A stretch of 63,951 nt of DNA, filler included, from an uncultured bacterium (GTDB taxonomy: Bacteria > DAOPZR01): assembly GCA_964637655.1 (NCBI GenBank). It is 4 parts of 4 records of this genome, joined end to end, with 100 filler letters (N's around TTAATTAATTAA, not from the genome) between each part and the next. Parts side by side here need not be neighbours in the genome. Positions count along the whole stretch, not along the records: positions 52,346 to 63,951 come from CAZWUZ010000106.1; 3 more parts are not named here. One strand, written 5' to 3'. The notes beneath the pieces were generated by a model. That model made no database searches and was not told the DNA's origin. It worked only from the letters and a program-made list of their open reading frames with translations. How positions within the stretch are numbered: the first letter of the stretch is position 1; the number at the start of each line of letters is the position of its first letter. A program made the translations under genes and the position numbers. Shown here one piece after another: positions 1-63,951 of the stretch.

Positions 1-427
1 CGCCATGGTTCTTGATGACCGTCACGCGCAGGTGGCGGGTCGGAATGGCCGGCAGCAGGAAGGTCTGCCACCCCTCACGCGCCTCGATTTCGACGGTGCG
101 CGCCTCCCACCAGTTGATATCGCCTTCGGGCATGGTCTCGAGGCGCAGCACACGCGCGCAGATGCCCGTGTCATGTCCCGCGGGGACCATGACGCGGATG
201 CCGCCGATGATGACGGGGCGGTCCCACGCGAACTGGAAACGGTGCGGGCGGCGGTCACCCGGCGCATTGCTCCACGCGGTGACGGGATTCCCGTCGTACA
301 TCGCGCGCACGCCGGTAAGGCCGCCGATGGCGGAGGTCCAGGTGTCGACAGTCGCCATGGTCAGCAGGTTCTCCGCCCGCGCCGTTCCCGCCACCAGCAA
401 CAGCATCAGGCATACCGCTCTCACCAC
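1..427 (-). CDS. Secreted discoidin/F5-8 type C-like domain protein, 3' end runs off the window
   Basis: My translation (not in the ORF track): MVRAVCLMLLLVAGTARAENLL...AMYDGNPVTAWS...WQTFLLPAIPTRHLRVTVIKNHG. Signal peptide followed by a discoidin-like pattern (DG..T.W, R.LR.T). Confidence 0.6.
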   Translation of the reverse strand, partial: MVRAVCLMLLLVAGTARAENLLTMATVDTWTSAIGGLTGVRAMYDGNPVTAWSNAPGDRRPHRFQFAWDRPVIIGGIRVMVPAGHDTGICARVLRLETMPEGDINWWEARTVEIEAREGWQTFLLPAIPTRHLRVTVIKNHG

Positions 428-544
428 AGAGCACACAGAGAACGCGGAGCGTCTCCTCCCGCGCGTATCGTTCACGCCTTTTCCCCGACAGCCGGAATCA
501 CGCTCCGCCGCATGCCCTCTGTGTGCTCTGCGTGCTCTGTGGTG
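422..544. repeat. REP/REPIN-like inverted pair (CACCACAGAGCACACAGAG family)
   Basis: 422-449 caccacagagcacacagagaacgcggag is an imperfect inverted copy of 517-544 ctctgtgtgctctgcgtgctctgtggtg. Confidence 0.75.
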
Positions 545-560
545 CAAGCCGTTGCAAGGG

Positions 561-1493
561 TCATGCGGGGGGCTCGAGGTGGCGGTAGACCGCGGTAAAC
601 AGTTCGCTGACCGCGGCGGCATCGTGCTGCAGGTCGGCCCAGTCATAGCGCTGGCTGAAAAGATGCGTGCGCAACTGCTCGCGCCCGACGGCGATTTCGC
701 GTACGTCGTCCTGCATGTCGCCGGTGACGACAGGTGCGGCCGCATAGCGGGCGGGCACCTCGAGCAGCGCCATGGTATCGTCGTAGACCTCGCGCAGGGT
801 GATGGACCGCTGCTGCAGCGACAGTTCCTGCTGCAGGCACCCGGTGAGCGCGGTGGCCACTTCGCCCGGGTCGAGCCCGAGCCCCGCGAGGCGCGCGACA
901 TCAAAGACATGCTTGAGGCGCTGCCCCTCTTTCCCCTTGCCGAAGGGAATGCCCAGCGTGCGCGGCCCGAGGGTGAGCAGCTTGTCGCCGGCCAGCCCGG
1001 CAGGGGTGGCCACCTCGGTCGTCGCACTGCTGCGGTAGAGGTCGCCGCAGGCGACCGGTTTCATCTGCCCCGGGTAGGGGGCGGAATGGAGGATACAGTC
1101 GAGCATGATGAACGACTGGTTCTCTTGCTGGAAGAGCGGACGGTAGAAAATCTCGAAACTGGACAGCGGCAGCCACGGCTTGGTCTTGTGCTGGCGGTGC
1201 ACCCAGCGGGTGAACACCCCCTGCCCGTCAGCGACGGCAGCGACCGCCTCGATGATGCGCGAGCGCGATTCCGCGGTGGCGATATCGACATCGATGGAGA
1301 GACGCTGCGGTTTATCCAGCAGCAGGAGTTGCGAGTTGCCCCCCTTGAAACGGTAGCGGAGCCCCGCGCGGCCCAGTGCCGCCACCAGTTCGAGGCAGTG
1401 CACCGCCTGCTCGGCCAGCACCGGCCCGATGCTGCCGCGCACCTTCTCGATATGCCGTTTCGTGAACTGCCCGCTGTCACCGACTGTCTTCAT
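561..1493 (-). CDS. AbiEii/AbiGii-family nucleotidyltransferase (type IV TA toxin-like)
   Basis: FKGGNS, RLSIDVDI, DKLLT and RLKHVFDV match the AbiEii (DUF1814) motif order. Confidence 0.75.
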   Translation of the reverse strand: MKTVGDSGQFTKRHIEKVRGSIGPVLAEQAVHCLELVAALGRAGLRYRFKGGNSQLLLLDKPQRLSIDVDIATAESRSRIIEAVAAVADGQGVFTRWVHRQHKTKPWLPLSSFEIFYRPLFQQENQSFIMLDCILHSAPYPGQMKPVACGDLYRSSATTEVATPAGLAGDKLLTLGPRTLGIPFGKGKEGQRLKHVFDVARLAGLGLDPGEVATALTGCLQQELSLQQRSITLREVYDDTMALLEVPARYAAAPVVTGDMQDDVREIAVGREQLRTHLFSQRYDWADLQHDAAAVSELFTAVYRHLEPPA

Positions 1494-1512
1494 GCCGCAC
1501 CTGCTGCCTTTC

Positions 1513-2910
1513 TCAGTTGTAATTCCCCAGATTGAACCCGCACCACGGCTTGAGGCAGAAGCCCTTCTCCTGATGCGACACGCAATTCAGGTCCGCCTTC
1601 TTGTCCAGGCCCGTGGCGATGAGTCCCGCAAACATGCGGATGTAGAAGGTGGCGCGGGTCGCCTCGTCGTAGCGTTCCCAGTCCTCGCTCCAGTTGTGCT
1701 GCGTCTCGTTGTACTTGCTCCAGACGATGCCGGCGATGTCGCGCGGATGCCAGCCCCACTTGAGCATCACCCGCGTCAGCATCTGCAGGTTGGTCGGCTT
1801 GAGCAGGTGCGGGTTGGGCACCTCGAGCGCGTAGCGCACGCAGGGGGGCAGCGCCTGCAGGTCGAGTTTGCCGAGCAGCGTGCGGCGTTCCTGCGGCGAG
1901 GCGAAGTGGCGGCTGTCAAAATGCCGGTGGAATTTTGCCAGCGCGCTGTTCGTATACTCCTTGACGATGCCCATGAACTCCTTGGAGTAGACGGGCATGG
2001 TGCAGGACAGTCCGGCCGCGTAATCGGCCGCGTCGCGGAAATGGCGGCGCAGGTGCATGATCTGCGTCAGGTTGAGGATGGTGCGCGGGATGGTGATCTG
2101 CACGGGAATGCTGCGCGCGATTTTCTCCCCGACCTTGTAGACCTGCACCTTGTGCTTCTGGTGGGTCGAGAACGCGCACCGGATATCGCGCATGTAGACG
2201 GGATCGCCGAAGGCGGAGAGGTCGAGCGACACCGCCTCGCGCCCGTGTTCCCCGGGCCCGACGGCAACATCGGTGATGACCAGCGGCAGGTTCGTCACCA
2301 GGCGGCACTCGTGCATGATCTTGTGGGTGAGGTACTCCATCACCCGCCCGAGCCCGTCGTAGGCCTTGCCGTATTCGTAGGAGACATAGCGGTGGCGGCG
2401 TCCCGAGGAGATGCCGTACTTGGTTTCGAGCGCCTCGTTGAGATGCCCGATCCGGGTCAGTTCGTCATAGGTTTCCGTGTCGCGGCGGATGCGCCAGACG
2501 AAATGGTAGCCCTGCCCGGTGACGAGCACCAGCGGGCGGATGCCGTAGCCGGCGAGCACTTCCATGACCTTGCTGTAGACCGGCTCGAGGCGGCGGAAGA
2601 TGGCGAGCGGCTCGAGGTAGATCTCCCCGCCGAAATCGAGGTTGAAGTACTCGATGTCCATGACGACGACGAGCGAGCGCTTGTCCCACAGCGAGCGGAA
2701 GACATCGAGCCCCTTGCGCAGGATCCAGTCGAACCCCTCATTGGGCGAGGAAATGACCGCGTCGTCGTTCCCCTTCCACGTCAGGTATTCGCCGTAGCCG
2801 ACGAGATACTCCGCGGTGAAGGTCTGCACGTCCTCGGAATGCCCGCCGCAGTACTCGACCATGCGCGCGCGCACGTGCTGGTTGCGGTAATAATCGACCT
2901 GGTTGAGCAT
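1513..2910 (-). CDS. Putative archaeo-eukaryotic primase (AEP) domain fused to a PriL-like Cys-rich C-terminal domain
   Basis: ATG at 2910 after GAGGAG. VMDIEY (motif I DxE), VTGQGYHF (motif II), DLSAFGD (motif III region); C-terminal LPPCV...NCVSHQEKGFCLKPWC. Confidence 0.55.
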   Translation of the reverse strand: MLNQVDYYRNQHVRARMVEYCGGHSEDVQTFTAEYLVGYGEYLTWKGNDDAVISSPNEGFDWILRKGLDVFRSLWDKRSLVVVMDIEYFNLDFGGEIYLEPLAIFRRLEPVYSKVMEVLAGYGIRPLVLVTGQGYHFVWRIRRDTETYDELTRIGHLNEALETKYGISSGRRHRYVSYEYGKAYDGLGRVMEYLTHKIMHECRLVTNLPLVITDVAVGPGEHGREAVSLDLSAFGDPVYMRDIRCAFSTHQKHKVQVYKVGEKIARSIPVQITIPRTILNLTQIMHLRRHFRDAADYAAGLSCTMPVYSKEFMGIVKEYTNSALAKFHRHFDSRHFASPQERRTLLGKLDLQALPPCVRYALEVPNPHLLKPTNLQMLTRVMLKWGWHPRDIAGIVWSKYNETQHNWSEDWERYDEATRATFYIRMFAGLIATGLDKKADLNCVSHQEKGFCLKPWCGFNLGNYN

Positions 2911-2921
2911 CGTCTCTCTCC

Positions 2922-3653
2922 TCAGCCGCCCAGCGGCTCGGTAAAGTTCCACACCCGCAGCGCTTCGCCCGGCCGCCCGATTTTCAGGATAAGCGCCACC
3001 TCACTGCCGTCCTGAAACCAGTCGACGCGCACGCGGTGCGTGCCGCGGCTGAGGGCAACCGTCGCGGTCTTCGCCACCGGTCCGTGACTGCCATCGTTGT
3101 CAATGACCGGCACATCGTCGATATACAGCCGCGACCCGTCATCCGACGTCAGTTCGATGACCCAGGTGTCGGTGGCAGTCGCGGTGAACGTGCCGGTGTA
3201 CTGGATGGCGAAATCGCTGGAGGCATAGCCGAAGGGCTGCATGTTGCGCGGGCGCTGCTTCGGCACGTTGAGTCCCGGGGTGTAGAGCAGCGTCGCGTGC
3301 GGGGTGAGCGTGCTGAAGTCAGGCAGCACGTCCTGGCTGCGGTTGATGCGGTAGAAACGCCCGACCAGCCAGCCGCGATGCCGCCCCGTGTTGCCGAAGA
3401 GCGTGGCCACCCCGGTGTCCTCGTCAGGCAGTTCGTTCGCGCCGGCCAGCAGGCCGGCGGCCGGGGTGAAGAGCACCTGCGCCACCTCCTCGCGATTGAA
3501 CCTGATCTCCCGCCCCTTCTGCTGCAGCGTCAGGGTGGCGGCATCCATCCCCGCGACAATCCCCTGGTAGGCGGTCTCGTCCCACAGCACCACCACGTCA
3601 GCTGCCGCCGCAGTCGCCAGCAGCAGCACCAGCCCCGTCAACAGTATGCGCAT
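2922..3653 (-). CDS. Secreted PA14 domain protein
   Basis: Signal peptide; LTSDDGSRLYIDDVPVIDNDGSHG is the PA14 signature. Confidence 0.85.
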   Translation of the reverse strand: MRILLTGLVLLLATAAAADVVVLWDETAYQGIVAGMDAATLTLQQKGREIRFNREEVAQVLFTPAAGLLAGANELPDEDTGVATLFGNTGRHRGWLVGRFYRINRSQDVLPDFSTLTPHATLLYTPGLNVPKQRPRNMQPFGYASSDFAIQYTGTFTATATDTWVIELTSDDGSRLYIDDVPVIDNDGSHGPVAKTATVALSRGTHRVRVDWFQDGSEVALILKIGRPGEALRVWNFTEPLGG

Positions 3654-3663
3654 CGTACTCCTC

Positions 3664-4632
3664 CTACTGCGCCATGGCGCGTGCTTCCGGCGTAATGGTC
3701 AGGCCGATGGCCTGCGCTGCCGTATCGTTGAACGCCCCGGCGCGACCGGCCAGTTCGACAATCGGCATGGTCGCGGGGTTCTCGCCACGCAGCACGCGGG
3801 CAAGCATTTTCCCGCCCGCTTCGCCCACCGCGGTCCAGCCGATGCCGAGCGCTGCCGTCGCCCCGCGCGGCACGTACTCCGGGTCATTGAGCACCAGCGG
3901 GATGCGCGCGTCGCGCGCGGTCTTGATGATGGCGTCGAGCGACTGGATGGCGGTATTGTCGCCGGTGATCCAGATGCCCTGCACGCCGCGTGCGATCAGC
4001 GCCTGCGCCGCCTGCATCACTTCGTTGGTATTGTTGGCCGCGACCGCTTCGAGCGTCACGCCGCTGCCCGCCAGCGCCTGCTCCGCCACCCCGATCGCCT
4101 TGACCGAGTTGGGCTCCGCGGGATTGTAGATGGTGCCGAGCTTCGTCGCCTGCGGCACCAGCAGGCGCATGAACTTCATGGTGTCAGCCACCGGCGGAAA
4201 CGACGCGATGCCGGTGAAATTCGGCTTGTGCTCGGTCAGCGAGGTGCCGACCCCCGCCCCGAGCGGATCGTAGGTGTAACAGAAGACCACGTTGGTGGTC
4301 CGTACCGTGTTGGCCGCTCCGGCCACGCAGGGGGTCGACATCGGGATGATGGCATCGATTCCCTGGGACTCGAGCGACTGCATGATCGGTGCGATGTTGG
4401 CGATTTCGCCGGCCGCGTGCTTGCGGATCAGCGTCAGGTTTTCTCCCTCGACAAACCCTTCTGCCGCGAGACCAGTCACGATGCCGCTGATGCAATTGTC
4501 GCACGCCTCGTCCGGCCCGAAATAAACGATCCCCACCGTTTTGTGTCCCGCGCCGCCGGTGGTCGCCGGTTGCGTGTCGCCACCGCAGCCGACCAGCATG
4601 AGCATGCCCAGCAGCAGCCAGAAGAATTTCAT
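3664..4632 (-). CDS. ABC transporter substrate-binding lipoprotein (ABC_sub_bind family)
   Basis: Lipobox LVGC; DPLGAG, GTIYNPAEPNS and IWITGDNT motifs. Confidence 0.88.
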   Translation of the reverse strand: MKFFWLLLGMLMLVGCGGDTQPATTGGAGHKTVGIVYFGPDEACDNCISGIVTGLAAEGFVEGENLTLIRKHAAGEIANIAPIMQSLESQGIDAIIPMSTPCVAGAANTVRTTNVVFCYTYDPLGAGVGTSLTEHKPNFTGIASFPPVADTMKFMRLLVPQATKLGTIYNPAEPNSVKAIGVAEQALAGSGVTLEAVAANNTNEVMQAAQALIARGVQGIWITGDNTAIQSLDAIIKTARDARIPLVLNDPEYVPRGATAALGIGWTAVGEAGGKMLARVLRGENPATMPIVELAGRAGAFNDTAAQAIGLTITPEARAMAQ

Positions 4633-4645
4633 CGTTGTTCTCCGT

Positions 4646-5458
4646 TCATACATACTGTTCCTGTAGTAACGCCGCCACTGACTCGTCAACGCGGTCGCGG
4701 CGGCGCAGGGTATCGAAACGATTGAGCAGGTCGCTGACGCGCAGGCGCTGTTTTTCCGCCCCCTGCAGGTCGCAGGCGATCTCCCCGCGGTGCATCATGA
4801 TCAGCCGGTCGCCGAGATTGACGGCCTGCGCCATCGAGTGCGTCACCATCAGCGTCGTCAGTTTTTCGCGCGTGACGATCTCCGCGGTGAGCCGGATGAC
4901 CTGCTCGGCGGTGCGCGGGTCAAGCGCCGCGGTATGCTCGTCGAGCAGCAGCAGGTCGGGGCGCCGCCAGGTCGCCATCAGCAGCGTCAGCGCCTGCCGC
5001 TGCCCCCCCGAGAGCGAGCCGATGCGGTTGTCGAGCCGGTCCTCGAGCCCCATATTGAGCGCACGCACGCGGTCGCGCAGCTGCGCGCGCAGTTTCGCCG
5101 GGATGCCCCAGCCGAGATTGCGCCGCCGCCCGCGCCGCGCCGCCAGCGCGAGGTTCTCGGCGATGCTCATGTCCGGCGCCGTCCCCGAAAAGGGATTCTG
5201 GAAGACGCGCCCGACCAGCCGCGCGCGGCGGTGCTCACCCCACTCCGTGATATCGTGCCCGGCCAGCGTAATGCGCCCCGTGTCGGGGAGGAACGTCCCC
5301 GCCACCGCGTTCTGCAGCGTCGACTTGCCCGAGCCGTTGGTGCCGATAACGACGAGGAAATTGCCGTCCGCGACGGTCAGGTCGATGCCGCGCAGGGCGC
5401 GCACCTCGTTGGGCGTCCCCGGATTGAACGTCTTATGCACCCCGCGCAGTTCAAGCAT
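4646..5458 (-). CDS. ABC transporter ATP-binding protein
   Basis: TFNPGTPNE, Walker A GTNGSGKST, LSGGQRQ, LLDEHTAALDP. Confidence 0.95.
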   Translation of the reverse strand: MLELRGVHKTFNPGTPNEVRALRGIDLTVADGNFLVVIGTNGSGKSTLQNAVAGTFLPDTGRITLAGHDITEWGEHRRARLVGRVFQNPFSGTAPDMSIAENLALAARRGRRRNLGWGIPAKLRAQLRDRVRALNMGLEDRLDNRIGSLSGGQRQALTLLMATWRRPDLLLLDEHTAALDPRTAEQVIRLTAEIVTREKLTTLMVTHSMAQAVNLGDRLIMMHRGEIACDLQGAEKQRLRVSDLLNRFDTLRRRDRVDESVAALLQEQYV

Positions 5459-6509
5459 GGGCCACCTGCTTGCGCCGCGCGCGCAGCGCCTGCGGAATGA
5501 CGAGCGCGACAAAGACGAAAACCGCGGTGACGAGTTTCAGGTCGTTGGGGTCCATCCCCCAGCGCAGGGCGAGGGCGACCATCTCGCGGAAGATGACCGA
5601 ACCGAAAACCGCGCCCGTCAGCGCGTAGCCGAAGGCGCTGCTGCCTACCAGTGCCTCGCCGATGATGACACTCGCCAGCCCCCAGACAACCATGCCGATG
5701 CCCATCTGCACATCGGCGAAGCCCTGGTACTGTGCGAGCAGCGCCCCCGAGAGCGCGATGAGCGCGTTGGAGAGCGCGAGCCCGAGCACGATCATCAGGT
5801 CGGTATTGACCCCGAGCGCGGTGATCATCTGCGGGTTGTTTCCTGTCGCGCGCATCGCGGTCCCCAGGTCGGTGCGCAAAAACAGGTAGAGCGCGCCGGT
5901 GGCGCCCACCGCCACTACGAGCATCAGCCCGAGCATCACCACGTCGCGGGACGGCGCCTCCCACCCTGCAAGGTTGACGCGTTCCGCCCCGGTCCACGCC
6001 GTGCCCCACTCCTCCGCCCACGAGGCCACGGTGCGGTCGTTGAGCAGCGGGACATTGCTTTTGCCCATGATGTGCAGGTTGAGCGAGTAGAGCGCAGTCA
6101 TCACGAGGATGCCGGCGAGCAGGCCATTGATGCCGAGTTTGAGGTGCCGGCGGTGCGCGACGACGCCGAAGACGACGCAGAGCACCACCGCGGTAATCGC
6201 CGCCGCCAGCGCGCCGCCCCCGCCGATGAGCACGCCCGCCCCCGCCGCCGCCCCGAGGCCGATGGCGGCGTTGGTGTGGACGACCCCGGTGAGCGCGCCG
6301 GCCACGAAGCCCGCCAGTGTCGCCGCCAGCGTCGCCGCCAGCGGGTTCCAGCCGCCGGTGATGAGGATGGCCGCCACTGCCGCCCCGAGCGTGATGGATC
6401 CGTCGGCGGTGATATCGGCGAAATTGAAGATGCGGAAACTGATATAGACCCCGAGCCCGAGCAGGGCGAGGATGAGTCCCATGGTGAGTGAGCCGAGCAG
6501 CAGCGTCAT
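5451..6509 (-). CDS. ABC transporter permease
   Basis: GVYISFRIFNFADITADGS, MRATGNN, QYQGFADVQMGIG; multiple TM segments. Confidence 0.93.
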   Translation of the reverse strand: MTLLLGSLTMGLILALLGLGVYISFRIFNFADITADGSITLGAAVAAILITGGWNPLAATLAATLAGFVAGALTGVVHTNAAIGLGAAAGAGVLIGGGGALAAAITAVVLCVVFGVVAHRRHLKLGINGLLAGILVMTALYSLNLHIMGKSNVPLLNDRTVASWAEEWGTAWTGAERVNLAGWEAPSRDVVMLGLMLVVAVGATGALYLFLRTDLGTAMRATGNNPQMITALGVNTDLMIVLGLALSNALIALSGALLAQYQGFADVQMGIGMVVWGLASVIIGEALVGSSAFGYALTGAVFGSVIFREMVALALRWGMDPNDLKLVTAVFVFVALVIPQALRARRKQVAHA

Positions 6510-6576
6510 GATGTCACCGCCACGACGCGGCAGTCAGCCATGGAGCACACGGAAGCCGCACCGGCACTGCAGGGCT

Positions 6577-7743
6577 TCACCGGGACAACTCCAGCGGGGC
6601 AGTCCACAGCGCGCCGCGGATGAATTCGCTTTCGCCCACCCCGGTCAAGTCCCGCGCATCACGCAGCAGGTGGAGTACCGCCTGCGCCTCCTGCTGCGCG
6701 AAAAGGGTGCGCACTGTGTCCCCGAAGTCGAGTTTGCCCGCCGCCAGCGGCTTGTAGGAGAACGCCACCGCGTGGCAGTGGGCGAGGATGCCCTCCGCGT
6801 AGGGGCGCAGCAGCGGGGCCAGCGGGCCGGCTGCCGGCGCGTCGCGCGCCACCACCCCGACGGCAAGTATGGTGCCGCGCTCGCAGGCGCGGTCGACGGT
6901 GTAACTGATGCTGTCGCGCACCGCGGGAAAGTCGAGGTCGGGCGCGGCGAGTGCCGGGGAGCGGCGCAGCGCGGCCCCGACCAGGCCCGCCGATTCCGCA
7001 ATCAGCGCGAACCCGGCCACCGGGACCGGTGCGAGCACCTCGCGCAGCAGCGTGCCGAGCGCCACCGGCGTACCCGCGCCGCCGCTGAAACGCGTCTGCC
7101 GCGCGAACGGCCCCTGCAGCGTGACCCCGTACAGCACCGTGACAGCGGGAACAAAGGCGGCGTCGCCCGCCAGATAATCGGGCACATCGCCGCCATCGGT
7201 GGGGAGGTAGACCGCCGCCCCGCCCGCGGCAAGATACTCGCCGTAGCGCTCGCGGCATTCGTCATGCGTCGTCCCGAAGGCGCCGAGGCCGAAGCCGATG
7301 GTCCCGTCCGGATACGGTTCAGTGCGCGCGTCCGCTGCCGCGTAGGCGCCGGGCGTACCGCTGACCCGCACCTGCAGCCGCGCGTCCGCCTGCAGGACGA
7401 AATCCGTGCCGGCACTGCCGGCGGCAGCGGCCGGCGGCACCACCGCCAGCAGGCGATCGAGTCCGCTCATGGCGAAGACCGCGCGGATGCGCTCGCTCAT
7501 GCCGCGCATGCCGAGTGTGCCGCCGATGCCGCGCAGTTCCTTGAGCGCGCGCATGACCACGCGGATGCCCGCGGAACTGACATACTCCAGCCCGGCCGCG
7601 TCGAGCACCAGCTGGCGCGCACCGCCGCGGATGCTCTCCGCCAGCTCGTTGTCCAGTTGCGCCGCCCAGTAGGCATCGAGGCGGCCGGCGACAGTCAGGA
7701 CGAGGGCGCCGTCAGGTGTCGTGGCGCGCGTGATGGTCAGCAT
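6577..7743 (-). CDS. STAS (anti-anti-sigma) domain protein with a ~280-aa C-terminal extension
   Basis: N-terminal GRLDA...LEYVSSAGIRV...VFAMSGL is a STAS domain with the phospho-acceptor Ser. Confidence 0.8.
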   Translation of the reverse strand: MLTITRATTPDGALVLTVAGRLDAYWAAQLDNELAESIRGGARQLVLDAAGLEYVSSAGIRVVMRALKELRGIGGTLGMRGMSERIRAVFAMSGLDRLLAVVPPAAAAGSAGTDFVLQADARLQVRVSGTPGAYAAADARTEPYPDGTIGFGLGAFGTTHDECRERYGEYLAAGGAAVYLPTDGGDVPDYLAGDAAFVPAVTVLYGVTLQGPFARQTRFSGGAGTPVALGTLLREVLAPVPVAGFALIAESAGLVGAALRRSPALAAPDLDFPAVRDSISYTVDRACERGTILAVGVVARDAPAAGPLAPLLRPYAEGILAHCHAVAFSYKPLAAGKLDFGDTVRTLFAQQEAQAVLHLLRDARDLTGVGESEFIRGALWTAPLELSR

Positions 7744-7750
7744 GATGGCC

Positions 7751-9682
7751 TCAACCGATAATCTCTGACGCCTGCTGCCGCAGGCCGGGCGGAATGCTCA
7801 GCCCGAGCGCCTGCGCCGTCGCCAGGTTGAGCAGCATAGCACTTTTCTGCACCGCCGTAAACGGGATGCGGGCGGGCGCTTCTCCGCGGAGTACTCGCCC
7901 GGCCAGCAGGCCGGTGGCATGACCGCTCGACTCGTAATCGCGGGCCAGCACGACGACCGCTCCTTCGCGGATGTTCTTTGACGCCACGCCCAGCAGCGGG
8001 ATACGCGCCGCCGCCGCCGCCTGCCCGATGGCGGTGAAACAGGCGTCGTTGAGATTGTCGGCGATCTGCACGATGGCGTCGGGACGCCGCGCCACCAGGG
8101 CCCGCGCCGCATCAGTCACTTCCGCCGCGGTGCTGACCCCCACGCTGATGAAGGTCATACCCGCCGCGCGCAGCGCCGCGCGCTGCCGCTGCTCGTTGAC
8201 GACGGAGTTCAGTTCGCCGGGGGTGTAGAGCGTGCCGCAGGTCTGCGCCTGCGGCAGCAGGGCGCGCACGAGTTGCGCCACCCCGGCGTAGTCGCAGACG
8301 GTGTAGATCCCGGTGACGTTGGGCGCGTGTTCGGTCAGCGAGGTGCCCGCCCCCGCGGCGACCGGGTCAGCGACATACGTGAAGAGCACGGGGACGCGGG
8401 TCAGGTGCTGCAGCGCCGCCTGCAAGGTCGGGGTGGAGAGGGTGATGACCGCGTCGGGCGGGTTTGACGCCACGCCCGCGATAATGGTGTTCAGCGTCGC
8501 CATGTCGCCCTGCGCCGATTGTTCGGTCACGGTCAGGACCAGCCCCGTCTCCCGCAGGCCGCGCCGCACCCCGGCCAGCGCCTCTTCCGCTGACGGCGAC
8601 TCGCTGTAACTGACGATGGTAACGCGCCGGGGCGTGCTGTCCGCGGCCGGGGCGCCGCGCGGCTGCAGAACGCCCTGCCGGCGGATGCCGTCAGCGCGGT
8701 CGCGCACCGCCGCGGGAATGCGCCAGCCCGGGGCTTTGCCCAGCATATCCTCGTCGATGAGCAGCTGCGGCGGGGTGACGTCCTCGATGGCGATGCTCGC
8801 GATGTTCCGGCCGAGCAGCACGTCGGCCGCGAGGTTGCCCGTGCGCCGCCCGACTTCAAGGTAGTTCGCCCCGAGGGTGATGAGCGCCCCGTGCCCCATG
8901 TGGTCGGCGTTGTTGGTGAAGAGCGGGAGCCGGGCGTCATGCGCCACGCGGGCGACGACATCGACTGCAACTTCCACCGTGTTGTCGCCGCCGATCCAGA
9001 TTGCCTCGACCCCCTTGCCGGCCAGCGCCAATGCCGCCTCGCCGACCCCGGAGGAATTGTCCACGGTCACCTCGACCAGCTCGATGCCGAGTTCCGCGCA
9101 GATACGCCGCGCCTTCTCCATGCAGGCGGCGCTGCACGCCTCGCCCGGGCACCAGACCGTGCCGACGCGCTTGAGCGCGGGGTTGATCTCGCGCAGCAGG
9201 CGGAAGGTCTTCTCCACCGGCTGGAAGGTGCCGATGCCCGCGAGGTGCGCCGGATGCTTCAGCGGGTCGGCGCGATCGATGCCCACCCCCGCCCCTGCCG
9301 GGTCGGTGACAATGCCAAAGATGTGCTGCGCCCGCCCGTCGCGGTTGGCGTTGGCCACCGTCTGCAGCCCGGGAGTGCTCATGGTGATGACCAGGCGGAA
9401 CCGCCCGTCGCTCACCTGCCGCGCAATGGTGTTGGCCGTGGCGATATCGTTCTCCGCGTTGAACAGCGTCAGAGCGATTTCCTGCCCGTCACGCAGCCCG
9501 CGCGCGTTCAGCGCCTCGCGCGCCCCGCGCACCCCGTCATCCAGCGTCGGGCGCGACGAGTACTGCACGATGGCGACGGGAATCTTCTCCGGGCGCGGGG
9601 CCACCCGCCGGTCCCAGTCCGCAGCGAGCATAATGCCCGCCAGCAGCACCGTCAGCCCGACCGCCAGCCCGAGCCGTCTCAT
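7751..9682 (-). CDS. ABC substrate-binding protein with two tandem ABC_sub_bind domains
   Basis: Both halves contain STP.LQ, DP..AG and DN motifs; N-terminal signal/anchor. Alternative start at 9697 lies inside a repeat. Confidence 0.88.
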   Translation of the reverse strand: MRRLGLAVGLTVLLAGIMLAADWDRRVAPRPEKIPVAIVQYSSRPTLDDGVRGAREALNARGLRDGQEIALTLFNAENDIATANTIARQVSDGRFRLVITMSTPGLQTVANANRDGRAQHIFGIVTDPAGAGVGIDRADPLKHPAHLAGIGTFQPVEKTFRLLREINPALKRVGTVWCPGEACSAACMEKARRICAELGIELVEVTVDNSSGVGEAALALAGKGVEAIWIGGDNTVEVAVDVVARVAHDARLPLFTNNADHMGHGALITLGANYLEVGRRTGNLAADVLLGRNIASIAIEDVTPPQLLIDEDMLGKAPGWRIPAAVRDRADGIRRQGVLQPRGAPAADSTPRRVTIVSYSESPSAEEALAGVRRGLRETGLVLTVTEQSAQGDMATLNTIIAGVASNPPDAVITLSTPTLQAALQHLTRVPVLFTYVADPVAAGAGTSLTEHAPNVTGIYTVCDYAGVAQLVRALLPQAQTCGTLYTPGELNSVVNEQRQRAALRAAGMTFISVGVSTAAEVTDAARALVARRPDAIVQIADNLNDACFTAIGQAAAAARIPLLGVASKNIREGAVVVLARDYESSGHATGLLAGRVLRGEAPARIPFTAVQKSAMLLNLATAQALGLSIPPGLRQQASEIIG

Positions 9683-9707
9683 AAAAAGGGGACACATACC
9701 TTTTTAT
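9681..9707. repeat. AAAAAGGGGACACA-type short repeat/hairpin
   Basis: ataaaaagg-ggacacata-cctttttat hairpin; inverted copies at 11111-11126 and 11956-11987. Confidence 0.7.
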
Positions 9708-9710
9708 TCA

Positions 9711-11129
9711 TCAATCGATACTCCGCGCGGAACGCAGGCGGGAAATGAGCGCCCCGCGTGCGCTGCCGCGCCCGATTTCGAGGTTGGTTACAGCCACGCG
9801 GTTGATGGCGCGCACCGTATCGCCACGCCACGCGTCGTGCTCGCGGTAGCCCCAGATATCGTGGATGGCGTAGGGTTTCCCGTCGACACTGCCGAGATAC
9901 AGCATGATATGCCCGCTCAGTTCGAGCACCGTGGCGCCACCGATAGCGTCGCGGGTAAGCAGCGCGTCCTTCTCCACATCAGTCATTCCGTGAGTCAGCC
10001 CCAATGACCTGCCCACCTGCCCCTGCGCGGTGGAGTTGCGCGGGAACTGCACCCCGTGCGCGGCAAAGACCTGCTGAATAAAGCGCGAGCAGTCCTGCTC
10101 CCCGTACATGCCCCCCCAGCCGTAGGGGGTATTGAGCATCTCGAAGGCAGTCTGGATGAGCGAGCGCGGGGTAAGCGGCAGGCAGCCCGTCATGATACTA
10201 GCCTTCGCAAACATGGTTTCCATGCGACATTGCCCTTGAGCGTCGCGTATCGGTACAGTGACGGCATTCATGCCGGGATGCAGTAAAGCCGGACGTATGA
10301 CAACGTTGATGCCCGGAGACGCCGGCATAGTTATCTGTGTCAATCGCAAGCGCGTGCCGAGCCGCACTGATGCGTGGAACTGCCGCAGGTCGTAATCACG
10401 GTACAGGTCGGCTTTGGCACAAAACACAGTCGCGGGAGGTGCCTGCAGGTATCCCGTCATCTCTTCACGTGTGCAGAACGCCACCCGGTCTGCCGGCATC
10501 CAGCCGTTGGAGAGCGGCGCCACCGCGTAGACCCATTGGCCGTCCGCGCTGGTGTGCACCACGGCCAGCGGGGTGCCGATGTCGTAGGCGCTGTTCTGCA
10601 GTTCGTCGAACATCCAGTCGCCGCGGTCGCTGCTCAGCAGTTCTGCCGTAGGCAGCACCCGCTGGTCGGCATAGCCCGTCACCAGCGCGAATTGCGCGGC
10701 AACTGTTTCACCGATGGTTTCGATGCTGAGATTCTGCTTGAGGGAGGCAAAAAAGGGCGCGTCGCTCATCGACCCGTCCTTGCGCCACAGCCCCTGCACC
10801 GCGATATCCTGCCACGCGCTTTCCAGTTCACGCCGCAGGCCGCGCCCGCTGATGGTCGCGGGATACGCGGTGATATCCGCCACCGTTTTCAGTTCCGTGC
10901 GGATGCGGGCATTGAATAAATCGATTTCGGCAGAGGTCATAAGCAGGCGGTCGGGGTCGGGATGCCGGCCAATCCAGTAACCCGGCGTGTTCATCTCCGG
11001 CTGCGTGCCCGGGGTCAGGGTCGGTGCCAGCGCATAGTGCCGTTCCACGGTGCACCCGGCCAGCAGCAGCAGCAGCAGCAGGCAGCAGGCCGCGACGCGG
11101 AAATTAGTATTGTGTCCCCTTTTTATCAT
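9711..11129 (-). CDS. NlpC/P60 peptidoglycan endopeptidase lipoprotein with SH3-like domains
   Basis: Lipobox LAGC; PYGWGG...DCSRF...PRNSTAQ...GHIMLYLG catalytic motifs. Confidence 0.9.
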   Translation of the reverse strand: MIKRGHNTNFRVAACCLLLLLLLAGCTVERHYALAPTLTPGTQPEMNTPGYWIGRHPDPDRLLMTSAEIDLFNARIRTELKTVADITAYPATISGRGLRRELESAWQDIAVQGLWRKDGSMSDAPFFASLKQNLSIETIGETVAAQFALVTGYADQRVLPTAELLSSDRGDWMFDELQNSAYDIGTPLAVVHTSADGQWVYAVAPLSNGWMPADRVAFCTREEMTGYLQAPPATVFCAKADLYRDYDLRQFHASVRLGTRLRLTQITMPASPGINVVIRPALLHPGMNAVTVPIRDAQGQCRMETMFAKASIMTGCLPLTPRSLIQTAFEMLNTPYGWGGMYGEQDCSRFIQQVFAAHGVQFPRNSTAQGQVGRSLGLTHGMTDVEKDALLTRDAIGGATVLELSGHIMLYLGSVDGKPYAIHDIWGYREHDAWRGDTVRAINRVAVTNLEIGRGSARGALISRLRSARSID

Positions 11130-11932
11130 CGGGCGTTCTCGATGGTGTGGAGTTCGGCGCTGACATCGCGGGTCAGGTCGCGCTGCACGAAATCACCACG
11201 CGTGGGGACCGCCATGAGCAGGTTGGGGGATATATCGTAGGCAAAGGTCGCCTCCTGCACGGTAAACCCGAGCACATGGCCTGCCTTGCCGCGATCGGCG
11301 CTCAGAAAGTGCAGGTGCCAGCCGGGGACATTGATGCCGTTGACATAGGGCGGGAGGCGGTAGCCGATCATGGTGCCGCGCACGTTGCGATACTCGAATT
11401 CGGGCTGATTGGCGAGTGCGTCAATGAGACGCGGATAGGGGCGCGCCTGCCGGTGCGGTGCCCGTGTCTTGACCATGCTGAACACCCCCTCGATGCGCAC
11501 GGCATAGGGGAGGTTAAGCGACGGGAGGATGGCATCGGTCTGCGTGATGAAATTTGGCAGCGAGGTCATCGGGGTAAGCGACTGGCTGAAATCGGGTTCA
11601 AAAAAGGTCACCGCGGCAAAAGGGGTTTTCGTCGCGTCGGGCATTTCTGTCACACTGCCGTCAGCCCCGAAACGCCAGACCTTCCCTTCGAGCATAATCA
11701 TCTCACCATTAAGCGCGTCGAAGGTGCCGATACCGACGTCGCCGCGGCGTTTGAGTTCCGCCAGCGACACCTCACCGTCGTAGACGCTCTCCTGCAGCGC
11801 GCTGATGGTCGCCACCTGGAAAATGGTCTCGCGGGCCAGCGGGTCACGCTGATTGCTCACCGTAGCGCATCCCGCCGTCAGCAGGCAGACGAGCAGCACC
11901 ATGCTGCGCGCGATCATACCGTTCTGTCTCAT
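11126..11932 (-). CDS. budA: Alpha-acetolactate decarboxylase family protein with a lipoprotein signal
   Basis: GDVGIGTFDALNGEMI and PGWHLHFLS...GHVL (Zn ligands); lipobox LTAGC. Confidence 0.88.
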   Translation of the reverse strand: MRQNGMIARSMVLLVCLLTAGCATVSNQRDPLARETIFQVATISALQESVYDGEVSLAELKRRGDVGIGTFDALNGEMIMLEGKVWRFGADGSVTEMPDATKTPFAAVTFFEPDFSQSLTPMTSLPNFITQTDAILPSLNLPYAVRIEGVFSMVKTRAPHRQARPYPRLIDALANQPEFEYRNVRGTMIGYRLPPYVNGINVPGWHLHFLSADRGKAGHVLGFTVQEATFAYDISPNLLMAVPTRGDFVQRDLTRDVSAELHTIENAR

Positions 11933-11936
11933 CCCG

Positions 11937-12866
11937 TCACCGTTTCCGGAAAGTGTGTGTCCCCGTTGTTGTATGTGTCCCTTTTTTGACGACGGGGTCG
12001 GGGGTGCGGTTGTAGACCTTCGAGCCCGCGGGTACGGACTTCACCAGCCAGACATTGCCGCCGATGACCGACCCCTTCCCCACCACCGTGCTGCCGCCGA
12101 GGATGGTCGCCCCGGCATAAATCGTCACATCGTTGCCGATGGTCGGATGGCGCTTGCTCCCCGACAGTTTCTTGTCCACCGAGAGCGCCCCCAGCGTCAC
12201 CCCCTGGTACAGTTTCACGCGGTCGCCGATCACCGTCGTCTCGCCGATGACCAGTCCCGTCCCGTGGTCGATGAAGAACTCCTTGCCGATGCGCGCCCCG
12301 GGATGGATGTCGATGCCGCGCTCGGCGTGGATGCTCTCGTTGATGATGCGCGAAACGAGCGTCTCGCCGCGCCGCCAGAGAAAATGCGCGAGACGGTGCG
12401 CCATGATGGCAGCGAACCCCGGGTAGGCGAGGATGATCTCCTCGCGGTGCTTCGCCGCCGGGTCGCCCCGGAAGAGCGCCTCGATATCGCCGTACAGCAG
12501 TTCCTGGATGGCCGGGAGCGACGCGAGCAGTTCCATGACGATACGCTGCGCACGCGCAGTGCACGCCTTCCGCCGGGCGCACTTCTTCCCGTCGCAGACA
12601 TAGCAGAACGAGCGAAAAACCTCTTCGGTGAGCAGCTCCTGCACGCGCACGAGGCGCTGCCCGGTGACATACTCGAGGTTGCTGGTGGTTACCGGCGTGG
12701 TGCCGAAATAGCCGGGGAAGAGCAGCGCGCGCAGGATGCCGTACGCCTCGAGCACCCGGTCGCGCGACGGGGCGGGATGCTCGCGCTGCTGCCCGAAGCC
12801 CCCCTTGCGCAGGTACGCCTTATGCAGTGTCCCGACGATCTTCTTCAGCCGTTGCGATGCTGCCAT
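11937..12866 (-). CDS. cysE: Serine O-acetyltransferase (CysE/EpsC)
   Basis: GDPAA, YPG, GIDIHPGA.IG..FFIDHGTG.VIGET, KRHPTI. Confidence 0.93.
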   Translation of the reverse strand: MAASQRLKKIVGTLHKAYLRKGGFGQQREHPAPSRDRVLEAYGILRALLFPGYFGTTPVTTSNLEYVTGQRLVRVQELLTEEVFRSFCYVCDGKKCARRKACTARAQRIVMELLASLPAIQELLYGDIEALFRGDPAAKHREEIILAYPGFAAIMAHRLAHFLWRRGETLVSRIINESIHAERGIDIHPGARIGKEFFIDHGTGLVIGETTVIGDRVKLYQGVTLGALSVDKKLSGSKRHPTIGNDVTIYAGATILGGSTVVGKGSVIGGNVWLVKSVPAGSKVYNRTPDPVVKKGTHTTTGTHTFRKR

Positions 12867-12959
12867 GGTGTTGGTATCTCCGTTCAGTAACGCCGTCGTT
12901 TCGTCAGCCAGTATCCGGGCCGGCGACGGGTGTGTGCTATGATGAGGACAATAACTATG

Positions 12960-13193
12960 CTACAGCGCAACACGCTGGCGGGTGACACTGCGCATGACTG
13001 ACGCGGCTGGTATCCCCCGGGTGACACCGGTGTTCAGCTCACGCCAGCGCCGCTCAGCTTCAGCAAGCCATGCAGGGTCGATGGTTGCGTCAGTATCCTG
13101 TCCGCGCAGGTCCTGCAGAATGCGCAGCGCCAGACGTTCCTGGTCCTGCACCGGCAATTTGCGGACCTGACTGTGCAATTGCTTCCCGTTCAT
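12960..13193 (-). CDS. Addiction-module antitoxin (TIGR02574/Unstab_antitox-like), 77 aa
   Basis: LP..DQERLA...AWLAEAERRWREL..G...GIP pattern. Confidence 0.75.
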   Translation of the reverse strand: MNGKQLHSQVRKLPVQDQERLALRILQDLRGQDTDATIDPAWLAEAERRWRELNTGVTRGIPAASVMRSVTRQRVAL

Positions 13194-13313
13194 CCCCTGG
13201 CCTCCCCGCCATATGCAGAACCACGTGCTGCCGCACACAGCAACCCCGTTCAGCAGACACCCAATATATTAGCCACCATGCCTGCTGTAGTGTAATGTTT
13301 TTTTACGGGGACG

Positions 13314-16023
13314 TCAACCTGGGCGGAGGAGGTCGAGGAGCTGCCTGAGGTCGAAGGGCTTGGGGAGGGTGGCGCTGACCCCGGCTTTTTCCAGTTCTTC
13401 ACTGAGCGCATCGAGGTCGAGCACCCCGGTCATCACCACGCAGCGCGCCTGCGGCTGCCGCTGCCGCGCCTCCAGCACCAGTTCGATGCCGGTCACCTGC
13501 GGCAGGTTGAGGTCGAGCAGCACAGCGTCGTAGATGCCGTCCGCCAGCGCCGTGCGGGCGGTGGTGCCGTCGCCGGCGCAGACCACGGTCGCCCCGCGTC
13601 CGCGCAGGAACATGGCAATGCTCTCCTGCAGCGCTTCCTCGTCATCGACCAGCAGCACGCGGGCCGGCAGGATACCGTTGACCGGCACGGGCGGGCCGGC
13701 CGGCACAACCGTCGCCGGTGCGCTGTCCGCCGCAGTCGCGGGCAGGATAATCGTGAAATTCGCCCCTTTGCCGGGGGCGCTGATGATTTCGCAATGCCCG
13801 CCATGCGCCCGTACAATGGCGTCGATGATGGCCAGCCCGAGCCCGGACCCTTCGTGGCGCTGTTCCTCGCTGAAGCCGCCCTTGGTGGTAAAGAACGGCA
13901 GCAGCGCCTTCTGCCGCACTTCCTCGCTCATGCCGATGCCGTCATCGGTAACCGAAAGGCGCAACAGTCCGTCACGGATATGCGCGGCGATGCGTATGCT
14001 CCCCCCGCGCTTGGGATGCAGGGCATGCCGGGCGTTGAGCAGCAGGTTGACGAGCACCTGCTCGAGTTGCCCGGGATCGGCATAGGCGGTCAGCCCGTCG
14101 TCAATCAGCACGCGCACGCTGATATTTTCGTTGGCCAGCGGCTGCTTCTGCAGTTTCACCACGCGTTCGACCAGTTCCGCGAGCGGGAAGTGCTGCCGCC
14201 GGGGCGGCGCGGGGCGGGCGAAGGCGAGCATGCCGCGGGCTATGCTCCCCCCACGCTCGGTCTGCGCAATAATGGTCTGCCGCCGCTCGCGCTGCAGGAC
14301 AGTGGCGTCAGGTTCCTCGCTCTCCGCCATCTGCACTACGCTGCGGATAATCTGCAGGATATTGTTGAACTCATGCGCCACGCCCGCTGCCAGCTGCCCG
14401 GCCGCGTGCAGTCGCCCCGTCTGCAGCAGACGCTCTTCCGCCGCCTTGCGCGCGGTGACATTGGCAATGGTGCTCAGCACGCGGGTACCGTCAGCGTTCT
14501 TGAGCAGGGTTGCCGAGTGAGAGAGCCAGCGAATTTCTCCCTGAGGGTCGAGGATGCGGTACTCAAAATCGCGTATGGGCATGCCGGCCACAGAGCGCTG
14601 CTGTTCCGCCTGCACCATGGCCTGGTCGTCGGGATGGATAAAATCAGGAAAGCCGACGCCCAGCACATCCTCGGCCCGCCAGCCGATAACCTCAACGCAT
14701 TGCGGACTGACAAACTCGATGCGTCCCTGCGCGTCGGTGATGGTAGTCAGCACCGGGCTGTTTTCGACCACCGACCGGAAGCGCTGCTCGCTGGCGAACA
14801 GTTTTTCCTCCATGGCGTGACGGGCGGTGGTTTCACGCACCTGCGCAATGGCGCCGATGATGGTGCCTTCGGCATCACGCATCGGGCTGCTCGTATCCTG
14901 CGTCCAGCCGCGCCGTCCCGACGGCAGCGTGTACTCAAATTCCATCTGCGACGGTGTCCCCTGCAGCACCCCCGCCAGGCGGGCGATAATACCCGCCGCT
15001 TCGAGGAACGGAAAACAGTCGCGCGGGTGTTTGCCGAGCACCTCACGGGCCGGCACACCGGTAATGCGTTCCATCGCGCGGTTCCAGACAAGGTAGCGCA
15101 GGTCGTGACCGTACACCACAATCCCGTCGAAGGCGCCGTCGATGACCTGCTCGTTGAAGCGCGTAACTTCGCGCAGTTCCTCTTCCATCTGCTTGCGCGC
15201 GGTGATATCGAAGAGTGAAACGAGTACCTGCGGCCCGGCGGCGAGTTTCAGGTAGGTGAACGACGCCTCGAATACCGCCTCGTGTTCCGCCTCGTTCGCC
15301 CCGGCCAGCGGCAGGGTGAGTTCCTGCTGCTGCGGACAGGCGCCGTGCGCGAAGCACGCATCCAGCGCGAGGCGCAGGCGGCAGTCGCGGCAGCGCTCGC
15401 CATGGCCGCACCCGTCGGGCACACGCAACGCCTCCGCGCATTTGAGCGCCTGCCCGCGGCGTAAGCCGACGACTTCGTCCGGTTCCATGCCGGCGAGTCT
15501 CGCCCATCGTGCGGTTCGCCTTGCGCACCGTGCCGGCGGCATCGACGAGAAACAGCAGGACGGGGGCGTGGTCGTAGATGGCCTCTAGTTCCGCGGTACG
15601 CTCGCGCAGGCGTTCCTCGACCCGCATTTTTGCCGTCTGCAGTTCCCCTTCGCGCAGGATGCGGCGGCAGGTGTCAGGGAGCGCGGCGAACATCGCCGGG
15701 GTCTTGACGAGGTAGTCGGCGGCACCCGCCTTGAGCGCAGCCACCGCCACCTGTTCGCTGCCGTGCGCGGTAAGCAGCACCAGCGGCACCCCGGGCGCCT
15801 CGCGCAGCAGTTCCGTCCCGTCGCCATCCGGCAGGCGGTAATCACAGAGCATGAGGTCGATGCGGGTGTCGCGCAGCGCGGTGCGCGCCGCGTCGAGCGT
15901 CGCCGCCTGCTGCAGTACCACGCCATCATCGATCGCAGCAAACGCGCGCACCACCAGTTCGCGATGCGCCTCCTCGTCATCGACGAGCAGGTAGCAGCGG
16001 GCGGTCCGGTCTACCACGGGCAT
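13314..16023 (-). pseudogene. Hybrid REC-PAS-PAS-PAS-histidine kinase-REC sensor, split by a 1-nt frameshift at ~15503-15505
   Basis: REC and the PAS start are in one frame; the remaining PAS domains, AHEFNN, HATPase and REC are in another. Removing one G from atggg restores ...ANRTMARLAGMEP... Confidence 0.8.
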
Positions 16024-16451
16024 TTGTTCCACGCCAGCCAGTAGAAGCCGAGTTCGCGCAGCAGTTCGCCGAAGGTGGCAAAATCGACCGGCTTGGTGAC
16101 ATAAGAGTTGGCATGGTACTCGTACGCCTGTGCCATGTCGCGCTCGGCGGCCGAAGTGGTGAGGATGACCACCGGCACGGCGCGCAGTTTTTCGTCGGTC
16201 TTGATCTCCCGCAGCACTTCAAGCCCGTCCTTCTTCGGCAGGCGCAGGTCGAGCAGCACGAGATGCGGCAGCGGGTGGATGCTGCGGTCGGTATAGCCGT
16301 TGCTCCCGCGCAGATACTCCATCGCCTTCTCCCCGTCATCGACGTGGATAAGGCGGTTGCTCACCCGCGCCTCCTCGAGGTTGCGGATGATCAGTTCCGC
16401 ATGGTCGTGGTTGTCCTCCACCAGCAGGATGGTCAGCGGTTCTCCGGTCAT
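16011..16451 (-). CDS. Single-domain response regulator (Rcp1-like)
   Basis: ILLVEDN, LLDLRLP, ILTTS, ANSYVTKP; TGATG coupling to the upstream kinase. Confidence 0.93.
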   Translation of the reverse strand: MTGEPLTILLVEDNHDHAELIIRNLEEARVSNRLIHVDDGEKAMEYLRGSNGYTDRSIHPLPHLVLLDLRLPKKDGLEVLREIKTDEKLRAVPVVILTTSAAERDMAQAYEYHANSYVTKPVDFATFGELLRELGFYWLAWNKCPW

Positions 16452-17814
16452 CAGCAATTCTCCTCAGTGCGTAGATTTTCCGGCAGCGTGAAATGGAAGG
16501 TGCACCCCTGTCCCGCGCCCGCAGATTCGAGCCGGACCGCCCCGCCGTGCGCCTCGACGATGCGGCGCACGACGGTCAGCCCGATGCCCGTCCCTTCGGT
16601 GTTCGGGTCGAGTTTGTCAAAGAGGCCGAATACTTTGCCCTGATGGCGCGGCTCGATGCCCATGCCGTTGTCAGCAACCGAGAACTCGTAGTCCGCGCCG
16701 CGGCGGCGCCAGCCGACACTGATGCGCGGCTGTGCCTGCGTGCCCATGTACTTGATGGCGTTCTCAACGAGGTTCTGCAGCACGCTGCGCAGGCGCGGAC
16801 GGTCACCCGTCACCTCCGGCAGGTCAGGCGCCACCTCGAGCAGCACCTGCTTTGCCGCCAGCGGCCCGGCAAGCAGCGTGCGCACCTCATCGACCAGCAC
16901 CCCCAGCGGTACCGTCTCGGGACGGTTGATCATGCGCCCGATGCGCGACAGTTCGAGCAGGTCGTAGATCAGGTTGGCCATCTTGTCGGCGGCCGCCTCG
17001 ATGCGCTGCAGGTCGCGTCCGACGCGGTCCTGCCGCCCCGCGGCGAGGTCCTGAGCGATGGCCCCGGCGAACCCCTTGATGGTCGTCAGCGGACTCTTGA
17101 GATCGTGCGACACAGTATAGGTGAATCGTTCGAGTTCCTCGTTCTTGTCGCGCAACTCCTGCTCCGCCCGCTTGCGCTCGGTGATATCGTGGAAACTGAC
17201 CAGCGCGGCAACCACCGTGCCATCCGCATCGCGCACCGGGGTGCCGAAAACCTCGAGATGCGTGCGCGTCCCGTCCGGACGCACGACAAGCATGTCATCA
17301 ACCGCCGATTCGTCGCCCTGCATGGCGCGGATGACCGGCATATCGTCGACCGGATAGGGGACACCGTCGGCGGCGCGAAACGCCTTGTAGACCTCGCCGA
17401 TATTCTCCCGTGAGGCATCGGGGAGGATGCCGCGCCCGAGCAGGCGCCTGGCCGCGTCATTGGCGATGAGCGGTTTCCCGGTCGGTGCTTCGACCATGAA
17501 GATGCCGACGGTCAAATTGGCGAGCATCGTCTCGACCAGCCGGCGCTGGCGTTCGAGTTCCTGTTCCGCCCGCCGGCGTTCTTCGAGCGTGCGCACCAGC
17601 GTCAGGTTGGACAAACTGAGTCGCGCGAACATATGCGCGAGTTTCATGTAGAAATCGATTGCCTGCTCGATCCGCTCACGGCTGAAGCGCGGGCAGCGGT
17701 CGATGGCGTCGAGATACGCCTGTTCGTCAAACCCGTAGCGCTGTGCCTGGGCGCGGAAAAACGCCGTGTCCGGCGGGTCGTCGTCAGAGAAGAACTGCCC
17801 GCTAAAGACATTGC
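16451..17814 (-). CDS. PocR-PAS sensor histidine kinase, 5' truncated by the linker
   Basis: Frame is open to the gap with PocR-like GQFF...AQRYGFDEQAYLDAI; SHDLKSPL H-box; NAIKY and GTGIGL. Confidence 0.88.
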
Positions 17815-17914
17815 NNNNNNNNNNNNNNNNNNNNNNNNNNNNNNNNNNNNNNNNNNNNTTAATTAATTAANNNNNNNNNNNNNNNNNNNNNNNNNNNNNN
17901 NNNNNNNNNNNNNN
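17815..17914. other. Artificial contig linker
   Basis: N run around TTAATTAATTAA (stops in all six frames). Confidence 0.97.
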
Positions 17915-18636
17915 CCGACGGTACGTACGTCAATTTCCTCGCGCCCACCCTGCGCCTCGCCGGCCCCGACGGCGCGCAGGCGGCCGCGCCGCTGGTGCAG
18001 ACCGGGACGGGACGCTACGAGGGCGAGACCGCGCTCCCCGCGCGCGGCAGTTATCTGGTCAGTGTCAGCGAGGCGTCGAACGGCAGTGAGCGCCTGCTGC
18101 TGCGCACCGGGCTGGGCTATACCTGCGCGCCGGAGTACCGCACTGATGCCGCCGCCAGCATTATCCCGCGCCTGCGCCGCATGACCGGGGCGGCCGAGGT
18201 CAGCGACCTGTCAGGCAGTTTCCGCCCGCGGCAGCAGCCCGTCTATGCCAATCTCGATCTGTGGAAGCCGCTGCTGCTCCTCGCCTGCGTGGTGTTCCTG
18301 TTCGATATCGCCGTACGCCGCGTCGATTTCCGCCTCGCCGAGATCGTCACCGCTTTCCGTCAGTGGCGGGCCGGGCGGCAGGCGGCGGAAAGCGGGGCGG
18401 ATCTCGCCCGCGTGCAGCGCCTGCATGAGCGCGTGCGGCAGGCACCGCACCGGCAGGCAGCGCCCGTCACGGTGCCGGTCATGCCGCCGCGTCCCGGGAG
18501 CATCGGGCGTGCTGACAGCGCCCCGTCAGTAAGTCCCGCGCCGCCGACAGCGAGAGCGCCGGAACCGGTGTCCCACACCGCGCGACTGCTCGAAGCGCGA
18601 AAAAAAGCACGCGAACGCTTCGAACGCCCGCAATAG
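17915..18636 (+). CDS. C-terminal part of a membrane-anchored protein (tail resembles VWA-domain membrane proteins), 5' truncated
   Basis: Open from the gap; QTGTGRYEG...PEY...LWKPLLLLACVVFLFDIAVRR. Confidence 0.55.
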
Positions 18637-18643
18637 CGAACAA

Positions 18644-19951
18644 TCAGTTTATCGGAGTGGCGGAGAGGCGCCGCGCCTTGTTGCGGTAATTGATATTCAT
18701 CGCCAGGCGCAGCAGCATGCCGCGCCGGCTGCGCAGCGTGCGCCGGACAATGTGCCGCCAGGCATAGGTCTCGCGCCAGGCAATGCCATAGCCGTCCTGC
18801 AGTTCAGCTGCCGTCATCCCCTGCGGCGTGAACACCACCTCGCCCGTGTGGTAGCGGCTCCAGTCGCGCTCGACGATGCGTCCCGCCTCGTCCATCGCCG
18901 TGTAGAGTCGCGTGCCGGGGAACGGGGTCAGGATATGGTATTGCGCCGCGTCGAGGCCGGTGCGGTTGACGAAGTCGACCGTGCGGCGGAAGATGCCGGG
19001 ATCGTCGTCGTCCAGCCCGAAGATGAAACTGCCGAGGATGTTCAGCCCCGCCGCGTGCAGCGTGCGGATCGCCTCGCCGTACTCGCGCAGGTTGCCCCAC
19101 TGCTTGTTGATCGCCGCGAGGTTCTTCTCCGACAGCGATTCGAACCCGATGAAGGCGTAGCGCCCGCCGCTGGCGGCATACAGGCGCAGCAGCTCCGCGT
19201 CGCGCGCCAGCGTGATGTCCGTCTGTCCGCCCCAGACCCGGTGCAGCGGCTGCAGGCCGGCGAACAGTTCCCGCGCGTAGGCGGGATTGCCGCAGATATT
19301 GTCGTCGACAAACAGGAAGTCGCGCGTGTCAAGTGCGCTGATTTCCGCCAGCACTTCAGTGACGGGGCGCGTGCGGAACGTGCGCCCGAACACTCCCGTC
19401 ACCGCGCAGTAGGAGCAGTCGCGCGGACAGCCGCGGGTCGCCTGCACGGTATTGAACCCGGAGATGTAGCGGTGGCGTTCGAGCAGGTCGCGGCGCGGGC
19501 TGGCCATGCCCTGCAGGTCGCAAGAGCGCTCCGCACGGTAGGTGCGCTGCAGTTTGCTCGCGGCGCTGTCCGCCAGCACCTGCTGCCAGACGTATTCCGC
19601 CTCGCCGATGACCACCGCGTCAGCATGCTGCTGCGCCTCGTCCGGGCAGGCGCTCGCATGCACGCCCCCCAGCACCACCTTCACCCCGTTCGCGCGGAAC
19701 GCGTCGGCCATGGCATAGGCGCTCGGTGCTTCCGCTGTGAACGCGGTGATCCCCACCAGATCGTACGGTTGTGTAAAGTCAGGGTCGGGACCGACCCGCG
19801 CGTCGAAGATTTCCACCTTCCACCCGGGTGGCGTCAGCGCGGCAAGCGTGGGCAGGGTCAGCCGGGCGAATCCCGTCTTCCCCTTCGTGATTTTTCCCCA
19901 GAAGCCGCGCGGGTTGCGCGGCAAAACAAGCAGCAGTGTGCGCGTAGCGAT
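18644..19951 (-). CDS. B12-binding radical SAM protein
   Basis: ATRGCPRDCSYC (CxxxCxxC), VLGGVHAS, FVDDN. Start is uncertain (TTG 19924 or ATC 19951). Confidence 0.9.
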   Translation of the reverse strand: MATRTLLLVLPRNPRGFWGKITKGKTGFARLTLPTLAALTPPGWKVEIFDARVGPDPDFTQPYDLVGITAFTAEAPSAYAMADAFRANGVKVVLGGVHASACPDEAQQHADAVVIGEAEYVWQQVLADSAASKLQRTYRAERSCDLQGMASPRRDLLERHRYISGFNTVQATRGCPRDCSYCAVTGVFGRTFRTRPVTEVLAEISALDTRDFLFVDDNICGNPAYARELFAGLQPLHRVWGGQTDITLARDAELLRLYAASGGRYAFIGFESLSEKNLAAINKQWGNLREYGEAIRTLHAAGLNILGSFIFGLDDDDPGIFRRTVDFVNRTGLDAAQYHILTPFPGTRLYTAMDEAGRIVERDWSRYHTGEVVFTPQGMTAAELQDGYGIAWRETYAWRHIVRRTLRSRRGMLLRLAMNINYRNKARRLSATPIN

Positions 19952-20159
19952 AAGACACCCGTATCTTCGTACCCGGAATGCGCCGCCTCAGGCGTTACGC
20001 GATGAGTACCGATGCCTGCGGGGGTGTCACGGAATGGACGCGCGCTACCGTATGCAACAGGAAAAGGCGTGTACTGACGTTGCCTCACTGGCTGCAGTAT
20101 AGCATAATCGGCGCGTAGACGATAGGCGCCGGACGTTCACCGTCCCCCGGCTGCGTCGT

Positions 20160-20750
20160 TCAGCGGAAAGCCGCAGCCACTGCCGCACAGGTGCGGAGCG
20201 CCTGTTCCAGTCGCGCGGCATCGCGCAGCACCCGTACCTGGCTGAAGAGCACGCTGCCGCCGGTGATATGCACCGGCACTGGCGCTGCCAGCAGCGCTGC
20301 CCGCGCCGCCGCCGGCACGACGCTGTTCAGGTCGGCTTCCGGCGGCGCCAGAACCTCGTAGCGAGCGTCAAACGCCGCATCGCCCGTGGAGCGTGCCGGC
20401 CACTGCCGTGTGCCGCCGTACGTCTGTGCCCGGGCAAGCACCTGTGCCGCGCCTTCCCGCGGCAGTTTCGCCCGCACCCGCGTATAGCCGCGTGAACGCG
20501 AGCGCCCCGGCGCAGTGATTCCCGCCTGCATGGTAAAAACGTCAGCGTGCACCTCGCTGCCGTCGAGCCGTCCCTGCAGTTCGGGAAAGGTCTTCTGCGT
20601 GAACTGCAGTCCTGTCCGCTCCCCGACAGTCCGCCAGGCGGCAGTGTTGCGTTTGCTCCAGTGCAGCGCTACGACAATAAGCACCGCAAAGACCACCAGC
20701 GCCCCGAGCGCGCAGGCGCCCCCGATGATCACCCCGAGCGGCAGATCCAT
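20160..20750 (-). CDS. Hypothetical single-pass membrane protein
   Basis: N-terminal TM helix then W...A.R.GL; starts 3 bp after the upstream stop. Confidence 0.65.
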   Translation of the reverse strand: MDLPLGVIIGGACALGALVVFAVLIVVALHWSKRNTAAWRTVGERTGLQFTQKTFPELQGRLDGSEVHADVFTMQAGITAPGRSRSRGYTRVRAKLPREGAAQVLARAQTYGGTRQWPARSTGDAAFDARYEVLAPPEADLNSVVPAAARAALLAAPVPVHITGGSVLFSQVRVLRDAARLEQALRTCAAVAAAFR

Positions 20751-20753
20751 GCC

Positions 20754-22346
20754 CTACCAGCCCGGGTCGTCGCCGCCGAAGTTTTCCGTCACCCAGCCCG
20801 GATCATCACCCCCGAACCCGGGGATATTGGCCGGCAGGATCGGCAGCGAGATCATGCGCCCGGTAAAATACCATTTCCCGAGGTTAGTGTTGTTGACGTT
20901 GCGGTGGTCCTTGCGGAAATTGAAGTAGACGATGCGCCACTCATCGGTGCGCCATTCATTGACGATCTGCTGCGCTGCCGCGCACTGAAACTCATCCCAT
21001 TCCCGCAGCCAGAGCCGGCCTTCATACCAGCGCGTGTCACGCTTGCGGTGCATGTCGTAGTTGATGCGCAGTGCCCGGTACGGCCCGACCCCGTAAGCAC
21101 GCAGCAGCGTACGCGCCGTGGCGAGCAGGCCGGCATCGCTGCTCACCGCGTCCGGTAGGCGCACATCCTTCAGCGCGTCGGCATAGCGTGTGCGGATGAG
21201 CGCCCCAACCCCCTGCAGGTGAGCGAGATCCTCCCGCAACGCCGTGACGTCGGTATCCCCGGCGTATTCCGTGCGGTAGAGCAGGTAGTTTTCCGCCGCC
21301 GCGGTTGCCAGTTCGTTCAACTGCAGGTTGCGTTTCGCCCACCCCTCCATGAGCAGTCGCTCGTTTGTAATGTCCTCCGTTTTCAGGCGCGCCCCGTTGC
21401 GTACGATGAGCGGCCATTCGCGCACTGACTCTTCCACTTCCTGCGTGAAATTCCGCGGCAGGTAGCGCGTGAACCAGTTGGCATAACGCTGCAGTTCGGC
21501 ATCACGCTGGAAACGATCGGAGTTTTCGCGCACCTGCGCGAAGTATTCGCCGCCGCGCGCGATGATCTCGCGCATCGCGGTAATTTCGTCGAGCCACGCC
21601 CGCACCGCGTCCGGAGAGGGCAGGTTGGGCTGGCGCGGGTCGGCCGACGGTTCACCGGCCAGCCGCGCGGAGTAGGTCTCGGGGATCTCGCTGCGGAAGA
21701 GGGCAATCTGCTCGTCGATGTCGCCCAGTGCCCCCGTCTGCGCCGCCCCCGCCTCCGTCAGTTCCTGTACCCGCGCCCGGAACGCCGCCAGGTGCCGCTC
21801 CCGTTCACGGTACGTGTCGTTGTCGCGATGCTGCACCGCGTCGAGCGTCTCCTGCAGTTTGCGCTGGCGCTTATCGTACAGCGCGCGCGTCGCCTCGTCC
21901 TGGAGATCGCGCGCAGTCAGCGCGGCCAGTTCGGTCTGATAACTGCGGTATTCCCGGTCGAAGAAACGGAGCCGGCTTTCCTCCTGCGGGGTCAGTGCCT
22001 CTCCGGACGCCGGGGCCGGTTGCGCAGCCGGCGCTGCAACCGGTTCAGCAGCCGGGGCGGCCGCGCCCCTGGCCCGTACCTGCTCGACCAGCGCGGCATG
22101 GCGCTGCTGTTGCGCCCGCCAGGCATCACTCCCCTGCTCCGCCGAATTGTTCAGGTCGCTGATGACGTAGCGCAATTGACGCTGCAGTTTGTTCGCCGTG
22201 CCCGCATCACCCGGCGCCATTGCCGCCAGTGCGGCCTCCACCTGTGTCAGCCGCGACGCCGCCTGATCGAGGTAGGTGTCCGCTGCCGCCGGTGCTGCCA
22301 GCATCAGGCACAGCAGCCAGCCGCACAGCACCTTCAATGTCCGCAT
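20754..22346 (-). CDS. Hypothetical secreted, mostly helical protein
   Basis: RBS GAGGAGG, signal peptide AAPAAA-D, C-terminal duplicated FGGDDPGW. Confidence 0.7.
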   Translation of the reverse strand: MRTLKVLCGWLLCLMLAAPAAADTYLDQAASRLTQVEAALAAMAPGDAGTANKLQRQLRYVISDLNNSAEQGSDAWRAQQQRHAALVEQVRARGAAAPAAEPVAAPAAQPAPASGEALTPQEESRLRFFDREYRSYQTELAALTARDLQDEATRALYDKRQRKLQETLDAVQHRDNDTYRERERHLAAFRARVQELTEAGAAQTGALGDIDEQIALFRSEIPETYSARLAGEPSADPRQPNLPSPDAVRAWLDEITAMREIIARGGEYFAQVRENSDRFQRDAELQRYANWFTRYLPRNFTQEVEESVREWPLIVRNGARLKTEDITNERLLMEGWAKRNLQLNELATAAAENYLLYRTEYAGDTDVTALREDLAHLQGVGALIRTRYADALKDVRLPDAVSSDAGLLATARTLLRAYGVGPYRALRINYDMHRKRDTRWYEGRLWLREWDEFQCAAAQQIVNEWRTDEWRIVYFNFRKDHRNVNNTNLGKWYFTGRMISLPILPANIPGFGGDDPGWVTENFGGDDPGW

Positions 22347-22379
22347 GGTCAGTCCTCCTCTTTCCTGTCGTGCTGCCGT

Positions 22380-24470
22380 TCACTCGCCATCGTTGCCGCC
22401 GCCACTGTCACCGCCGCCCGGATCTTCCTGCGGGTCGTTCCCCGGGTCTTCCGTCGGCCCGGTCGGCGCCCCGGGGTCTTCTGTCGGCTGCGCGGTATCA
22501 CCACTACTGTTATCGCTGACGATGTGGGCGGCTTCGTGCCCGATGAGGCTCATTTCCTCCGGCGTGCCCCGGTTGAGCGCGACATTCCCCCCCGAGGTAT
22601 AGGCCTCGGCTCCCAAACTGGCCGACACCCGCGCGCCGGTACTGGTAACAATGCTGACGCCGGACAGGTTGGCGCCAAACTGCTGCTGCAGCGCGCCCCG
22701 CCAGTTTCGCCCGCCAAAGGTCGGTTCCGGTGCAGTACAGCGCACCATAGCTACAGTATGTGTCTCGAGGCTAACCTCGCAGAGTATCCATTTGTCACCC
22801 GGTTCAGCCCGCACCGTCACGTCCGCATCGAGCAGCGTGCCGTCGGCGCGGAACGCTTCGCAGGCAAGTCCCTCCGCGCGCGCCGCCATGCCGAGAAATG
22901 CCGCCGTGCCATCAGGCAGGTTGAAGGTGGTCAGCACCACGCCCCGTCCGGGTTCACCGGTCAGCAGCCGTTCAATGGTTTCCGCCTGCACCGGGCTCCC
23001 CGTCAGCACCAGCGGCAGCGACGAAGCGGGGTAGCGTGCGGTAAAGAGCAGCGGGCGTGTACCCGCTGCAAGCTGCCAGTCGCCGAAGTGCGGCGTTGCC
23101 CCGCTGAAGAATCCCGTAACATACCGCGTGCCGTCATCTCCCACGGCAAGGTCATCGCCGCGGTCGTTGCCGTCACCACCCCCCTGCGTCACGGACAGCA
23201 GCGTGCCGTCGGGTGCATACGCGGCAAGAAACATGTCCGCCTTACCGCCCGACACGCTCAGCGTCGTGGTCCCGAAGCGGGCTGTGCCGTACACCATGCC
23301 GGTAAGCGCTATGGTTCCGAACCGGTCGACCGCCACGGCCAGCCCCCGGTCGTCACCGGTGCCGCCGGCGCTCCGCACCCACTGCAGCCGGCAGTCCCGG
23401 TCATATTTCGCGAGGTAGACGTCGGCGTTATCGGTGCGGTCGCCGTCGTTGCGGGTCACCGCGAGTTCCCGGCTGCCGAACCGCGCCAGCCCCTGCCGCG
23501 CGCCCGACGCTTCCCCCTTGAATTCCCCGGCGATGATGATGTTCCCCTCGCCGTCCACCGCAATGTCCTCGACATCAGCAAAGGCGGCAACACGCTGCAC
23601 CGAGAGCACATCGCCGGCCGCGCTGTAGCGCGCGACAAATACCTCCTGGTCGGGCAGGGACTGCGAACCGAAATGCGTGGCCGTGGTGGTCAGCGTCTGC
23701 GTGCCGAAACGGTTGTTCCCGCGGGTATACCCCGTGACCAGGATGGTGCCGTCTGGTGACATCGCGATGCCGCGCGCCCATGGCCCCGTGGTGAAACTGC
23801 TGCCGCCGGTAATCTGCCGTACCCAGTCGAGTTCACCAGCCGCGGTGTAGCGGGCGAGAAACAGGTTTTTCGCCATCTGCTTATCGAGTCGTACCGGCCC
23901 GAAATCGGCATACTCCCGGAAATAGCCGAGAACATAGACGTTGTCATCTGCATCGACCGCCAGCCCCTCCGGGCCCATGGTCCCGCCATCACCCGCAGTG
24001 CGTACCCATTGCAGCATGCCGTCGCTGTCATACTTCGCGATGAACAGCGAGCGTCCCGGTGCCGCCGGCAGGTGCGTCTCCCCCAGCTGCATGCTCCCCT
24101 GATAGTACCCGGCGACATAGACACCGCTGCGCCCGGCAGCGATATGCAGCCCGGCATCACTGCCGCTCCCGCCCGCCTGCCGCACCCAGCGCAGGATGCC
24201 GTCAGGGGTATAGGAAACAACAATGATGTCGGAACGGGTATTGCCGCGTGCCGGCGCATCCGGTGCGACCGGCGTGAAACTGAGCTCGCCGGTGGACATG
24301 CCGGTGACATAGACCGTGCCCTGATGGTCAGTGGTAATACCGAACCCGTTGGCGCTGTAGCCCTGCACCTGCCGTACCCAGACCGGAGAAGTGGCTGCCG
24401 GCGCACTAACTGGAATGAGCACGAGCAGGAACACTATCGCAAACATCATGCTCAGCCCGTAGCGCATCAT
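22380..24470 (-). CDS. Secreted SBBP-like beta-propeller protein with a C-terminal DUF4157-like domain
   Basis: About 7 repeats of D.F.AKY..DG...WVR..GG...D....VAVD; then FGANLSGV.I...LGAEAYTSG.NV...LIGHEAAHIV. Confidence 0.75.
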   Translation of the reverse strand: MMRYGLSMMFAIVFLLVLIPVSAPAATSPVWVRQVQGYSANGFGITTDHQGTVYVTGMSTGELSFTPVAPDAPARGNTRSDIIVVSYTPDGILRWVRQAGGSGSDAGLHIAAGRSGVYVAGYYQGSMQLGETHLPAAPGRSLFIAKYDSDGMLQWVRTAGDGGTMGPEGLAVDADDNVYVLGYFREYADFGPVRLDKQMAKNLFLARYTAAGELDWVRQITGGSSFTTGPWARGIAMSPDGTILVTGYTRGNNRFGTQTLTTTATHFGSQSLPDQEVFVARYSAAGDVLSVQRVAAFADVEDIAVDGEGNIIIAGEFKGEASGARQGLARFGSRELAVTRNDGDRTDNADVYLAKYDRDCRLQWVRSAGGTGDDRGLAVAVDRFGTIALTGMVYGTARFGTTTLSVSGGKADMFLAAYAPDGTLLSVTQGGGDGNDRGDDLAVGDDGTRYVTGFFSGATPHFGDWQLAAGTRPLLFTARYPASSLPLVLTGSPVQAETIERLLTGEPGRGVVLTTFNLPDGTAAFLGMAARAEGLACEAFRADGTLLDADVTVRAEPGDKWILCEVSLETHTVAMVRCTAPEPTFGGRNWRGALQQQFGANLSGVSIVTSTGARVSASLGAEAYTSGGNVALNRGTPEEMSLIGHEAAHIVSDNSSGDTAQPTEDPGAPTGPTEDPGNDPQEDPGGGDSGGGNDGE

Positions 24471-24532
24471 TACCCCCGAACGGATCCGATTTCGCTGTGC
24501 AGCGACGGCACTGGCAGGCAGCCGTCACTATC

Positions 24533-24561
24533 ATCGTAGCAGCGAACATACGCGCCGTCAA
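24533..24561 (-). promoter_or_regulatory. Sigma70-like promoter for the beta-propeller operon
   Basis: TTGACG-17 bp-TACGAT on the minus strand. Confidence 0.45.
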
Positions 24562-24586
24562 TGCCTATTCGCGTACTGTAACAAAA

Positions 24587-24615
24587 TTGACAAACACGGC
24601 TGACGGCGCTATGCT
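24587..24615 (+). promoter_or_regulatory. Sigma70-like promoter
   Basis: TTGACA-17 bp-TATGCT upstream of AAGGAG and ATG 24638. Confidence 0.55.
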
Positions 24616-24637
24616 TGCCGCCGGTAAGGAGCGTGCC

Positions 24638-25330
24638 ATGTTTGGTCCGGCATTCCGCAGCGAGGCAGTCGCCCCGCTCGCCTGCATCAGCGAGGGCTGG
24701 GCTATCATCCGCGAGCAGTACTGGCTCTTCGTGCTGATCACGGGTCTCGCCATCCTCATCGGCGGGGCCGTTCCCATCGTCCTCACGGGTCCCACCTACT
24801 GCGGCATCTTCCTCTGCTGCTTCGCACGGCAGCGCGGTGAGCGCGTATCACTCGAACTCTTCTTCCGCGGCTTCGATTACTTTGTCGAGTCGCTCATCGC
24901 CTCGCTCTGCATTATGGCCATCGCCATGGTCATCATGCTCCCCTTCTTCCTGCTGCTCTTTGCGGGAATGTTCGGGGCACAGTTCGCCGCCGCGCAGGCA
25001 GAGCAACCGGAAATCATGCTCTACGTGATGGCCGGAGTCCTGCTGCTCATGGTGCCGATGATGATTCTGGCTACGCTGACCTGGGTGCTGCTGCTGCTTG
25101 CCTACCCGCTCATCGTCGAGCACCGGCTCAAGGCGCTCGACGCGCTGCGGCTGGCGCTGGACGGCGCACTCGCCAATCTCGGGGGGCTCATTGTGCTCGA
25201 CCTGCTGCTGACCGCGCTGATGCTTGTTGCCGCCCTCTGCTGCTACCTGCCGATCTTCCTCGTCATGCCGCTCTATTTCGCCGCGCTCGCCGCCGCCTAC
25301 CGCCGCATCTTTCCCGCCCCCGCCGCCTGA
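24638..25330 (+). CDS. Integral membrane protein (DUF975-like)
   Basis: ISEGW...GP...G...LFFRGFDYF; about 5 TM segments. Confidence 0.7.
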   Translation: MFGPAFRSEAVAPLACISEGWAIIREQYWLFVLITGLAILIGGAVPIVLTGPTYCGIFLCCFARQRGERVSLELFFRGFDYFVESLIASLCIMAIAMVIMLPFFLLLFAGMFGAQFAAAQAEQPEIMLYVMAGVLLLMVPMMILATLTWVLLLLAYPLIVEHRLKALDALRLALDGALANLGGLIVLDLLLTALMLVAALCCYLPIFLVMPLYFAALAAAYRRIFPAPAA

Positions 25331-25346
25331 CCGGCCCGACTGGCGG

Positions 25347-27026
25347 TCAGTTCACGCAGGTGACTTCACCGTCGGGAACCTCGATAGTGAAATCCACGCC
25401 GAAGCCGCCACCACGGTTGTTGACCCGCAGCAGCAGTTCATTGTCGCCCGCCCGCAGTTCCAGTTCCTGCCGGCGGTTCGGGGCCGGCAGCCACTGCGTG
25501 GCGTTGTCCAGCCGCACCCGCTCGCTGTTGAGCAGCACAATGCATCCGTCATCGCTGGCGTAGCGTAGGATGGCCGTGCCGGATGCCGCTGCCCGCAGGC
25601 GCACCCGCACGTAGCACACACTGTTGGCCGGGTTGCCCAGCAGGCGGGCCAGATCGAACCGGCCGGTCCCCGCCACACGACGCCAGGTCACGTCCCCCTG
25701 CTCCGGCGGATAGGCGGCGGAAAAATCACCTGTTGCCGGGTAGACGGGCGACAGTTCCACCGCGGCAAGCGGCACGATGTGCGCCGGGCGCAGCGTGCAG
25801 GGATAGGTTTCCGGCTGCGCCTGCCGCCGCACCTCGGCAAACAGCGCGCTGTTGTATTCCTCCTGCGCCTCGCGCAGACGCTGGAATGCCGGCATGGCCT
25901 CCTGCCACGCTTCCGCTTCATTGCCGAATTTCCGCCAGGCCAGCTTCTGCATGGCAAAGATATGGCTGATGACCTGCTGCAGCGCTTTGGCCTGCACGCA
26001 CCAGGGTGCTTCATCGAGCAGCGCCAGGTCAGCCCCGTCAGCAAGCCGCGCGGCGGTGAATGCCGCCAGTTCACGCCCCGCCACGCTCAGCACCGCGCCG
26101 TGCGGAAAGGCAGCGGTATCGGCCTGCAGGCGGAAGCGGTTGCACTCCTCCTGCAAGGGCACGAGGTCGAGCAACTGCCGCGCTTCCGGCGGAACGTAAA
26201 AGGGGATCCCGGCCGGCAGCAGGGTGAACCGCACCGTGCCGTCATCCTGCGCTGACACCTCTGTCAGTCGCCCGGTTGCCGCGGTCGCTGTACGCGCCCC
26301 GACCGTTATGTCAGCCACTGCCGGCGGCACGGCCAGGCGCCGCATGATGGTATAGGCCAGCAGCAGGTGGCCGGGGACATCAGGATGCGTCCCGTCACTG
26401 ATCAGCGTGGCGCCCGGATAGGTTTCCTTGTACTGGCGCTGCCAGGCCCGCAGCGGGGTGAACACGTCGATCGCCGTCAGGCCGTCCTGCCCGGCAAACA
26501 CGGTCAGTTCCGCCGACAACCCTGCCAGTGTCTCGTTGTACACGTCCCCCTGCGGATGGATCGCGTAATCCACCGGCGAGGGCGTCAGCAGCACGGGCGT
26601 GGCCCCGTTGGCAATCACGCGACGCGTCAGCCGGCTGGCATGGCGCAGGTAGGCGTGGCGGCGGCGCGCGTCAGGCGGTTCGTAGCCGCCGTCATTCATG
26701 CCGAACGCGATAAAGACCAGGTCGGGGTCAAGCGGTTCGACATCGGCCGCGTAACGCCGGTCGCCGTCGCGGGCGGTGTCGCTGGTCAGCCCCCGGTTGT
26801 AGAAGCGGAATTCCCGGTCGGGAAAACGGCCCGCGATATAACTGGAAACCAGCAGCGGCCAGACATCGGCCTCGGTGATGCTGTCCCCGAAAAAGACGAT
26901 GGTCGGACAGCCGCTGGCCGGCACACGTTCGAAATCCAGCAGCCGCGCCCGCCCGTCATTGCGCACCAGCAGCAGGGTAAGCAGCAGCATGCCGCCCAGC
27001 GCATATCTGCCGTATCGTCGCCTCAT
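25347..27026 (-). CDS. SGNH/GDSL hydrolase with a C-terminal PA14-like beta domain
   Basis: FFGDSIT, NRG, FGMND and DGTHP blocks; C-terminal SDDG...LN. Confidence 0.88.
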   Translation of the reverse strand: MRRRYGRYALGGMLLLTLLLVRNDGRARLLDFERVPASGCPTIVFFGDSITEADVWPLLVSSYIAGRFPDREFRFYNRGLTSDTARDGDRRYAADVEPLDPDLVFIAFGMNDGGYEPPDARRRHAYLRHASRLTRRVIANGATPVLLTPSPVDYAIHPQGDVYNETLAGLSAELTVFAGQDGLTAIDVFTPLRAWQRQYKETYPGATLISDGTHPDVPGHLLLAYTIMRRLAVPPAVADITVGARTATAATGRLTEVSAQDDGTVRFTLLPAGIPFYVPPEARQLLDLVPLQEECNRFRLQADTAAFPHGAVLSVAGRELAAFTAARLADGADLALLDEAPWCVQAKALQQVISHIFAMQKLAWRKFGNEAEAWQEAMPAFQRLREAQEEYNSALFAEVRRQAQPETYPCTLRPAHIVPLAAVELSPVYPATGDFSAAYPPEQGDVTWRRVAGTGRFDLARLLGNPANSVCYVRVRLRAAASGTAILRYASDDGCIVLLNSERVRLDNATQWLPAPNRRQELELRAGDNELLLRVNNRGGGFGVDFTIEVPDGEVTCVN

Positions 27027-27119
27027 CGTTCTGACTCTTCCCGGAATGAACCGCCCTGCTGTACCATGTTCACCGCCACCTACCCGTTCGCCGCATCGTA
27101 GCACCCTGACCGATAGCGG

Positions 27120-27365
27120 TCAACGTGCCTTGCCCCTTACCCGCTTCTTCCTCCCCTGCCCCGTGCACGGCACAGCCAGCGTGGTGCAGGGCGAGTCCCT
27201 GACCAGCGTCGGCAGGATTTTTGACAGGACCCAGCCGTTCGTACGCAGGTAGCATTTGCCGTTCACTTCCATCCGCCATGGCCGGACCGGGTCGGCGCTC
27301 GGCACGAAGACCCTCACCATTTTTCCGCCGCGATATTGTTCGATGATGCATTCGCAGTTTTTCAT
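27120..27365 (-). CDS. Small basic hypothetical protein (81 aa)
   Basis: ATG 14 bp after the upstream stop; MKNCECIIEQYRGGKMVRVFVP...RTNGWVLSKILPTL. Confidence 0.5.
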   Translation of the reverse strand: MKNCECIIEQYRGGKMVRVFVPSADPVRPWRMEVNGKCYLRTNGWVLSKILPTLVRDSPCTTLAVPCTGQGRKKRVRGKAR

Positions 27366-27379
27366 TTTCTGATGACCTT

Positions 27380-28903
27380 TCACTTGCCAGGCCGCAGGCG
27401 CATGGAACGTGCCGGTGGCAGATGGCGGGTGCGCATTTCTGCCAGTGTGCCGTCCGTCTCCATCGTCGCCATGGCAGCCCGCCAGCGTTTCACGATAGCC
27501 GGTGGCGTGGCGTGCGAAAATGCCACGTCGACTGAAAACTCCTCCGGGTACGCGATAATTCCAGACCGTGAACGATACCCTGAGCTGGAAAGAGCGGCAT
27601 CGACCGTCATCTCGTCCAGCAGGTACAGGTCCGCTCCGGCGTACTTGAACAACTGGATGGCGCTCACCGCGCTGGTGCACGAGATCAGATTGACAAAGCC
27701 CTGCGACCGCAGCGCGTCAGCTGCATCGGAATGTGCCACCACGGCGATGCGCGGCTTCACTTTCAGGTCGTCGAGCGAATTGAAGCGCAGGCAGGATATT
27801 CGCGGCAGGCCCGGGTTGCGGTTCCAGCGGGGTGAATTGAGCGCCATGCCGTTATGGTACATCATATAGTCCCCGTACAACGCGTCGCGACTGCGTGCCA
27901 CGGTTCCCGCCCACTGATACTGCGTGTCACGCGCCGCCGTATGACGCAACCCCGCCAGCGCAACATACGGGTGGTGTTCTGCCAGTTCGCGCGCGTCCGC
28001 CCGCTCCAGCAGGGTAATGCTCGCTGCCATGCCCGTACGCCGCATCACCTCGCGCGCCGCTTCAGGATACAATCCATCGATGCCGTGTTCTGTCGCGTAT
28101 GCCAGCGGCGGGTCATGTTCGACGAGCAGCAGCACTTCGCCCGGTACCGGCTGCCCGGGATGATACGGTTCATACAGGGCGGCAAATGATCCCTCGCGCT
28201 GCAGCGCGACCAGTTCCGCCTGCCAGGCCGCCACTTCTGCATCAGGCGTTTCGCGCGGAAAGGCCAGGTAGCGCGGTTCCGTGACGATTGTGCCGGAAAC
28301 AACCACCTCGCCCCGCCCGAAACCGGCCTGCCGCAACTGTTCTGTCGCCGTCACCGCGTCAATGAGCAGCAGATCGATTTCTCCCGCTTGCAGTGCCTCC
28401 AGCGCCACGCGTTCACCGGCATAGTATCTGCCCGCACAATAGCCGCGTGCTGTCAGTAACTCACTGCCGCGCTCCCCGGCATACGCAATAAGATGCTTCT
28501 CCTTTTCGTACGGCAGCGCCGTGAGTGCAGGTGTCGAATCGGTACGCGCGGTCAGCAGATACGAGGTCAGGGCCACGGGACCGACCCAGCGGAACTGTGT
28601 CTCGTTCTCCGCTGTACGCACCATGGAGAGCATCACCGTCCGGGACTCCTCACCGGGGCCGGGTGCTGTTGCGCCGACCGAAACGTCGGCTATCCCCCCG
28701 CGGCGCCGGCAAAGTGTGCGCACCATATCGACGGTGCTTCCCTGCAATTGCGTGCCCGTCCGGTACTGCAGCGGATACTCCTCCGTTCCGGCAAACGTCA
28801 GAGCGGGCGCAGCGGGCACCGCCGCCGCCGTCAGTGCGCACCCGGCCAGCTGGATACCCAGCACACCTGCTGCCAGCAGGCGGCACAGGCATGTGCCGGT
28901 CAT
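27380..28903 (-). CDS. Tandem SBP_bac_3 (polar amino acid-type) substrate-binding protein
   Basis: Two repeats: TEEYPL/EHDPPL, RT..E..F.WVGP, DG..A.... Confidence 0.8.
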   Translation of the reverse strand: MTGTCLCRLLAAGVLGIQLAGCALTAAAVPAAPALTFAGTEEYPLQYRTGTQLQGSTVDMVRTLCRRRGGIADVSVGATAPGPGEESRTVMLSMVRTAENETQFRWVGPVALTSYLLTARTDSTPALTALPYEKEKHLIAYAGERGSELLTARGYCAGRYYAGERVALEALQAGEIDLLLIDAVTATEQLRQAGFGRGEVVVSGTIVTEPRYLAFPRETPDAEVAAWQAELVALQREGSFAALYEPYHPGQPVPGEVLLLVEHDPPLAYATEHGIDGLYPEAAREVMRRTGMAASITLLERADARELAEHHPYVALAGLRHTAARDTQYQWAGTVARSRDALYGDYMMYHNGMALNSPRWNRNPGLPRISCLRFNSLDDLKVKPRIAVVAHSDAADALRSQGFVNLISCTSAVSAIQLFKYAGADLYLLDEMTVDAALSSSGYRSRSGIIAYPEEFSVDVAFSHATPPAIVKRWRAAMATMETDGTLAEMRTRHLPPARSMRLRPGK

Positions 28904-30108
28904 GCGCTGCGTACCTGGCGCTGCCAGTCGGCCATGCGGCGCGCGAGGATGCGCTGTTTCTCCCAGTCACCCTGCACATTGCCGCCCTTGGCTAGGCGGC
29001 GCAGCTCATCGAGGAACGGCAGTTCCGGCTCCACCGGATACTCCCCCATCCACGGGGTGCCCGGCAGCGGCAGGAAATAGTGCCCCTGCACGCGCATCTT
29101 CGTCTTCGGCTGCAGGCGGTGAATCTGTTCGAGCATCGCCTGCCGGTCCTCCGGGGTCTCCCCCGGCATGCCGAACACATAGTCGACGATGGGAATGAAG
29201 CCTGCCTCGGCGAGACGGCAGGCGGCCTCCTCGACCGCCGCCGCGGTATGCCCACGGTTGGCGCGCTGCAGCAACCCGTCAGTCGCCGCCTGCGCCCCGA
29301 TGGAGACCGTATTGTTCGAACACTCTTCGCGCATCAGTGCCACCGCCTCCGCCGTCACGTACTCGGGGCGCAGTTCGCCCGGGTAGGCACCGAAGATGAT
29401 GTCCTTGATATTCGCCCCTCGGCAGACGGCAAAGAGTTCGCGGATGGCGTCGAGGTTCGGCTGCGTGCCCTTCGCATGGAAGCCGAGCGCGTTGGGGCTC
29501 AGCGCGGTAAAACGCCGGCGCCCGAGATCGACCTGCTCCGCCAGCCATGGGGCAAGCGCGGCCGGGGTGCGGTGACGCGGCGGATGCGCAAAGAGGTGCG
29601 GCGTCTGGCAGTAGTTGCACTGGTAGGCGCAGCCGCGGGTGATTTCTGTCGGGGCGAACCACTCCCCCGTACGCGCCAGCGGCGGCACCTCGTCGAGCAC
29701 CACTGGATGGTCCGGCACAACAATGCGCGGCCAGTCGCGCTTCCCGCCGAGGACATATTCCTCCCAGAATGCGGGAAAGGTCAGTTCGCACTCACCGACG
29801 AAGACGGTGTCGGCGCCCGCGGCGAGCACCGTTTCCGGCAGCGCGCTCGGGTGCGGACCACCGGCGATGATGCGCGCGTCAGGCCGCGTCTTCCGCAACG
29901 CGGCAATTTCGTCACGCGTCTCCTCCCACATCGTGCTCATGAACGAATACATGACGAGCGGCTGTTCGGACATGCCGACCGCAACAATGAGTTGCTTGTA
30001 GGAGCGCGCGATATGCCACGGGTGCGGCTCGGGGAGATGCTCGAGCACGGCCATCAGGCGGTGCAGGGTGAAGCGGTTGAACTCGTTGCAACGCATAATG
30101 ACGTCCAT
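28900..30108 (-). CDS. B12-binding radical SAM protein (TIGR04013-like)
   Basis: YSFMS, AGGPHPS, EITRGCAYQCNYCQTP...RHR, ELRPE. Confidence 0.85.
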   Translation of the reverse strand: MDVIMRCNEFNRFTLHRLMAVLEHLPEPHPWHIARSYKQLIVAVGMSEQPLVMYSFMSTMWEETRDEIAALRKTRPDARIIAGGPHPSALPETVLAAGADTVFVGECELTFPAFWEEYVLGGKRDWPRIVVPDHPVVLDEVPPLARTGEWFAPTEITRGCAYQCNYCQTPHLFAHPPRHRTPAALAPWLAEQVDLGRRRFTALSPNALGFHAKGTQPNLDAIRELFAVCRGANIKDIIFGAYPGELRPEYVTAEAVALMREECSNNTVSIGAQAATDGLLQRANRGHTAAAVEEAACRLAEAGFIPIVDYVFGMPGETPEDRQAMLEQIHRLQPKTKMRVQGHYFLPLPGTPWMGEYPVEPELPFLDELRRLAKGGNVQGDWEKQRILARRMADWQRQVRSA

Positions 30109-30110
30109 CG

Positions 30111-31532
30111 TCAGTACCCCATCCGGCGCAATTCCTCGCGGTTGCGGCGCGCCACCTCGCACTGCGGATCGAGCGCCAGCGCCTTCTCCCAGAGGAGCGC
30201 AGCGCTTTCGTATTCCCCGAGCTGGAACGCGGCGGCGCCCAGGTTGACCATCGCCTCGACCGAATTCGGGTTGAGCACCAGCGCGCACATAAAGGCGGTA
30301 TCGGCGGCATCGTACTGCGCGACCTGGTACGCGGCATGCCCCAGCTGGTAGTAAGCGAGATAGTTGTGCGGGTCGAGCGCGAGCACCGCGCGGCAGCGTT
30401 CCGCCGCGTGCCAGAACTGTCCGGCGCGCGTGAACGCTTCACCCTCGCGCAGCAGACGGTCGATTTCGGGCGGCGGGGATTCGGCAGCAGGCGCCGCCGG
30501 TGCGGGAGCGACAACCGGTGCGGCTGGCTGTCGCGCCGGAACCGGTACCGGTGCAGGTGCCGGCACTTCTTCTGCCGCAGCGCCACCCCAGGCAACGGTG
30601 AGCGAGACCGCATGACGGTCATCGGCATGCGCCCGGCAGGTGGCGGCATAGTCAACCGCCAGGTACGGAAAGGCAAAACCAATACCGCCGGTAAGCGCGC
30701 GGCCTTCACTCTCCCCGATACGCCAGCCGCCGCGCAACGCCAGCCACGGCAGCGGCAGCACTTCGATTCCCATGCGAAAGCCGGTCTCTTCATGACGCGG
30801 CTTGACCGCTTCGACGTTCAGGCGCAGGCGGTCAGGCCACACAAACAGCGAGGTGCCGACCGCAACTTCCGTCGGCAGTTCAACCGTCCCGGTGTCATGT
30901 TTCAGTTGCGGCCCAGCCTGCCTCACGGCGAAACCCGCGTACCAGTCGCGGCCGGCATCGACCAGCATGAGCAGGCCGGCATCGCCGCTCCAGCCGTCCT
31001 GTCGTGTCCCGTCAGTGGTCAGGCGCAGGTAGCGCCCGGTCAGCCCGCAGGCGAAACGCTCCGTCAGCGGCAGTGCGCCCGTCAGCGCCACCTGTTGCGT
31101 GCGCACGTCATGCAGGGCATTGCCTGACGGGTCGGCCGGCGTGCGCTGCCGCACGGCGTCCGCTTCGTCCTGCCCGGCGAGCAGCGCCAGGCGCAGGCGC
31201 CCGGCATACCACAACGCACCCGCAGTTCCCTGCCGGCCGTCGTCATCATACACATACCCGACGGTGCCCTCATGCTGCACCGCCGCGGCGATGGCGGCAG
31301 GATTGGCGGCGGCAAAATCCAGGCCGCCGCTGCGCGCCACACCCGCCCCTCCCTGCCCGGCAACTGCCGGCGACGCATCACTGCACACGCCGGCACACAC
31401 CGGCGTCGTTCCCGCTCCGCGCGCAGCGAACGGTACCATAGCCAGTACCAGTCCCCACCACGCGAACATGAACAATGTGCCGCGCCGGCCGCGGCACGAA
31501 GCCGCGGCCGGCCACACCGGACGTTCCGGCAT
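30111..31532 (-). CDS. PorV/PorQ-like beta-barrel protein with C-terminal TPR repeats
   Basis: NPAAIA, D.G, LALRGG, VDYA...H.VSL barrel pattern; Pro/Ala linker; TPR helices. Confidence 0.65.
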   Translation of the reverse strand: MPERPVWPAAASCRGRRGTLFMFAWWGLVLAMVPFAARGAGTTPVCAGVCSDASPAVAGQGGAGVARSGGLDFAAANPAAIAAAVQHEGTVGYVYDDDGRQGTAGALWYAGRLRLALLAGQDEADAVRQRTPADPSGNALHDVRTQQVALTGALPLTERFACGLTGRYLRLTTDGTRQDGWSGDAGLLMLVDAGRDWYAGFAVRQAGPQLKHDTGTVELPTEVAVGTSLFVWPDRLRLNVEAVKPRHEETGFRMGIEVLPLPWLALRGGWRIGESEGRALTGGIGFAFPYLAVDYAATCRAHADDRHAVSLTVAWGGAAAEEVPAPAPVPVPARQPAAPVVAPAPAAPAAESPPPEIDRLLREGEAFTRAGQFWHAAERCRAVLALDPHNYLAYYQLGHAAYQVAQYDAADTAFMCALVLNPNSVEAMVNLGAAAFQLGEYESAALLWEKALALDPQCEVARRNREELRRMGY

Positions 31533-31558
31533 GCAATTGTGCGGAAAGTGTGATCAGT

Positions 31559-31711
31559 TCAGAGTTTGGCGCCGATTTTGAACATCTTGGTGCCGCACTT
31601 GGGGCACTTGCCCTGAACGGCCGGCTTGCCGTTCTTCATGGTGACCTGCTGCGGTTCCTGCATCTCGGCTTTCGCCTTGCACTTCATGCAATACCCTTCA
31701 ACCTGTGCCAT
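31559..31711 (-). CDS. DUF5679-like zinc-ribbon protein (50 aa, below the ORF track cutoff)
   Basis: MAQVEGYCMKCKAKAEMQEPQQVTMKNGKPAVQGKCPKCGTKMFKIGAKL; RBS GGAGG; own promoter TTGACG-17-CATGAT at 31757-31785. Confidence 0.85.
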   Translation of the reverse strand: MAQVEGYCMKCKAKAEMQEPQQVTMKNGKPAVQGKCPKCGTKMFKIGAKL

Positions 31712-31781
31712 AGTTCCCCTCCCAGAGAAAGTGTCTGCGCTTTCGGCAGCACCGGCATCATGCCATTATTCGCCCGCCACG

Positions 31782-33479
31782 TCAACTTTCAGCGATGGCC
31801 ACGCGGTTCTTCCCCTCCCGCTTGGCGCGGTAGAGGCCACGGTCGGCAAAGGCAAAGAGCGCGTCACCATCACTGCCGTCGCGAGGCTTGCAGGCCACGC
31901 CGCCGCTGACGGTCACCGACAGTTCCTGCGTACCGCTCATCACTCGGTTTGCGGCGATGGCCGCTCCGACCCGCTGCGCCACCGTCAGCGCCTCGTCCGG
32001 CGGCGTATGCGGCATGATAACGGCAAATTCCTCACCGCCGTAGCGGCAGACAATGTCCGTGCCGCGCACCGCCCCCTGCGCCGCGCGCGCGGTGGCCTGC
32101 AGCACGAGGTCGCCGACGAGATGCCCGTACGTGTCGTTGAACTTCTTGAAATTGTCGATATCAAACACCATCAGCCCGCACGGCTCATCGCCGGCCAGCG
32201 TCTCCGCCCAGGCATTGTCGAAATACGCGCGATTGAAGGCGCCGGTAAGGCGGTCGCAGATGGCATTGCGGTAGATGACCGCATTTTCCAGCGCCAGCGC
32301 CACCTGCAGCGCCAGCGCATTGAGGAAATTCAGGTCGTTCTGCGTGAATGGGCGGTCAGCCGGCCGCGCGACATACAGGAAGCCGCGACACCGGCGGCGC
32401 GTGCGCAGCGGCAGGAAGACCTCATTGGCCCGGCCGTCGGCCTCACCCGGCGCGCGGTTATGCCGCACGGCCTCCTCGCGCGCGAGACATTCACCCACCT
32501 CGCTGCGCCCGTAAAATGCCGCCGCATCAGCAGCCGGCGCACCCGTCAGGCGCCCCTCCTGCACCGTCTGCTTGTCGTCGCTGCACCAGACCACCGCCGC
32601 ATCGTCGCTCCCCGCCAGTTCACCCAGCACCTGCAGCCCGCGTTCGAGCACGAGGTCGGGACGCAGGTCGCTCTGCGCAAGATCGTTTCCGGCGGTGAGC
32701 AGCAGGTAGAGGCGGCGGTTGGCGGCATCGAGCCGTGCCGCCTCGTTCGGCGTCGTTTCCCCCGAGGCGGGGCAGAGCACCGCGTAGGGACAGGCGGTGC
32801 AGAACGGCCCGGGCCGGGGCGCATAGTCGCGGTCGGTGATAATGGTATCGATGAGCGCCCCGATATCCGCCGCCGCCGCATCGAGCTGCGCCGGGGTGCG
32901 AGTGGAGACCACGTCCCGCCCGAGCGCGAGATAGTGCAGCGCGAGCGTGGCGCACGGCTGCCCGTAGAGGGCGCGGAACGCCAGCGCGTAGACCGTGAGC
33001 TGCAGGTCGTCGGATGCCTCGCGCTCGTCGAGCGCATGTTTTCCCGTTTTGTAGTCGATCAGGTGGTACGAACCGTCGGCATGGCGGTCGACGCGGTCGA
33101 AGAACCCGGTCAGTTCATGTTCCCCGAGCGGCACCGTGAAGCGGTGTTCGAGCAGCAGCGGCACCGCCGTCATGTCATGGCGGTAGAAGTAGCGGTCGAG
33201 CATGTCGAGCGCTCGCAGCCCGTAGCGGCGCTCTTCCTCGAGGTCGCGATACCCCTCGCGCCGCCAGTGCGCGCGCAGCAGCTGATGCAGCTGCGCCGGC
33301 GTACGCTGCGCCGGGGCCGGGTCGCGGAAAAAGGCGCAGAGCGCGTCGTGCACGCTCTCCCCGAGGCAGGTCTCGGGAGTGCGCACGGCGAATTCACCCT
33401 TGAGGCGGTCGACATACTGGTAGCGGTAGCGGCGCGGACAGTCCCGGTAGCAGCGCAGGCGGGTGGCGCTGGCCCGCAT
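31782..33479 (-). CDS. PD-(D/E)xK (RecB/AddB/Cas4-like) Fe-S nuclease-GAF-GGDEF diguanylate cyclase fusion
   Basis: DCPRRY, GFFDRVD, LIDYKTG, QLTVY, CTACPYAVLC; GAF (LYV..P..RPFTQND); DRLTG..NR, DIDNFK.FND.YGH, RGTD-IVCRY-GGEEF. Confidence 0.9.
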   Translation of the reverse strand: MRASATRLRCYRDCPRRYRYQYVDRLKGEFAVRTPETCLGESVHDALCAFFRDPAPAQRTPAQLHQLLRAHWRREGYRDLEEERRYGLRALDMLDRYFYRHDMTAVPLLLEHRFTVPLGEHELTGFFDRVDRHADGSYHLIDYKTGKHALDEREASDDLQLTVYALAFRALYGQPCATLALHYLALGRDVVSTRTPAQLDAAAADIGALIDTIITDRDYAPRPGPFCTACPYAVLCPASGETTPNEAARLDAANRRLYLLLTAGNDLAQSDLRPDLVLERGLQVLGELAGSDDAAVVWCSDDKQTVQEGRLTGAPAADAAAFYGRSEVGECLAREEAVRHNRAPGEADGRANEVFLPLRTRRRCRGFLYVARPADRPFTQNDLNFLNALALQVALALENAVIYRNAICDRLTGAFNRAYFDNAWAETLAGDEPCGLMVFDIDNFKKFNDTYGHLVGDLVLQATARAAQGAVRGTDIVCRYGGEEFAVIMPHTPPDEALTVAQRVGAAIAANRVMSGTQELSVTVSGGVACKPRDGSDGDALFAFADRGLYRAKREGKNRVAIAES

Positions 33480-34753
33480 CAGAAGGGGAGCGGCGCCGCC
33501 GCCGGGGCGGCAACAGCCGCGGCCTGCCCGTCGATACGGTGGGCAAGATACCCGTAGCGTCCGTCGCCGTCATCGCGCACGAGGAGCAGCACCGGGGTGC
33601 CCGCGGCCACCGCGGCCAGCGCCTCGTGCTGCGTGCGCCAGGTTTCCCCGTCCACCAGCACTTCCCGGTCACAGCCGCCGGCAATGAGCCGGCCGTGATC
33701 GTCGTGGCCGGTATACTGCTGCCAGACAGCCGTGAGCAGGCGCAGCGGCGCCAGGCCGCCGGCGCGGCGTACGGTCATCTCCTGCAGCCGCGCCTCGAGA
33801 TCGGCCACCTGCCGGTCATGCGTCACCTGCGCCGCCCAGTCCGTCCAGCGCTCGGGCGACCCGTCGAGCAGGTCGCAGGCGGCGAGCAGCGCCTCGGGCG
33901 TATCGCTGACGCAGCCGCGCGGCACCGGGTGCAGGTAGCCGTACACCTGCACCTGCGTACCGCGACGATGCCACCAGTCGAGCAGGGCGGCAACGTCCGT
34001 ACGGGACCACGCTTCGCCCGTCACGGCCAGCCAGAGGTTCAGCACGCCGCCGCGGGCGAAGAACTCGTGCAGGCCGCGGTCGAACGTGGCGAGGGCGCGT
34101 CCATCCACCATGCCGGACACAAGCAGCAGGCGCTGCTGCGCCCCGGCGCAGAGGGCAACAACTGCGGCCGGCAGTTCGTCCGGTGGCAGGAAACGGGTGG
34201 AGGCGTCAGTGGTCAGGCGTGACTGCAGCGCGCGCAACTGACCGTGCAGGAGTTGCAATTCACGCAGCAGCGGCACATTCTCGCGCAGGTCGAGCAGGCG
34301 CTGTTCGCGCAGGTCGAGCAGGCGGCTGCGCGCCACCTGCTGCTGCTGTTCCGTCTGCTGGGCGAGCAGCAGCCGGCGCTGCACCTGGCGGTCGATATCG
34401 GCGTAGAGCTGCGCCACCTTGTCGCGGTAGGCCTGCTCGCGCAGTTCGAGATGGCGTGCGGCGTCATCACACTCTTTGGCCAGGCGCTGCTGCTCCTGCT
34501 GCAGCCCCGCGAGCCGCTCATCACGTTCAGCGATGGCGCGGTGGATACGCTCATTTTTCCACATGAACACGAGGAGCGCGAGAAAGACCAGCGCCCACCC
34601 CGTCACCAGCGGGGTGGTCCCCGCCTCGAGCATGGCGACGGTGATGACCCCCTGGTCCCAGAGGAGTTTGAGGATACCGACCGGCAGGGCGGCAATGACC
34701 GCCCAGGCTACGAAACTGAAACACCGGTCCCACAGCGTCGGCCGCTGTGCCAT
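33479..34753 (-). CDS. Membrane protein: 2 TM, coiled coil, degenerate PLD-like domain, possible C-terminal OB fold
   Basis: RBS GGAGG and ATG 34753; AQQRLLLVSG...ARGGVLNLW (PLD-like fold, no HKD); TGATG-coupled to the nuclease-GGDEF gene. Confidence 0.6.
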   Translation of the reverse strand: MAQRPTLWDRCFSFVAWAVIAALPVGILKLLWDQGVITVAMLEAGTTPLVTGWALVFLALLVFMWKNERIHRAIAERDERLAGLQQEQQRLAKECDDAARHLELREQAYRDKVAQLYADIDRQVQRRLLLAQQTEQQQQVARSRLLDLREQRLLDLRENVPLLRELQLLHGQLRALQSRLTTDASTRFLPPDELPAAVVALCAGAQQRLLLVSGMVDGRALATFDRGLHEFFARGGVLNLWLAVTGEAWSRTDVAALLDWWHRRGTQVQVYGYLHPVPRGCVSDTPEALLAACDLLDGSPERWTDWAAQVTHDRQVADLEARLQEMTVRRAGGLAPLRLLTAVWQQYTGHDDHGRLIAGGCDREVLVDGETWRTQHEALAAVAAGTPVLLLVRDDGDGRYGYLAHRIDGQAAAVAAPAAAPLPF

Positions 34754-34778
34754 CAGGTTCCCTCCGTCAGCGTTCAGG

Positions 34779-35273
34779 TCAGGCGGCGTCACGCTCCGCC
34801 GCCGGCAGCCGGTCGGGCGCGCGCGGCGCCCGTCCGTCCGTGCGCTCCGTACGCCCCCCCTCGCGCACGGTGACCGTGCGCTGCTGCTTCGCCCACTGCC
34901 ACTGCGTCTTCCCCTGCTCGAACGCGTTGCTGATCCCCCTGTAGAAGACGAGGTGGCCGTAGTTGGAGTTGATCGTCCCGTCGGGGTTCTTCAGCTTCAG
35001 CCAGAACTTCGACGCCTCGCCGAACTCGTCGCCGGACAGCGTGCCGCTGAAGTAGAGCCTAAGCTCATTGTTCAGGTACTTGACTGGGTACGGTCGGGAC
35101 GGGGTGGACAGCACGTCGCCGGGGGCGTTGACGCGGAACAGCGCGTCCTGGATGTACCTGACCTTCTCCCCGCGCGGCGACTTCTCCTTGCCGCGCTGCA
35201 TGATCCCCCTCAGGAGGGACAGATAGGATTCGCTGAAGGAATCGCCTTCAAACAGATTGCCGGTTAAGCCCAT
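34779..35273 (-). pseudogene. N-terminal fragment of a thymidylate synthase/pyrimidine hydroxymethylase-family protein joined to an unrelated tail
   Basis: SPRG.KV, KYLNNEL.LYFSG, DGTINSNYG, QWQWA; the catalytic half is absent. Confidence 0.65.
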
Positions 35274-35324
35274 TGCGGTCTCCTTTCCTTTTTTTTTGTT
35301 TCCTTTTTACATGGAAATTAAACC

Positions 35325-35424
35325 NNNNNNNNNNNNNNNNNNNNNNNNNNNNNNNNNNNNNNNNNNNNTTAATTAATTAANNNNNNNNNNNNNNNNNNNN
35401 NNNNNNNNNNNNNNNNNNNNNNNN
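35325..35424. other. Artificial contig linker
   Basis: N-TTAATTAATTAA-N. Confidence 0.97.
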
Positions 35425-35781
35425 GCCACCGGGCTGCGCGAGGCGGACCTCGAGGAGAAATTTGTCCGCTCCTCGGGGCCGGGCGGGCAGAATGTCAACA
35501 AGGTGTCGAGCTGCGTGCAGCTGCGCCACCTCCCCACCGGGCTTACCGTGCGCTGCCAGAGCGAACGCTCGCAACTGCTCAACCGTTTCCTTGCCCGCCG
35601 CCGGCTCGCCGACAAGCTCGAGGAACTGCGCACCGGGCTGGTGCGCGCGCGGCAGGCCGCGGTGGAGAAGATCAGGCGGCAGAAGCGCAAGCGCTCGAAA
35701 CGCGCGAAGGAAAAAATGCTCGACGCCAAGCACCGCGTCAGCGTCAAGAAGGCGCAGCGCCGCCCCCCCGCCGCCGACTGA
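35425..35781 (+). CDS. GGQ peptide-chain release factor homolog (ribosome rescue type), 5' truncated
   Basis: EEKFVRSSGPGGQNVNKVSSCVQLRHLPTG...RSQ..NR and a basic C-terminal tail. Confidence 0.88.
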   Translation, partial: ATGLREADLEEKFVRSSGPGGQNVNKVSSCVQLRHLPTGLTVRCQSERSQLLNRFLARRRLADKLEELRTGLVRARQAAVEKIRRQKRKRSKRAKEKMLDAKHRVSVKKAQRRPPAAD

Positions 35782-35790
35782 CACAACGGC

Positions 35791-36152
35791 TTTTACCGCG
35801 GAGCACACAGAGTACGCGGAGCGTTCCCGTCGGAATCAGGGCAGGGATGCACTTTTCCCGATGGTTCATTCTCTGTTTTCCGGGTCACTCCCGAAATCCG
35901 TAATCGGGAGTCCAGCCACTTAATCCCGTTCTCCGAAATTTTCCTTGCTGCTTTTCCCCGTGTACTCCGTGTGGTCAAGCCGTTGCCGTGCCTGGCGTGC
36001 TCTGCGGTGAAATGGTGTGCGATCCCGTTCTCCGTGTGACCTTCTCCGTGCGCTCCAGGCATTCAGTGGTCACATTGTGGCCGTGCTCTGTGTGCTCTGC
36101 GTGCTCTGCGGTGAAAAAGGTGTGCTGTCTTCTCCGTGTGCCCCGTGGCAAC
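35791..36152. repeat. Cluster of ACCGCGGAGCACACAGAG-type REP-like repeats
   Basis: One forward copy (35791-35821) and about five degenerate reverse copies (e.g. gtgctctgtgtgctctgcgtgctctgcggtgaa). Confidence 0.7.
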
Positions 36153-36185
36153 ATTGTTTCCGGGCAGTATATGCCGAATGACCAG

Positions 36186-36214
36186 TTGACGGCGGGCGGG
36201 GGTCGTGGTAGCAT
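36186..36214 (+). promoter_or_regulatory. Sigma70-like promoter
   Basis: TTGACG-17 bp-TAGCAT. Confidence 0.45.
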
Positions 36215-36244
36215 AAACACCGTGACGGAGACCATCAGGGGGCT

Positions 36245-37333
36245 ATGATGGACGAAGCGCGCATTATTGCGAAACTTATCGACGACGGGCACCTTGCGCC
36301 GAAGCAGGTCGAGCGGGCGCGCGAGAAGGCGGGGAACGGGTCGCTGCGTGATACGCTCATCGCCGCGGACCTGATCACCGCTGCCGACTGGGACGCCGCG
36401 GCGGCGGCGGCGGCCCCGGCGCAGAACGTCGAGGAACTGCTTGCTGCCGTGCCGAGTTTCGACGACCTGCTCAGCGATCTGACCATGGTCGACATCAAGG
36501 CCTTCTCGACCATTCTCGGCAGCGAAACCTACACTACGGGCAAGGCGCTTTTCCGCGAGGGGGACGAGGGGAGCAAGCTCTACGTCCTCAAGAGCGGCAG
36601 CGTACACATCTACAAGGGCGGGACGGACATCGCCACGCTGCGCACGGGTGACGTGCTCGGCGAAATGTCGTTCATCCTCGGCTGGCAGCGCACGGGGCGC
36701 GCGGTGGCCGACGGCGAGACCGAACTGCTGGTTATCGACCGCAAGGAGTTTCTCAAGTTCTGCGGGCGCGCCCCGGTAACCGGGCTGAAGATCGTGCTCG
36801 GGCTGATCAAGGTCATCTGCTACCGCCTGCAGGCGTATGAACTGGCGCTGGCGCATGCCGCGGGGCGCACACCGCCGCTGCTCCGCTACGATCCCGACCA
36901 GGGGCTCACCTTCAACGAGGTCTATGACCTGCTCGACGCCGACCAGGCGGCCGACCTGCGCACCATCTCACGCGAGCAGACCGTGCCCGCCGGGGAGCCG
37001 GTCTTCGCGCAGGGCGATGGTGGCGACGACCTCTATGCCGTCACGCGCGGCACCGTCGACATCGTCTACACCGCACCGGGCGGGGCGCGCCAGACCGTCG
37101 CGCGTCTCGGCGAGGGCTATGTGTTCGGCGAAGTGGCGTTCGTGCTCGGCTGGCCGCGCACGGCGGCCGCGGTCGCCAGCGAAACGGCGACCCTCACCGT
37201 CATCGACAAGGCGGGCTTCGGCCGCTTCATGGCGGCGCATCCGGGGGCGGCGCTGCGCATCATCATCACGCTGGCGCGCCTCATCAGTTTCCGTCTGGAA
37301 ACCTACACTTCAGCGACACGGGAGAAAGTCTGA
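36245..37333 (+). CDS. Tandem cyclic-nucleotide-binding domain protein with an N-terminal T2SSE_N/MshEN-like segment
   Basis: LFREGD...LGEMSF...RTG and VFAQGD...FGEVAF...RTA; no HTH output domain. Confidence 0.85.
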   Translation: MMDEARIIAKLIDDGHLAPKQVERAREKAGNGSLRDTLIAADLITAADWDAAAAAAAPAQNVEELLAAVPSFDDLLSDLTMVDIKAFSTILGSETYTTGKALFREGDEGSKLYVLKSGSVHIYKGGTDIATLRTGDVLGEMSFILGWQRTGRAVADGETELLVIDRKEFLKFCGRAPVTGLKIVLGLIKVICYRLQAYELALAHAAGRTPPLLRYDPDQGLTFNEVYDLLDADQAADLRTISREQTVPAGEPVFAQGDGGDDLYAVTRGTVDIVYTAPGGARQTVARLGEGYVFGEVAFVLGWPRTAAAVASETATLTVIDKAGFGRFMAAHPGAALRIIITLARLISFRLETYTSATREKV

Positions 37334-37686
37334 TGGGACTGCTCAACACGCCGGCCGGCGGCACGAAGAAGGACCTGGGCGGAGCGCTTGACCTCGCTGA
37401 GAAACTGCGCACCTACACCTTCCAGCGCCGCATCCGCGCCAGCGCTTTTGTTTTTGTCGTCTTCGGTATGCTCTCGATCATCCCGCTGCTGATCCTCCCC
37501 GCGGTCAAGGTGCAGGGCGTCGCCTCGGGCAACGTTTGGATGCAGTTCCTGCACGCCGGCCTCGAACGCCTCGCCAGCGACTGGATGCTGCTGGTCGTCT
37601 TCCTGATCTCCATCACCAACCTTTTGCTGCTCTTCGCGGTGCTCTTCATGCTCTACGCCGTGCTCAACGTCCTCGAAAACCGCTGA
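37333..37686 (+). CDS. Small 2-TM membrane protein
   Basis: TGATG-coupled to the cNMP gene; two hydrophobic helices. Confidence 0.7.
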   Translation: MGLLNTPAGGTKKDLGGALDLAEKLRTYTFQRRIRASAFVFVVFGMLSIIPLLILPAVKVQGVASGNVWMQFLHAGLERLASDWMLLVVFLISITNLLLLFAVLFMLYAVLNVLENR

Positions 37687-37706
37687 CCTCCGGTGCTAGG
37701 CATCTA

Positions 37707-38116
37707 TTCCGGTGCCAGGCACTCAACTAATGGAATTACGGGAGTATATTGGGTAATTTCCCTGCAGGATACTCCCCTTGTAGAATAGTTTCTTGCGTAC
37801 TACACCTCTGACGCGTATCAGACGTGCGCACAGCACTGCAGCACTTTGGCCGACAGAGGAAAATATTCACCCAAAGTTCCCTCGTTATTCCATTAGTTGA
37901 GTGCCNNNNNNNNNNNNNNNNNNNNNNNNNNNNNNNNNNNNNNNNNNNNNNNNNNNNNNNNNNNNNNNNNNNNNNNNNNNNNNNNNNNNNNNNNNNNNNN
38001 NNNNNTGGCACCGCAGTATCGTGCCTGGCACCGCAGTATCGTGCCTGGCACCGCAGTATCGTGCCTGGCACCGCAGTATCAGTGCCTGGCACCGTAGTAT
38101 CGTGCCTGGCACCGGA
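37707..38116. repeat. GTGCCTGGCACC REP-like element: inverted repeats plus a 20-bp tandem array
   Basis: 37718-37736 is the perfect inverse of 37887-37905. After the gap, tandem gtgcctggcaccgcagtatc units run 38006-38116. Confidence 0.8.
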
Positions 38117-38131
38117 AATTGATATAACTGC

Positions 38132-38159
38132 TTGACATATCGGGAGAGTAGTGTATAAT
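38132..38159 (+). promoter_or_regulatory. Consensus sigma70 promoter for the efflux operon
   Basis: TTGACA-16 bp-TATAAT. Confidence 0.75.
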
Positions 38160-38220
38160 AGGTGTGTCGCGTGAAAATGGGCGCGCGACACGCTGTACGT
38201 GGAAGGGAGGGGACCACGTC

Positions 38221-39570
38221 ATGTTCCGTGTGTGCCTTACTGTAGGGATTATCGTCATCGCCTGCTGCCTGCCGGGCGCGGTGTCGGGTGCCGAACTGGC
38301 GCTCGACGACTGCATCACGCGCGCGCTGCAGCACAACTATGCCGTGCGCATCGCCCGCGGCGGGCAGGAAATCGCCGAGCAGGGGGTGGTCGCCGCGCGC
38401 GCCGGCCTGCTGCCGACGGTGAGCGCCACCGCGACGAGCCGCGAACTGGACAACTACGGCGCTTCCGCCTCAGGCACCGGCATCGACGGCAACAATACCG
38501 CGCTCTCGGTGAGCGTCACGCAGCCGCTCTTCACCTTCGGCAAACGCAGCGGCGCCTATGAACTGGCGCAACTGGGGGTCGACGACGCGGTGCATGCCGA
38601 GACCGTGGCGGCCAACGAGCTGGTCTTCGAGGTGACGCAGACCTGGTACGAGGCGCTGCTGACACGCGAACTGGCGGTTATCGCGCGCGATGCCTTTGCG
38701 CTGGCGGATACGCAGGCGCAGTTCGCGGAGAAGCGCTTCCGTCACGGCTACGTCTCCGAGTTCGACCTGCTCCGCGCACGCACCAACCGCGCGGGGAAGG
38801 AACCGGCGATCATCGCCGCCGAGAACCAGCAGTCGATCGCGCGCACGCGCATGCTGACGCTGCTCAACGACGGCAGCCGCGATTTTGCGCCGCTTGGCGA
38901 TTTGGCCGTGGCGGTGCGCGACCTCGACGAAACGGCGGCGGTGCAGGCGGCGCTGGCGGCCAACCCGCAGCTCGAGCGCCTGCGCGTCGGGCTGGCGCGC
39001 GCCGACCGCAACGTGCAGTACGCGCGCAGCCAGCACTATCCCGACCTCTCGGCCAACTATACCTTCAACCGCCAGCGCACCGACTACACCGTGGCGGGAC
39101 GCGACTACCCGGCGGGCTACTACTCCGACTGGGCCGCGGGCGTGACGCTGAGCATCCCCATCTTCTCGGGCTACGCCACGCAGGCGGGGGTGGACAAGGC
39201 GGAAGCGGAAGCGAAGCAGCTGCGCGACCTGATGGCGCAGAGCGAGGAGCAGGTCGCGCTCGAAGTGCAGACCATTGTCAAGAACCTGCGCGAGCACGTG
39301 CAGGTGATCCGCGCCAGCGAGGAGTCGGTGCAGCTCGCGCAGCGCGCGCTGCGCATGGCGCGGGTGAGTTATGACAACGGGCTGTCGACCACGCTCGATG
39401 TCGCGCAGGCCGAGGTGGCGCTGACCGCCGCGCGCACCGACCTGGCCAAGGCGCGCTACGGCTATCTCGTCAATGCCGCCGCGCTCGATGCCGCCACCGG
39501 CGGCAACGCGGAGTATATCCGCGCCATCAACCCCTCCGCCACCCGCGGCACCACCATTGCCACCCGCTAA
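38221..39570 (+). CDS. TolC-family outer membrane efflux protein
   Basis: Signal peptide, ALQHN, LLP.VS, QPLFTFG, SIPIFSG; two OEP repeats. Confidence 0.92.
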   Translation: MFRVCLTVGIIVIACCLPGAVSGAELALDDCITRALQHNYAVRIARGGQEIAEQGVVAARAGLLPTVSATATSRELDNYGASASGTGIDGNNTALSVSVTQPLFTFGKRSGAYELAQLGVDDAVHAETVAANELVFEVTQTWYEALLTRELAVIARDAFALADTQAQFAEKRFRHGYVSEFDLLRARTNRAGKEPAIIAAENQQSIARTRMLTLLNDGSRDFAPLGDLAVAVRDLDETAAVQAALAANPQLERLRVGLARADRNVQYARSQHYPDLSANYTFNRQRTDYTVAGRDYPAGYYSDWAAGVTLSIPIFSGYATQAGVDKAEAEAKQLRDLMAQSEEQVALEVQTIVKNLREHVQVIRASEESVQLAQRALRMARVSYDNGLSTTLDVAQAEVALTAARTDLAKARYGYLVNAAALDAATGGNAEYIRAINPSATRGTTIATR

Positions 39571-39591
39571 GGAGAGGGCCATACTGGCTGA

Positions 39592-39797
39592 GTGCAACCG
39601 TGACCGTGCACAGCGCGGCGAGGTGGTTGCACGAAGCGAGCTTGCCCCGTAGGGGGCGCCCGGGAAAGGGGCCATACTAGCACATTGACACATTCGCAGG
39701 GGGAGACTTATAAGCCGGGTGCAACCGCTACCGTGCACAGCGCGGTCAGGAGGTTGCGCGAAGCAAGGCTGCCCCGGAGGGGGCGCCCGGAACGGGG
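39592..39797. repeat. Two ~79-bp direct repeats with conserved hairpins, separated by a copy of the RAYT-flanking repeat
   Basis: 39592-39671 versus 39719-39797; 39668-39693 is identical to 44542-44567. Confidence 0.75.
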
Positions 39798-39953
39798 TGA
39801 CGAGCGACGCAGCACGGTTCCCCGGGTCGTCCACAGAATTACCCGCAACATGCGTGGCCATATGTGCACTGCGCAGCATGACCGGCACAGTGAACGGCAG
39901 TAAGGGGAAGCTGGCGCGACACACAATGTGCCGACAAATAAAAAGGATATGAC

Positions 39954-41150
39954 ATGAAACGCAAGACGGTTGTGGTGCTGGTGCTGGCAGTGGTGGTGCT
40001 CATATTCGCGGTCGTCATCATGCGCCGCGTACAGGAAAAAAAACAGGCCGCGCAGGGGACGCAGGTGCAGGCGCACCTGGTCGCGGTGACACCGGTGACG
40101 ACCGGCACGGTGTACGACCGTCTCACGGCCACGGCCACGGTGGAGCCGTGGCAGCATGCTGACGTGGCTCCCGAGGTGCAGGGCACGATCCGCGCGCTGC
40201 TGGTGCGCGAGGGGGACCAGGTGCGGGCCGGGCAGGTGCTGGCGCGCATCGATCCCGACCAGCCGGCGACGCAGGTGCAGCAGTTCGCGGCGAGCGTCGA
40301 GGTGTCCCGCGCTAACGTGCGCGCGCTGCAGCATCAGCTGGCCAACGCGACCATTGACCTCGAGCGGGTGAAGAACCTGTTCGCGGAGGGGGTGGAAACG
40401 CGGTACCACCTCGACCAGGTGCAGACGCAGGTCAACACGCTGACGGCGCAGCGCGAACTGGCGCAGGCGCAGGTGCGGCAGGCGGAGGCGTTGCTGGAGA
40501 ACGCGAATGTGACGCTCGGCCGCACGGCGGTCGTGGCCCCCTTTGCGGGGACAATCACCGCGGTGCATCAGGACGCGGGGAACCTCGCGCGCCCGGGGGT
40601 GCCGATCGTCACCGTGCAGCAGGTGCAACCGGTGAAGGTGCGCATCAGCATCCCGTCGCGCGCGCTGCCGCAGGTGCAGGCCGGCATGCCGGTGACGCTC
40701 GTCACCGATGTCTGGCCGGACAGCCCGGTGCAGGCGGCGGTGAGCGTGATCAGCCCGTCACTCGACCCGGCGACGCAGGCGGCCTGGCTGGAGGTCGAGG
40801 TCCCCAACCGTGACCGCCTGCTGCGCGCGGGGATGTTCGCCACGGTGGCGCTGGTGCTCGACCGGCGCGACAGCGTCGTGGTGGTGCCGCGCGAGGCGGT
40901 GTTCCGCTTCGAGGGGCAGGACCGGGCGGTGGTGCTGGACCAGGCCACGAACCGCGTGCACTGGCGCACCGTGGTCCCGGGCCTGCAGGATGCCGACCGC
41001 CTGGAAATCATCAGCGGGCTGCGGCCGGGCGACCTGCTCGTCACCGCCGGTCAGCAGGAAGTGAATGACGGCGACGCGGTGCGCCTGGCGCCGTCCACCC
41101 CGGTGACCGCTGCTGACACGGCGGCCGCGGCCGACACGGCGGCCCGCTGA
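39954..41150 (+). CDS. RND efflux membrane fusion protein
   Basis: V.EGD.V.AGQVLARID, APFAG, LRAGMF. Confidence 0.93.
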   Translation: MKRKTVVVLVLAVVVLIFAVVIMRRVQEKKQAAQGTQVQAHLVAVTPVTTGTVYDRLTATATVEPWQHADVAPEVQGTIRALLVREGDQVRAGQVLARIDPDQPATQVQQFAASVEVSRANVRALQHQLANATIDLERVKNLFAEGVETRYHLDQVQTQVNTLTAQRELAQAQVRQAEALLENANVTLGRTAVVAPFAGTITAVHQDAGNLARPGVPIVTVQQVQPVKVRISIPSRALPQVQAGMPVTLVTDVWPDSPVQAAVSVISPSLDPATQAAWLEVEVPNRDRLLRAGMFATVALVLDRRDSVVVVPREAVFRFEGQDRAVVLDQATNRVHWRTVVPGLQDADRLEIISGLRPGDLLVTAGQQEVNDGDAVRLAPSTPVTAADTAAAADTAAR

Positions 41151-41152
41151 CC

Positions 41153-44100
41153 ATGCGCCTCGTCCGTTTCGCTGTCGACCACCCGGTCTTCACCGTCATG
41201 ATCTACCTGGGCATGCTGGTGCTCGGGCTGATGTCGTTCTACTACCTGCCGATCGACCTGATGCCGGAGATGGAGATGCCGGCGGTCTCGGTCATCACCA
41301 CCTACTCGGGGGCGTCGGCGGTCGATGTCGAATCGGCCGTCACGAGCACCGTCGAGAACGTGCTCGCCACGGTCAACAACCTCGACGAACTCTCCTCGAG
41401 CTCGAAGGAGGGGGTGTCGCTCGTCACCTGCCGCTTCAAGTGGGGCACCGACCTCGCCGAGGCGTCGAACGACATCCGCGATTCGCTCGAGCGCGCCAAG
41501 CGGCTGCTCCCCGACGACATCGAGGACCCGGTCATCTTCAAGTTCAACACCTCGATGATCCCGCTGCTCGGCGTGTCGGTGACCGCGCGGCAGAACTACG
41601 ACGGCATGGAGCGCCTGCTCGAGAACCGCGTCACCGATGTGCTCAAGCGCATTCCCGGGGTGGGGACGGTCGCCGTCATGGGATTGCGCCAGCGCCAGAT
41701 CAACGTCGAGCTCGACCAGCGGCGCTGCGAAGCGTACGGGCTGACCCCGGCGCTGATCGCCGCGGCCATCGCCGCGGAGAACCGCAACGTGCCGACCGGC
41801 TTCCTCAAGTTCGGGCAGAGCGACTACATGCTGCGGGTGCCGGGCGAGTTTGCCGCGGTGGCGGAACTGGCGGAGACGGTCGTCGGGGTGCGGGCCGGGC
41901 AGCCGGTGCGCCTGCGCGACGTGGCGAAGGTGACGGACGGTTTCGTCGAGCGCGGCATGTACATGGAGTCGGACCGCAACCCGTACACCGCCTTCTTCAT
42001 GGTGCAGAAGCAGTCGGGGGCCAACACCGTGGCCATCGCGCGCGCGGTGCGGGCGCGCCTCGACGAAATCGCCCCGACGCTGCCGGCGGACATGCAGGTG
42101 AAGACGGTGTTCGACACCTCGGACTTCATCCTCATGGCGGTCGACCAGCTGTACGGATCGGTGCTGATGGGCGGCATCTTCGTCGTGCTGGTGGTGATGC
42201 TCTTCCTGCGCCGCGTGCGCAGCAGCATCATCATCGCGCTCGCCATCCCCTCGTCGCTGATCATCGCCTTCGTCTTCCTGTTCGCCTTCGACTACACCAT
42301 CAACCTGATGTCGCTCGCCTCGCTGGCCATCGCCATCGGCATGGTCGTCGACAACTCGGTGGTGGTGCTCGACAATATCAGCAAGCAGCTCGAACGCGGG
42401 GTGCGCCCGCGCGAGGCGGCGATCTACGGCACCGGCGAGGTGGCGGGCGCCGTCACCGCCTCGACCCTGACCACCATCATCACCTTCGTGCCGATCCTGT
42501 TCGTCACCGGGATCACCGGCATCATTTTCAAGCAGCTGGGGGGCTGTATCATCGTAACCATCTGCGTGTCGCTGCTCGTGTCGCTGACGCTGACCCCGAT
42601 GCTCTGCGCGCGCTGGCTCACCACCGGCACCACCGCCTCGCGGCGGCTGACGGCGCTCTTCGCGGCGAGCGAACGCTGGTTCGCCCGCCTCGAGGACCTG
42701 TACCGCGACCTGCTCGACTGGGCGCTGGGCCACCGCACAACCGTGGCGGGTGCCGCCCTCGGGCTGCTCGTCTTTTCTTTCGCCCTTATTCCGCTCTGCG
42801 GCACCGAGTTCACGCCGGAGGAGGACGCGGGGGAGATCCGCGTCACCTACGAACTCCCCGTCGGCACGCGCTACGAGGAGACCGCGCGGGTCGGCCGGCA
42901 GATCGTCGGGCTCGTCGGCGGCCTGGTCCCCGAGCAGCGCATGGTTTTCCTCATGGCCGGCTCCGACCGCAACTCGGGGCGCGCGGGGAGCGGCATGGCC
43001 TCGGGGACCAACATCGGCACGGTGATCATGCGCGTCGGCAGCAAGGTCACACGCGAACGTTCGACGAGGCAGATCGGCGACGCGCTGCGCCCGCACCTGC
43101 TGAACGTGCCGGGGGTGCGCCGCATCTCGCTGATGACCGGCAACCCGATGAGCACGATGCTGACGGGCGGCGGCAAGCCGCTGCAGTACGAGATCCGCGG
43201 CAAGGACCTCGACCTGGCGCTGCGCTATGCGCAGCAGGTGCAGGAGATCTTCCGGCGGACGGCGGGGGCGGATGACGTGCAGCTGTCGCTCGACCTCGGG
43301 CAGCCGGAACTGCGCCTCACCGTCGACCGCGATGCCGCCGCCCGCCTCGGGCTTTCCACCACGCTGATTGCCGACACCGTGCGCGACTACTTCGACGGCA
43401 CGGTGGCCAGCCGCTACCGGGAGGCGGGCGAGGAGTACGACATCCGCGTGCGCCTGGCGGACGCGCGGCGCACCGGGCCGCGCGATTTGACCGGGATCAC
43501 CCTGCGCAGCATGACGGGCGCGGCGGTGCCGCTGACCGCGGTGGCGCGCCTGACCGAGGAGCGCGGTCCGGTCGCCATCGACCGCATCAACCAGGAGCGG
43601 GTCATCAAGATCAGCGCCAACGTCGGCTCCCGCTCGCTCGGGGAGATCGCCGCGGACATCGACGCCGGGCTGGCCGGCATCGCCTTTCCTCCCGAACTGG
43701 CGACCAAGTGGGGCGGGATGGTCAAGGAACAGCAGTCGTCGTTCCGCGACATTTTCCTGCTGCTGGCGCTCGGGATTGTGCTCGTCTACATGGTCATGGC
43801 GGCGCAGTTCGAGTCGCTGCGCGATCCCTTCATCATCATGTTCAGCGTGCCGTTCGCGCTGACCGGGGTCATCCTCGCCATCTTCCTCACCGGCAACACC
43901 ATCTCGCTGATTTCGTTCATCGGACTGATCATGCTCGTCGGGGTGGTGGTCAACAACGCCATCGTCCTCGTCGATTACACCAACCTGCTGCGCGCGCGCG
44001 GCGCCGACGTCTGCACCGCCATCCGCGAGGCGGGGCGCAACCGCCTCCGCCCGGTGCTCGTCACGACCATCACCACGCTGCTCGGGCTCTTCCCGATGGC

Positions 44101-44269
44101 GCTGACCAGGGGGGACGGGTCGGAAACCTGGAGCCCGCTGGGGTGGTCGCTGATCGGCGGGCTGTCGCTGTCGACCCTGGTGACGCTCGTGCTCGTACCG
44201 GTCATCTACAGCTACTTCGAGGAGCGCCGCGGCCGGGCGCTGGCCTGCACGCGGGAGAGTGCGTCATGA
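41153..44269 (+). CDS. RND efflux permease (AcrB/SwrC-like)
   Basis: 1038 aa; GMVVDNSVVVLDN, GVVVNNAIVLVD, RLRPVL.TT. Confidence 0.95.
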   Translation: MRLVRFAVDHPVFTVMIYLGMLVLGLMSFYYLPIDLMPEMEMPAVSVITTYSGASAVDVESAVTSTVENVLATVNNLDELSSSSKEGVSLVTCRFKWGTDLAEASNDIRDSLERAKRLLPDDIEDPVIFKFNTSMIPLLGVSVTARQNYDGMERLLENRVTDVLKRIPGVGTVAVMGLRQRQINVELDQRRCEAYGLTPALIAAAIAAENRNVPTGFLKFGQSDYMLRVPGEFAAVAELAETVVGVRAGQPVRLRDVAKVTDGFVERGMYMESDRNPYTAFFMVQKQSGANTVAIARAVRARLDEIAPTLPADMQVKTVFDTSDFILMAVDQLYGSVLMGGIFVVLVVMLFLRRVRSSIIIALAIPSSLIIAFVFLFAFDYTINLMSLASLAIAIGMVVDNSVVVLDNISKQLERGVRPREAAIYGTGEVAGAVTASTLTTIITFVPILFVTGITGIIFKQLGGCIIVTICVSLLVSLTLTPMLCARWLTTGTTASRRLTALFAASERWFARLEDLYRDLLDWALGHRTTVAGAALGLLVFSFALIPLCGTEFTPEEDAGEIRVTYELPVGTRYEETARVGRQIVGLVGGLVPEQRMVFLMAGSDRNSGRAGSGMASGTNIGTVIMRVGSKVTRERSTRQIGDALRPHLLNVPGVRRISLMTGNPMSTMLTGGGKPLQYEIRGKDLDLALRYAQQVQEIFRRTAGADDVQLSLDLGQPELRLTVDRDAAARLGLSTTLIADTVRDYFDGTVASRYREAGEEYDIRVRLADARRTGPRDLTGITLRSMTGAAVPLTAVARLTEERGPVAIDRINQERVIKISANVGSRSLGEIAADIDAGLAGIAFPPELATKWGGMVKEQQSSFRDIFLLLALGIVLVYMVMAAQFESLRDPFIIMFSVPFALTGVILAIFLTGNTISLISFIGLIMLVGVVVNNAIVLVDYTNLLRARGADVCTAIREAGRNRLRPVLVTTITTLLGLFPMALTRGDGSETWSPLGWSLIGGLSLSTLVTLVLVPVIYSYFEERRGRALACTRESAS

Positions 44270-44562
44270 CCATGATCATGCTGATCTACAACGAGACGCT
44301 GGAGAGCGAGATGCTGGCCTTCCTGGCCGCACAGGGTGTGACCAAGTTCACCGAACTGGTTGAGGCGCGCGGGCATGGTGACGCGGGCGGGACGCATCTG
44401 GGGACGGCCGTTCACCCGTCGCTCAACCGCGTCCGCTACATGGCCATGGCGGAGGAACAGGCCGCCGCCCTCATGACCGCCCTGGGCACGTTCCGCGCAC
44501 AATGGAAAGCAGAAGGCGTGCAGGCATTTTCCTGGCCGATGGGGGCCATACTAGCACATTGA
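44266..44562 (+). CDS. PG0541-family (PII-like) transporter-associated protein
   Basis: MIMLIYN...FT....RGHG..G.HLGT..HP..N; ATGA overlap with the RND gene; 3' end lies inside the inverted repeat. Confidence 0.7.
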   Translation: MTMIMLIYNETLESEMLAFLAAQGVTKFTELVEARGHGDAGGTHLGTAVHPSLNRVRYMAMAEEQAAALMTALGTFRAQWKAEGVQAFSWPMGAILAH

Positions 44563-45755
44563 CACATGTTATCCACAGAGTTATCCACAAAAAAGCGTCA
44601 ATATATTGACACTACGCGTGAGGACTGGCGAAGCAACCACGCACGGTGGATGGCAGTACCGTTGTCACAGTAGCATACGTAAAAAACGGTTGCGCGATAG
44701 TGGCGAATGTGCTACACTGTACCCATGCGCGGACCACGGATTGCCTACCCGAACGCCGTCTACCATGTCATTAATCGCTTTGTCGATAAGCATCCCTTTT
44801 TCCGCTCTGACGCCGATTATCGTTCGTTTCTTGCGGTCTATCAGGAAGTAGCGGAAGCGTTCGGGGTTATCACCTATGCCTACGCGCTGATGCCAAACCA
44901 CTTCCATTTCCTTATCGAGACCCCGCAGCCGAACATCTCCGCTTTTCTGCAGCGCTTTCTCTCCCATGCCGTGCCGCAACTCAATCGCCGCAGCGGCCGT
45001 ACCGGGCACCTGATGCAGGGGCGGAGCAAGACGCTGCTGGTCCAGTCAGAGTCGTATTTTATTACCGCATTTGAATATGTGCTCACCAACCCGATGCGTT
45101 CGGGTCTCGCGCCGCGCATCACCGGCTACCCCTGGTCGAGCGCGGACGATATGCTCAACAAGGAGCCGCAACTGGTCGATCGTGACCTGCTGGCGCAGCG
45201 CCTGTGGCCGAACGAACAGCGGCGCGGGGGGCGGCTCATCGCCCGCCTGGAGAAACTGCTGGCCGGAATCGACGCGGACGAGGTGGAGAAGAGGTTTGCC
45301 GCGGCGCATCGCGGTCCGTTCCTGGGGGACGAAGCCTTCCGCCGGCGCGTGCTCAAGCAGGTGGAGCGCCGCAAACAGCAGGGGAGCGGTTTGCGGCGGC
45401 GTCAGGACCGTCCGAAATCCCCCTACACCTATGCTCAGGTGGTGCAGGCGGTACGCGCGGTGCTTGACGCAGAACCGGAACTCAACGGCTTGTGGCGTTC
45501 GCCCGACCTGGCCCGCCGCGATTTGCAGTGGTATGTCATGTACCAGCATGCCGGCTGGAAATGGGCGCAACTCGTTGTGGCAGAACGAAATGCGGGCATG
45601 TCCCGGTCTGTGTTCTCCATGGTTGTCAGCCGCATGCGCCGTGACGAACCGAAACGCCACGCGGTGGAATGCGTCCTGCGGCACTTGTCACTCACCGCCA
45701 CATGAAATGTTGATACATTGTGGATAACATGTGTCAATGTGTCAGTATGGCCCCC
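44541..45755. mobile_element. Y1/RAYT element bounded by 37-bp inverted repeats containing DnaA boxes
   Basis: 44541-44577 versus 45719-45755, 35/37 match; TTATCCACA at 44569 and 44581, TGTGGATAA at 45719. Confidence 0.75.
44725..45705 (+). CDS. REP-associated tyrosine (HUH, Y1) transposase with a C-terminal helical/HTH extension
   Basis: YHVINR, YALMPNHFHFL (HUH), GHLMQGR, YVLTNPMRSG, YPWSS. Confidence 0.9.
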   Translation: MRGPRIAYPNAVYHVINRFVDKHPFFRSDADYRSFLAVYQEVAEAFGVITYAYALMPNHFHFLIETPQPNISAFLQRFLSHAVPQLNRRSGRTGHLMQGRSKTLLVQSESYFITAFEYVLTNPMRSGLAPRITGYPWSSADDMLNKEPQLVDRDLLAQRLWPNEQRRGGRLIARLEKLLAGIDADEVEKRFAAAHRGPFLGDEAFRRRVLKQVERRKQQGSGLRRRQDRPKSPYTYAQVVQAVRAVLDAEPELNGLWRSPDLARRDLQWYVMYQHAGWKWAQLVVAERNAGMSRSVFSMVVSRMRRDEPKRHAVECVLRHLSLTAT

Positions 45756-45819
45756 TGTGTGGCCCCCTGTTTCGGGGGTTGGCGCGGGAATTGGCAGTGT
45801 GGTATAGTTTCGTGGGAGG

Positions 45820-46146
45820 ATGTTTATGGGCATTGACCAGTCGCTGGTGGAGGAGATCGTCCGCCGGATCGTCACGGTTGCCGCACCACAGCTGATTATC
45901 ATGTTCGGCTCGGCCGCGGCCGGCACCATGAATCGGGATAGCGATATAGACCTCCTGGTGGTCGAGGACCGGCCGGCCAACCCGCGCGCTGAAAGCGTGC
46001 GTCTGCGTGAAGCGCTGCGTGGCCTGGGCTACCCGTTCGACATCATTGTCATGTCGGCAGAGCGTTTTGCGGAAACCCGCGACGTCATTGGCGGCATCGC
46101 ATACCCGGCCTCACGCCATGGGCGGGAGATCTATGCGGCCGCCTGA
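45820..46146 (+). CDS. MNT (minimal nucleotidyltransferase) antitoxin
   Basis: IIMFGSAAAG...DSDIDLLVV. Confidence 0.9.
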   Translation: MFMGIDQSLVEEIVRRIVTVAAPQLIIMFGSAAAGTMNRDSDIDLLVVEDRPANPRAESVRLREALRGLGYPFDIIVMSAERFAETRDVIGGIAYPASRHGREIYAAA

Positions 46147-46537
46147 TGAAGTGCGTCACGAACTGGTGATGCAATGGCGGACAAAGGCAGATGCGGATTT
46201 CCGGTTGGCCGAACATCTGCATGGCGAACAGGCGCCGTTTGCCGAAGCCATCGCCTTTCATTGCCAGCAGGCGGCGGAAAAATACCTCAAGGCGTTGTTG
46301 ACGGCGCACCAGCGGCAATTCCCGAAAACCCACGACATCGCACAGCTGCTTGACCTGCTGGCTGCGGTCGACGCGCCTCTGACCGCGCAGCTACGTCCGG
46401 CTGAAGCGCTGACGCCCTACGGCGTCATGATGCGCTACCCGGGTGATGCCCCGGAACTGATCGCGGAAGAAACGGAAGCAGCCCTGGCATATGCCCGTTT
46501 GGTCCGGCAGGCAGTACTCAGTACGCTGCCGGCATAA
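46133..46537 (+). CDS. HEPN domain protein (MNT-HEPN pair)
   Basis: W..KA..D, FHCQQAAEKYLKA, PKTHDI, RYPG. Confidence 0.9.
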   Translation: MRPPDEVRHELVMQWRTKADADFRLAEHLHGEQAPFAEAIAFHCQQAAEKYLKALLTAHQRQFPKTHDIAQLLDLLAAVDAPLTAQLRPAEALTPYGVMMRYPGDAPELIAEETEAALAYARLVRQAVLSTLPA

Positions 46538-46540
46538 CCC

Positions 46541-47428
46541 ATGAAGGTACTGATACTCGGGGGCGGGGGAATCATCGCCCACTACCTCAACCGCAGCGCG
46601 CCGGCCGGCACGCAGCTGACGCTGGTCTGGCATAAGCAGCAGCCGCAACCCGGCAGCGCCACCCTCCGCCGCTGCGACCTGACCCGCAGTGAGGACGTGC
46701 GCACGCTGCTGCGTGAGACACATCCCGACGTCATCTTCGACGCGGCAGGGCAGAGCAATGTCGACGCCTGCGAGCAGCACCCCGCCACCGCGCGCGCGAG
46801 CAACGTCGATGCCACGCGCCACGTGCTCACGGCCCTGCGCGAATACCCGTCGCGCCTCATCTACCTGTCGACCAACGCGGTCTATGACGGGCAGCACGCC
46901 CCCTACCGCGAGGACTCGCCGCGCGACCCGGTCAACACCTACGGCCGCATCAAGAAGGAATGCGAGAACCTCGTCAGCGCGGCGGGGCAGAGCATCGCCC
47001 GCCTCATCCTCACCCTCGGCTGGTCACCCGCCTCGTCGCGCACCAACCCGCTCCCGTGGATGGTCAGCACGCTGCGCGCGGGCAAAACGCTCAACCTCGT
47101 GCATGACGTGCGCGAAAACGTGCTCCCCGCCCCCTTTGCCGCACAGGCGCTCTGGCAGCTTGCGGCCACCGGCTTCCGCGGCACGCTCAATATCGCCGGC
47201 AGCGAAGTCGTCAGCCGCGCGGAGCTCGGCCTGCGCGTGGCGCGGGTCTTCGGCTTCGACGAGTCGCTTATCCATCCCGTCCCGGGCAGTTTCTTCCCCA
47301 CGATCGCCCCCCGTCCTGCGGACACCTCCTACAACACGACGAAACTGCGCGGCCTCGGCCTGACCCCGCCTCCCCTCGACGACGCGCTGGCCCAGCTGCG
47401 CGACATGCAACCGCACAACGGAGGATAG
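46541..47428 (+). CDS. RmlD-like SDR (dTDP-4-dehydrorhamnose reductase family)
   Basis: [37 protein letters not shown]. Confidence 0.85.
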
Positions 47429-47429
47429 C

Positions 47430-48576
47430 ATGACGCTCGACGACGATGCGGAACTGGCGGCAGTTATCGCCCGGCTCGAGACGGAAGTGCTCGGCCGTAC
47501 CCGCCTGCCGCGCTACCGCGCGCGCCTCGTGCGCGGGACTCCGGCCGAGAGCATCGACTGGGGCGTGCGCCTGCTGGGCGCGCCCGATATCTGGAAACTG
47601 TCGCAGGGTGAAGGCGTCGCCGTCGCCGTGCTCGATACCGGCTGCGCGGTCGCGCACCATGATCTTGCCGGGGCCGTGCGCCGGCGCGGCAAAAAGCACC
47701 TCGGCGTCAACTTCACCTCTGCCAGGCGCGACGATTTCCTCGACCGCCATGACCACGGCACCCACTGCTGCGGCATCATCGCCGCGCGCCGCAACGACCG
47801 CGGCATCATCGGCGTCGCCCCCGCGGCGCACCTCGACATTGTCATGCTCGTCCGCGCCGGCCGGCACGTCGGGGAACGGGATGTTGGGCAGGCCGGCGAG
47901 CAGGTCGTGCAGGTCGCCGGAGACGGCGCGCTCGACCTCNNNNNNNNNNCTCGGCCCGGTGAAGATCCTCGACGATAACGGCGGCGGGCAGCTCGCCTGG
48001 CTCGTGCAGGGCATCCGCTGGTGCATCAGCAATGCCGCCCGGCATAAAATAAAAGTGCTCTCGCTCTCGCTGGGCGCCCCTGACGGCGCCCCGGTTCTGC
48101 GCCGGGCGCTCGTCGACGCGAAAGCGGCCGGGCTGATCACCGTCTGCGCCGCCGGCAACGAGGGGAACAGCAGCGATCTCGGCTACCCCGCCCGCTACGC
48201 CGGGGAGCAGCTCTGCCTCGCGGTCGGGGCTGTGCGCAGCGACAAGCATATCACCGACTTTTCCAACACCGGGCGCGGCATGTCGCGCATGGGCCTCGTC
48301 GCCCCCGGCTTCGAGGTCCTCTCGACTGTCACCCGCAACCGCTACGCGCGTTTTTCCGGCACCTCGATGGCCGCGCCGCATGTCGCCGGCATCCTCGCGC
48401 TGGCCATCGCCAAGCACCTGCGCTACGGCGGCAAGACGCCGCTGACCAATCTCGATCAGGCCTACGAGCATCTGCGGCGCTTCACGCAGGACCTCGGCAA
48501 CCGCGGCCGCGACAAGGTCTATGGCCTCGGCCTCCCCGTGCTGACCGAGCGCAACTTCACCGCCCTGCGCGCCTGA
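47430..48576 (+). CDS. Subtilisin-like S8 serine peptidase (interrupted by an assembly artefact)
   Basis: [32 protein letters not shown]; reads APAAHL/GPVKIL if 47836-47953 is removed. Confidence 0.88.
47824..47939 (-). other. serS: Foreign seryl-tRNA synthetase fragment (probable chimeric read)
   Basis: Minus strand encodes [39 protein letters not shown], a SerRS signature. Confidence 0.75.
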
Positions 48577-48647
48577 GTCAGTGCCAACGGTGAAACGGTG
48601 AACGAGTGATGCTGTCCTTTGTGGTATAATCGAAAAGGGTGGTGAGC

Positions 48648-49025
48648 ATGAAAATCAGCGTTGGCGAGCTTCACGCCCAATCAGCAGCGCTGCTGGCGGA
48701 TATCGACAAGGGGGAAGTGTGTGTGCTGACACGCGACAACGAAGCTGTTGCCGTAGCTATTCCGCTGGTTCCATGTTCCCCTCTCCCGGCGGGAGAGGAA
48801 GCCGCGGAGCGGCAGGTGAGGGCGGACACCGCGGACGGATTCCCGACGCTGCGCGTCGCCCTCTCCCAAAGGAGAGGGGACTTATTGGCTGAACAGCTAC
48901 CTGTCGCCGAAGTCATTCCGCTGCCTCGCAAGGGCAAGGGTTGGAAGCGCACCATTCGCCGTGTCTCGCTCCCTGCCGGTATCACGACCGCCCGGTATCT
49001 CGATGCCGAGCGCCATGCCCGGTAG
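48648..49025 (+). CDS. Phd/YefM-family antitoxin carrying an in-frame palindromic insertion
   Basis: MKISVGELHAQSAALLADIDKGEVCVLTRDNEAVA; extended -10 TGGTATAAT at 48622-48630. Confidence 0.65.
   Translation: MKISVGELHAQSAALLADIDKGEVCVLTRDNEAVAVAIPLVPCSPLPAGEEAAERQVRADTADGFPTLRVALSQRRGDLLAEQLPVAEVIPLPRKGKGWKRTIRRVSLPAGITTARYLDAERHAR
48777..48880. repeat. CCCTCTCCC-GGGAGAGG palindromic repeat element
   Basis: tcccctctcccggcgggagagga ... gccctctcccaaaggagagggga. Confidence 0.7.
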
Positions 49026-49049
49026 CAATCTGCAGGAGGAGGTGGCGGC

Positions 49050-49259
49050 ATGAGCGACCTGCAGCAGCAAGAGATTGACCGGATTGTCTGCTGCCGGCCG
49101 GAATATGGCATTACCGAAACAGAGCTCCGCCACGCCTGTGAAGATATCCTGCATACGTACCCGGATGACGGCATGATGCAAACCCTGCACCTGATTCGCT
49201 ACCGGTGGTATCTGGAACATCGTGAGCAACCGCAGTTCTGTGCCAGACCTGGCGCATAA
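49050..49259 (+). CDS. Small hypothetical protein (69 aa)
   Basis: Strong RBS AGGAGGAGG upstream; no recognisable motif. Confidence 0.5.
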   Translation: MSDLQQQEIDRIVCCRPEYGITETELRHACEDILHTYPDDGMMQTLHLIRYRWYLEHREQPQFCARPGA

Positions 49260-49421
49260 TCATGGGTAAAATGCAGCCGGATGCGTATAAGACAATCAGC
49301 AACAGACGTTAGCATAAATGCAAATGTGAAAATGTGAAAGAGTGGCACCTTTATCTGTCGCGGCAAGGTCGTGCTGTTGTTGTTTGGCAGGCGGTAAGGT
49401 AGAATCATCCGCGGAGGTCGT

Positions 49422-50471
49422 ATGCTGAACCTGGCCATTATCGGTTGCGGGCGTATCGCGAAACGGCATCTCGGGCTTATGCCCGAACTGCGCGGTGTGC
49501 GCCTTGCCGGCGTCTGTGACATCGTCCCCGAACGCGCCGCCGCGGCCGGCGCCGCGCATGGCGTTCCGCACTTCACCGACGCGCGCGCCCTGCTCGACGC
49601 GGTCAAACCCGACGTCGTCAGCATCCTTACCCCGAGCGGCTCGCATGCCGCGCTCGGCCTGCAGGCGCTCGCTGCCAACTGCCACGTCATCATCGAGAAG
49701 CCGATGGCGCTGCGCCTTGCCGATGCCGATGCGCTCATCGCCGCGGCCGCGGCGAAGCAGCGCCGCCTCTACGTCGTCAAGCAGAACCGCTGCAACCTCC
49801 CCGTGGTGAAACTCAAAGAGGCGCTTGATGCCGGGCGTTTCGGCAAACTGGTGCTCGGTACTGTGCGCGTGCGCTGGTGCCGCGACCAGTCCTACTACGA
49901 CAGCGACGCGTGGCGCGGCACCTGGCATGACGACGGCGGGGTGCTCACCAACCAGGCGAGCCATCACATCGACCTGCTGCAGTGGCTGCTCGGCCCCGTC
50001 GAGACCGTCACCGCCATGACCGCGCGCCGCCTCGTTGACATCGAGGCGGAGGATACCGGCACCGCGCTCCTGCGCTTCAGCAGCGGCGCGCTCGGCATCA
50101 TCGAGGCGACCACCGGCGCCCGCCCGAAAGACCTCGAGGGCTCGCTCTCGCTCCTCGGCGAGGGCGGCAGCGTCGAGATCGCCGGGTTCGCGGTCAACAA
50201 GATCCGCACCTGGCAGTTCGCGCACCCGCTCCCCGGCGACGCGGAAGTCATGGAAAAATTCTCCACCAACCCGCCCGACGTCTACGGCTTCGGGCATCGC
50301 GTCTTTCTGCAGCAGGTATTCGACAGCATCCTGAGCAGCGGCCCCGCCCCCGTCGACGGCGCCGAGGGGCGCAAGTCGCTCGAACTGATCAACGCCATCT
50401 ACGAGTCGGTGGAGACGGGGCGCGCCGTCAACCTGCGCTTCGCACCCGACAAATGCCGCCTGGGACAATAG
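49422..50471 (+). CDS. Gfo/Idh/MocA oxidoreductase (WbpB/WlbA-like UDP-GlcNAcA 3-dehydrogenase)
   Basis: IIGCGRIA, TPSG.H, EKPMA, VVKQNR, WRGTW..DGGVLTNQASHH. Confidence 0.88.
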   Translation: MLNLAIIGCGRIAKRHLGLMPELRGVRLAGVCDIVPERAAAAGAAHGVPHFTDARALLDAVKPDVVSILTPSGSHAALGLQALAANCHVIIEKPMALRLADADALIAAAAAKQRRLYVVKQNRCNLPVVKLKEALDAGRFGKLVLGTVRVRWCRDQSYYDSDAWRGTWHDDGGVLTNQASHHIDLLQWLLGPVETVTAMTARRLVDIEAEDTGTALLRFSSGALGIIEATTGARPKDLEGSLSLLGEGGSVEIAGFAVNKIRTWQFAHPLPGDAEVMEKFSTNPPDVYGFGHRVFLQQVFDSILSSGPAPVDGAEGRKSLELINAIYESVETGRAVNLRFAPDKCRLGQ

Positions 50472-50473
50472 CC

Positions 50474-51568
50474 ATGACCATTCCGTTTCTCGATCTGCAG
50501 GGCGAGTATGCCGCCCACAAACCGGCGATCGATGCCGCCATCGCGCGCGTGCTGGCGCATGGCACCTTCATTCTCGGCCCCGAGGTGAAGGAGCTCGAAA
50601 CGCAACTTGCCGCGCTCACCGGGCAGCAGCATGGCGTCGGGGTCGCCTCGGGCACCGACGCGCTCATCCTCGCGCTGCGCGCGCTCGGCCTCGGCCCGGG
50701 TGACGAGATCATCACCACCCCGCTCACCTTTGTCGCCACCGCCGAGGCGATCGTCGCAGTCGGGGCCACGCCGGTCTTTGCCGACGTCGACCCGCAGACG
50801 CTCAATCTCAATCCGCGCCAGGCCGCCGCCGCCATCACCGGCAAAACCAAAGCCATCATCGTCGTTCACCTCTACGGCCAGCCCTGCGACATGACCGCTT
50901 TCACCGCGCTGGCGCGGGAGCAGAACCTCAACCTCATCGAGGACTGCGCCCATGCCTTCGGCGCGTCGTGGCGCGGTACGCCCGCGGGGGGCTTCGGCGA
51001 TGCTGCCTGCCACTCGTTCTTCCCGTCCAAGGTGCTGGGCGCCTATGGCGACGGCGGCATGGTCTGCGTGCGCGACGCGGCCGTGGCGGAACTGCTCCGC
51101 ACGCTGCGCGCCCACGGCAGCCGGAAGAAGTACCATCCCGAGATCGTCGGCTATAACAGCCGCCTCGACACGCTGCAGGCGGCCATCCTGCTCGCCAAGC
51201 TCACCTGGCATGACGCGGCGCTGCGCGGGCGGCGGCAGGTCGCGGCCTGGTACCGCGAACTGCTCGCCGGCACCGCGGCGCAGTTCATCCCCGATGCCGA
51301 CGGTGCGGTCAATTCCTGCTACGCGCTCACCGTGCGCGTGCCGCAGCGTGACACCGTGGCGGCAAAACTCAAGGAGCAGAACATCCCGAGCATGGTCTAC
51401 TACCCGGTACCGCTGCACCGCGTCCCCGTCTATGCCGGCAGCCGTACCTACACGCTGCAGCACGCGGAGCAGGCGGCCGCGGACGTACTGTCGCTCCCGG
51501 TCTTTCCGTCGATGACGCGCGATCAGGTGGCGGCGGTGGCGGACGCGCTGCGGGCGGCGCTGGCATGA
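50474..51568 (+). CDS. DegT/DnrJ/EryC1/StrS aminotransferase (WbpE/WlbC-like)
   Basis: SGTDAL, EDCAHA, SFFPSK.LGAYGDGG, NSRLDTLQAA. Confidence 0.92.
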   Translation: MTIPFLDLQGEYAAHKPAIDAAIARVLAHGTFILGPEVKELETQLAALTGQQHGVGVASGTDALILALRALGLGPGDEIITTPLTFVATAEAIVAVGATPVFADVDPQTLNLNPRQAAAAITGKTKAIIVVHLYGQPCDMTAFTALAREQNLNLIEDCAHAFGASWRGTPAGGFGDAACHSFFPSKVLGAYGDGGMVCVRDAAVAELLRTLRAHGSRKKYHPEIVGYNSRLDTLQAAILLAKLTWHDAALRGRRQVAAWYRELLAGTAAQFIPDADGAVNSCYALTVRVPQRDTVAAKLKEQNIPSMVYYPVPLHRVPVYAGSRTYTLQHAEQAAADVLSLPVFPSMTRDQVAAVADALRAALA

Positions 51569-52245
51569 AGGTCGTCACCGTCGTCGGGGCGCGCCCGCAG
51601 TTCATCAAGCTCGCCCCCGTTTCGCGCGCCCTGCGTGCGCAGGCGACGGAGATCCTCGTCCATACCGGTCAGCATTTCGACGACGCGATGTCCGAGGCGT
51701 TCTTCCGCGAGCTCGACCTGCCGCGCCCCGACAGCAACCTTGGCGCCGGCGGCGGCCTGCCGGAAATGCAGCTCGCCGCCATCCTGCCGCCGCTGACTGA
51801 TTTGCTGCGCCGCGAGCGGCCCGACTGGCTCCTCGTCTACGGCGATACCACCTCGACGCTCGCCGGGGCGCTGGCCGCGGTCAGCGCGCAGGTCCCCATC
51901 GCCCATGTCGAGGCGGGGCTCCGCTCGTTTGACCGCAGCATGCCCGAGGAGAACAACCGCGTCGTGACGGACGCGCTGGCGCAGCTGCTGTTTGTCCCCA
52001 CCGCAGCCGCAGGCGGGCAACTCCGCACAGAAGGCGTGGTCGGGCGCATCGTCGAGTGCGGCGATGTCATGTACGACGCGCTGCTCGCCGCGCAGCCGGC
52101 AGCGGCAAAGCAGGAGACCGTGCAACGCCTTGGGCTGCAACAAGGCGGCTACTACCTTGCCACGCTCCACCGCGCGGGGAATACCGACGACCCGCAGCGC
52201 CTCGCCGCGCTCGTTGCCGGGCTCTGTGCCGCGCCGCTCCCGGTC
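51565..52245 (+). CDS. wecB: Non-hydrolysing UDP-N-acetylglucosamine 2-epimerase (WecB/WbpI-like), 3' truncated
   Basis: VGARPQFIK, HTGQH, GDTTS, HVEAGLRS, PEE.NR. Confidence 0.9.
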
Positions 52246-52345
52246 NNNNNNNNNNNNNNNNNNNNNNNNNNNNNNNNNNNNNNNNNNNNTTAATTAATTA
52301 ANNNNNNNNNNNNNNNNNNNNNNNNNNNNNNNNNNNNNNNNNNNN
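52246..52345. other. Artificial contig linker
   Basis: N-TTAATTAATTAA-N. Confidence 0.97.
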
Positions 52346-53478
52346 AGCAGGCGGCCGGGGGGCAATGGGTAGATGCGGCGATGCCGGCGGCGCTCTACCG
52401 CGGCACGGTGCCGCAGGTGCGCACAAAGACGTTTTTCGTCGGGCAGTCGGCGCTCGGCAACGGGGTGCAGGCAGCGGCGCTGACCGGCGGCGGGCTGCAG
52501 CTGAAGCTCGACTGCCCGGTGGCGGACGACCTGAAGGCGGTCGGCGCGTTCAATGTCCGCTCGACCGGGGCGGCGGTGTTCGCGGTGAACGACGTGTATA
52601 TCCAGTACCTGCTGGCAGGGCAGACGCTGCAGGCGGGCCGTATCAAGGTGCCGTTCGGGCGCGAGCAGGCGGTGCGTCCGACGGTCGGGCGGGAGGAGGT
52701 GTTCATCAGCGCCTACGCGCAGCCGGCGCGCGGCGCCCTGCACAACGTCTATGACATCGGGCTGCAGCTGGCGGGCAGACTCCCCGTCGACCAGTTCTCC
52801 TACCGGCTGTTCCTCGGCAACGGCGGCATCAGCACGGTGGCGGACAGCAGCGCGATGGCGCGCAACAGCCAGGCCTCGCCGGATATCAACGATGCCAAGC
52901 AGGTGGGCGGCGTGCTGACCTGGAAACCGCTGGCCGGCGCGTTCATCGAAGGCGCGTACTTCGCGGGTGATTACACCAGCACCAATGCCGGGGTGGGCCG
53001 CGCGCGGTTCACCGCCTACGACGTCAATGCCGGCTACGATATTGCCGGCGCGCTGCTGGTTTCGGGCGAGTATGCCACCACGCGCCACGACCGGATGCTG
53101 CTGGAGTCAGACGCGGGTGCCATCGGTGTCCCGGCCGCGCGCGCCCTGACCGACGCCCGGGTCAACGAATACGTGCTGAAGGCGGTCTGGCACGGGACGC
53201 CGGACTGGCAGGCAGGACTGCGCTACAGCGTCATCGACCCGAAATCGTTCGCGGCGGAAGTAGCGGCGCAGTTCGCGCAGGAGCGCAAACTGTCGCTGGC
53301 GGTGGCCTATCTCTTCGCGGGTGGCGCGCAGCTCAAGGCGGAATACAGCCGCCTGATCACCGATCTCGACTATTATGCCGGCTATGACGCGGCGGCGCTG
53401 GCGGGGCAGTACCGGCTGAACCCGGAGTCGGACCCGGACGACGACATATTCGCCCTGCAACTCGCGCTGCAGTTTTGA
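52346..53478 (+). CDS. Outer-membrane porin (OprO/OprP-like anion porin), 5' truncated
   Basis: DVYIQY...AGRIKVPFGRE, amphipathic beta strands, C-terminal LALQF. Confidence 0.7.
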
Positions 53479-53488
53479 GGAGGGAAAC

Positions 53489-54316
53489 ATGCACTGCCGG
53501 CGCTGGCCGATGCTGCTGGTCATGATGCTGTGCTGCGGCTGCGGTCAGCCGGAGAACACCGCGGTGCGGCCGGCAGAACCGGCGGCAGTTCTGCAGGCGG
53601 GGATGGTGGCCGGCCTGCGGCTGCCGCTGGAGAAACTGCTTGACCGGTATCAGCAGCAGACCGGAATGCGGGTACTCCCGACGTTTGCGGACAGGACCCA
53701 GCTGGCTCAGCAGCTTGCGGCCGGTGCCCCGTATGACCTGCTGATTGCGGAGACGGGCAGCATCGGCGCACTGGCGGGAGCGGGCCTGCTCGATGCCGCC
53801 AGCATGCGGCCGCTGGTCGAAGGCGTGCTGGTGGTGATGACCGCTGCTGATGGCGTGCCGCCACCGGCCGACCTGCGCGAACTGGCGCAGCCGCGGTATG
53901 CGCGTGTCGCACTGCCCGACCCCGAACAGACCATCTACGGCAGCGCCGCGCGCACCGCCTGCACACGGTTGGGGCTCTGGCAGCAGCTGCAGCCGCGCAT
54001 AGTGCTCACGCGCAATGCGGCGCAGGCGGCGGTGTACGCGGAACAAGGCGAAGTCGCGGCGGCATTCGTGCCGCTGGCCGGCGCGCTCGACCGTCGGGCA
54101 CCGTACTATGCGGTGCCGGAAGAACTCTATCCGCCGATTATGCACGCCATGGCGACCGCGGCAGCGACAGAGCGACAGGCCGAGGCGACAGCATTCCTGG
54201 CGTATCTGCTCACCCCGGAGTGCCGGACGGTGTGGGAAAAATTCGGTTTCAGGATTCCGCCAGCGGCGGGCGGAACAGCACCTGTTGTGCCACGGGGGGA
54301 CAGGAGGAGCGAATGA
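53489..54316 (+). CDS. modA: ModA-like substrate-binding lipoprotein (divergent copy)
   Basis: LAQQLAAGAPYDL, ALPDP...YG.AA; the oxyanion-binding motifs are altered. Confidence 0.75.
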   Translation: MHCRRWPMLLVMMLCCGCGQPENTAVRPAEPAAVLQAGMVAGLRLPLEKLLDRYQQQTGMRVLPTFADRTQLAQQLAAGAPYDLLIAETGSIGALAGAGLLDAASMRPLVEGVLVVMTAADGVPPPADLRELAQPRYARVALPDPEQTIYGSAARTACTRLGLWQQLQPRIVLTRNAAQAAVYAEQGEVAAAFVPLAGALDRRAPYYAVPEELYPPIMHAMATAAATERQAEATAFLAYLLTPECRTVWEKFGFRIPPAAGGTAPVVPRGDRRSE

Positions 54317-55020
54317 AGCAGGGGCTGAAACTGGTGACGGCCGTGCCGCTGGCGGCAGCGCGCCAGCAGCTGCTCCCCCTGGTCCGGCAGGCCGCCCACG
54401 GGGCCTGCTATGCCATTACCCAGCATGGCCGGCCCGAAGCGGTGCTGGTGAGCGCCGACCGTTTCTTCGCCCCGTACGCCGCCCTGCACGGGGTGGCGGC
54501 GGTGGTGCTGGCGGCGACGGGCGGGAGGCGGGGCGGTGTGCCTGACCCGGCAGTGACGGCCCGGTTGTGCCGGCGGCTGCTGCAGGCGGGACTCGCGCCG
54601 GTGGTGGTGGTGGCGGATGCGGGTGACCGCCGGCTGACGGCCGCGCTGGCAGCGACCAGGGTGGCGGTAACGTTTTGCGGCAGCGGCAACCCGGGATTCT
54701 CCTCATCGCTGAAACGGGGGGTGCGCTTTATCGCGCCGTGGGGCGAGGCGCTGCTGGTGGCCTTTGCCTCGCTGCCGGACGTGCGCGTGGCAACGCTGCG
54801 GAAGATGCTCGCCGCCTGGCACAGGGAGCGGAGGGGAATCGTGCAACCGGAGTACCGGGGACGGCGCGGGCACCCGGTGCTGCTCGCTGCCGGCTATCAG
54901 CGGGAACTGCTGGCCCTCGACCCGCGCCGGGGGATGCAGACCTTCATGCGCCGGCATCAGGCGGATATCCGCACGGTGGCGGTCACCGACGCGGGAATAC
55001 TGAAAAGGAAAGACCGATGA
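54313..55020 (+). CDS. Phd/YefM-like DNA-binding domain fused to a degenerate MocA/MobA-like nucleotidyltransferase
   Basis: AAARQQLLPLVRQA...YAITQHGRPEAVLVS, then VAAVVLAA...GFSSSLKRG...PEYRGRRGHPVL; ATGA overlaps at both ends. Confidence 0.75.
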   Translation: MKQGLKLVTAVPLAAARQQLLPLVRQAAHGACYAITQHGRPEAVLVSADRFFAPYAALHGVAAVVLAATGGRRGGVPDPAVTARLCRRLLQAGLAPVVVVADAGDRRLTAALAATRVAVTFCGSGNPGFSSSLKRGVRFIAPWGEALLVAFASLPDVRVATLRKMLAAWHRERRGIVQPEYRGRRGHPVLLAAGYQRELLALDPRRGMQTFMRRHQADIRTVAVTDAGILKRKDR

Positions 55021-55784
55021 ACATGCAGAAGCGGGCGTTCCTGCTGTGCGCCGCGGCAATGCTGCTGACGGGATGCGGAGAGCAGACAACCCTGACCATT
55101 CACCCGCTTACGGTGGCGGCGGCGGCGAACATCCAGCCGGTCATCCGGCAGGCCGCCGCGCAGTTCAGACAGGGTGACGGGCGCGGACTCGTTTACACGG
55201 TGAAGACCACCTTCGGGTCGACGCAGCAGCTGGCGCAGCAGGTGGCGGCAGGCGCCCCGGTCGACCTCTTCATTGCCGCCGACACGGTGACCGTGGCGCA
55301 ACTGGCGGCATCCGGGCACATCCTGCCGCACAGCGTGCAGGTGTACGCATACGGCAGCGTCGTGCTCTGGCGGCAGGACACGACGGTGACGGGACTGGCA
55401 GCGCCTGGCGGTGAACCCATAGAGCGTATCGCCATCGCCAATCCCGACCTCTCCCCCTACGGTGCCGCGGCGCGCACGGCGCTGCAGCAGGCAAACCTGT
55501 GGACGCGCCTGCAGCCGAAACTGGTGCTCGGCGCGAACGTGGCGCAGGTGGCGACCTGGGCACAACGGGGCGAGGCGGATGTCGCCTTCCTGCCGCTTTC
55601 GCTGGCGCGACAGCACGGGCTGGCAGCTGAGCCGGTACCCGGGGCGCCGCGCCTGGCGCAGGCACTGGGCATCGTCGCGCACCGCGCACCGGCGCGCCTG
55701 CAGGCGGCGGCGGCTTTTGCCGCGTACCTGCGCGGCCCGGCGGGCGCAGCACTGCTGCAGGAGGCAGGGTACGAACTGCCGTGA
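55017..55784 (+). CDS. modA: Molybdate ABC substrate-binding protein
   Basis: Lipobox LTGC; VAAAAN, FGST..LAQQ...GAP.DLFIAAD, IAIANP..SPYG.AA, GANVAQ. Confidence 0.9.
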   Translation: MNMQKRAFLLCAAAMLLTGCGEQTTLTIHPLTVAAAANIQPVIRQAAAQFRQGDGRGLVYTVKTTFGSTQQLAQQVAAGAPVDLFIAADTVTVAQLAASGHILPHSVQVYAYGSVVLWRQDTTVTGLAAPGGEPIERIAIANPDLSPYGAAARTALQQANLWTRLQPKLVLGANVAQVATWAQRGEADVAFLPLSLARQHGLAAEPVPGAPRLAQALGIVAHRAPARLQAAAAFAAYLRGPAGAALLQEAGYELP

Positions 55785-56416
55785 GTGACGCGCTGCTGGT
55801 TTCGCTGCGGGTAACGCTGCTCGCCGCCCCCGCCATCGCGCTGCTCGGGATTATCGGCGCGGTGCTGCTGGCACACTGGCGCAGCCCGTGGCGCAACCTG
55901 GTGGAACTCGCCTGCATACTTCCCATCGTCCTGCCGCCGACGGTTACCGGCTATTACCTGCTCAACCTGCTCGGCCGCCACGCGCTCGGGCAGTTCGTCC
56001 AGCTGCTGTTCACGCCGGTCGGCGCGGCCATTGCCGCAACCGTGATGGGGCTGCCGCTGATGGTGATTGCCGGCAAGGCCGCCATCGCCGGGGTTGATGC
56101 GCGGCTGGAAGCGGCGGCGCGCACGCTCGGCGCATCGGAGTGGCGGGTGCTCTGCGACATCACCCTGCCGCTGGCCAGGCGCGGGCTGGTGGCGGGATTC
56201 CTGCTTGCCTGCGCGCGCGCCTTCGGCGAATTCGGCGCCACGCTGATGGTGGCCGGGTCGCAGCCGGGGAGCACGCGGACGCTCTCGATTGCGCTCTATG
56301 ACGCGGTGCAACTGGGCGATGACGCGACGGCGCTGGCCATCGTGGCACTGCTTACCGGCTGTACGGTGGCGGTACTCGCGCTCACCCGCTGGCTGGAACG
56401 GGGAGGCGCGCGATGA
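55781..56416 (+). CDS. modB: Molybdate ABC permease
   Basis: LPIVLPPTVTGYYLL, EAAARTLGA, ARAFGEFGATLM.AG. Confidence 0.95.
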   Translation: MSDALLVSLRVTLLAAPAIALLGIIGAVLLAHWRSPWRNLVELACILPIVLPPTVTGYYLLNLLGRHALGQFVQLLFTPVGAAIAATVMGLPLMVIAGKAAIAGVDARLEAAARTLGASEWRVLCDITLPLARRGLVAGFLLACARAFGEFGATLMVAGSQPGSTRTLSIALYDAVQLGDDATALAIVALLTGCTVAVLALTRWLERGGAR

Positions 56417-57501
56417 ACGGCCTGACGGCAGAGTTCGTGCGCCCGCTGCGCCATTTTGCGCTCGACCTGTCGCTTACCCACACGCAGGGGATACTGGCGC
56501 TCTTCGGCGCGTCAGGGGCAGGCAAGACCCAGATGCTGGAATGCCTTGCCGGGCTGGCCATGCCGGCCACCGGCAGCATCACGCTCGACCACCGGGTCTT
56601 TTTCCGCCGTGCCACGGGCAGCCCGACGGTAAAACTGCCGCCGCGGCGGCGGGGCATCGGGTATGTCGTGCAGGACGGCGCGCTCTTTCCGCACCTGACG
56701 CTGGCGGCCAATGTCGCCTACGGCATGCGCGGCGAAGCGGACGCCGCGGCGCGCGCCCGCACGCTGCTCGCGGACATGGGCATCGGCGAACTGGCGGAGC
56801 GCTACCCGCGCGAGGTATCGGGCGGGCAGCAGCGGCGGGCGGCCATCGCCCGCGCGCTAGCCATCCGCCCGCGCCTGCTGCTCCTGGACGAGCCGTTCGT
56901 GCACCTCGACCGGCAGGTACGCGCCCGGCTGATGCGCGACTTGACGGAGACGGTGCGCTGTCATGGCCTGCTGGCAGTGCTGGTGACCCACGACCGTGAG
57001 GAACTCGCACACTGCGCCGACACCATCGCGCTCATCGAGCGCGGACGGCTCATCCAGCAGGGCACGCGTGACGAGGTGCTCGACCGCCCGGCAAGCGCGG
57101 CGGCGGCGCGGTTGCTGGGGGAGAGCAACCTGCTCGACGGGGCGGGCGCAGGAACGGACGGGAAATGGCAGATGGTGCGTACCGGCGGCCTGACGTGGCG
57201 GCTGCCCGCGGCGGCGGTGCCGGTGACGGGTGCGGTGACGCTCGGGGTGCGCAGCAGCGCCCTGAAGATCATCCGCCCGGACGCACCGGTACCGGAGGAA
57301 CTGGCGCGCAATTGCCAGCGCGGGACGCTGGCTGCCATCGATGCCCGCCCGGATACGGTGCTCTTCACCATGCGTTTTGCCGACGGCAGCGAACTGACGG
57401 GAGCGACGCTCCCCGATGTCTTTGCCCGCAGTGGCGCCCGCGCGGGCGAGCAGCGCGATGTCGCCGTTGTTCCTGACGGGCTGCGCGTCTACGACAGCTG
57501 A
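56413..57501 (+). CDS. modC: Molybdate ABC ATP-binding protein
   Basis: GASGAGKT, LFPHL, SGGQQRR, LLLDEPF. Confidence 0.88.
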   Translation: MNGLTAEFVRPLRHFALDLSLTHTQGILALFGASGAGKTQMLECLAGLAMPATGSITLDHRVFFRRATGSPTVKLPPRRRGIGYVVQDGALFPHLTLAANVAYGMRGEADAAARARTLLADMGIGELAERYPREVSGGQQRRAAIARALAIRPRLLLLDEPFVHLDRQVRARLMRDLTETVRCHGLLAVLVTHDREELAHCADTIALIERGRLIQQGTRDEVLDRPASAAAARLLGESNLLDGAGAGTDGKWQMVRTGGLTWRLPAAAVPVTGAVTLGVRSSALKIIRPDAPVPEELARNCQRGTLAAIDARPDTVLFTMRFADGSELTGATLPDVFARSGARAGEQRDVAVVPDGLRVYDS

Positions 57502-59690
57502 CCGGCGGGGGTGCCCTCGCGGCCGATGATAACCTCCTGCAGGCGCGTGGCGAGATGTGAATGGCGGTGGGTGCTGTAGCGCAGCGCCGCCTTGACCACG
57601 TCATAGGGCATGATCATCACCAGTTTCTCCTGCGCGCGCGTCATCGCGGTGTAGAAGAGGTTGCGGTTGAGCAGGAAGTAGCACCCCGCGCGTGTGGCAA
57701 GGAAAATGACCGCGCGGTTCTCGCTCCCCTGCGCCTTGTGCACGGTCATCGCGTAATTGAGCACGATGCTCTCCAGCGCCGGTTCGGGCACCCGCACGGT
57801 TTTCCCGTAGAACTCGATGTCCATCGCGCGCGTCGTCGCGTCCTGCCCGAGCACATAGCCGATATCACCGTTGAACAGGTCGAGGGTGTAGTCGTTGCGC
57901 CGCTGCATCACCTTGTCGCCGCGGCGGAACTCCCGGCCCAGCGCGACAAAACTGTTGTCCGCGGCGCGCGGGTTGAGCAGGTCGCGCAGACGGATATTGA
58001 GCGATGACACCGAGATGTCGCCGCCCCCCTTGTTGAGCGGGGTGAGCACATGGATGTCGCGGATGGGGTCGTACCCCTCCGCGCGCAGCGTGGCCACGGC
58101 TTCCTCCAGCGCGCGCAGCATCTGCTGCGGGTCGGCCGTGTCGACGAAGCGGAAATCGGGTGTGTCACGCACGGGAAAGGGTTTTTCGAGGTTGATCAGC
58201 CCGGCATTGCGCAGGATGGTCGAGTTGCGCGCCTGCCGGAACACCGCGGTCAGCACCACCTGCGGGATGGCATAGGCGGAAGCGAGCGCGGTCAGCACGT
58301 TGCCCGCCTCGACTGACGGAAGCTGGTAGGGGTCGCCGATGAGCACGAGGCGCACGTCCGGGGCCAGCCCGTCGAGGATGGCGCGCAGCAGCAGCAGGTC
58401 GAGCATCGATGCCTCATCGATGATGAGGCAGCCCGTCACGAGCGGGTGCTCCGCGTCGACGCGGAAACCGCGGTGCGGCACGGCGCGGAACAGGCGGTGT
58501 ACCGTCTGCGCGGGGACGCCGGTCAGCGACTGCAGTTTCCACGCCGCCTTGCCCGTCGGGGCCGCCACCTTGAACTCGCTGCCGAGGCGCTGCAGCACGG
58601 CGAACAGGCCGCGGCAGAGAGTCGACTTGCCCGTGCCGGCGGCACCGGTGATGATGCATACCGGCTGGCAGACGGCGGTGCGGATGGCGGTTTTCTGCTC
58701 GTCGCTGAAAGCGAGGTGCAGGTCGCGCGCGCAGGCATCAATGAGCAGGTCGAGTGACGGCAGGTCGCGCGGGGGCCGGGCGAGCCGCGCGGCGAGCAGC
58801 TGCGCCACCGCCTGCTCCGCTTCGTGGTAGGCGGGGAGGTAGACGCGGTCCTGCTCGATGACTACCTGTTCCGCGGCGAGTACCTGCGCCTCACACCACG
58901 CGCGCGGCAGTCCGAGCAGGTCGCTGATGCCCTTCACCAGTTCGTTGAGGTAGAGGAAACTGTGCCCGGTCTTGGCCATGGTCGCGGTGATGACGAACCT
59001 GACGGCGGCAGCCGCGCGCTCGTCCGCCAGCGGGTCGAGTCCCGCCTGCTGCGCGATGGCGTCCGCCGTGCGGAACCCGATCCCCTTGAAATCGCTGATG
59101 AGACGGTAAGGATGCTGGCGCACCTGCTGCGCCGCGTTGTCGCCGTATTTACGGTAGATGCGCCCCGCGCGCAGCGGGGAGAAGCCGAGCAGGATGAGGT
59201 CGCGCAGGGAGGTATCGGCTCCGCGCACGCTGCTGACGATGCGTTCGCGTACCGCCGGCGTGATCCCTTCGATTTCCGCCAGGCGGTGGCTCTCTTCGCT
59301 GATGACGCGCAGCGCGTCGGCCCCGAAAGCGCTGACGATGCGGGTGGCCAGCGTTTCGCCCACCCCGTCGATGGCGGCGATCAGGTAACGTGCCACCGCT
59401 TCGCGCGTGTACGGGGTTTCCGGGGTGAACTCGTCAACCTCGAGACAGGCGCCGAAGCGCGGATGCTGCGTGCGGGTGCCGCGGGCGCGGATGCAATCAC
59501 GCGGCTGCACCTGCGGCAGGTAGCCGGCCAGGGTGTGTTCCGTGCCGTCCGCCGCGGTGAGCGTGACCACTTTCCAGCCGGTGTCGGGGTTGGCGAAAAT
59601 GACGGCGCCAACGGTGCCCGCCACCTCGGCGCCGCGCGCCTCGCGCTCGGTGACGAAGTCGAAGACGAGCTGCCTACTGCGCCGGGACAC
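57489..59690 (-). CDS. recD2: RecD2-like ATP-dependent SF1B DNA helicase
   Basis: GTG after GAGGAGG; HP.FG, HhH GIGFRTAD, GAAGTGKST, IIDEASM, GD..QLPSV, YAMTVHKAQGSE, YTAMTRA. Confidence 0.92.
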   Translation of the reverse strand: MSRRSRQLVFDFVTEREARGAEVAGTVGAVIFANPDTGWKVVTLTAADGTEHTLAGYLPQVQPRDCIRARGTRTQHPRFGACLEVDEFTPETPYTREAVARYLIAAIDGVGETLATRIVSAFGADALRVISEESHRLAEIEGITPAVRERIVSSVRGADTSLRDLILLGFSPLRAGRIYRKYGDNAAQQVRQHPYRLISDFKGIGFRTADAIAQQAGLDPLADERAAAAVRFVITATMAKTGHSFLYLNELVKGISDLLGLPRAWCEAQVLAAEQVVIEQDRVYLPAYHEAEQAVAQLLAARLARPPRDLPSLDLLIDACARDLHLAFSDEQKTAIRTAVCQPVCIITGAAGTGKSTLCRGLFAVLQRLGSEFKVAAPTGKAAWKLQSLTGVPAQTVHRLFRAVPHRGFRVDAEHPLVTGCLIIDEASMLDLLLLRAILDGLAPDVRLVLIGDPYQLPSVEAGNVLTALASAYAIPQVVLTAVFRQARNSTILRNAGLINLEKPFPVRDTPDFRFVDTADPQQMLRALEEAVATLRAEGYDPIRDIHVLTPLNKGGGDISVSSLNIRLRDLLNPRAADNSFVALGREFRRGDKVMQRRNDYTLDLFNGDIGYVLGQDATTRAMDIEFYGKTVRVPEPALESIVLNYAMTVHKAQGSENRAVIFLATRAGCYFLLNRNLFYTAMTRAQEKLVMIMPYDVVKAALRYSTHRHSHLATRLQEVIIGREGTPAGQLS

Positions 59691-60459
59691 GGTCAACCTC
59701 CTCGCGCGGCGGCTGGCAGGGGCGGAAGGCGGGGCAGAAACGGCAGTGCGGGCCGGGGGCGCGCGCGAATTCCCGGTCGTCACGGATGCGCTGCGCCAGC
59801 GTCGCGAGCGCGGCGAACCAGTCCTCGCGGTATGAAGTGCTGCAGGTCGCGTGGGTCTGGTCGCGCAGGTAGAGCAGGGTGAAGCGGAATTCGCGGTAGC
59901 GACGGCGGAAGAGATGATAGGCGGCGACGACATATGCCTGCGCCTGCAGGTCGCCGGCCACCTCGTCATCCGTCAGCTTGTTCCGGCCCGACTTGTAATC
60001 GATGATGTGCAGCAGCGGGGGCTGACCCGGCGGCGTCAGCAGGTCGATGCGGTCGACGCGCCCGGTGAGCGTGATGCTCCCGTCCGGGAGCAGCGGCACG
60101 CGAAACGGTTTCTCCAGGGCATAGACCTGCTGCGGATTGACCGCCCGTGCGGCAAAGCGGGAGAGGAGCAGGTCGGCCTCGGCGTATGAGCTTGCCCCGT
60201 CAGCAGGGAGGGAACCGTCGCGCAGGTCGCGGGCGATGGCGTAGAGGCGCACGCCGTCGCGCTCCTGACGGGAGCGCACCAGGTGGCGCAGGTAGCGGTC
60301 GAGCGCCTCGTGCAGGTAAAGGCCGAACGCGGTCTCGGCGGTCGGTCCGTCGCGCAGGTTCTCGCCGTAGGCGTAGTAGTAGCGGCGCGCGCAGCGGCAG
60401 TAGAGTTTCAGCTTCGACGGGGAAACGCTCGTCAGCGGGACGGGGCGCAGGTCGCTCAT
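59674..60459 (-). CDS. PD-(D/E)xK (RecB-family) nuclease with Fe-S cysteines
   Basis: SPSKL..Y.RCARRY, GRVDRID, IIDYKSG, Q...Y, HCRFCPAFRPC. Confidence 0.88.
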   Translation of the reverse strand: MSDLRPVPLTSVSPSKLKLYCRCARRYYYAYGENLRDGPTAETAFGLYLHEALDRYLRHLVRSRQERDGVRLYAIARDLRDGSLPADGASSYAEADLLLSRFAARAVNPQQVYALEKPFRVPLLPDGSITLTGRVDRIDLLTPPGQPPLLHIIDYKSGRNKLTDDEVAGDLQAQAYVVAAYHLFRRRYREFRFTLLYLRDQTHATCSTSYREDWFAALATLAQRIRDDREFARAPGPHCRFCPAFRPCQPPREEVDRVPAQ

Positions 60460-60493
60460 GACAGCGCGAGCATACACCACGCTGCCGCCGGCG

Positions 60494-63400
60494 TCAATCG
60501 ATGACGGCGATTTTCCGCGTGGTGGTTTCGCCCGAGGCGGTGTCGCGGATGACAGCCAGATAGACGCCGCTGGCGACCCGCTGCCCGCGCGCATTGCCCA
60601 GGTCCCAGCGCCAGCCGTACGAGCCGAGCCCGCCGGCGGTGCTGAGCAGTTCCGACGCGACGAGGTCGCCGGCCAGCGTGTAGAGCTTCAGTTCGAAGGT
60701 GCGGTTGACCGGCAGCAGGAACTTGACGCCGTAATTGCCGTGGGCGGCATGGCGGTCGCTGCGCCACGGGTTGGGGTAGACGATGATGTCGTTCATGCCG
60801 CTGACGGTGAGCGCCTGCGCCCCGAGGCGGTAGACCGAGAAATGGCGGACCTCGGCCCAGGCCAGCCCGGCGGCCTCGTCGACCGTGGTGGGGAGCACCA
60901 GCCATTCACCGGTGATGCCGTCGCTGTCCTCGTCACGCTCGTCGAGCAGCAGGATGACCAGCGCGCCGCGTTCATGCCAGGCCAGTCCCGGGGGAATGGC
61001 GAAACGCACGCGGGCGGGGAGGAGCAGGCCGGTGTCGTGCAGCGCCCCGTCACTCAGCCGCCGCACATGCAGTTCGGCAGTCAGTTCGCCGTCGCGGTCA
61101 ACCGGAAGGAATTGCACGCCGGGGGCACCGCCGGCCGCACGGCCATTGGCGGCGGTATAGGTGACGGTGTCCGTGGCGCCGGCGGCCAGGGTAAAGCCGA
61201 CGTCAGTGTCGAAGGCGCCGGCGGGCACGCTGATGCTGATGCCGGGTACGGACGGGTTGCTGACCGTGCCGCTGCCGCTGTCCGCGGCGCTGATGAACGT
61301 CAGCACGAAGGTTTCGGGGAACGTCGCCTTGAGGTTGGCGCAGGAGAGCACGGCGGCACCCGGGGCACGGCTGCGGACAAAGGCGCGGAGGATGCCGTCA
61401 GCGCCCGTCACGGTGCTGACATAGTCGATGGTGTCACCGCGGTCGGTCTGCAGTTTTACCGGCACCCCGGCCATCGGCCCGCCCGGGTTGGCGAGGTACG
61501 CCGTCACCTCGATGCCGTCGCTGCCGTCCGCCAGCGCGGTGGTGCGCGCGATGGTCAGCGACGACAGGTCAGCCACCGGGCTGCGGTCGCGGAAGAGCGC
61601 GTAGCGCGAGAAGTGCGTGGTGAAGAAGGTGATGGTGTTGGCGTCCGGGTCGACCACTCCGCCGTAATCGTCCCAGGTGCCTGCCGCGTCGTTCCACCAG
61701 AAGACCTTGAGCGAGGTCTCGTCCGCGGCGCCATCGGTGAGCCCCGCGGCGGCCAGGTCGGCGGCATCGTAGTGGAGGATGACCATGAGGGGGGTGGACG
61801 ACTGGAACCCTTCGGGCCAGAACTCGCGCGCCACGCCCGTGGCCACCATGGTGTCGTAGGCGGTGCCGGGATCGACGAGGCCGGATGACGAGGTGCGGAT
61901 GACCGTGCCCGCGGCGAGTTCGTCACCGGCGCTGACCACCGCCACGGTCACCCCGTTGTCGATGAGGATGCCGCCGCTGCTGCTGATGTATGCCTCCCCC
62001 GCGAGGTCGTAGGTGCGGATGGTGGCGCGGTTCCCCACCCAGTGGAGGGAGGCGGGCTGCAGCGTCCCCGCGTCGGGCCAGGAGAGCGACAGCTCGTTGG
62101 CCGCGGCCCCGAGCATGGTCAGTTCCGCGTAGGTGTCGTAGGTTGAGCCCGCCCCGTCATTATTGAGAAAATCGAGGTTGCCGACATAGCGCATGACGAT
62201 GTCAAAGTTGGTCGCAGCAAGGGCGCCATTGGGATCGGTCAGAAACGCGTTGAGGTCGAACGACGCGGTGCGGTCGACCGCGTAGGAGATAATCTTCCCG
62301 TCGCGGCTCCATTGCGGGCTGCAGTAGACGGTATCCGCATGGTCGTCGGCCTGCCCGAAGTCCTTGTCCGCGCCCGTCGCCACCGTATCGGTGATTGTCT
62401 GCGGACTGATGCGCACGAGGTGGGCGCCCCACGCCTCGGCGATGGCGCCCGCGGCGATATAGTTCGCGGCGTTCTTCAGCACCCAGATTTCCGACTGGAA
62501 GATGTTGCGGGTGGCGTCGCCGTCAGAAATCTCGCGGAAGTCGTAGCGGGTCATCGCCAGGTGTTTTCCGTCGGGCGACCAGACCGGTTCCGCCCAGTAG
62601 TAGGAGCGGTACGAGGTGCGGTCAGCGCGCGGGTTGCGCAAGCTGCCCGGGGCCTGCTGCCCGCTGCTGTAGCCGCGGATGATGCGTGCGGTGTAGGGGT
62701 TGTCCGGCACGCGGTCGACATAGTCGACCTCCATGGCGTATTTGCCCGACCAGAGAACAAGGTCGCCGTTCTCACTGCAGGCGGCATTGAGCGTGTAGCC
62801 GCCGGCGAGCGCGATGCCGCTGTCGGACACGTCGGGGGTCCAGGAATTGAGATAGCCCGCCTCGGGGGAGCGGTTGACCCAGGCGGTATTGGTCTTCCAC
62901 GTGTCGCTGCCGTCGGCTGCGACCACCATGATCCCCCAGAAGGGTGAGGGATAGCCGGTGACATAGCCGCCGAAAATGACGTCGTCGTCGCCGTCCTGGT
63001 CGAAGTCGGCGATGTTGACCCGCCCGAAGGGGCAGGGATTCATGGTGCGCGAACTGACCATGACCGAGTCGCCGGTGTAGCGATCGATGACGTAGACGCG
63101 GCGGTCGGTGCAGGGTGCTCCCCTGACCGTGCCGAAATCACCCTCCACCAGTCCCAGCGACAGGCCGTCATTGCTCCAGTTGAGCCCGGTGATGGTCCAG
63201 GTGTCGGCAGTGACCGTTTGCGCATAAAACTCGTCGATGCCGGCAATCGAGGAGATGTAGGTGTCGCCGTCAAACGCGCTCCAGCCGCCGACCGCGAAGA
63301 ATCGCACCAGCGCGGTGTCGGTGAGCGCCACGGTGTCCTCGGCCGTGCAATAGCCGCTGCAGGTGACGTCGTTGACCGTGGTCGAAGTCAGGGTTGCGGT

Positions 63401-63951
63401 GTACTGCCCGCTGCCGTCCGTGTAGCCGGTGGCATTCTGCACTGTGGCGCTGCCTGCCCCGACGATGATGGTGACGCGGTGGGCGGGGACGGGCTTGCGG
63501 TCGGCGGTGAGCAGGGTCACGGTGACCAGCGCCGTGTCGCTGCCGTCGGCCTGTGCCCCGGTCGCCTCCAGCGTGCTGCGCGCCAGCGCGTTGCTGTTGA
63601 CATGGCCCGGGGTGCCGTTGGGGATGCCCGATACGGCCCAGTTGGCGTCGTCGGTGCCGAGTTCAGACGGGCAGTCCTTTTCCACCGAGCAACTGTCGCC
63701 ATCGCCGCCCCAGGCGGGCTTATACTCACTGGTGTCGTGAGTCGCCCCGGTTGAATCGGAGACCGCGATGGTGCCGCCGGTATTGGCGAGAGCGAAAGCG
63801 GCCCAGCGCACCACCGGGACCCCGGCGAGGTCGTAGCCAAGCGCCGGCTCATACAGGCCGCTGGTGGTGGTGTCACGGGCGATGACCACGTAGCCGTACG
63901 GGCCGACCTGCGCGTAGCCGGCCGGGATGGTATACCAGCCCTCGCCGTTCT
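60494..63951 (-). CDS. Large secreted/surface protein (lamin-tail, invasin Ig-like and TolB-like segments; T9SS/FlgD-Ig C-terminal domain), 5' end beyond the window
   Basis: NW.....P.GTPG..NS; ADGSD...VTVT...TD..G; PVWSPDG; VYPNP...IYT..G.LV...WD..N..G..VASGVY...TRKIAVI. Confidence 0.75.
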   Translation of the reverse strand, partial: NGEGWYTIPAGYAQVGPYGYVVIARDTTTSGLYEPALGYDLAGVPVVRWAAFALANTGGTIAVSDSTGATHDTSEYKPAWGGDGDSCSVEKDCPSELGTDDANWAVSGIPNGTPGHVNSNALARSTLEATGAQADGSDTALVTVTLLTADRKPVPAHRVTIIVGAGSATVQNATGYTDGSGQYTATLTSTTVNDVTCSGYCTAEDTVALTDTALVRFFAVGGWSAFDGDTYISSIAGIDEFYAQTVTADTWTITGLNWSNDGLSLGLVEGDFGTVRGAPCTDRRVYVIDRYTGDSVMVSSRTMNPCPFGRVNIADFDQDGDDDVIFGGYVTGYPSPFWGIMVVAADGSDTWKTNTAWVNRSPEAGYLNSWTPDVSDSGIALAGGYTLNAACSENGDLVLWSGKYAMEVDYVDRVPDNPYTARIIRGYSSGQQAPGSLRNPRADRTSYRSYYWAEPVWSPDGKHLAMTRYDFREISDGDATRNIFQSEIWVLKNAANYIAAGAIAEAWGAHLVRISPQTITDTVATGADKDFGQADDHADTVYCSPQWSRDGKIISYAVDRTASFDLNAFLTDPNGALAATNFDIVMRYVGNLDFLNNDGAGSTYDTYAELTMLGAAANELSLSWPDAGTLQPASLHWVGNRATIRTYDLAGEAYISSSGGILIDNGVTVAVVSAGDELAAGTVIRTSSSGLVDPGTAYDTMVATGVAREFWPEGFQSSTPLMVILHYDAADLAAAGLTDGAADETSLKVFWWNDAAGTWDDYGGVVDPDANTITFFTTHFSRYALFRDRSPVADLSSLTIARTTALADGSDGIEVTAYLANPGGPMAGVPVKLQTDRGDTIDYVSTVTGADGILRAFVRSRAPGAAVLSCANLKATFPETFVLTFISAADSGSGTVSNPSVPGISISVPAGAFDTDVGFTLAAGATDTVTYTAANGRAAGGAPGVQFLPVDRDGELTAELHVRRLSDGALHDTGLLLPARVRFAIPPGLAWHERGALVILLLDERDEDSDGITGEWLVLPTTVDEAAGLAWAEVRHFSVYRLGAQALTVSGMNDIIVYPNPWRSDRHAAHGNYGVKFLLPVNRTFELKLYTLAGDLVASELLSTAGGLGSYGWRWDLGNARGQRVASGVYLAVIRDTASGETTTRKIAVID

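Follow-up and report, generated by a model that had tools for sequence, protein, structure and literature searches.

A predicted RecB-like nuclease joined to a GAF-GGDEF diguanylate cyclase in uncultured bacteria, and its possible role in sensing DNA

Light, oxygen, small molecules and phosphorylation are known inputs of diguanylate cyclases. A gene in a 63,951-nucleotide stretch of DNA from an uncultured bacterium (four parts joined end to end, hereafter the window) raises the question of whether such an enzyme can truly be fused to a nuclease and, if so, what the nuclease would report to it. The original prediction, made from this DNA alone, described the product as a RecB/Cas4-like Fe-S nuclease joined to an intact diguanylate cyclase, and proposed that recognition of DNA ends or foreign DNA is coupled to cyclic dinucleotide synthesis, possibly as an anti-phage system. 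Our literature searches found no description of this fusion or of a nuclease domain of the DNA-break-processing kind as input to a diguanylate cyclase; GGDEF is not mentioned in the main texts of PMC5704561 or PMC12094033, nor is "diguanylate" in the main text of PMC5704561.

Domains and assembly support of the P0001 gene

The gene, P0001, was analyzed from the ORF list and its translation, by Pfam, NCBIfam and PADLOC scans, and through an AlphaFold2 model. It begins with an ATG codon, and its stop codon is counted within the coordinates below. Conservation is given for the fused relatives described in the next section.

31782..33479, minus strand: whole gene P0001, encoding a nuclease-GAF-GGDEF protein of 565 amino acids
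32769..33476, minus strand: PD-(D/E)XK nuclease domain of the AddB/AdnA/Cas4 type, residues 2-237 (PF12705 and model)
33438..33440, minus strand: Cys14, first predicted Fe-S ligand, within C-P-x-x-Y (kept in 22/22 fused relatives having the N-terminus)
33087..33107, minus strand: nuclease motif II, G125-F-F-D128-R129-V-D131 (D128 kept in 23/24)
33042..33056, minus strand: nuclease motif III, D142-Y-K144-T-G (D142 in 21/24, Y143 in 24/24, K144 in 23/24)
32988..33002, minus strand: Q160-L-T-V-Y164 motif (Q160 in 21/24, Y164 in 22/24)
32772..32801, minus strand: C227-x2-C230-x5-C236, three further predicted Fe-S ligands (kept in 24/24, and in P0122)
32673..32750, minus strand: long helix linking nuclease to GAF, residues 244-269 (model secondary structure; L257 and L260 invariant in two alignments, A1 and A3)
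32283..32660, minus strand: GAF domain, residues 274-399 (GAF_3, E = 3e-12, 47.3 bits against a cut-off of 27)
31803..32264, minus strand: GGDEF diguanylate cyclase domain, residues 406-559 (PF00990, E = 4e-40)
32055..32066, minus strand: RxxD inhibitory site, R472-G-T-D475, five residues (IVCRY) ahead of GGEEF (kept in 22/24)
32025..32039, minus strand: active-site GGEEF, G481-G-E-E-F485 (kept in 24/24)

Translation and Pfam bear out one continuous ORF with the nuclease, Fe-S, GAF and GGEEF/I-site motifs that had been described. The PDDEXK_1 family (PF12705) matches with E = 7e-37 and 128.1 bits (cut-off of 22) over profile positions 1-247 of 247, and the domain carries the motif II Asp, the motif III (D/E)xK and the QxxxY motif of these enzymes. 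The G..DR.D and DYKTG motifs are present as first reported, while the motif given as Q..Y is in fact QxxxY, its Q and Y being separated by three residues instead of two. The four predicted cluster cysteines (C14 plus C227, C230 and C236) are all found in the translation, together with an extra cysteine, C10, which relatives do not conserve.

The AlphaFold2 model of P0001 has a mean pLDDT of 87.4; its pTM of 0.50 leaves the mutual orientation of the domains uncertain. The modeled nuclease domain is predicted to adopt a RecB-like fold. Its best structural match is the nuclease domain of AdnA, complexed with blunt-end DNA (9np6_A; Z = 21.8, rmsd 2.6, 227 aligned residues), and it also matches 6ppu_A (Z = 20.9), ACE1 (9iab_B, Z = 18.5) and AddB (3u44_B, Z = 15.2). 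A profile search of the PDB with this domain recovered AdnA (E = 1.5e-5) and Cas4 (4ic1, E = 9e-4); phmmer with P0001 returned GGDEF chains only, and the nuclease matches needed the profile search. AdnAB and AddAB are DNA-end-resecting helicase-nucleases. With AdnA/AdnB of mycobacterial AdnAB and AddB of AddAB, P0001 shares the RecB-like PD-(D/E)XK fold, motif II, (D/E)xK, QxxxY and, as predicted for P0001, a domain-spanning cluster with four cysteine ligands; it differs from them in having no attached or adjacent helicase, in carrying the nuclease at the N-terminus of a signaling enzyme, and in a sequence identity of only 15-23%.

The term "Cas4-like" holds for the fold only. P0001 has the fold and the cysteine pattern of CRISPR Cas4 (SSO0001, PDB 4ic1) but reaches only 36.6 bits against the TIGR00372 cut-off of 65. 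PF01930 does not appear among the P0001 Pfam matches with E of 0.01 or lower, no cas families occur among the proteins of the contig at 17915-35324, and a tandem repeat search of that contig found one 35-base row only and thus no repeat array.

The C-terminal half contains all the elements originally listed, namely a GAF domain, GGEEF, an RxxD I-site and the catalytic Asp residues. The GAF part of the model matches GAF structures with Z of 15-17. PF00990 scores 137.6 bits (cut-off of 23.8) over profile positions 1-161 of 161, and the NCBIfam GGDEF family TIGR00254 scores 154.9 bits (cut-off of 37.4); PleD (1w25) is matched both in sequence (E = 1.7e-30) and by the model (Z = 25.2, rmsd 1.4). 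The translation contains D440/D442, N448 and D457, and N448 and D457, which presumably read the guanine as in PleD, are kept in 24/24 fused proteins. By these motifs, the cyclase is predicted to have a canonical GTP-type active site plus a product-inhibition site. From residue 251 onward, the model superposes on the sensor cyclases 5llw_B and 4zmu_A (Z = 25-26), and the nuclease occupies, via long helices, the N-terminal position usual for the sensor in GAF-GGDEF proteins. P0001 thus shares GGEEF, RxxD and a helical sensor-cyclase link with PleD, Dcsbis (4zmu) and the phytochrome-linked enzyme (5llw), and differs from these sensor cyclases in its additional N-terminal module, which has the look of a catalytic nuclease and is not a small-molecule, light or phosphoryl receiver.

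High GC content produces long ORFs by chance, and an antisense ORF of 643 amino acids lies opposite P0001 at 31626..33557. Could the fusion be an artefact, whether through chimeric assembly, through fusion of a pseudogene or as an ORF that GC-rich DNA produced by chance? The window does join several contigs through N...TTAATTAATTAA...N linkers, and the antisense ORF illustrates the ease with which such DNA yields long ORFs. However, the P0001 gene lies entirely within a single 17,410-base contig (17915-35324), its profile matches and conserved relatives are all in the minus-strand frame of the locus, and its architecture, with motifs intact, is common to at least 17 protein clusters. The domain junctions are moreover bridged by contigs of two studies. 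A 554-base contig of the X1 run, identical to the window over 32098-32651, crosses the GAF/GGDEF junction, and an 861-base contig of the X7 run, from a different study and about 91% identical over 31996-32856, crosses both domain junctions; another X7 contig of 1070 bases (32872-33937) crosses the border between P0001 and the gene upstream. The check for misassembly proposed with the original prediction therefore shows none at the junctions, this support consisting of assembled contigs and not of raw reads. To the extent that assemblies can show it, an artefact is refuted, with a negligible residual chance, and we regard P0001 as almost certainly a real, conserved nuclease-GAF-GGDEF fusion.

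Spread of the fusion and relatives of its nuclease domain

Whether the fusion exists elsewhere was a further check named at the outset, and the architecture is found in many other genomes. Searched by profile, 1.84 billion representatives gave at least 150 matches, of which we scanned the 25 whose best stretch starts in the nuclease part; 16 of these 25 carry both PDDEXK_1 and GGDEF, and P0003 brings the total to 17. Clustered at 50% identity, proteins with the nuclease-GAF-GGDEF architecture accordingly fall into at least 17 groups, labeled Elusimicrobiota, Endomicrobiia, Bacillota or merely "bacterium". The source labels are wastewater, bioreactor, groundwater and digester. PF12705 and PF00990 occur together in 7 of the 121 matches listed, query included. 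One relative of 564 amino acids is 56% identical to P0001 over its full length. Lineages that are only distantly related retain both the architecture and its motifs.

Conservation is unevenly distributed along the protein. Median identity to P0001 is 31% in the nuclease, which thus comes close to the cyclase with 38%, and 17.5% in the GAF domain, the least conserved part. Each of the catalytic residues of the nuclease is present in 21-23 of the 24 fused proteins, and across 25 aligned proteins only Y143 and three cysteines are invariant in the nuclease domain. D142 is missing from 3/24 fused proteins; one of these, P0258, is left with almost none of the catalytic residues but retains the four cysteines and GGEEF. 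Catalysis is therefore not needed for the role of the fusion in every lineage. Domain composition also varies, as P0148 (435 amino acids) joins the nuclease to GGDEF without a GAF domain, and P0122 keeps nuclease and GAF with no GGDEF match. The C-terminus of P0122 was considered as a degenerate GGDEF domain and rejected (no Pfam match, identity of 16%).

With the nuclease part alone as query, related loci were collected, 177 loci being fetched in all. Only three of them encode the fusion (L106, L109 and L113, the last one partial), and the others are mostly stand-alone or helicase-fused nucleases; the sequence relatives comprise "RecB family exonucleases" (JGI naming) and UvrD-helicase fusions, the helicase fusions being the majority of the length-matched ones. 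Phage exonucleases match the domain as well (phrog_69, E = 4e-24). The closest sequence relatives are stand-alone PF12705 "RecB family exonuclease" proteins of about 250-420 amino acids, which, unlike P0001, have nothing beyond the cysteine motif. UvrD-Cas4-like fusions and phage Cas4-like nucleases (pfam12705) belong to the same Pfam family as P0001, and links of Cas4-like pfam12705 proteins to phages, UvrD and COG1205 are described in section 8 of Hudaiberdiev et al. (2017; PMC5704561).

A quick IQ-TREE tree (LG+G4, 140 rows) left out 58 loci whose match failed to span query residues 10-225 and, as loci, L098, L104, L106, L109, L112 and L113; L098, L104 and L106 are represented in it by P0122, P0123 and P0007, and L109, L112 and L113 are absent. 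The fusions and the stand-alone PF12705 nucleases form one clade of 46 rows (SH-aLRT 87). Since backbone supports are 84-87, the tree does not settle a single origin of the fusion.

The nearest stand-alone relatives have a housekeeping context and do not lie beside CRISPR or defence genes. At 37-39% identity, they follow polA and argS in six loci (L099-L103 and L105), and in the L099-L105 group the nuclease has argS on one side and a tRNA methyltransferase gene on the other, with polA lying upstream; the order polA-argS-nuclease-trmI is that of L099, the one locus in which gene identities were scanned. The fusions have other neighbors: a 5'-nucleotidase and an AP_endonuc_2 protein at L106, and a response regulator, PanD and an ABC ATPase at L109, while FapA is a neighbor at both L098 and L104. 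As neighbors differ at each readable locus, context does not point to DNA repair. In L104 and L112, contig ends cut off the C-terminus of the protein. The other genes on the P0001 contig encode radical SAM enzymes and solute-binding, TPR, lipase and eCIS-core proteins. An Rfam scan of the window gave 0 matches, so that no c-di-GMP riboswitch is in view there, and a promoter and terminator scan of 31300-35324 gave no usable result.

The upstream gene P0002

Directly upstream of P0001 lies a second gene on the same strand.

33479..34792, minus strand: partner gene P0002, 437 amino acids; translation probably begins at M14 (34753)

The TGA stop of P0002 and the ATG of P0001 overlap by one base (TGATG at 33477-33481). 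The pair recurs in an approximately 91% identical relative and on a 4532-base contig, where its members bear the consecutive accessions HNW93018.1 and HNW93019.1; P0279 and P0128 both come from 22756-base contigs, and P0003 and P0126 both from 4203-base contigs. This coupling is confined to the subclade of the window. None of the 177 loci fetched has a relative of P0002, which therefore does not belong to the core mechanism. At the contig end, the P0002-P0001 pair adjoins a truncated gene for a phage-type thymidylate synthase.

P0002 has two hydrophobic helices, by hydrophobicity, and a long coiled coil, and its family (five relatives) lacks any Pfam domain. The model, built from six sequences, has a pLDDT of 64.5, at which level residues of about 346-426 match the OB folds of SSB, RPA and PriB (Z = 7-8.4, 70-80 aligned residues) and the protein matches SauUSI (7clg_B, Z = 9.3). 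In Foldseek, no match to the model was found at E up to 1e-3; OB folds were returned at a probability of about 1 but with E above 1e-3. Leads to the PLD family are weak, consisting of MkoB in PADLOC (E = 4e-5) and PLDc_2 clusters in the ESM Atlas (score 0.83). The PLD family motif is HxK(x)4D; the P0002 stretch aligned to it is P-x-P-R-x4-D, which lacks a histidine two positions ahead of the R. A complex prediction for residues 1-265 of P0001 with residues 200-437 of P0002 gave a score of 0.27 (mark 0.32).

What the nuclease may report to the cyclase

We propose that P0001 is a soluble sensor diguanylate cyclase with a nuclease of the DNA-end-processing type as its input and, tentatively and with a probability of roughly 0.45, that it acts through a DNA-sensing mechanism. 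The nuclease domain would bind, and probably trim, free DNA ends or single-stranded DNA; its occupancy by DNA would alter the packing of the long helices that link nuclease, GAF and GGDEF in a dimer, and this repacking would turn c-di-GMP synthesis up or down, with the RxxD site providing ordinary feedback inhibition. Breaks or cytoplasmic linear DNA could thereby become an input to c-di-GMP-controlled behavior. In the subclade of the window, the coupled, membrane-anchored coiled-coil protein P0002 probably works with P0001 and, given its possible PLD-like and OB-fold domains, may position the cyclase at the membrane or deliver nucleic acid to it. A coupling of DNA state to cyclic dinucleotide synthesis is the most economical reading, and the input is best read as either DNA ends or the state of the predicted Fe-S cluster. 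The GAF domain may nevertheless carry the real signal, and the nuclease catalytic residues could serve a nuclease job unconnected to control of the cyclase.

Should the cluster be the input, the nuclease fold would have been co-opted to hold it, and its loss or oxidation, in response to redox state, oxygen, nitric oxide or iron, would switch the cyclase without any part for DNA. The near-exclusive invariance of Y143 and three cysteines across the 25 aligned proteins is consistent with this, as is P0258, which has all four cysteines and GGEEF without the catalytic residues, and the source labels together with Endomicrobiia/Elusimicrobiota point to oxygen-poor habitats and lineages. However, the four cysteines are equally fixed in relatives that are not sensors, so that their invariance says nothing special, and a pure redox sensor would not need the catalytic acids, lysine and QxxxY that are kept in 21 to 23 of 24 members; we consider a dedicated Fe-S sensor unlikely, although less so than the alternatives that follow. 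Information might also flow in the opposite direction, the nuclease being the output, locked or freed by c-di-GMP at the RxxD site or by the dimer state of the cyclase. That c-di-GMP can control a DNase has a precedent in E. coli, where it is reported to act as an antitoxin to the deoxyribonuclease HipH (PMC11452175), and RxxD is kept in 22/24 members. Yet RxxD is common in ordinary cyclases, where feedback inhibition explains the site, the intact GGEEF in 24/24 members argues for selection on synthesis and not on binding alone, and N-terminal placement is typical of inputs, all of which makes a reversed direction improbable.

The anti-phage role put forward in the original prediction found no support in our analysis. 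Under it, P0001 and its membrane partner would detect injected linear DNA and raise a cyclic dinucleotide signal leading to a protective response. Invading DNA is marked by free ends, Cas4-family nucleases act in defence, as described for ACE1 (PMC12094033), the truncated phage-type gene adjoins the pair, and P0002 weakly resembles defence PLD nucleases by the MkoB and SauUSI matches given above. Against this stand the missing histidine where the HxK of PLD proteins would align in P0002, the absence of defence genes among the neighbors read, the housekeeping context of the nearest stand-alone nucleases, and the occurrence of the fusion in 0 of 80 viral loci. PADLOC-DB 2.0 gave only weak single-domain matches (P0001 to Cas4, E = 1e-9, and to DruK, E = 8e-7; P0002 to MkoB), with no system component set matched, a third gene without any match and no known effector gene. 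N448 and D457 are moreover residues of c-di-GMP makers, and c-di-GMP is a general messenger. An alarm against phage or foreign DNA is thus a long shot.

Type III CRISPR offers a parallel for such an alarm, as Cas10 likewise combines a nuclease and a GGDEF-like cyclase in one polypeptide that signals on nucleic acid (PMC10910872). We regard this likeness as one of analogy and not of kinship. Several further traits distinguish the two. In Cas10, the nuclease is of the HD type and the palm a divergent GGDD one, the products are cyclic oligoadenylates, and the protein acts as part of an RNA-guided complex; none of this is seen for P0001.

A more elaborate form of the DNA-sensing proposal would make P0002 and P0001 a membrane surveillance device for entering or breaking DNA. 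The OB/PLD-like head of P0002 would pick up DNA that is single-stranded or broken at the inner membrane and pass its end on to the nuclease, whereupon a c-di-GMP alarm would fire. We consider this distinctly unlikely; such a DNA sensor would draw on a housekeeping messenger, and its logic would resemble that of Cas10 and cGAS, with kinship to neither. If it were true, the wider family, which lacks the partner, would comprise the first direct DNA-end sensors in c-di-GMP signaling. More generally, a real coupling would connect DNA ends (from damage, replication collapse or incoming linear DNA) or Fe-S integrity directly to decisions on biofilm and motility, and it would do so in the poorly known, mostly uncultured anaerobic lineages in which the fusion occurs.

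Architecture and authenticity of the fusion

Our analysis of the ORF list and translation identified in P0001, the product of the fusion gene, a nuclease, a GAF and a cyclase domain in one continuous reading frame.

Features of the P0001 gene (minus strand; domains by Pfam, motifs from the translation)
31782..33479 (-): ORF, 565 aa
Residues 2-237: PDDEXK_1, E = 7e-37, entire profile covered
Residues 274-399: GAF (GAF_3), E = 3e-12
Residues 406-559: GGDEF, E = 4e-40, entire profile covered
C14 and C227-x2-C230-x5-C236: cysteines
G125-xx-D128-R129-x-D131: nuclease motif
D142-Y-K144-T-G: nuclease motif
Q160-xxx-Y164: nuclease motif
R472-xx-D475: RxxD, 5 residues ahead of G481-G-E-E-F485

The NCBIfam GGDEF model TIGR00254 has a cut-off of 37.4, and P0001 scores 154.9 bits. 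All the nuclease, cysteine, RxxD and GGEEF motifs named in the original prediction of an Fe-S nuclease fused to a diguanylate cyclase are present in the translation, and its Q..Y motif exists as Q160 and Y164 but with three residues between them, not two. Since N448 and D457 occupy the guanine-contacting positions of PleD, the expected product of P0001 is c-di-GMP and not a mixed dinucleotide. An antisense ORF (31626..33557, +; 643 aa) spans the whole gene without family support; it is a shadow ORF of the kind that GC-rich DNA (68% G+C) usually produces.

Assembled contigs of public sequencing runs were aligned to 31700-34800, a comparison that reports agreement between assemblies and not read-level depth. 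An identical 554-base contig (run X1) crosses the GAF/GGDEF junction, and a ~91% identical contig of 861 bases from a different study (run X7; 31996-32856) crosses both domain junctions; a further X7 contig of 1070 bases crosses the boundary with the upstream gene. The misassembly that might have undone the prediction is thus countered by independently assembled contigs bridging the junctions: the nuclease-GAF-GGDEF fusion is real, and that it should be an artefact is scarcely conceivable.

A literature search found no description of a GGDEF domain fused to a PDDEXK/Cas4-like domain, or of a diguanylate cyclase with an Fe-S nuclease domain. The one paper in a relevant field found to mention both GGDEF and PDDEXK deals with each on its own (PMC10910872). 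In the main text of a survey of Cas4-family nucleases, the links reported for pfam12705 are phage, UvrD and COG1205, and neither "GGDEF" nor "diguanylate" appears there, supplements aside (PMC5704561); these terms are also absent from the main text of the ACE1 paper (PMC12094033).

Nuclease lineage and recurrence of the fusion

A structure model of P0001 (25 sequences, mean pLDDT 87.4, pTM 0.50) best matched the AdnA nuclease domain with blunt-end DNA (9np6_A; Z = 21.8, rmsd 2.6, 227 aligned), with further matches to ACE1 (9iab_B, Z = 18.5) and AddB (3u44_B, Z = 15.2). Profile matches of the nuclease domain were AdnA and AdnB (E = 1.5e-5 to 9e-5), Cas4 SSO0001 (4ic1, E = 9e-4) and AddB (E = 0.085), its length-matched relatives comprise "RecB family exonucleases" and UvrD-helicase fusions, and there is a match to phage exonucleases as well (phrog_69, E = 4e-24). 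P0001 differs from CRISPR Cas4 in scoring 36.6 on that model, under the cut-off of 65, and in lying on a contig (17915-35324) where no cas gene or repeat array was found.

A tree of 140 nuclease domains places the fusions in a group (SH-aLRT 87) that also contains 19 short stand-alone proteins and is separate from the viral, ~380-aa and ~1000-aa helicase-fused groups; a single origin of the fusion is not resolved in it. The closest stand-alone relatives (37-39% identity, 245-257 aa) lie in loci L099-L105 except L104, and in 6/6 of these the nuclease gene is preceded by a ~920-aa gene, then a 552-aa gene. Gene identities were scanned in L099 only, where the order (3838-10077) is polA, argS, nuclease, tRNA m1A methyltransferase (GCD14/TrmI). 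The setting of the stand-alone relatives is housekeeping, and there are hints of a housekeeping repair role for their clade.

A word-indexed search found PF12705 and PF00990 together in 7 of the 121 matches listed, query included; these cover 93-99% of the query at 27-50% identity, and one more match, the eighth, is a partial fragment with the nuclease only. A profile from an alignment of eight full-length fusion members (A3) was then compared with 1.84 billion cluster representatives. Among the 150 matches listed, the 25 whose best stretch starts in the nuclease part were scanned with Pfam, giving PDDEXK_1 plus GGDEF in 16, tandem PDDEXK_1 in 8 and a lone nuclease in 1; the other 125 match best in the GAF/GGDEF part, and only P0003 was counted from them, by its precomputed Pfam domains. 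The fusion therefore occurs in 17 or more of the 50%-identity clusters (16 scanned plus P0003), so it is not confined to one genome, as it might have been. P0279 (564 aa), a member of P0004's cluster, is 56% identical to P0001 end to end. Source labels of the relatives are Elusimicrobiota, Endomicrobiia, Bacillota and unclassified "bacterium" (metagenome-assembled genomes), their public annotation is plain "diguanylate cyclase", and G+C is 24% to 41% in the readable loci versus 67% here.

The tandem proteins (P0133, P0141, P0143, P0159, P0162, P0170, P0176 and P0242; 554-1297 aa, genes as predicted) carry PDDEXK_1 only, in 2-5 copies. Two other relatives, P0122 (L098:1212-3395) and P0123 (L104:1859-2965, cut), have the nuclease, a GAF and a second GAF-like stretch, with ~140 unassigned C-terminal aa in place of a recognisable GGDEF; a FapA (flagellar assembly protein A) gene adjoins both.

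A candidate nuclease input

Conservation of P0001 residues in 24 fused proteins
CxxCx5C cysteines: 24/24
C14: 22/22 with an N-terminus
D128: 23/24
D142: 21/24
K144: 23/24
Q160: 21/24
Y164: 22/24
GGEEF: 24/24
RxxD: 22/24

Median identity to P0001 is 31% for the nuclease, 17.5% for the linker plus GAF and 38% for the GGDEF; by this measure of sequence, constraint on the nuclease domain nearly equals that on the cyclase and is far weaker on the GAF domain. One member of 435 aa, P0148, lacks the GAF region.

The model runs from an N-terminal module through a long helix, GAF and a second long helix to GGDEF, and from residue 251 on it can be superposed on cyclases linked to phytochrome or GAF domains (Z = 25-26). 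Because this sensor-helix-cyclase layout is shared with sensor diguanylate cyclases, P0001 may be one of them, with an undescribed, catalytic-looking nuclease as its putative input. DNA ends or single strands would be held in the nuclease active site, its occupation would move the connecting helices in a dimer, this movement would change c-di-GMP output, and RxxD would provide feedback. We give this reading a probability of 0.45. Architecture and conservation are the only direct results; that the protein binds and cleaves DNA, that it dimerises and which way the output moves are all inferred.

A cluster-based redox or oxygen sensor appears unlikely. It would fit P0258, which retains the cysteines and GGEEF with nearly all nuclease catalytic residues gone, and the anaerobic source labels of relatives; however, the same cysteines are fixed in non-sensor relatives, and most members retain the catalytic residues. 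That c-di-GMP instead controls the nuclease has a precedent in HipH (PMC11452175), and seems quite improbable here. We are equally doubtful of a foreign-DNA alarm acting in concert with P0002, the upstream gene product.

The upstream gene and genomic setting

33479..34792 (-): P0002 gene, directly upstream of the P0001 gene

The last base of the P0002 TGA is the first base of the P0001 ATG (TGATG), and this overlap suggests that translation of the two is coupled. Pfam, NCBIfam and PHROG gave no match for P0002, and among 5.8 billion clusters just five relatives turned up. Two segments are hydrophobic (about 25-45 and 59-78), a coiled coil spans ~residue 60 to 194, and the model (pLDDT 64.5) shows a C-terminal alpha/beta part with a beta barrel. 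Weak matches for the alpha/beta part and the barrel were MkoB (E = 4e-5), PLDc_2 clusters (0.83, ESM Atlas), the SauUSI PLD-type nuclease region (Z = 9.3) and SSB/RPA/PriB OB folds (Z = 7-8.4; Foldseek probability ~1 but E >1e-3); the PLD-like and OB-fold resemblances are leads, not assignments. No histidine occurs in the stretch expected to carry the HxK motif of PLD enzymes.

The pair is also present in a ~91% identical relative, and a pair of this type has consecutive accessions (HNW93018.1, HNW93019.1) on a 4532-base contig. Two further cases are probable, judged only from contigs of matching size and source: P0279 and P0128 (22,756 bases), and P0003 and P0126 (4203 bases). Because the 177 fetched loci contain no P0002 relative, and the neighbors at the five of them with fusion relatives are unrelated, this partner is a feature of the window's subclade and not of the fusion family. 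In one low-GC fusion locus (L106), the fusion gene (3387-4895) begins 3 bases past a 5'-nucleotidase/metallophosphoesterase gene, and is followed by a small ORF and an AP_endonuc_2 (xylose isomerase-like / endonuclease IV-type TIM barrel) gene (7160-8002).

The contig enclosing the P0001 gene comprises 17,410 bases, and only genes within it are true neighbors; since the window is made of concatenated contigs, genes past 35324 are not, among them a double cNMP-binding protein gene (36245-37333). The joins are N...TTAATTAATTAA...N spacers (17815-17914, 35325-35424 and 52246-52345), in which TTAATTAATTAA is a stop linker for all six frames; the N-runs at 37906-38005 and 47940-47949 carry no linker. 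Downstream of P0001 lie TPR/PorV-like, B12-binding radical SAM, double solute-binding, GDSL lipase, eCIS-core/beta-propeller and second radical SAM genes, none of them known to act in defence or DNA repair.

Further features of the contig
18644-19924 (-) and 28900-30288 (-): B12-binding radical SAM enzymes, one overlapping the stop of the TPR/PorV-like gene
22380-24470 (-): 696-aa beta-propeller-repeat protein with a C-terminal eCIS core domain (PF13699, E = 2e-10)
34779-35273 (-): contig-end ORF, 164 aa

Of phage-type thymidylate synthase, the contig-end ORF matches only the N-terminal third (profile positions 27-147 of 335 in phrog_160, E = 3e-7). The ~40 residues at its end are unrelated and of low complexity, and the ORF seems to be what is left of a truncated gene; over the 51 bases past it, G+C is 33%. 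Other contigs of the window encode a RecD2-type helicase (826 aa; 57489-59969, -) and an IS200-like Y1 transposase-related ORF (44707-45705, +).

Follow-up and report, generated by a model that had tools for sequence, protein, structure and literature searches.

What is a DNA-binding domain of the antitoxin type doing on a protein related to MocA, the CTP:molybdopterin cytidylyltransferase, encoded in the midst of a molybdate transporter operon? The question is raised by one gene of an uncultured bacterium (genome G000), located within the 63,951-nucleotide stretch of DNA analysed here, which we call the window. To our knowledge, molybdate uptake is tuned by two routes, ModE and the Moco riboswitch. 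ModE senses molybdate, and the riboswitch senses the molybdenum cofactor (Moco); many lineages are without the full form of ModE or the Moco riboswitch. We propose that the fusion protein represses molybdate uptake and is itself autoregulated, with the pseudo-MocA domain as the sensor of a ligand related to the molybdenum cofactor, and we put the probability of this reading at about 0.5. The initial annotation had viewed the protein as a Moco- or nucleotide-sensing regulator, an interpretation that our results support in part. The features that bear on the question are these:

52346..53478, plus strand: outer-membrane porin-like gene, truncated at its 5′ end (homologue comparison).
53489..54316, plus strand: modA paralogue 1, encoding a molybdate-binding lipoprotein-like protein (TIGR01256, 113.8 bits against a cut-off of 62.5).
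54313..55020, plus strand: fusion gene P0001, 235 aa (ORF map, Pfam, NCBIfam).
54334..54468, plus strand: Phd/YefM-type domain of the fusion, residues ~8-52 (Pfam, NCBIfam, PDB profile, secondary structure).
54493..55017, plus strand: MocA-like pseudoenzyme domain of the fusion, with the MobA-like NTP transferase fold, residues ~61-235 (PF12804, Foldseek, PDB profile).
54508..54537, plus strand: degenerate glycine-rich loop LAATGGRRGG, residues 66-75 (alignments, column counts).
54766..54777, plus strand: A-S-L-P in place of G-D-x-P, residues 152-155 (alignment, column counts).
54859..54882, plus strand: retained GRRGHPVL motif, residues 183-190 (alignments, column counts).
55017..55784, plus strand: modA paralogue 2 (TIGR01256, 131.7 bits).
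55781..56416, plus strand: modB-like ABC permease gene (PF00528).
56413..57501, plus strand: modC-like ABC ATPase gene, the last of the operon (PF00005).

The fusion gene is joined to its neighbours on both sides by ATGA overlaps, its ATG overlapping the stop codon of the upstream modA (54313-54316) and its stop codon overlapping the ATG of the downstream modA (55017-55020), which bears out the translational coupling within the mod operon described earlier. Overlaps of 4 nt also link modB and modC, and the ORF map places a convergent helicase gene beyond modC. The two modA paralogues are 33% identical. At the other end, the porin-like gene is open in frame up to the start of the contig and is short of ~47 N-terminal residues. 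It is one of five paralogues in G000; a full-length homologue (P0311), compared with that genome, matched the truncated copy and the four other paralogues and nothing else, and neither Pfam nor NCBIfam assigned the gene to a family.

The fusion family is tiny. Nine proteins share the Phd plus MocA-like architecture, at 33-82% identity to P0001. Among the best 150 of 5189 matches in the representative library, six (P0003, P0050, P0051, P0052, P0053 and P0182) align over their full length or in two stretches from their first residues, and both PF02604 and PF12804 were found by Pfam in all six proteins scanned (P0002, P0050-53 and P0182). In a tree built on the MocA-like columns, the eight window-type fusions form a single clade (SH-aLRT 100). 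Carriers are rare: G000 and G001 account for 2 of 61 genomes, the addition of G389 brings the count to 3 of 401, and G402 and G389 are 2 of the 5 genomes of the latter's phylum. The four genomes belong to two unrelated minor lineages and range from 43 to 69% GC; thus the fusion is not peculiar to one assembly. The Protein Atlas contains no cluster of at least 50 members with this architecture, only generic MocA-like clusters. G110 was rejected as a carrier, one of its two matches being a canonical MocA; the other contains one TAG inside. In a search of a wider collection, the only hit was a weak MocA-like match in an Aquabacterium genome.

These data bear on whether the gene is real and functional. 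Its degenerate enzyme domain, in a metagenome-assembled genome fragmented into 485 contigs, might point to a decaying remnant without function or to a chimeric assembly. We disfavour this reading and regard it as extremely improbable: the nine homologues have intact frames and common invariant residues despite their divergence, they come from four genomes of two lineages, and the fold is confidently predicted. Moreover, contigs from four DNA runs of one study span 54188-54593, a stretch that includes both the modA/fusion junction and the junction between the Phd and MocA-like domains, with zero differences. Because the runs may be source samples of the genome assembly, they amount to weak independent support; none of their contigs reaches beyond the start of the window's contig. 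For RNA, no run was listed for this stretch.

Linkage to the mod operon (modA-modB-modC) is seen in all four loci with visible context, as the earlier search idea had anticipated. In G000 the order is porin-like gene, modA, fusion, modA, modB, modC; in G001 it is fusion, LysM-modA, modB, modC; and in both G389 and G402 it is fusion, outer-membrane protein, modA, modB, modC. Hence the fusion heads the operon in three of the four loci and is the third gene in G000. The first position is the usual one for an autorepressor. By Pfam, the fusion in the window is surrounded by the porin-like gene, modA, modA, modB and modC, with no toxin gene beside it, and the same absence holds for all four loci, in which the adjacent genes are porin or outer-membrane genes, mod genes or unrelated upstream genes. 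The lack of a toxin partner, reported earlier for the window, therefore extends to the family's known loci.

There is also a second, separate clade. It pairs a truncated, Asp-less MocA-like domain with a Phd domain (P0182, P0199) or with another N-terminal domain. In a group of ~260-aa proteins, that N-terminal domain has the order beta-alpha-alpha-beta-beta-beta, which fits the RelE/ParE-like identity that we suspect; both Pfam and a PDB profile search returned nothing for it. Such pairings raise the idea that the fusion, too, is a toxin-antitoxin-like or selfish module, in which a MocA-like domain partners toxin-antitoxin-derived domains and has no specific role in molybdenum homeostasis. 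We consider this highly improbable, given that the window's clade is distinct from the second clade in the tree, that all four loci place the fusion inside a mod operon with no toxin-like neighbour, that G000 encodes no protein of the second type, and that neither Pfam nor the PDB profile search backs the RelE/ParE assignment.

Is the N-terminal domain really of the Phd/YefM type? PF02604 (PhdYeFM_antitox) matches residues 10-50 with an E-value of 6.5e-7 and 29.5 bits, narrowly below the cut-off of 29.8, and the match spans only positions 3-44 of the 74 in the profile. TIGR01552 (phd_fam) scores 33.1 bits on P0001, above its cut-off of 20.8. Across the family, PF02604 falls just below cut-off in P0001, P0002, P0051 and P0053 and above it in P0003, P0050, P0052 and P0182, and no TIGR01552 match to the G389 fusion was listed at E ≤ 0.001. 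When a profile of the nine N-termini was compared with the PDB, the RelB structure 9g12 was matched at 3.2e-6 and VapB46, P1 Phd and RelJ at 0.017-0.05. The AF2 model gives the domain a beta-alpha-alpha-beta-beta order. Agreement among Pfam, TIGR01552 and the PDB profile thus upholds the Phd-like character noted earlier. Column counts show R17, T36 and the segment H38-G39-R40-P41-E42 to be conserved in the family. Position 17 is Arg or Lys in all nine fusions and, in the profile alignment, coincides with an Arg of P1 Phd, RelJ and VapB46. In YefM, according to a review, the basic residues R10 and R31 are required for DNA binding (PMC4803016). The C-terminal, toxin-binding region of Phd/YefM antitoxins is absent from the fusion, the chain being MocA-like from residue ~60 onward.

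The remainder of the protein is recognizably a MocA relative. PF12804 (NTP_transf_3) matches residues 81-216 (E 1.6e-17; profile positions 26-158 of 160), and the PDB profile search recovers 3d5n at 9.3e-22 and 2we9 at 1.4e-17. The AF2 monomer of P0001 is predicted with a pLDDT of 91.3 and a pTM of 0.85, and the top Foldseek matches of this model are MocA/MobA-related structures with a probability of 1.0, namely 3d5n (E 2.5e-11, TM relative to the target 0.81) and 2we9/2wee/2yes (TM relative to the target 0.72); MobA (1h4d) also reaches a probability of 1.0. GRRGHPVL is present, in line with the GHPV motif that the initial annotation had picked out in a MocA-like fold, and alignment with canonical MocAs shows that a G-x-S-S-L segment is retained as well.

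Several motifs needed for catalysis appear to have been lost. At the position of LAAGxSxRMGxxK, as defined from aligned canonical MocAs, three residues have been lost: the Gly at the fourth position, the Ser and the Lys. Complete loss of this motif had been claimed earlier, and here the claim needs qualification: the remnant LAATGGRRGG survives, with L66-A67-A68 and G70-G71-R72-R73 in place, followed by a segment shorter than in canonical MocAs. The Lys of this N-terminal nucleotide loop is missing from all nine fusions. Two further losses were described correctly: the Asp of GDxP, which we take to be a metal ligand, has given way to Ser or Thr in every one of the nine fusions (A-S-L-P in P0001), and the C-terminal DxDTxxDY is missing, since all of these proteins stop 3-10 residues past V-x-D-x-G-(I/V)-L, just upstream of the place where it would be expected. 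Elsewhere in G000, a separate canonical MocA (P0308) has every motif intact, including the GDxP Asp.

It is conceivable that the fusion is a MocA variant that, though non-canonical, is still active as a nucleotidyltransferase and has an incidental Phd-type dimerisation domain; the conserved LAA..GGRR and GRRGHPVL, together with a confidently predicted fold, speak for it. The TIGR03310 (MocA) score of P0001, at 75.7 bits, is far below the cut-off of 186.45, with the G389 and G402 fusions scoring 59.5 and 64.3. From the sequences, cytidylyltransferase activity is unlikely: all nine proteins lack the Lys and the Asp, whose catalytic roles we presume from MobA/MocA work, and an intact MocA is available elsewhere in the genome. 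With the C-terminal motif deleted in addition, we judge the nucleotidyltransferase reading to be very unlikely, and the computations did not bear out an active enzyme.

A repressor of the Phd type would be expected to form a dimer on DNA, and a Phd-type homodimer is indeed predicted for the fusion. The score was 0.73, compared with 0.01 for the best of three controls; in the benchmark, 20 of the 30 proteins solved as one-chain pairs attained this mark, as did 1 of the 23 solved as single chains. Prediction runs agreed on at least 96% of contacts, with a partner pLDDT of at least 85, and the predicted interface comprises residues 4-52, 109-121 and 135-141. This pass may stem from solved Phd/YefM dimers that the model has memorised.

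Candidate operators can be seen upstream of the fusion where it heads the operon. G389 (43% GC) and G402 (67% GC), two genomes of one family, share TTGAC[A/G], a 17-nt spacer and TATTA[T/A], and the spacer holds the dyad ATTATGT[A/T]CATATTA, which is of the TGTACA type; the ATG lies 6-8 nt downstream of the -10 box, which gives both genomes an apparently leaderless start. YefM operators, as described in a published account, are palindromes with a TGTACA core that overlap the -10 box (PMC1802561). In G001, the promoter-like sequence is TGGACA-17-TATGCT, and an inverted repeat of 10 nt spans its -10 box and the start site. The candidate operators of the two lineages differ from each other. The promoter of the window's copy is off the contig, the porin-like frame being open to the contig start. 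The inverted repeat of the G001 type, sought in G000 and G001, occurs beyond the G001 promoter at two sites, both in G000, which we reject as chance since both are within coding regions. The G389/G402 dyad has no match within the window; among its matches in G000 with 2 mismatches is one in the promoter of a yefM-like gene of the ordinary kind, a control rather than a mod site, and in AT-rich G389 control matches to the dyad are as many as real ones.

The foregoing allows the strongest competing explanation to be weighed. The fusion may be a carrier or chaperone of Moco or molybdopterin, or a protein-protein regulator of ModBC, that does not bind DNA at all; the Phd domain would then serve dimerisation only, and the task of the dead MocA domain would be to hold the cofactor or to dock partners. 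MocA and MobA contact their target proteins through the C-terminal half, and this explanation would also account for a MocA-like fold that is retained and conserved, for translational coupling to transporter genes and for a predicted dimer formed through the Phd domain. We nevertheless consider it unlikely, if less so than an active enzyme. Arg/Lys17 and the HGRPE segment, which belong to the DNA-facing part of Phd-type domains, are retained by all nine fusions, and the first-gene place in three of the four operons, together with the promoter dyads, is better suited to a repressor.

Would the proposed autorepressor act in the place of the known regulators? Each of the four fusion genomes encodes a short winged-helix protein of the ModE-N-like type, with a score under the family cut-off, and this protein could be the real mod regulator. 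The description of the fusion as ModE-independent is therefore not supported. The fusion itself matches neither TIGR00637 nor TIGR00638 (ModE winged-helix / Mop), searches of G000 and G001 turned up no Mop domain, and the Moco riboswitch (Rfam RF01055) had no match in the window, L018, G000 or G001.

How might an autorepressor of this construction work? We infer that the protein binds DNA and that it represses instead of activating, and its ligand is likewise an inference of ours. The fusion would be a transcription factor of the one-component kind, governing the molybdate (or tungstate) uptake operon in which it is encoded. Its Phd/YefM-type domain would dimerise and bind a dyad operator overlapping the operon promoter, much as Phd/YefM proteins do at their own promoters. 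The antitoxin's toxin-binding tail would have been swapped for a covalently joined MocA-derived domain that no longer performs nucleotidyl transfer and that would preserve, besides its fold, some of the substrate cleft. This pseudo-MocA domain could then act as the effector sensor, its ligand (Mo-MPT, MCD or Moco, or a cytidine nucleotide) altering the affinity of the Phd dimer for DNA, such that the dead-enzyme domain would fill the co-repressor role played by the toxin in a toxin-antitoxin module. The outcome would be feedback repression of modABC when cofactor is plentiful. As DxDTxxDY has been lost, which presumably forms part of the proposed molybdopterin site, judging by MobA mutagenesis, binding of Mo-MPT should not be taken for granted. 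In a bolder formulation, the fusion would be the first case of a protein that senses the molybdenum cofactor (or Mo-MPT/MCD), in which a built-in dead MocA replaces the toxin co-repressor and its occupancy sets operator affinity, controlling molybdate import. We put this forward tentatively, the odds being against it.

If the model is correct, it would add a third route of molybdate-uptake control, in which cofactor status is read by a recycled biosynthetic enzyme domain, and would provide a handle on trace-metal management in poorly known candidate phyla. It would also represent a toxin-antitoxin circuit rewired to metabolite sensing, with the DNA-binding half of the antitoxin domesticated by a tail swap. 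The model, in which the toxin-dependent control of Phd-type repressors (conditional cooperativity) gives way to control by a ligand, is testable. In our literature search, we came upon no description of a MocA-like sensor attached to a DNA-binding domain of the Phd fold.

The closest parallels in the DNA-binding half are the Phd/YefM antitoxins P1 Phd, E. coli YefM and M. tuberculosis RelJ, whose N-terminal dimeric DNA-binding fold and signature are matched by the fusion, which is likewise predicted to dimerise via this domain. The likeness extends to yefM-yoeB in that the fusion heads its operon in most loci and has TGTACA-type promoter dyads in two. However, the fusion has neither a disordered toxin-binding tail nor a toxin gene (Doc, YoeB, RelE/ParE); its tail is a folded 175-residue domain derived from an enzyme, and its operon encodes a transporter. 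With MocA and MobA the fusion has in common the fold, GxxGHPVL and G-x-S-S-L, whereas it is without the loop Lys, the GDxP Asp and DxDTxxDY, falls below the TIGR03310 cut-off and, together with its relatives, is set apart from MocA by a long branch in the tree. As for regulators of molybdenum metabolism, the proposed job resembles that of ModE, namely feedback on a molybdate transporter by an adjacently encoded protein, but both domains of the fusion are unrelated to the winged-helix N-domain and two molybdate-binding Mop domains of ModE. The proposed logic is also like that of the Moco riboswitch (RF01055), which senses cofactor rather than metal and shuts down mod and moa. That element is RNA, and the fusion would be its protein counterpart. 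Finally, regulators composed of a DNA-binding domain and a dead enzyme domain are familiar from the Nudix-related NrtR and from the GntR/MocR proteins with an aminotransferase-like domain. Those systems would illustrate the same principle, a dead enzyme fold serving as the effector pocket for a metabolite of its pathway, although both building blocks of the fusion differ from theirs.

The fusion gene encodes P0001, a protein of 235 aa that joins an N-terminal Phd/YefM-type domain to a degenerate MocA-like domain. It lies on contig C106 (window 52346..63951) of a 4.0-Mb genome in 485 contigs that is 90.6% complete.

Genes around the fusion in the window
52346-53478: porin-like gene, 5′-truncated, of an unannotated outer-membrane family
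53489-54316: modA paralogue 1, upstream of the fusion
54313..55020 (+): fusion gene
55017-55784: modA paralogue 2, downstream of the fusion

The initial annotation described the gene as translationally coupled within the mod operon, and this is borne out. The fusion start overlaps the stop of the first modA, and the fusion stop the start of the second, as ATGA in each case; modB and then modC follow, with a 4-nt overlap each. The porin-like gene lies 10 nt ahead of the first modA, and a convergent helicase gene marks the operon end. The two modA paralogues share only 33% identity and may differ in oxyanion preference (e.g. molybdate versus tungstate). The porin-like family has five paralogues in this genome (the window copy, one each on contigs C27 and C333, and two on C21), and PF07642 is present in one distant homologue. 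The contigs of the window are joined by N runs around the TTAATTAATTAA linker (e.g. 52246-52345), and ORFs spanning these joins are artefacts.

The predicted linkage to modABC holds at every locus: in all four genomes found to encode it (G000, the window's own, and G001, G389 and G402), the fusion lies within a molybdate-transporter operon, which it heads in three. GC contents of the four loci are 69.0, 66.9, 43.2 and 67.2%, respectively.

Operons of the other three genomes, in gene order
G001: fusion, LysM-ModA, ModB, ModC; divergent upstream gene, thiD-like by eye
G389: fusion, 399-aa outer-membrane-like protein, ModA, ModB-like, ModC/WtpC-like
G402: gene order as in G389, with a 444-aa protein at the outer-membrane position

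ModA of G389 scores 75.9 bits against TIGR01256 (cut-off 62.5). The 444-aa protein is 52% identical to its 399-aa counterpart; by BLAST, the window porin-like gene is unrelated to these outer-membrane genes and belongs to a different family. In ModA of G001 (L018:10580-11596, start codon putative), residues 37-83 match a LysM (peptidoglycan-binding) domain at the N-terminus (E 2.4e-5). No toxin-like gene lies beside the fusion at any of the four loci, in line with the initial view that it lacks a toxin partner. Set against this neighbourhood, a toxin-antitoxin-like module with no tie to molybdenum is very unlikely.

The N-terminus is indeed Phd-like. It scores 33.1 bits against TIGR01552 (NCBIfam; cut-off 20.8), and residues 10-50 match PF02604 (Pfam) at E 6.5e-7, with 29.5 bits, slightly below the 29.8 cut-off. 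Positions 6-54 of a fusion-family profile match the solved antitoxins RelB (9g12), P1 Phd (3hs2/3hry), RelJ (3cto/3oei) and Rv2865 (3g5o), and a profile built from just the N-termini matches these antitoxins again (9g12 at 3.2e-6, the others at 0.017-0.07). Position 17 is Arg or Lys in all nine fusion proteins and aligns with an Arg of Phd, RelJ, VapB46 and RelB. YefM cannot bind DNA without its residues R10 and R31 (PMC4803016). R17 may be equivalent to the first of these.

Over residues 81-216, P0001 matches Pfam's MobA-like NTP-transferase domain from profile position 26 onward only, and the MocA equivalog model yields 75.7 bits versus a cut-off of 186.45. The AF2 model of P0001 is confident (pLDDT 91.3, pTM 0.85) and shows two domains, beta-alpha-alpha-beta-beta at the N-terminus and alpha/beta after it. 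The closest structures to the latter are the MocA/MobA-related 3d5n and 2we9/2wee/2yes; positions 57-225 of the family profile match 3d5n at 9.3e-22 and 2we9 at 1.4e-17. We aligned P0001 with canonical MocAs, including that of the same genome (P0308, contig C120). GHPV was said to be kept, and GDxP and the terminal DxDT motif lost; the alignment agrees, with GRRGHPVL retained, A-S-L-P at the site of G/V-D-x-P, and a C-terminus that falls just short of DxDTxxDY. The reported loss of LAAGxSxRMGxxK is correct in part: the Gly at position four, the Ser and the Lys are missing and the segment after the loop is shortened, but L-A-A and G-G-R-R remain (LAATGGRRGG). The Asp of GDxP is Ser or Thr in 9/9 fusion proteins. 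All nine also have F129, K134, R138 and R205; the corresponding residues of P0308 are M, Q, A and P. In MobA and MocA, the Lys and Asp of these motifs are required for nucleotidyl transfer. An odd yet active transferase, for which the fold and the retained GHPV might speak, is thus unlikely.

A word-indexed search returned 46 matches, three of them with both Pfam domains: P0001, P0002 (82% identity) and P0003 (61%). When 1.84 billion representatives were searched exhaustively, 5189 matched; among the best 150, P0003, P0050, P0052, P0053 and P0182 aligned from first to last residues and P0051 in two stretches. Both domains were found in all six homologues scanned with Pfam (P0002, P0050-P0053, P0182), with PF02604 exceeding its cut-off in P0050, P0052 and P0182 and narrowly missing it in P0002, P0051 and P0053. 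In the profile search, 6 of 120 proteins among the matches listed had both. Full-length matches occurred in G000 and its sole family-mate, G001 (2 of 61 genomes); G389 was the third fusion-bearing genome among 401, and G402 adds a fourth, making two of the five genomes from G389's phylum. Because the other sampled genomes relate to G000 only at the domain level, each of the two host lineages is small and isolated. Over 54188-54593, spanning both junctions, contigs of four DNA runs from a single wastewater study are identical to the window; these runs may be the source samples of the assembly. The fusion is neither a singleton nor an artefact, and homologues in databases and in three further genomes take it beyond the window assembly. 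About nine sequences among billions belong to this very small family. The lost motifs might also mark a remnant; alongside residues fixed in all nine fusions, this is extremely improbable.

We built a tree from the MocA-like columns of 18 fusion-type proteins (without the later-found fusion P0310) and of 62 canonical MocAs from the top of the exhaustive-search list, 80 rows in all. The eight window-type fusions sit together on a long branch as one clade (SH-aLRT 100), and P0182 and P0199 form a distinct second Phd-MocA-like pair within another clade (SH-aLRT 100). A larger family (P0200-P0239 and P0086, about 256-281 aa) combines a ~75-residue unannotated N-domain with a MocA-like domain of the same truncated, Asp-less kind, bearing GNRP or GSRP where GDQP is expected; NCBI labels two members Dehalococcoidia. 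Profile searches of Pfam and PDB gave no match for this N-domain. It is beta-alpha-alpha-beta-beta-beta in AF2 model m6b779f75cf08, and we suspect a RelE/ParE-like fold. The P0182/P0199 fusion nests in this ~260-aa clade, its MocA-like part apparently close to that of P0200/P0201 (short branches), and therefore antitoxin-type and possibly toxin-type domains appear to have been swapped on one MocA-like scaffold. P0271 (311 aa), in which an intact-looking MocA domain precedes a C-terminal HTH_1 (PF00126, precomputed) resembling the ModE N-domain, is a further link of MocA domains to DNA-binding domains.

From the -35-like box to the start codon, the promoter stretches of G389 and G402 are nearly identical despite a 24-point GC gap, and in-frame stops indicate that the stretch is non-coding. 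The common layout is TTGAC[A/G], 17 nt, TATTA[T/A], and the spacer contains ATTATGT[A/T]CATATTA, a perfect 10-bp palindrome in G389 with one mismatch in G402. Since the ATG lies only 8 nt (G389) or 6 nt (G402) past the -10 box, the mRNA may be leaderless. In G389, two tandem 17-nt repeats (L028:5748-5781) that are 94% identical and both contain a CTGGA-N5-TCCAG dyad lie immediately upstream of the -35-like box; they are absent from the G402 promoter. The G001 candidate differs: it reads TGGACA-17-TATGCT, and an inverted repeat of 10 nt spans its -10 box and start. At its own promoter, YefM binds TGTACA-core palindromes that overlap the -10 box (PMC1802561). In G000, two TGTACA boxes with centres 12 bp apart lie ahead of an ordinary Phd/YefM-type antitoxin gene (L046:4600-4660, contig C100), in the classical YefM operator layout.

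Modelling supports a P0001 homodimer. The predicted dimer scores 0.73 versus 0.01 for the best of three controls; of proteins with solved structures, 20 of 30 that are pairs of one chain attain this mark, as does 1 of 23 that are single chains. Because structures of Phd/YefM dimers are already available, the model may simply be reproducing them. At least 96% of contacts agree between runs, partner pLDDT is at least 85, and the predicted interface comprises residues 4-52 plus 109-121 and 135-141 of the enzyme-like domain. Such a dimer, encoded among transporter genes, could also carry cofactor or associate with the transporter instead of binding DNA; next to the antitoxin-like N-terminus and the promoter palindromes, we consider this possible, if doubtful.

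Searches found no Moco riboswitch in the window, in the G001 locus L018, or in the whole of G000 or G001, and no Mop domain in either genome. A short ModE-N-like winged-helix gene is present in all four genomes (55-68 bits versus a cut-off of 98.5), so the label "ModE-independent" is unsupported. The G000 copy is as follows.

L021:1432-1797 (contig C249), minus strand: ModE-N-like gene, 121 aa, directly upstream of yqeB- and yqeC-like genes (by eye)

The yqeB and yqeC genes serve selenium-dependent molybdenum hydroxylase maturation.

The most economical reading, to which we assign a probability of roughly one half, is that the fusion controls the mod operon, and with it its own expression, as a one-component regulator. 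Its DNA-binding part would be a Phd-type dimer, and the dead MocA domain would act as effector module in the toxin's place. Candidate effectors are the molecules that MocA uses or makes (Mo-MPT, MCD or CTP); this is a guess, because the absent C-terminal DxDTxxDY motif is part of MobA's proposed molybdopterin site. The newly fixed basic residues K134, R138 and R205 could equally suit an oxyanion. Literature searches found no published account of a Phd plus MocA-like architecture, and the Protein Atlas returned generic MocA clusters only. The pairing would be new, and so would a protein that senses the molybdenum cofactor. So small a family restricts how widely the finding applies. The hypothesis is precise and lends itself to simple tests. 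A DNA-binding domain with a dead enzyme as sensor is a well-known design principle. The likeness we propose is to Phd-Doc and YefM-YoeB, with the MocA-like domain of the fusion filling the regulatory role of the toxin.
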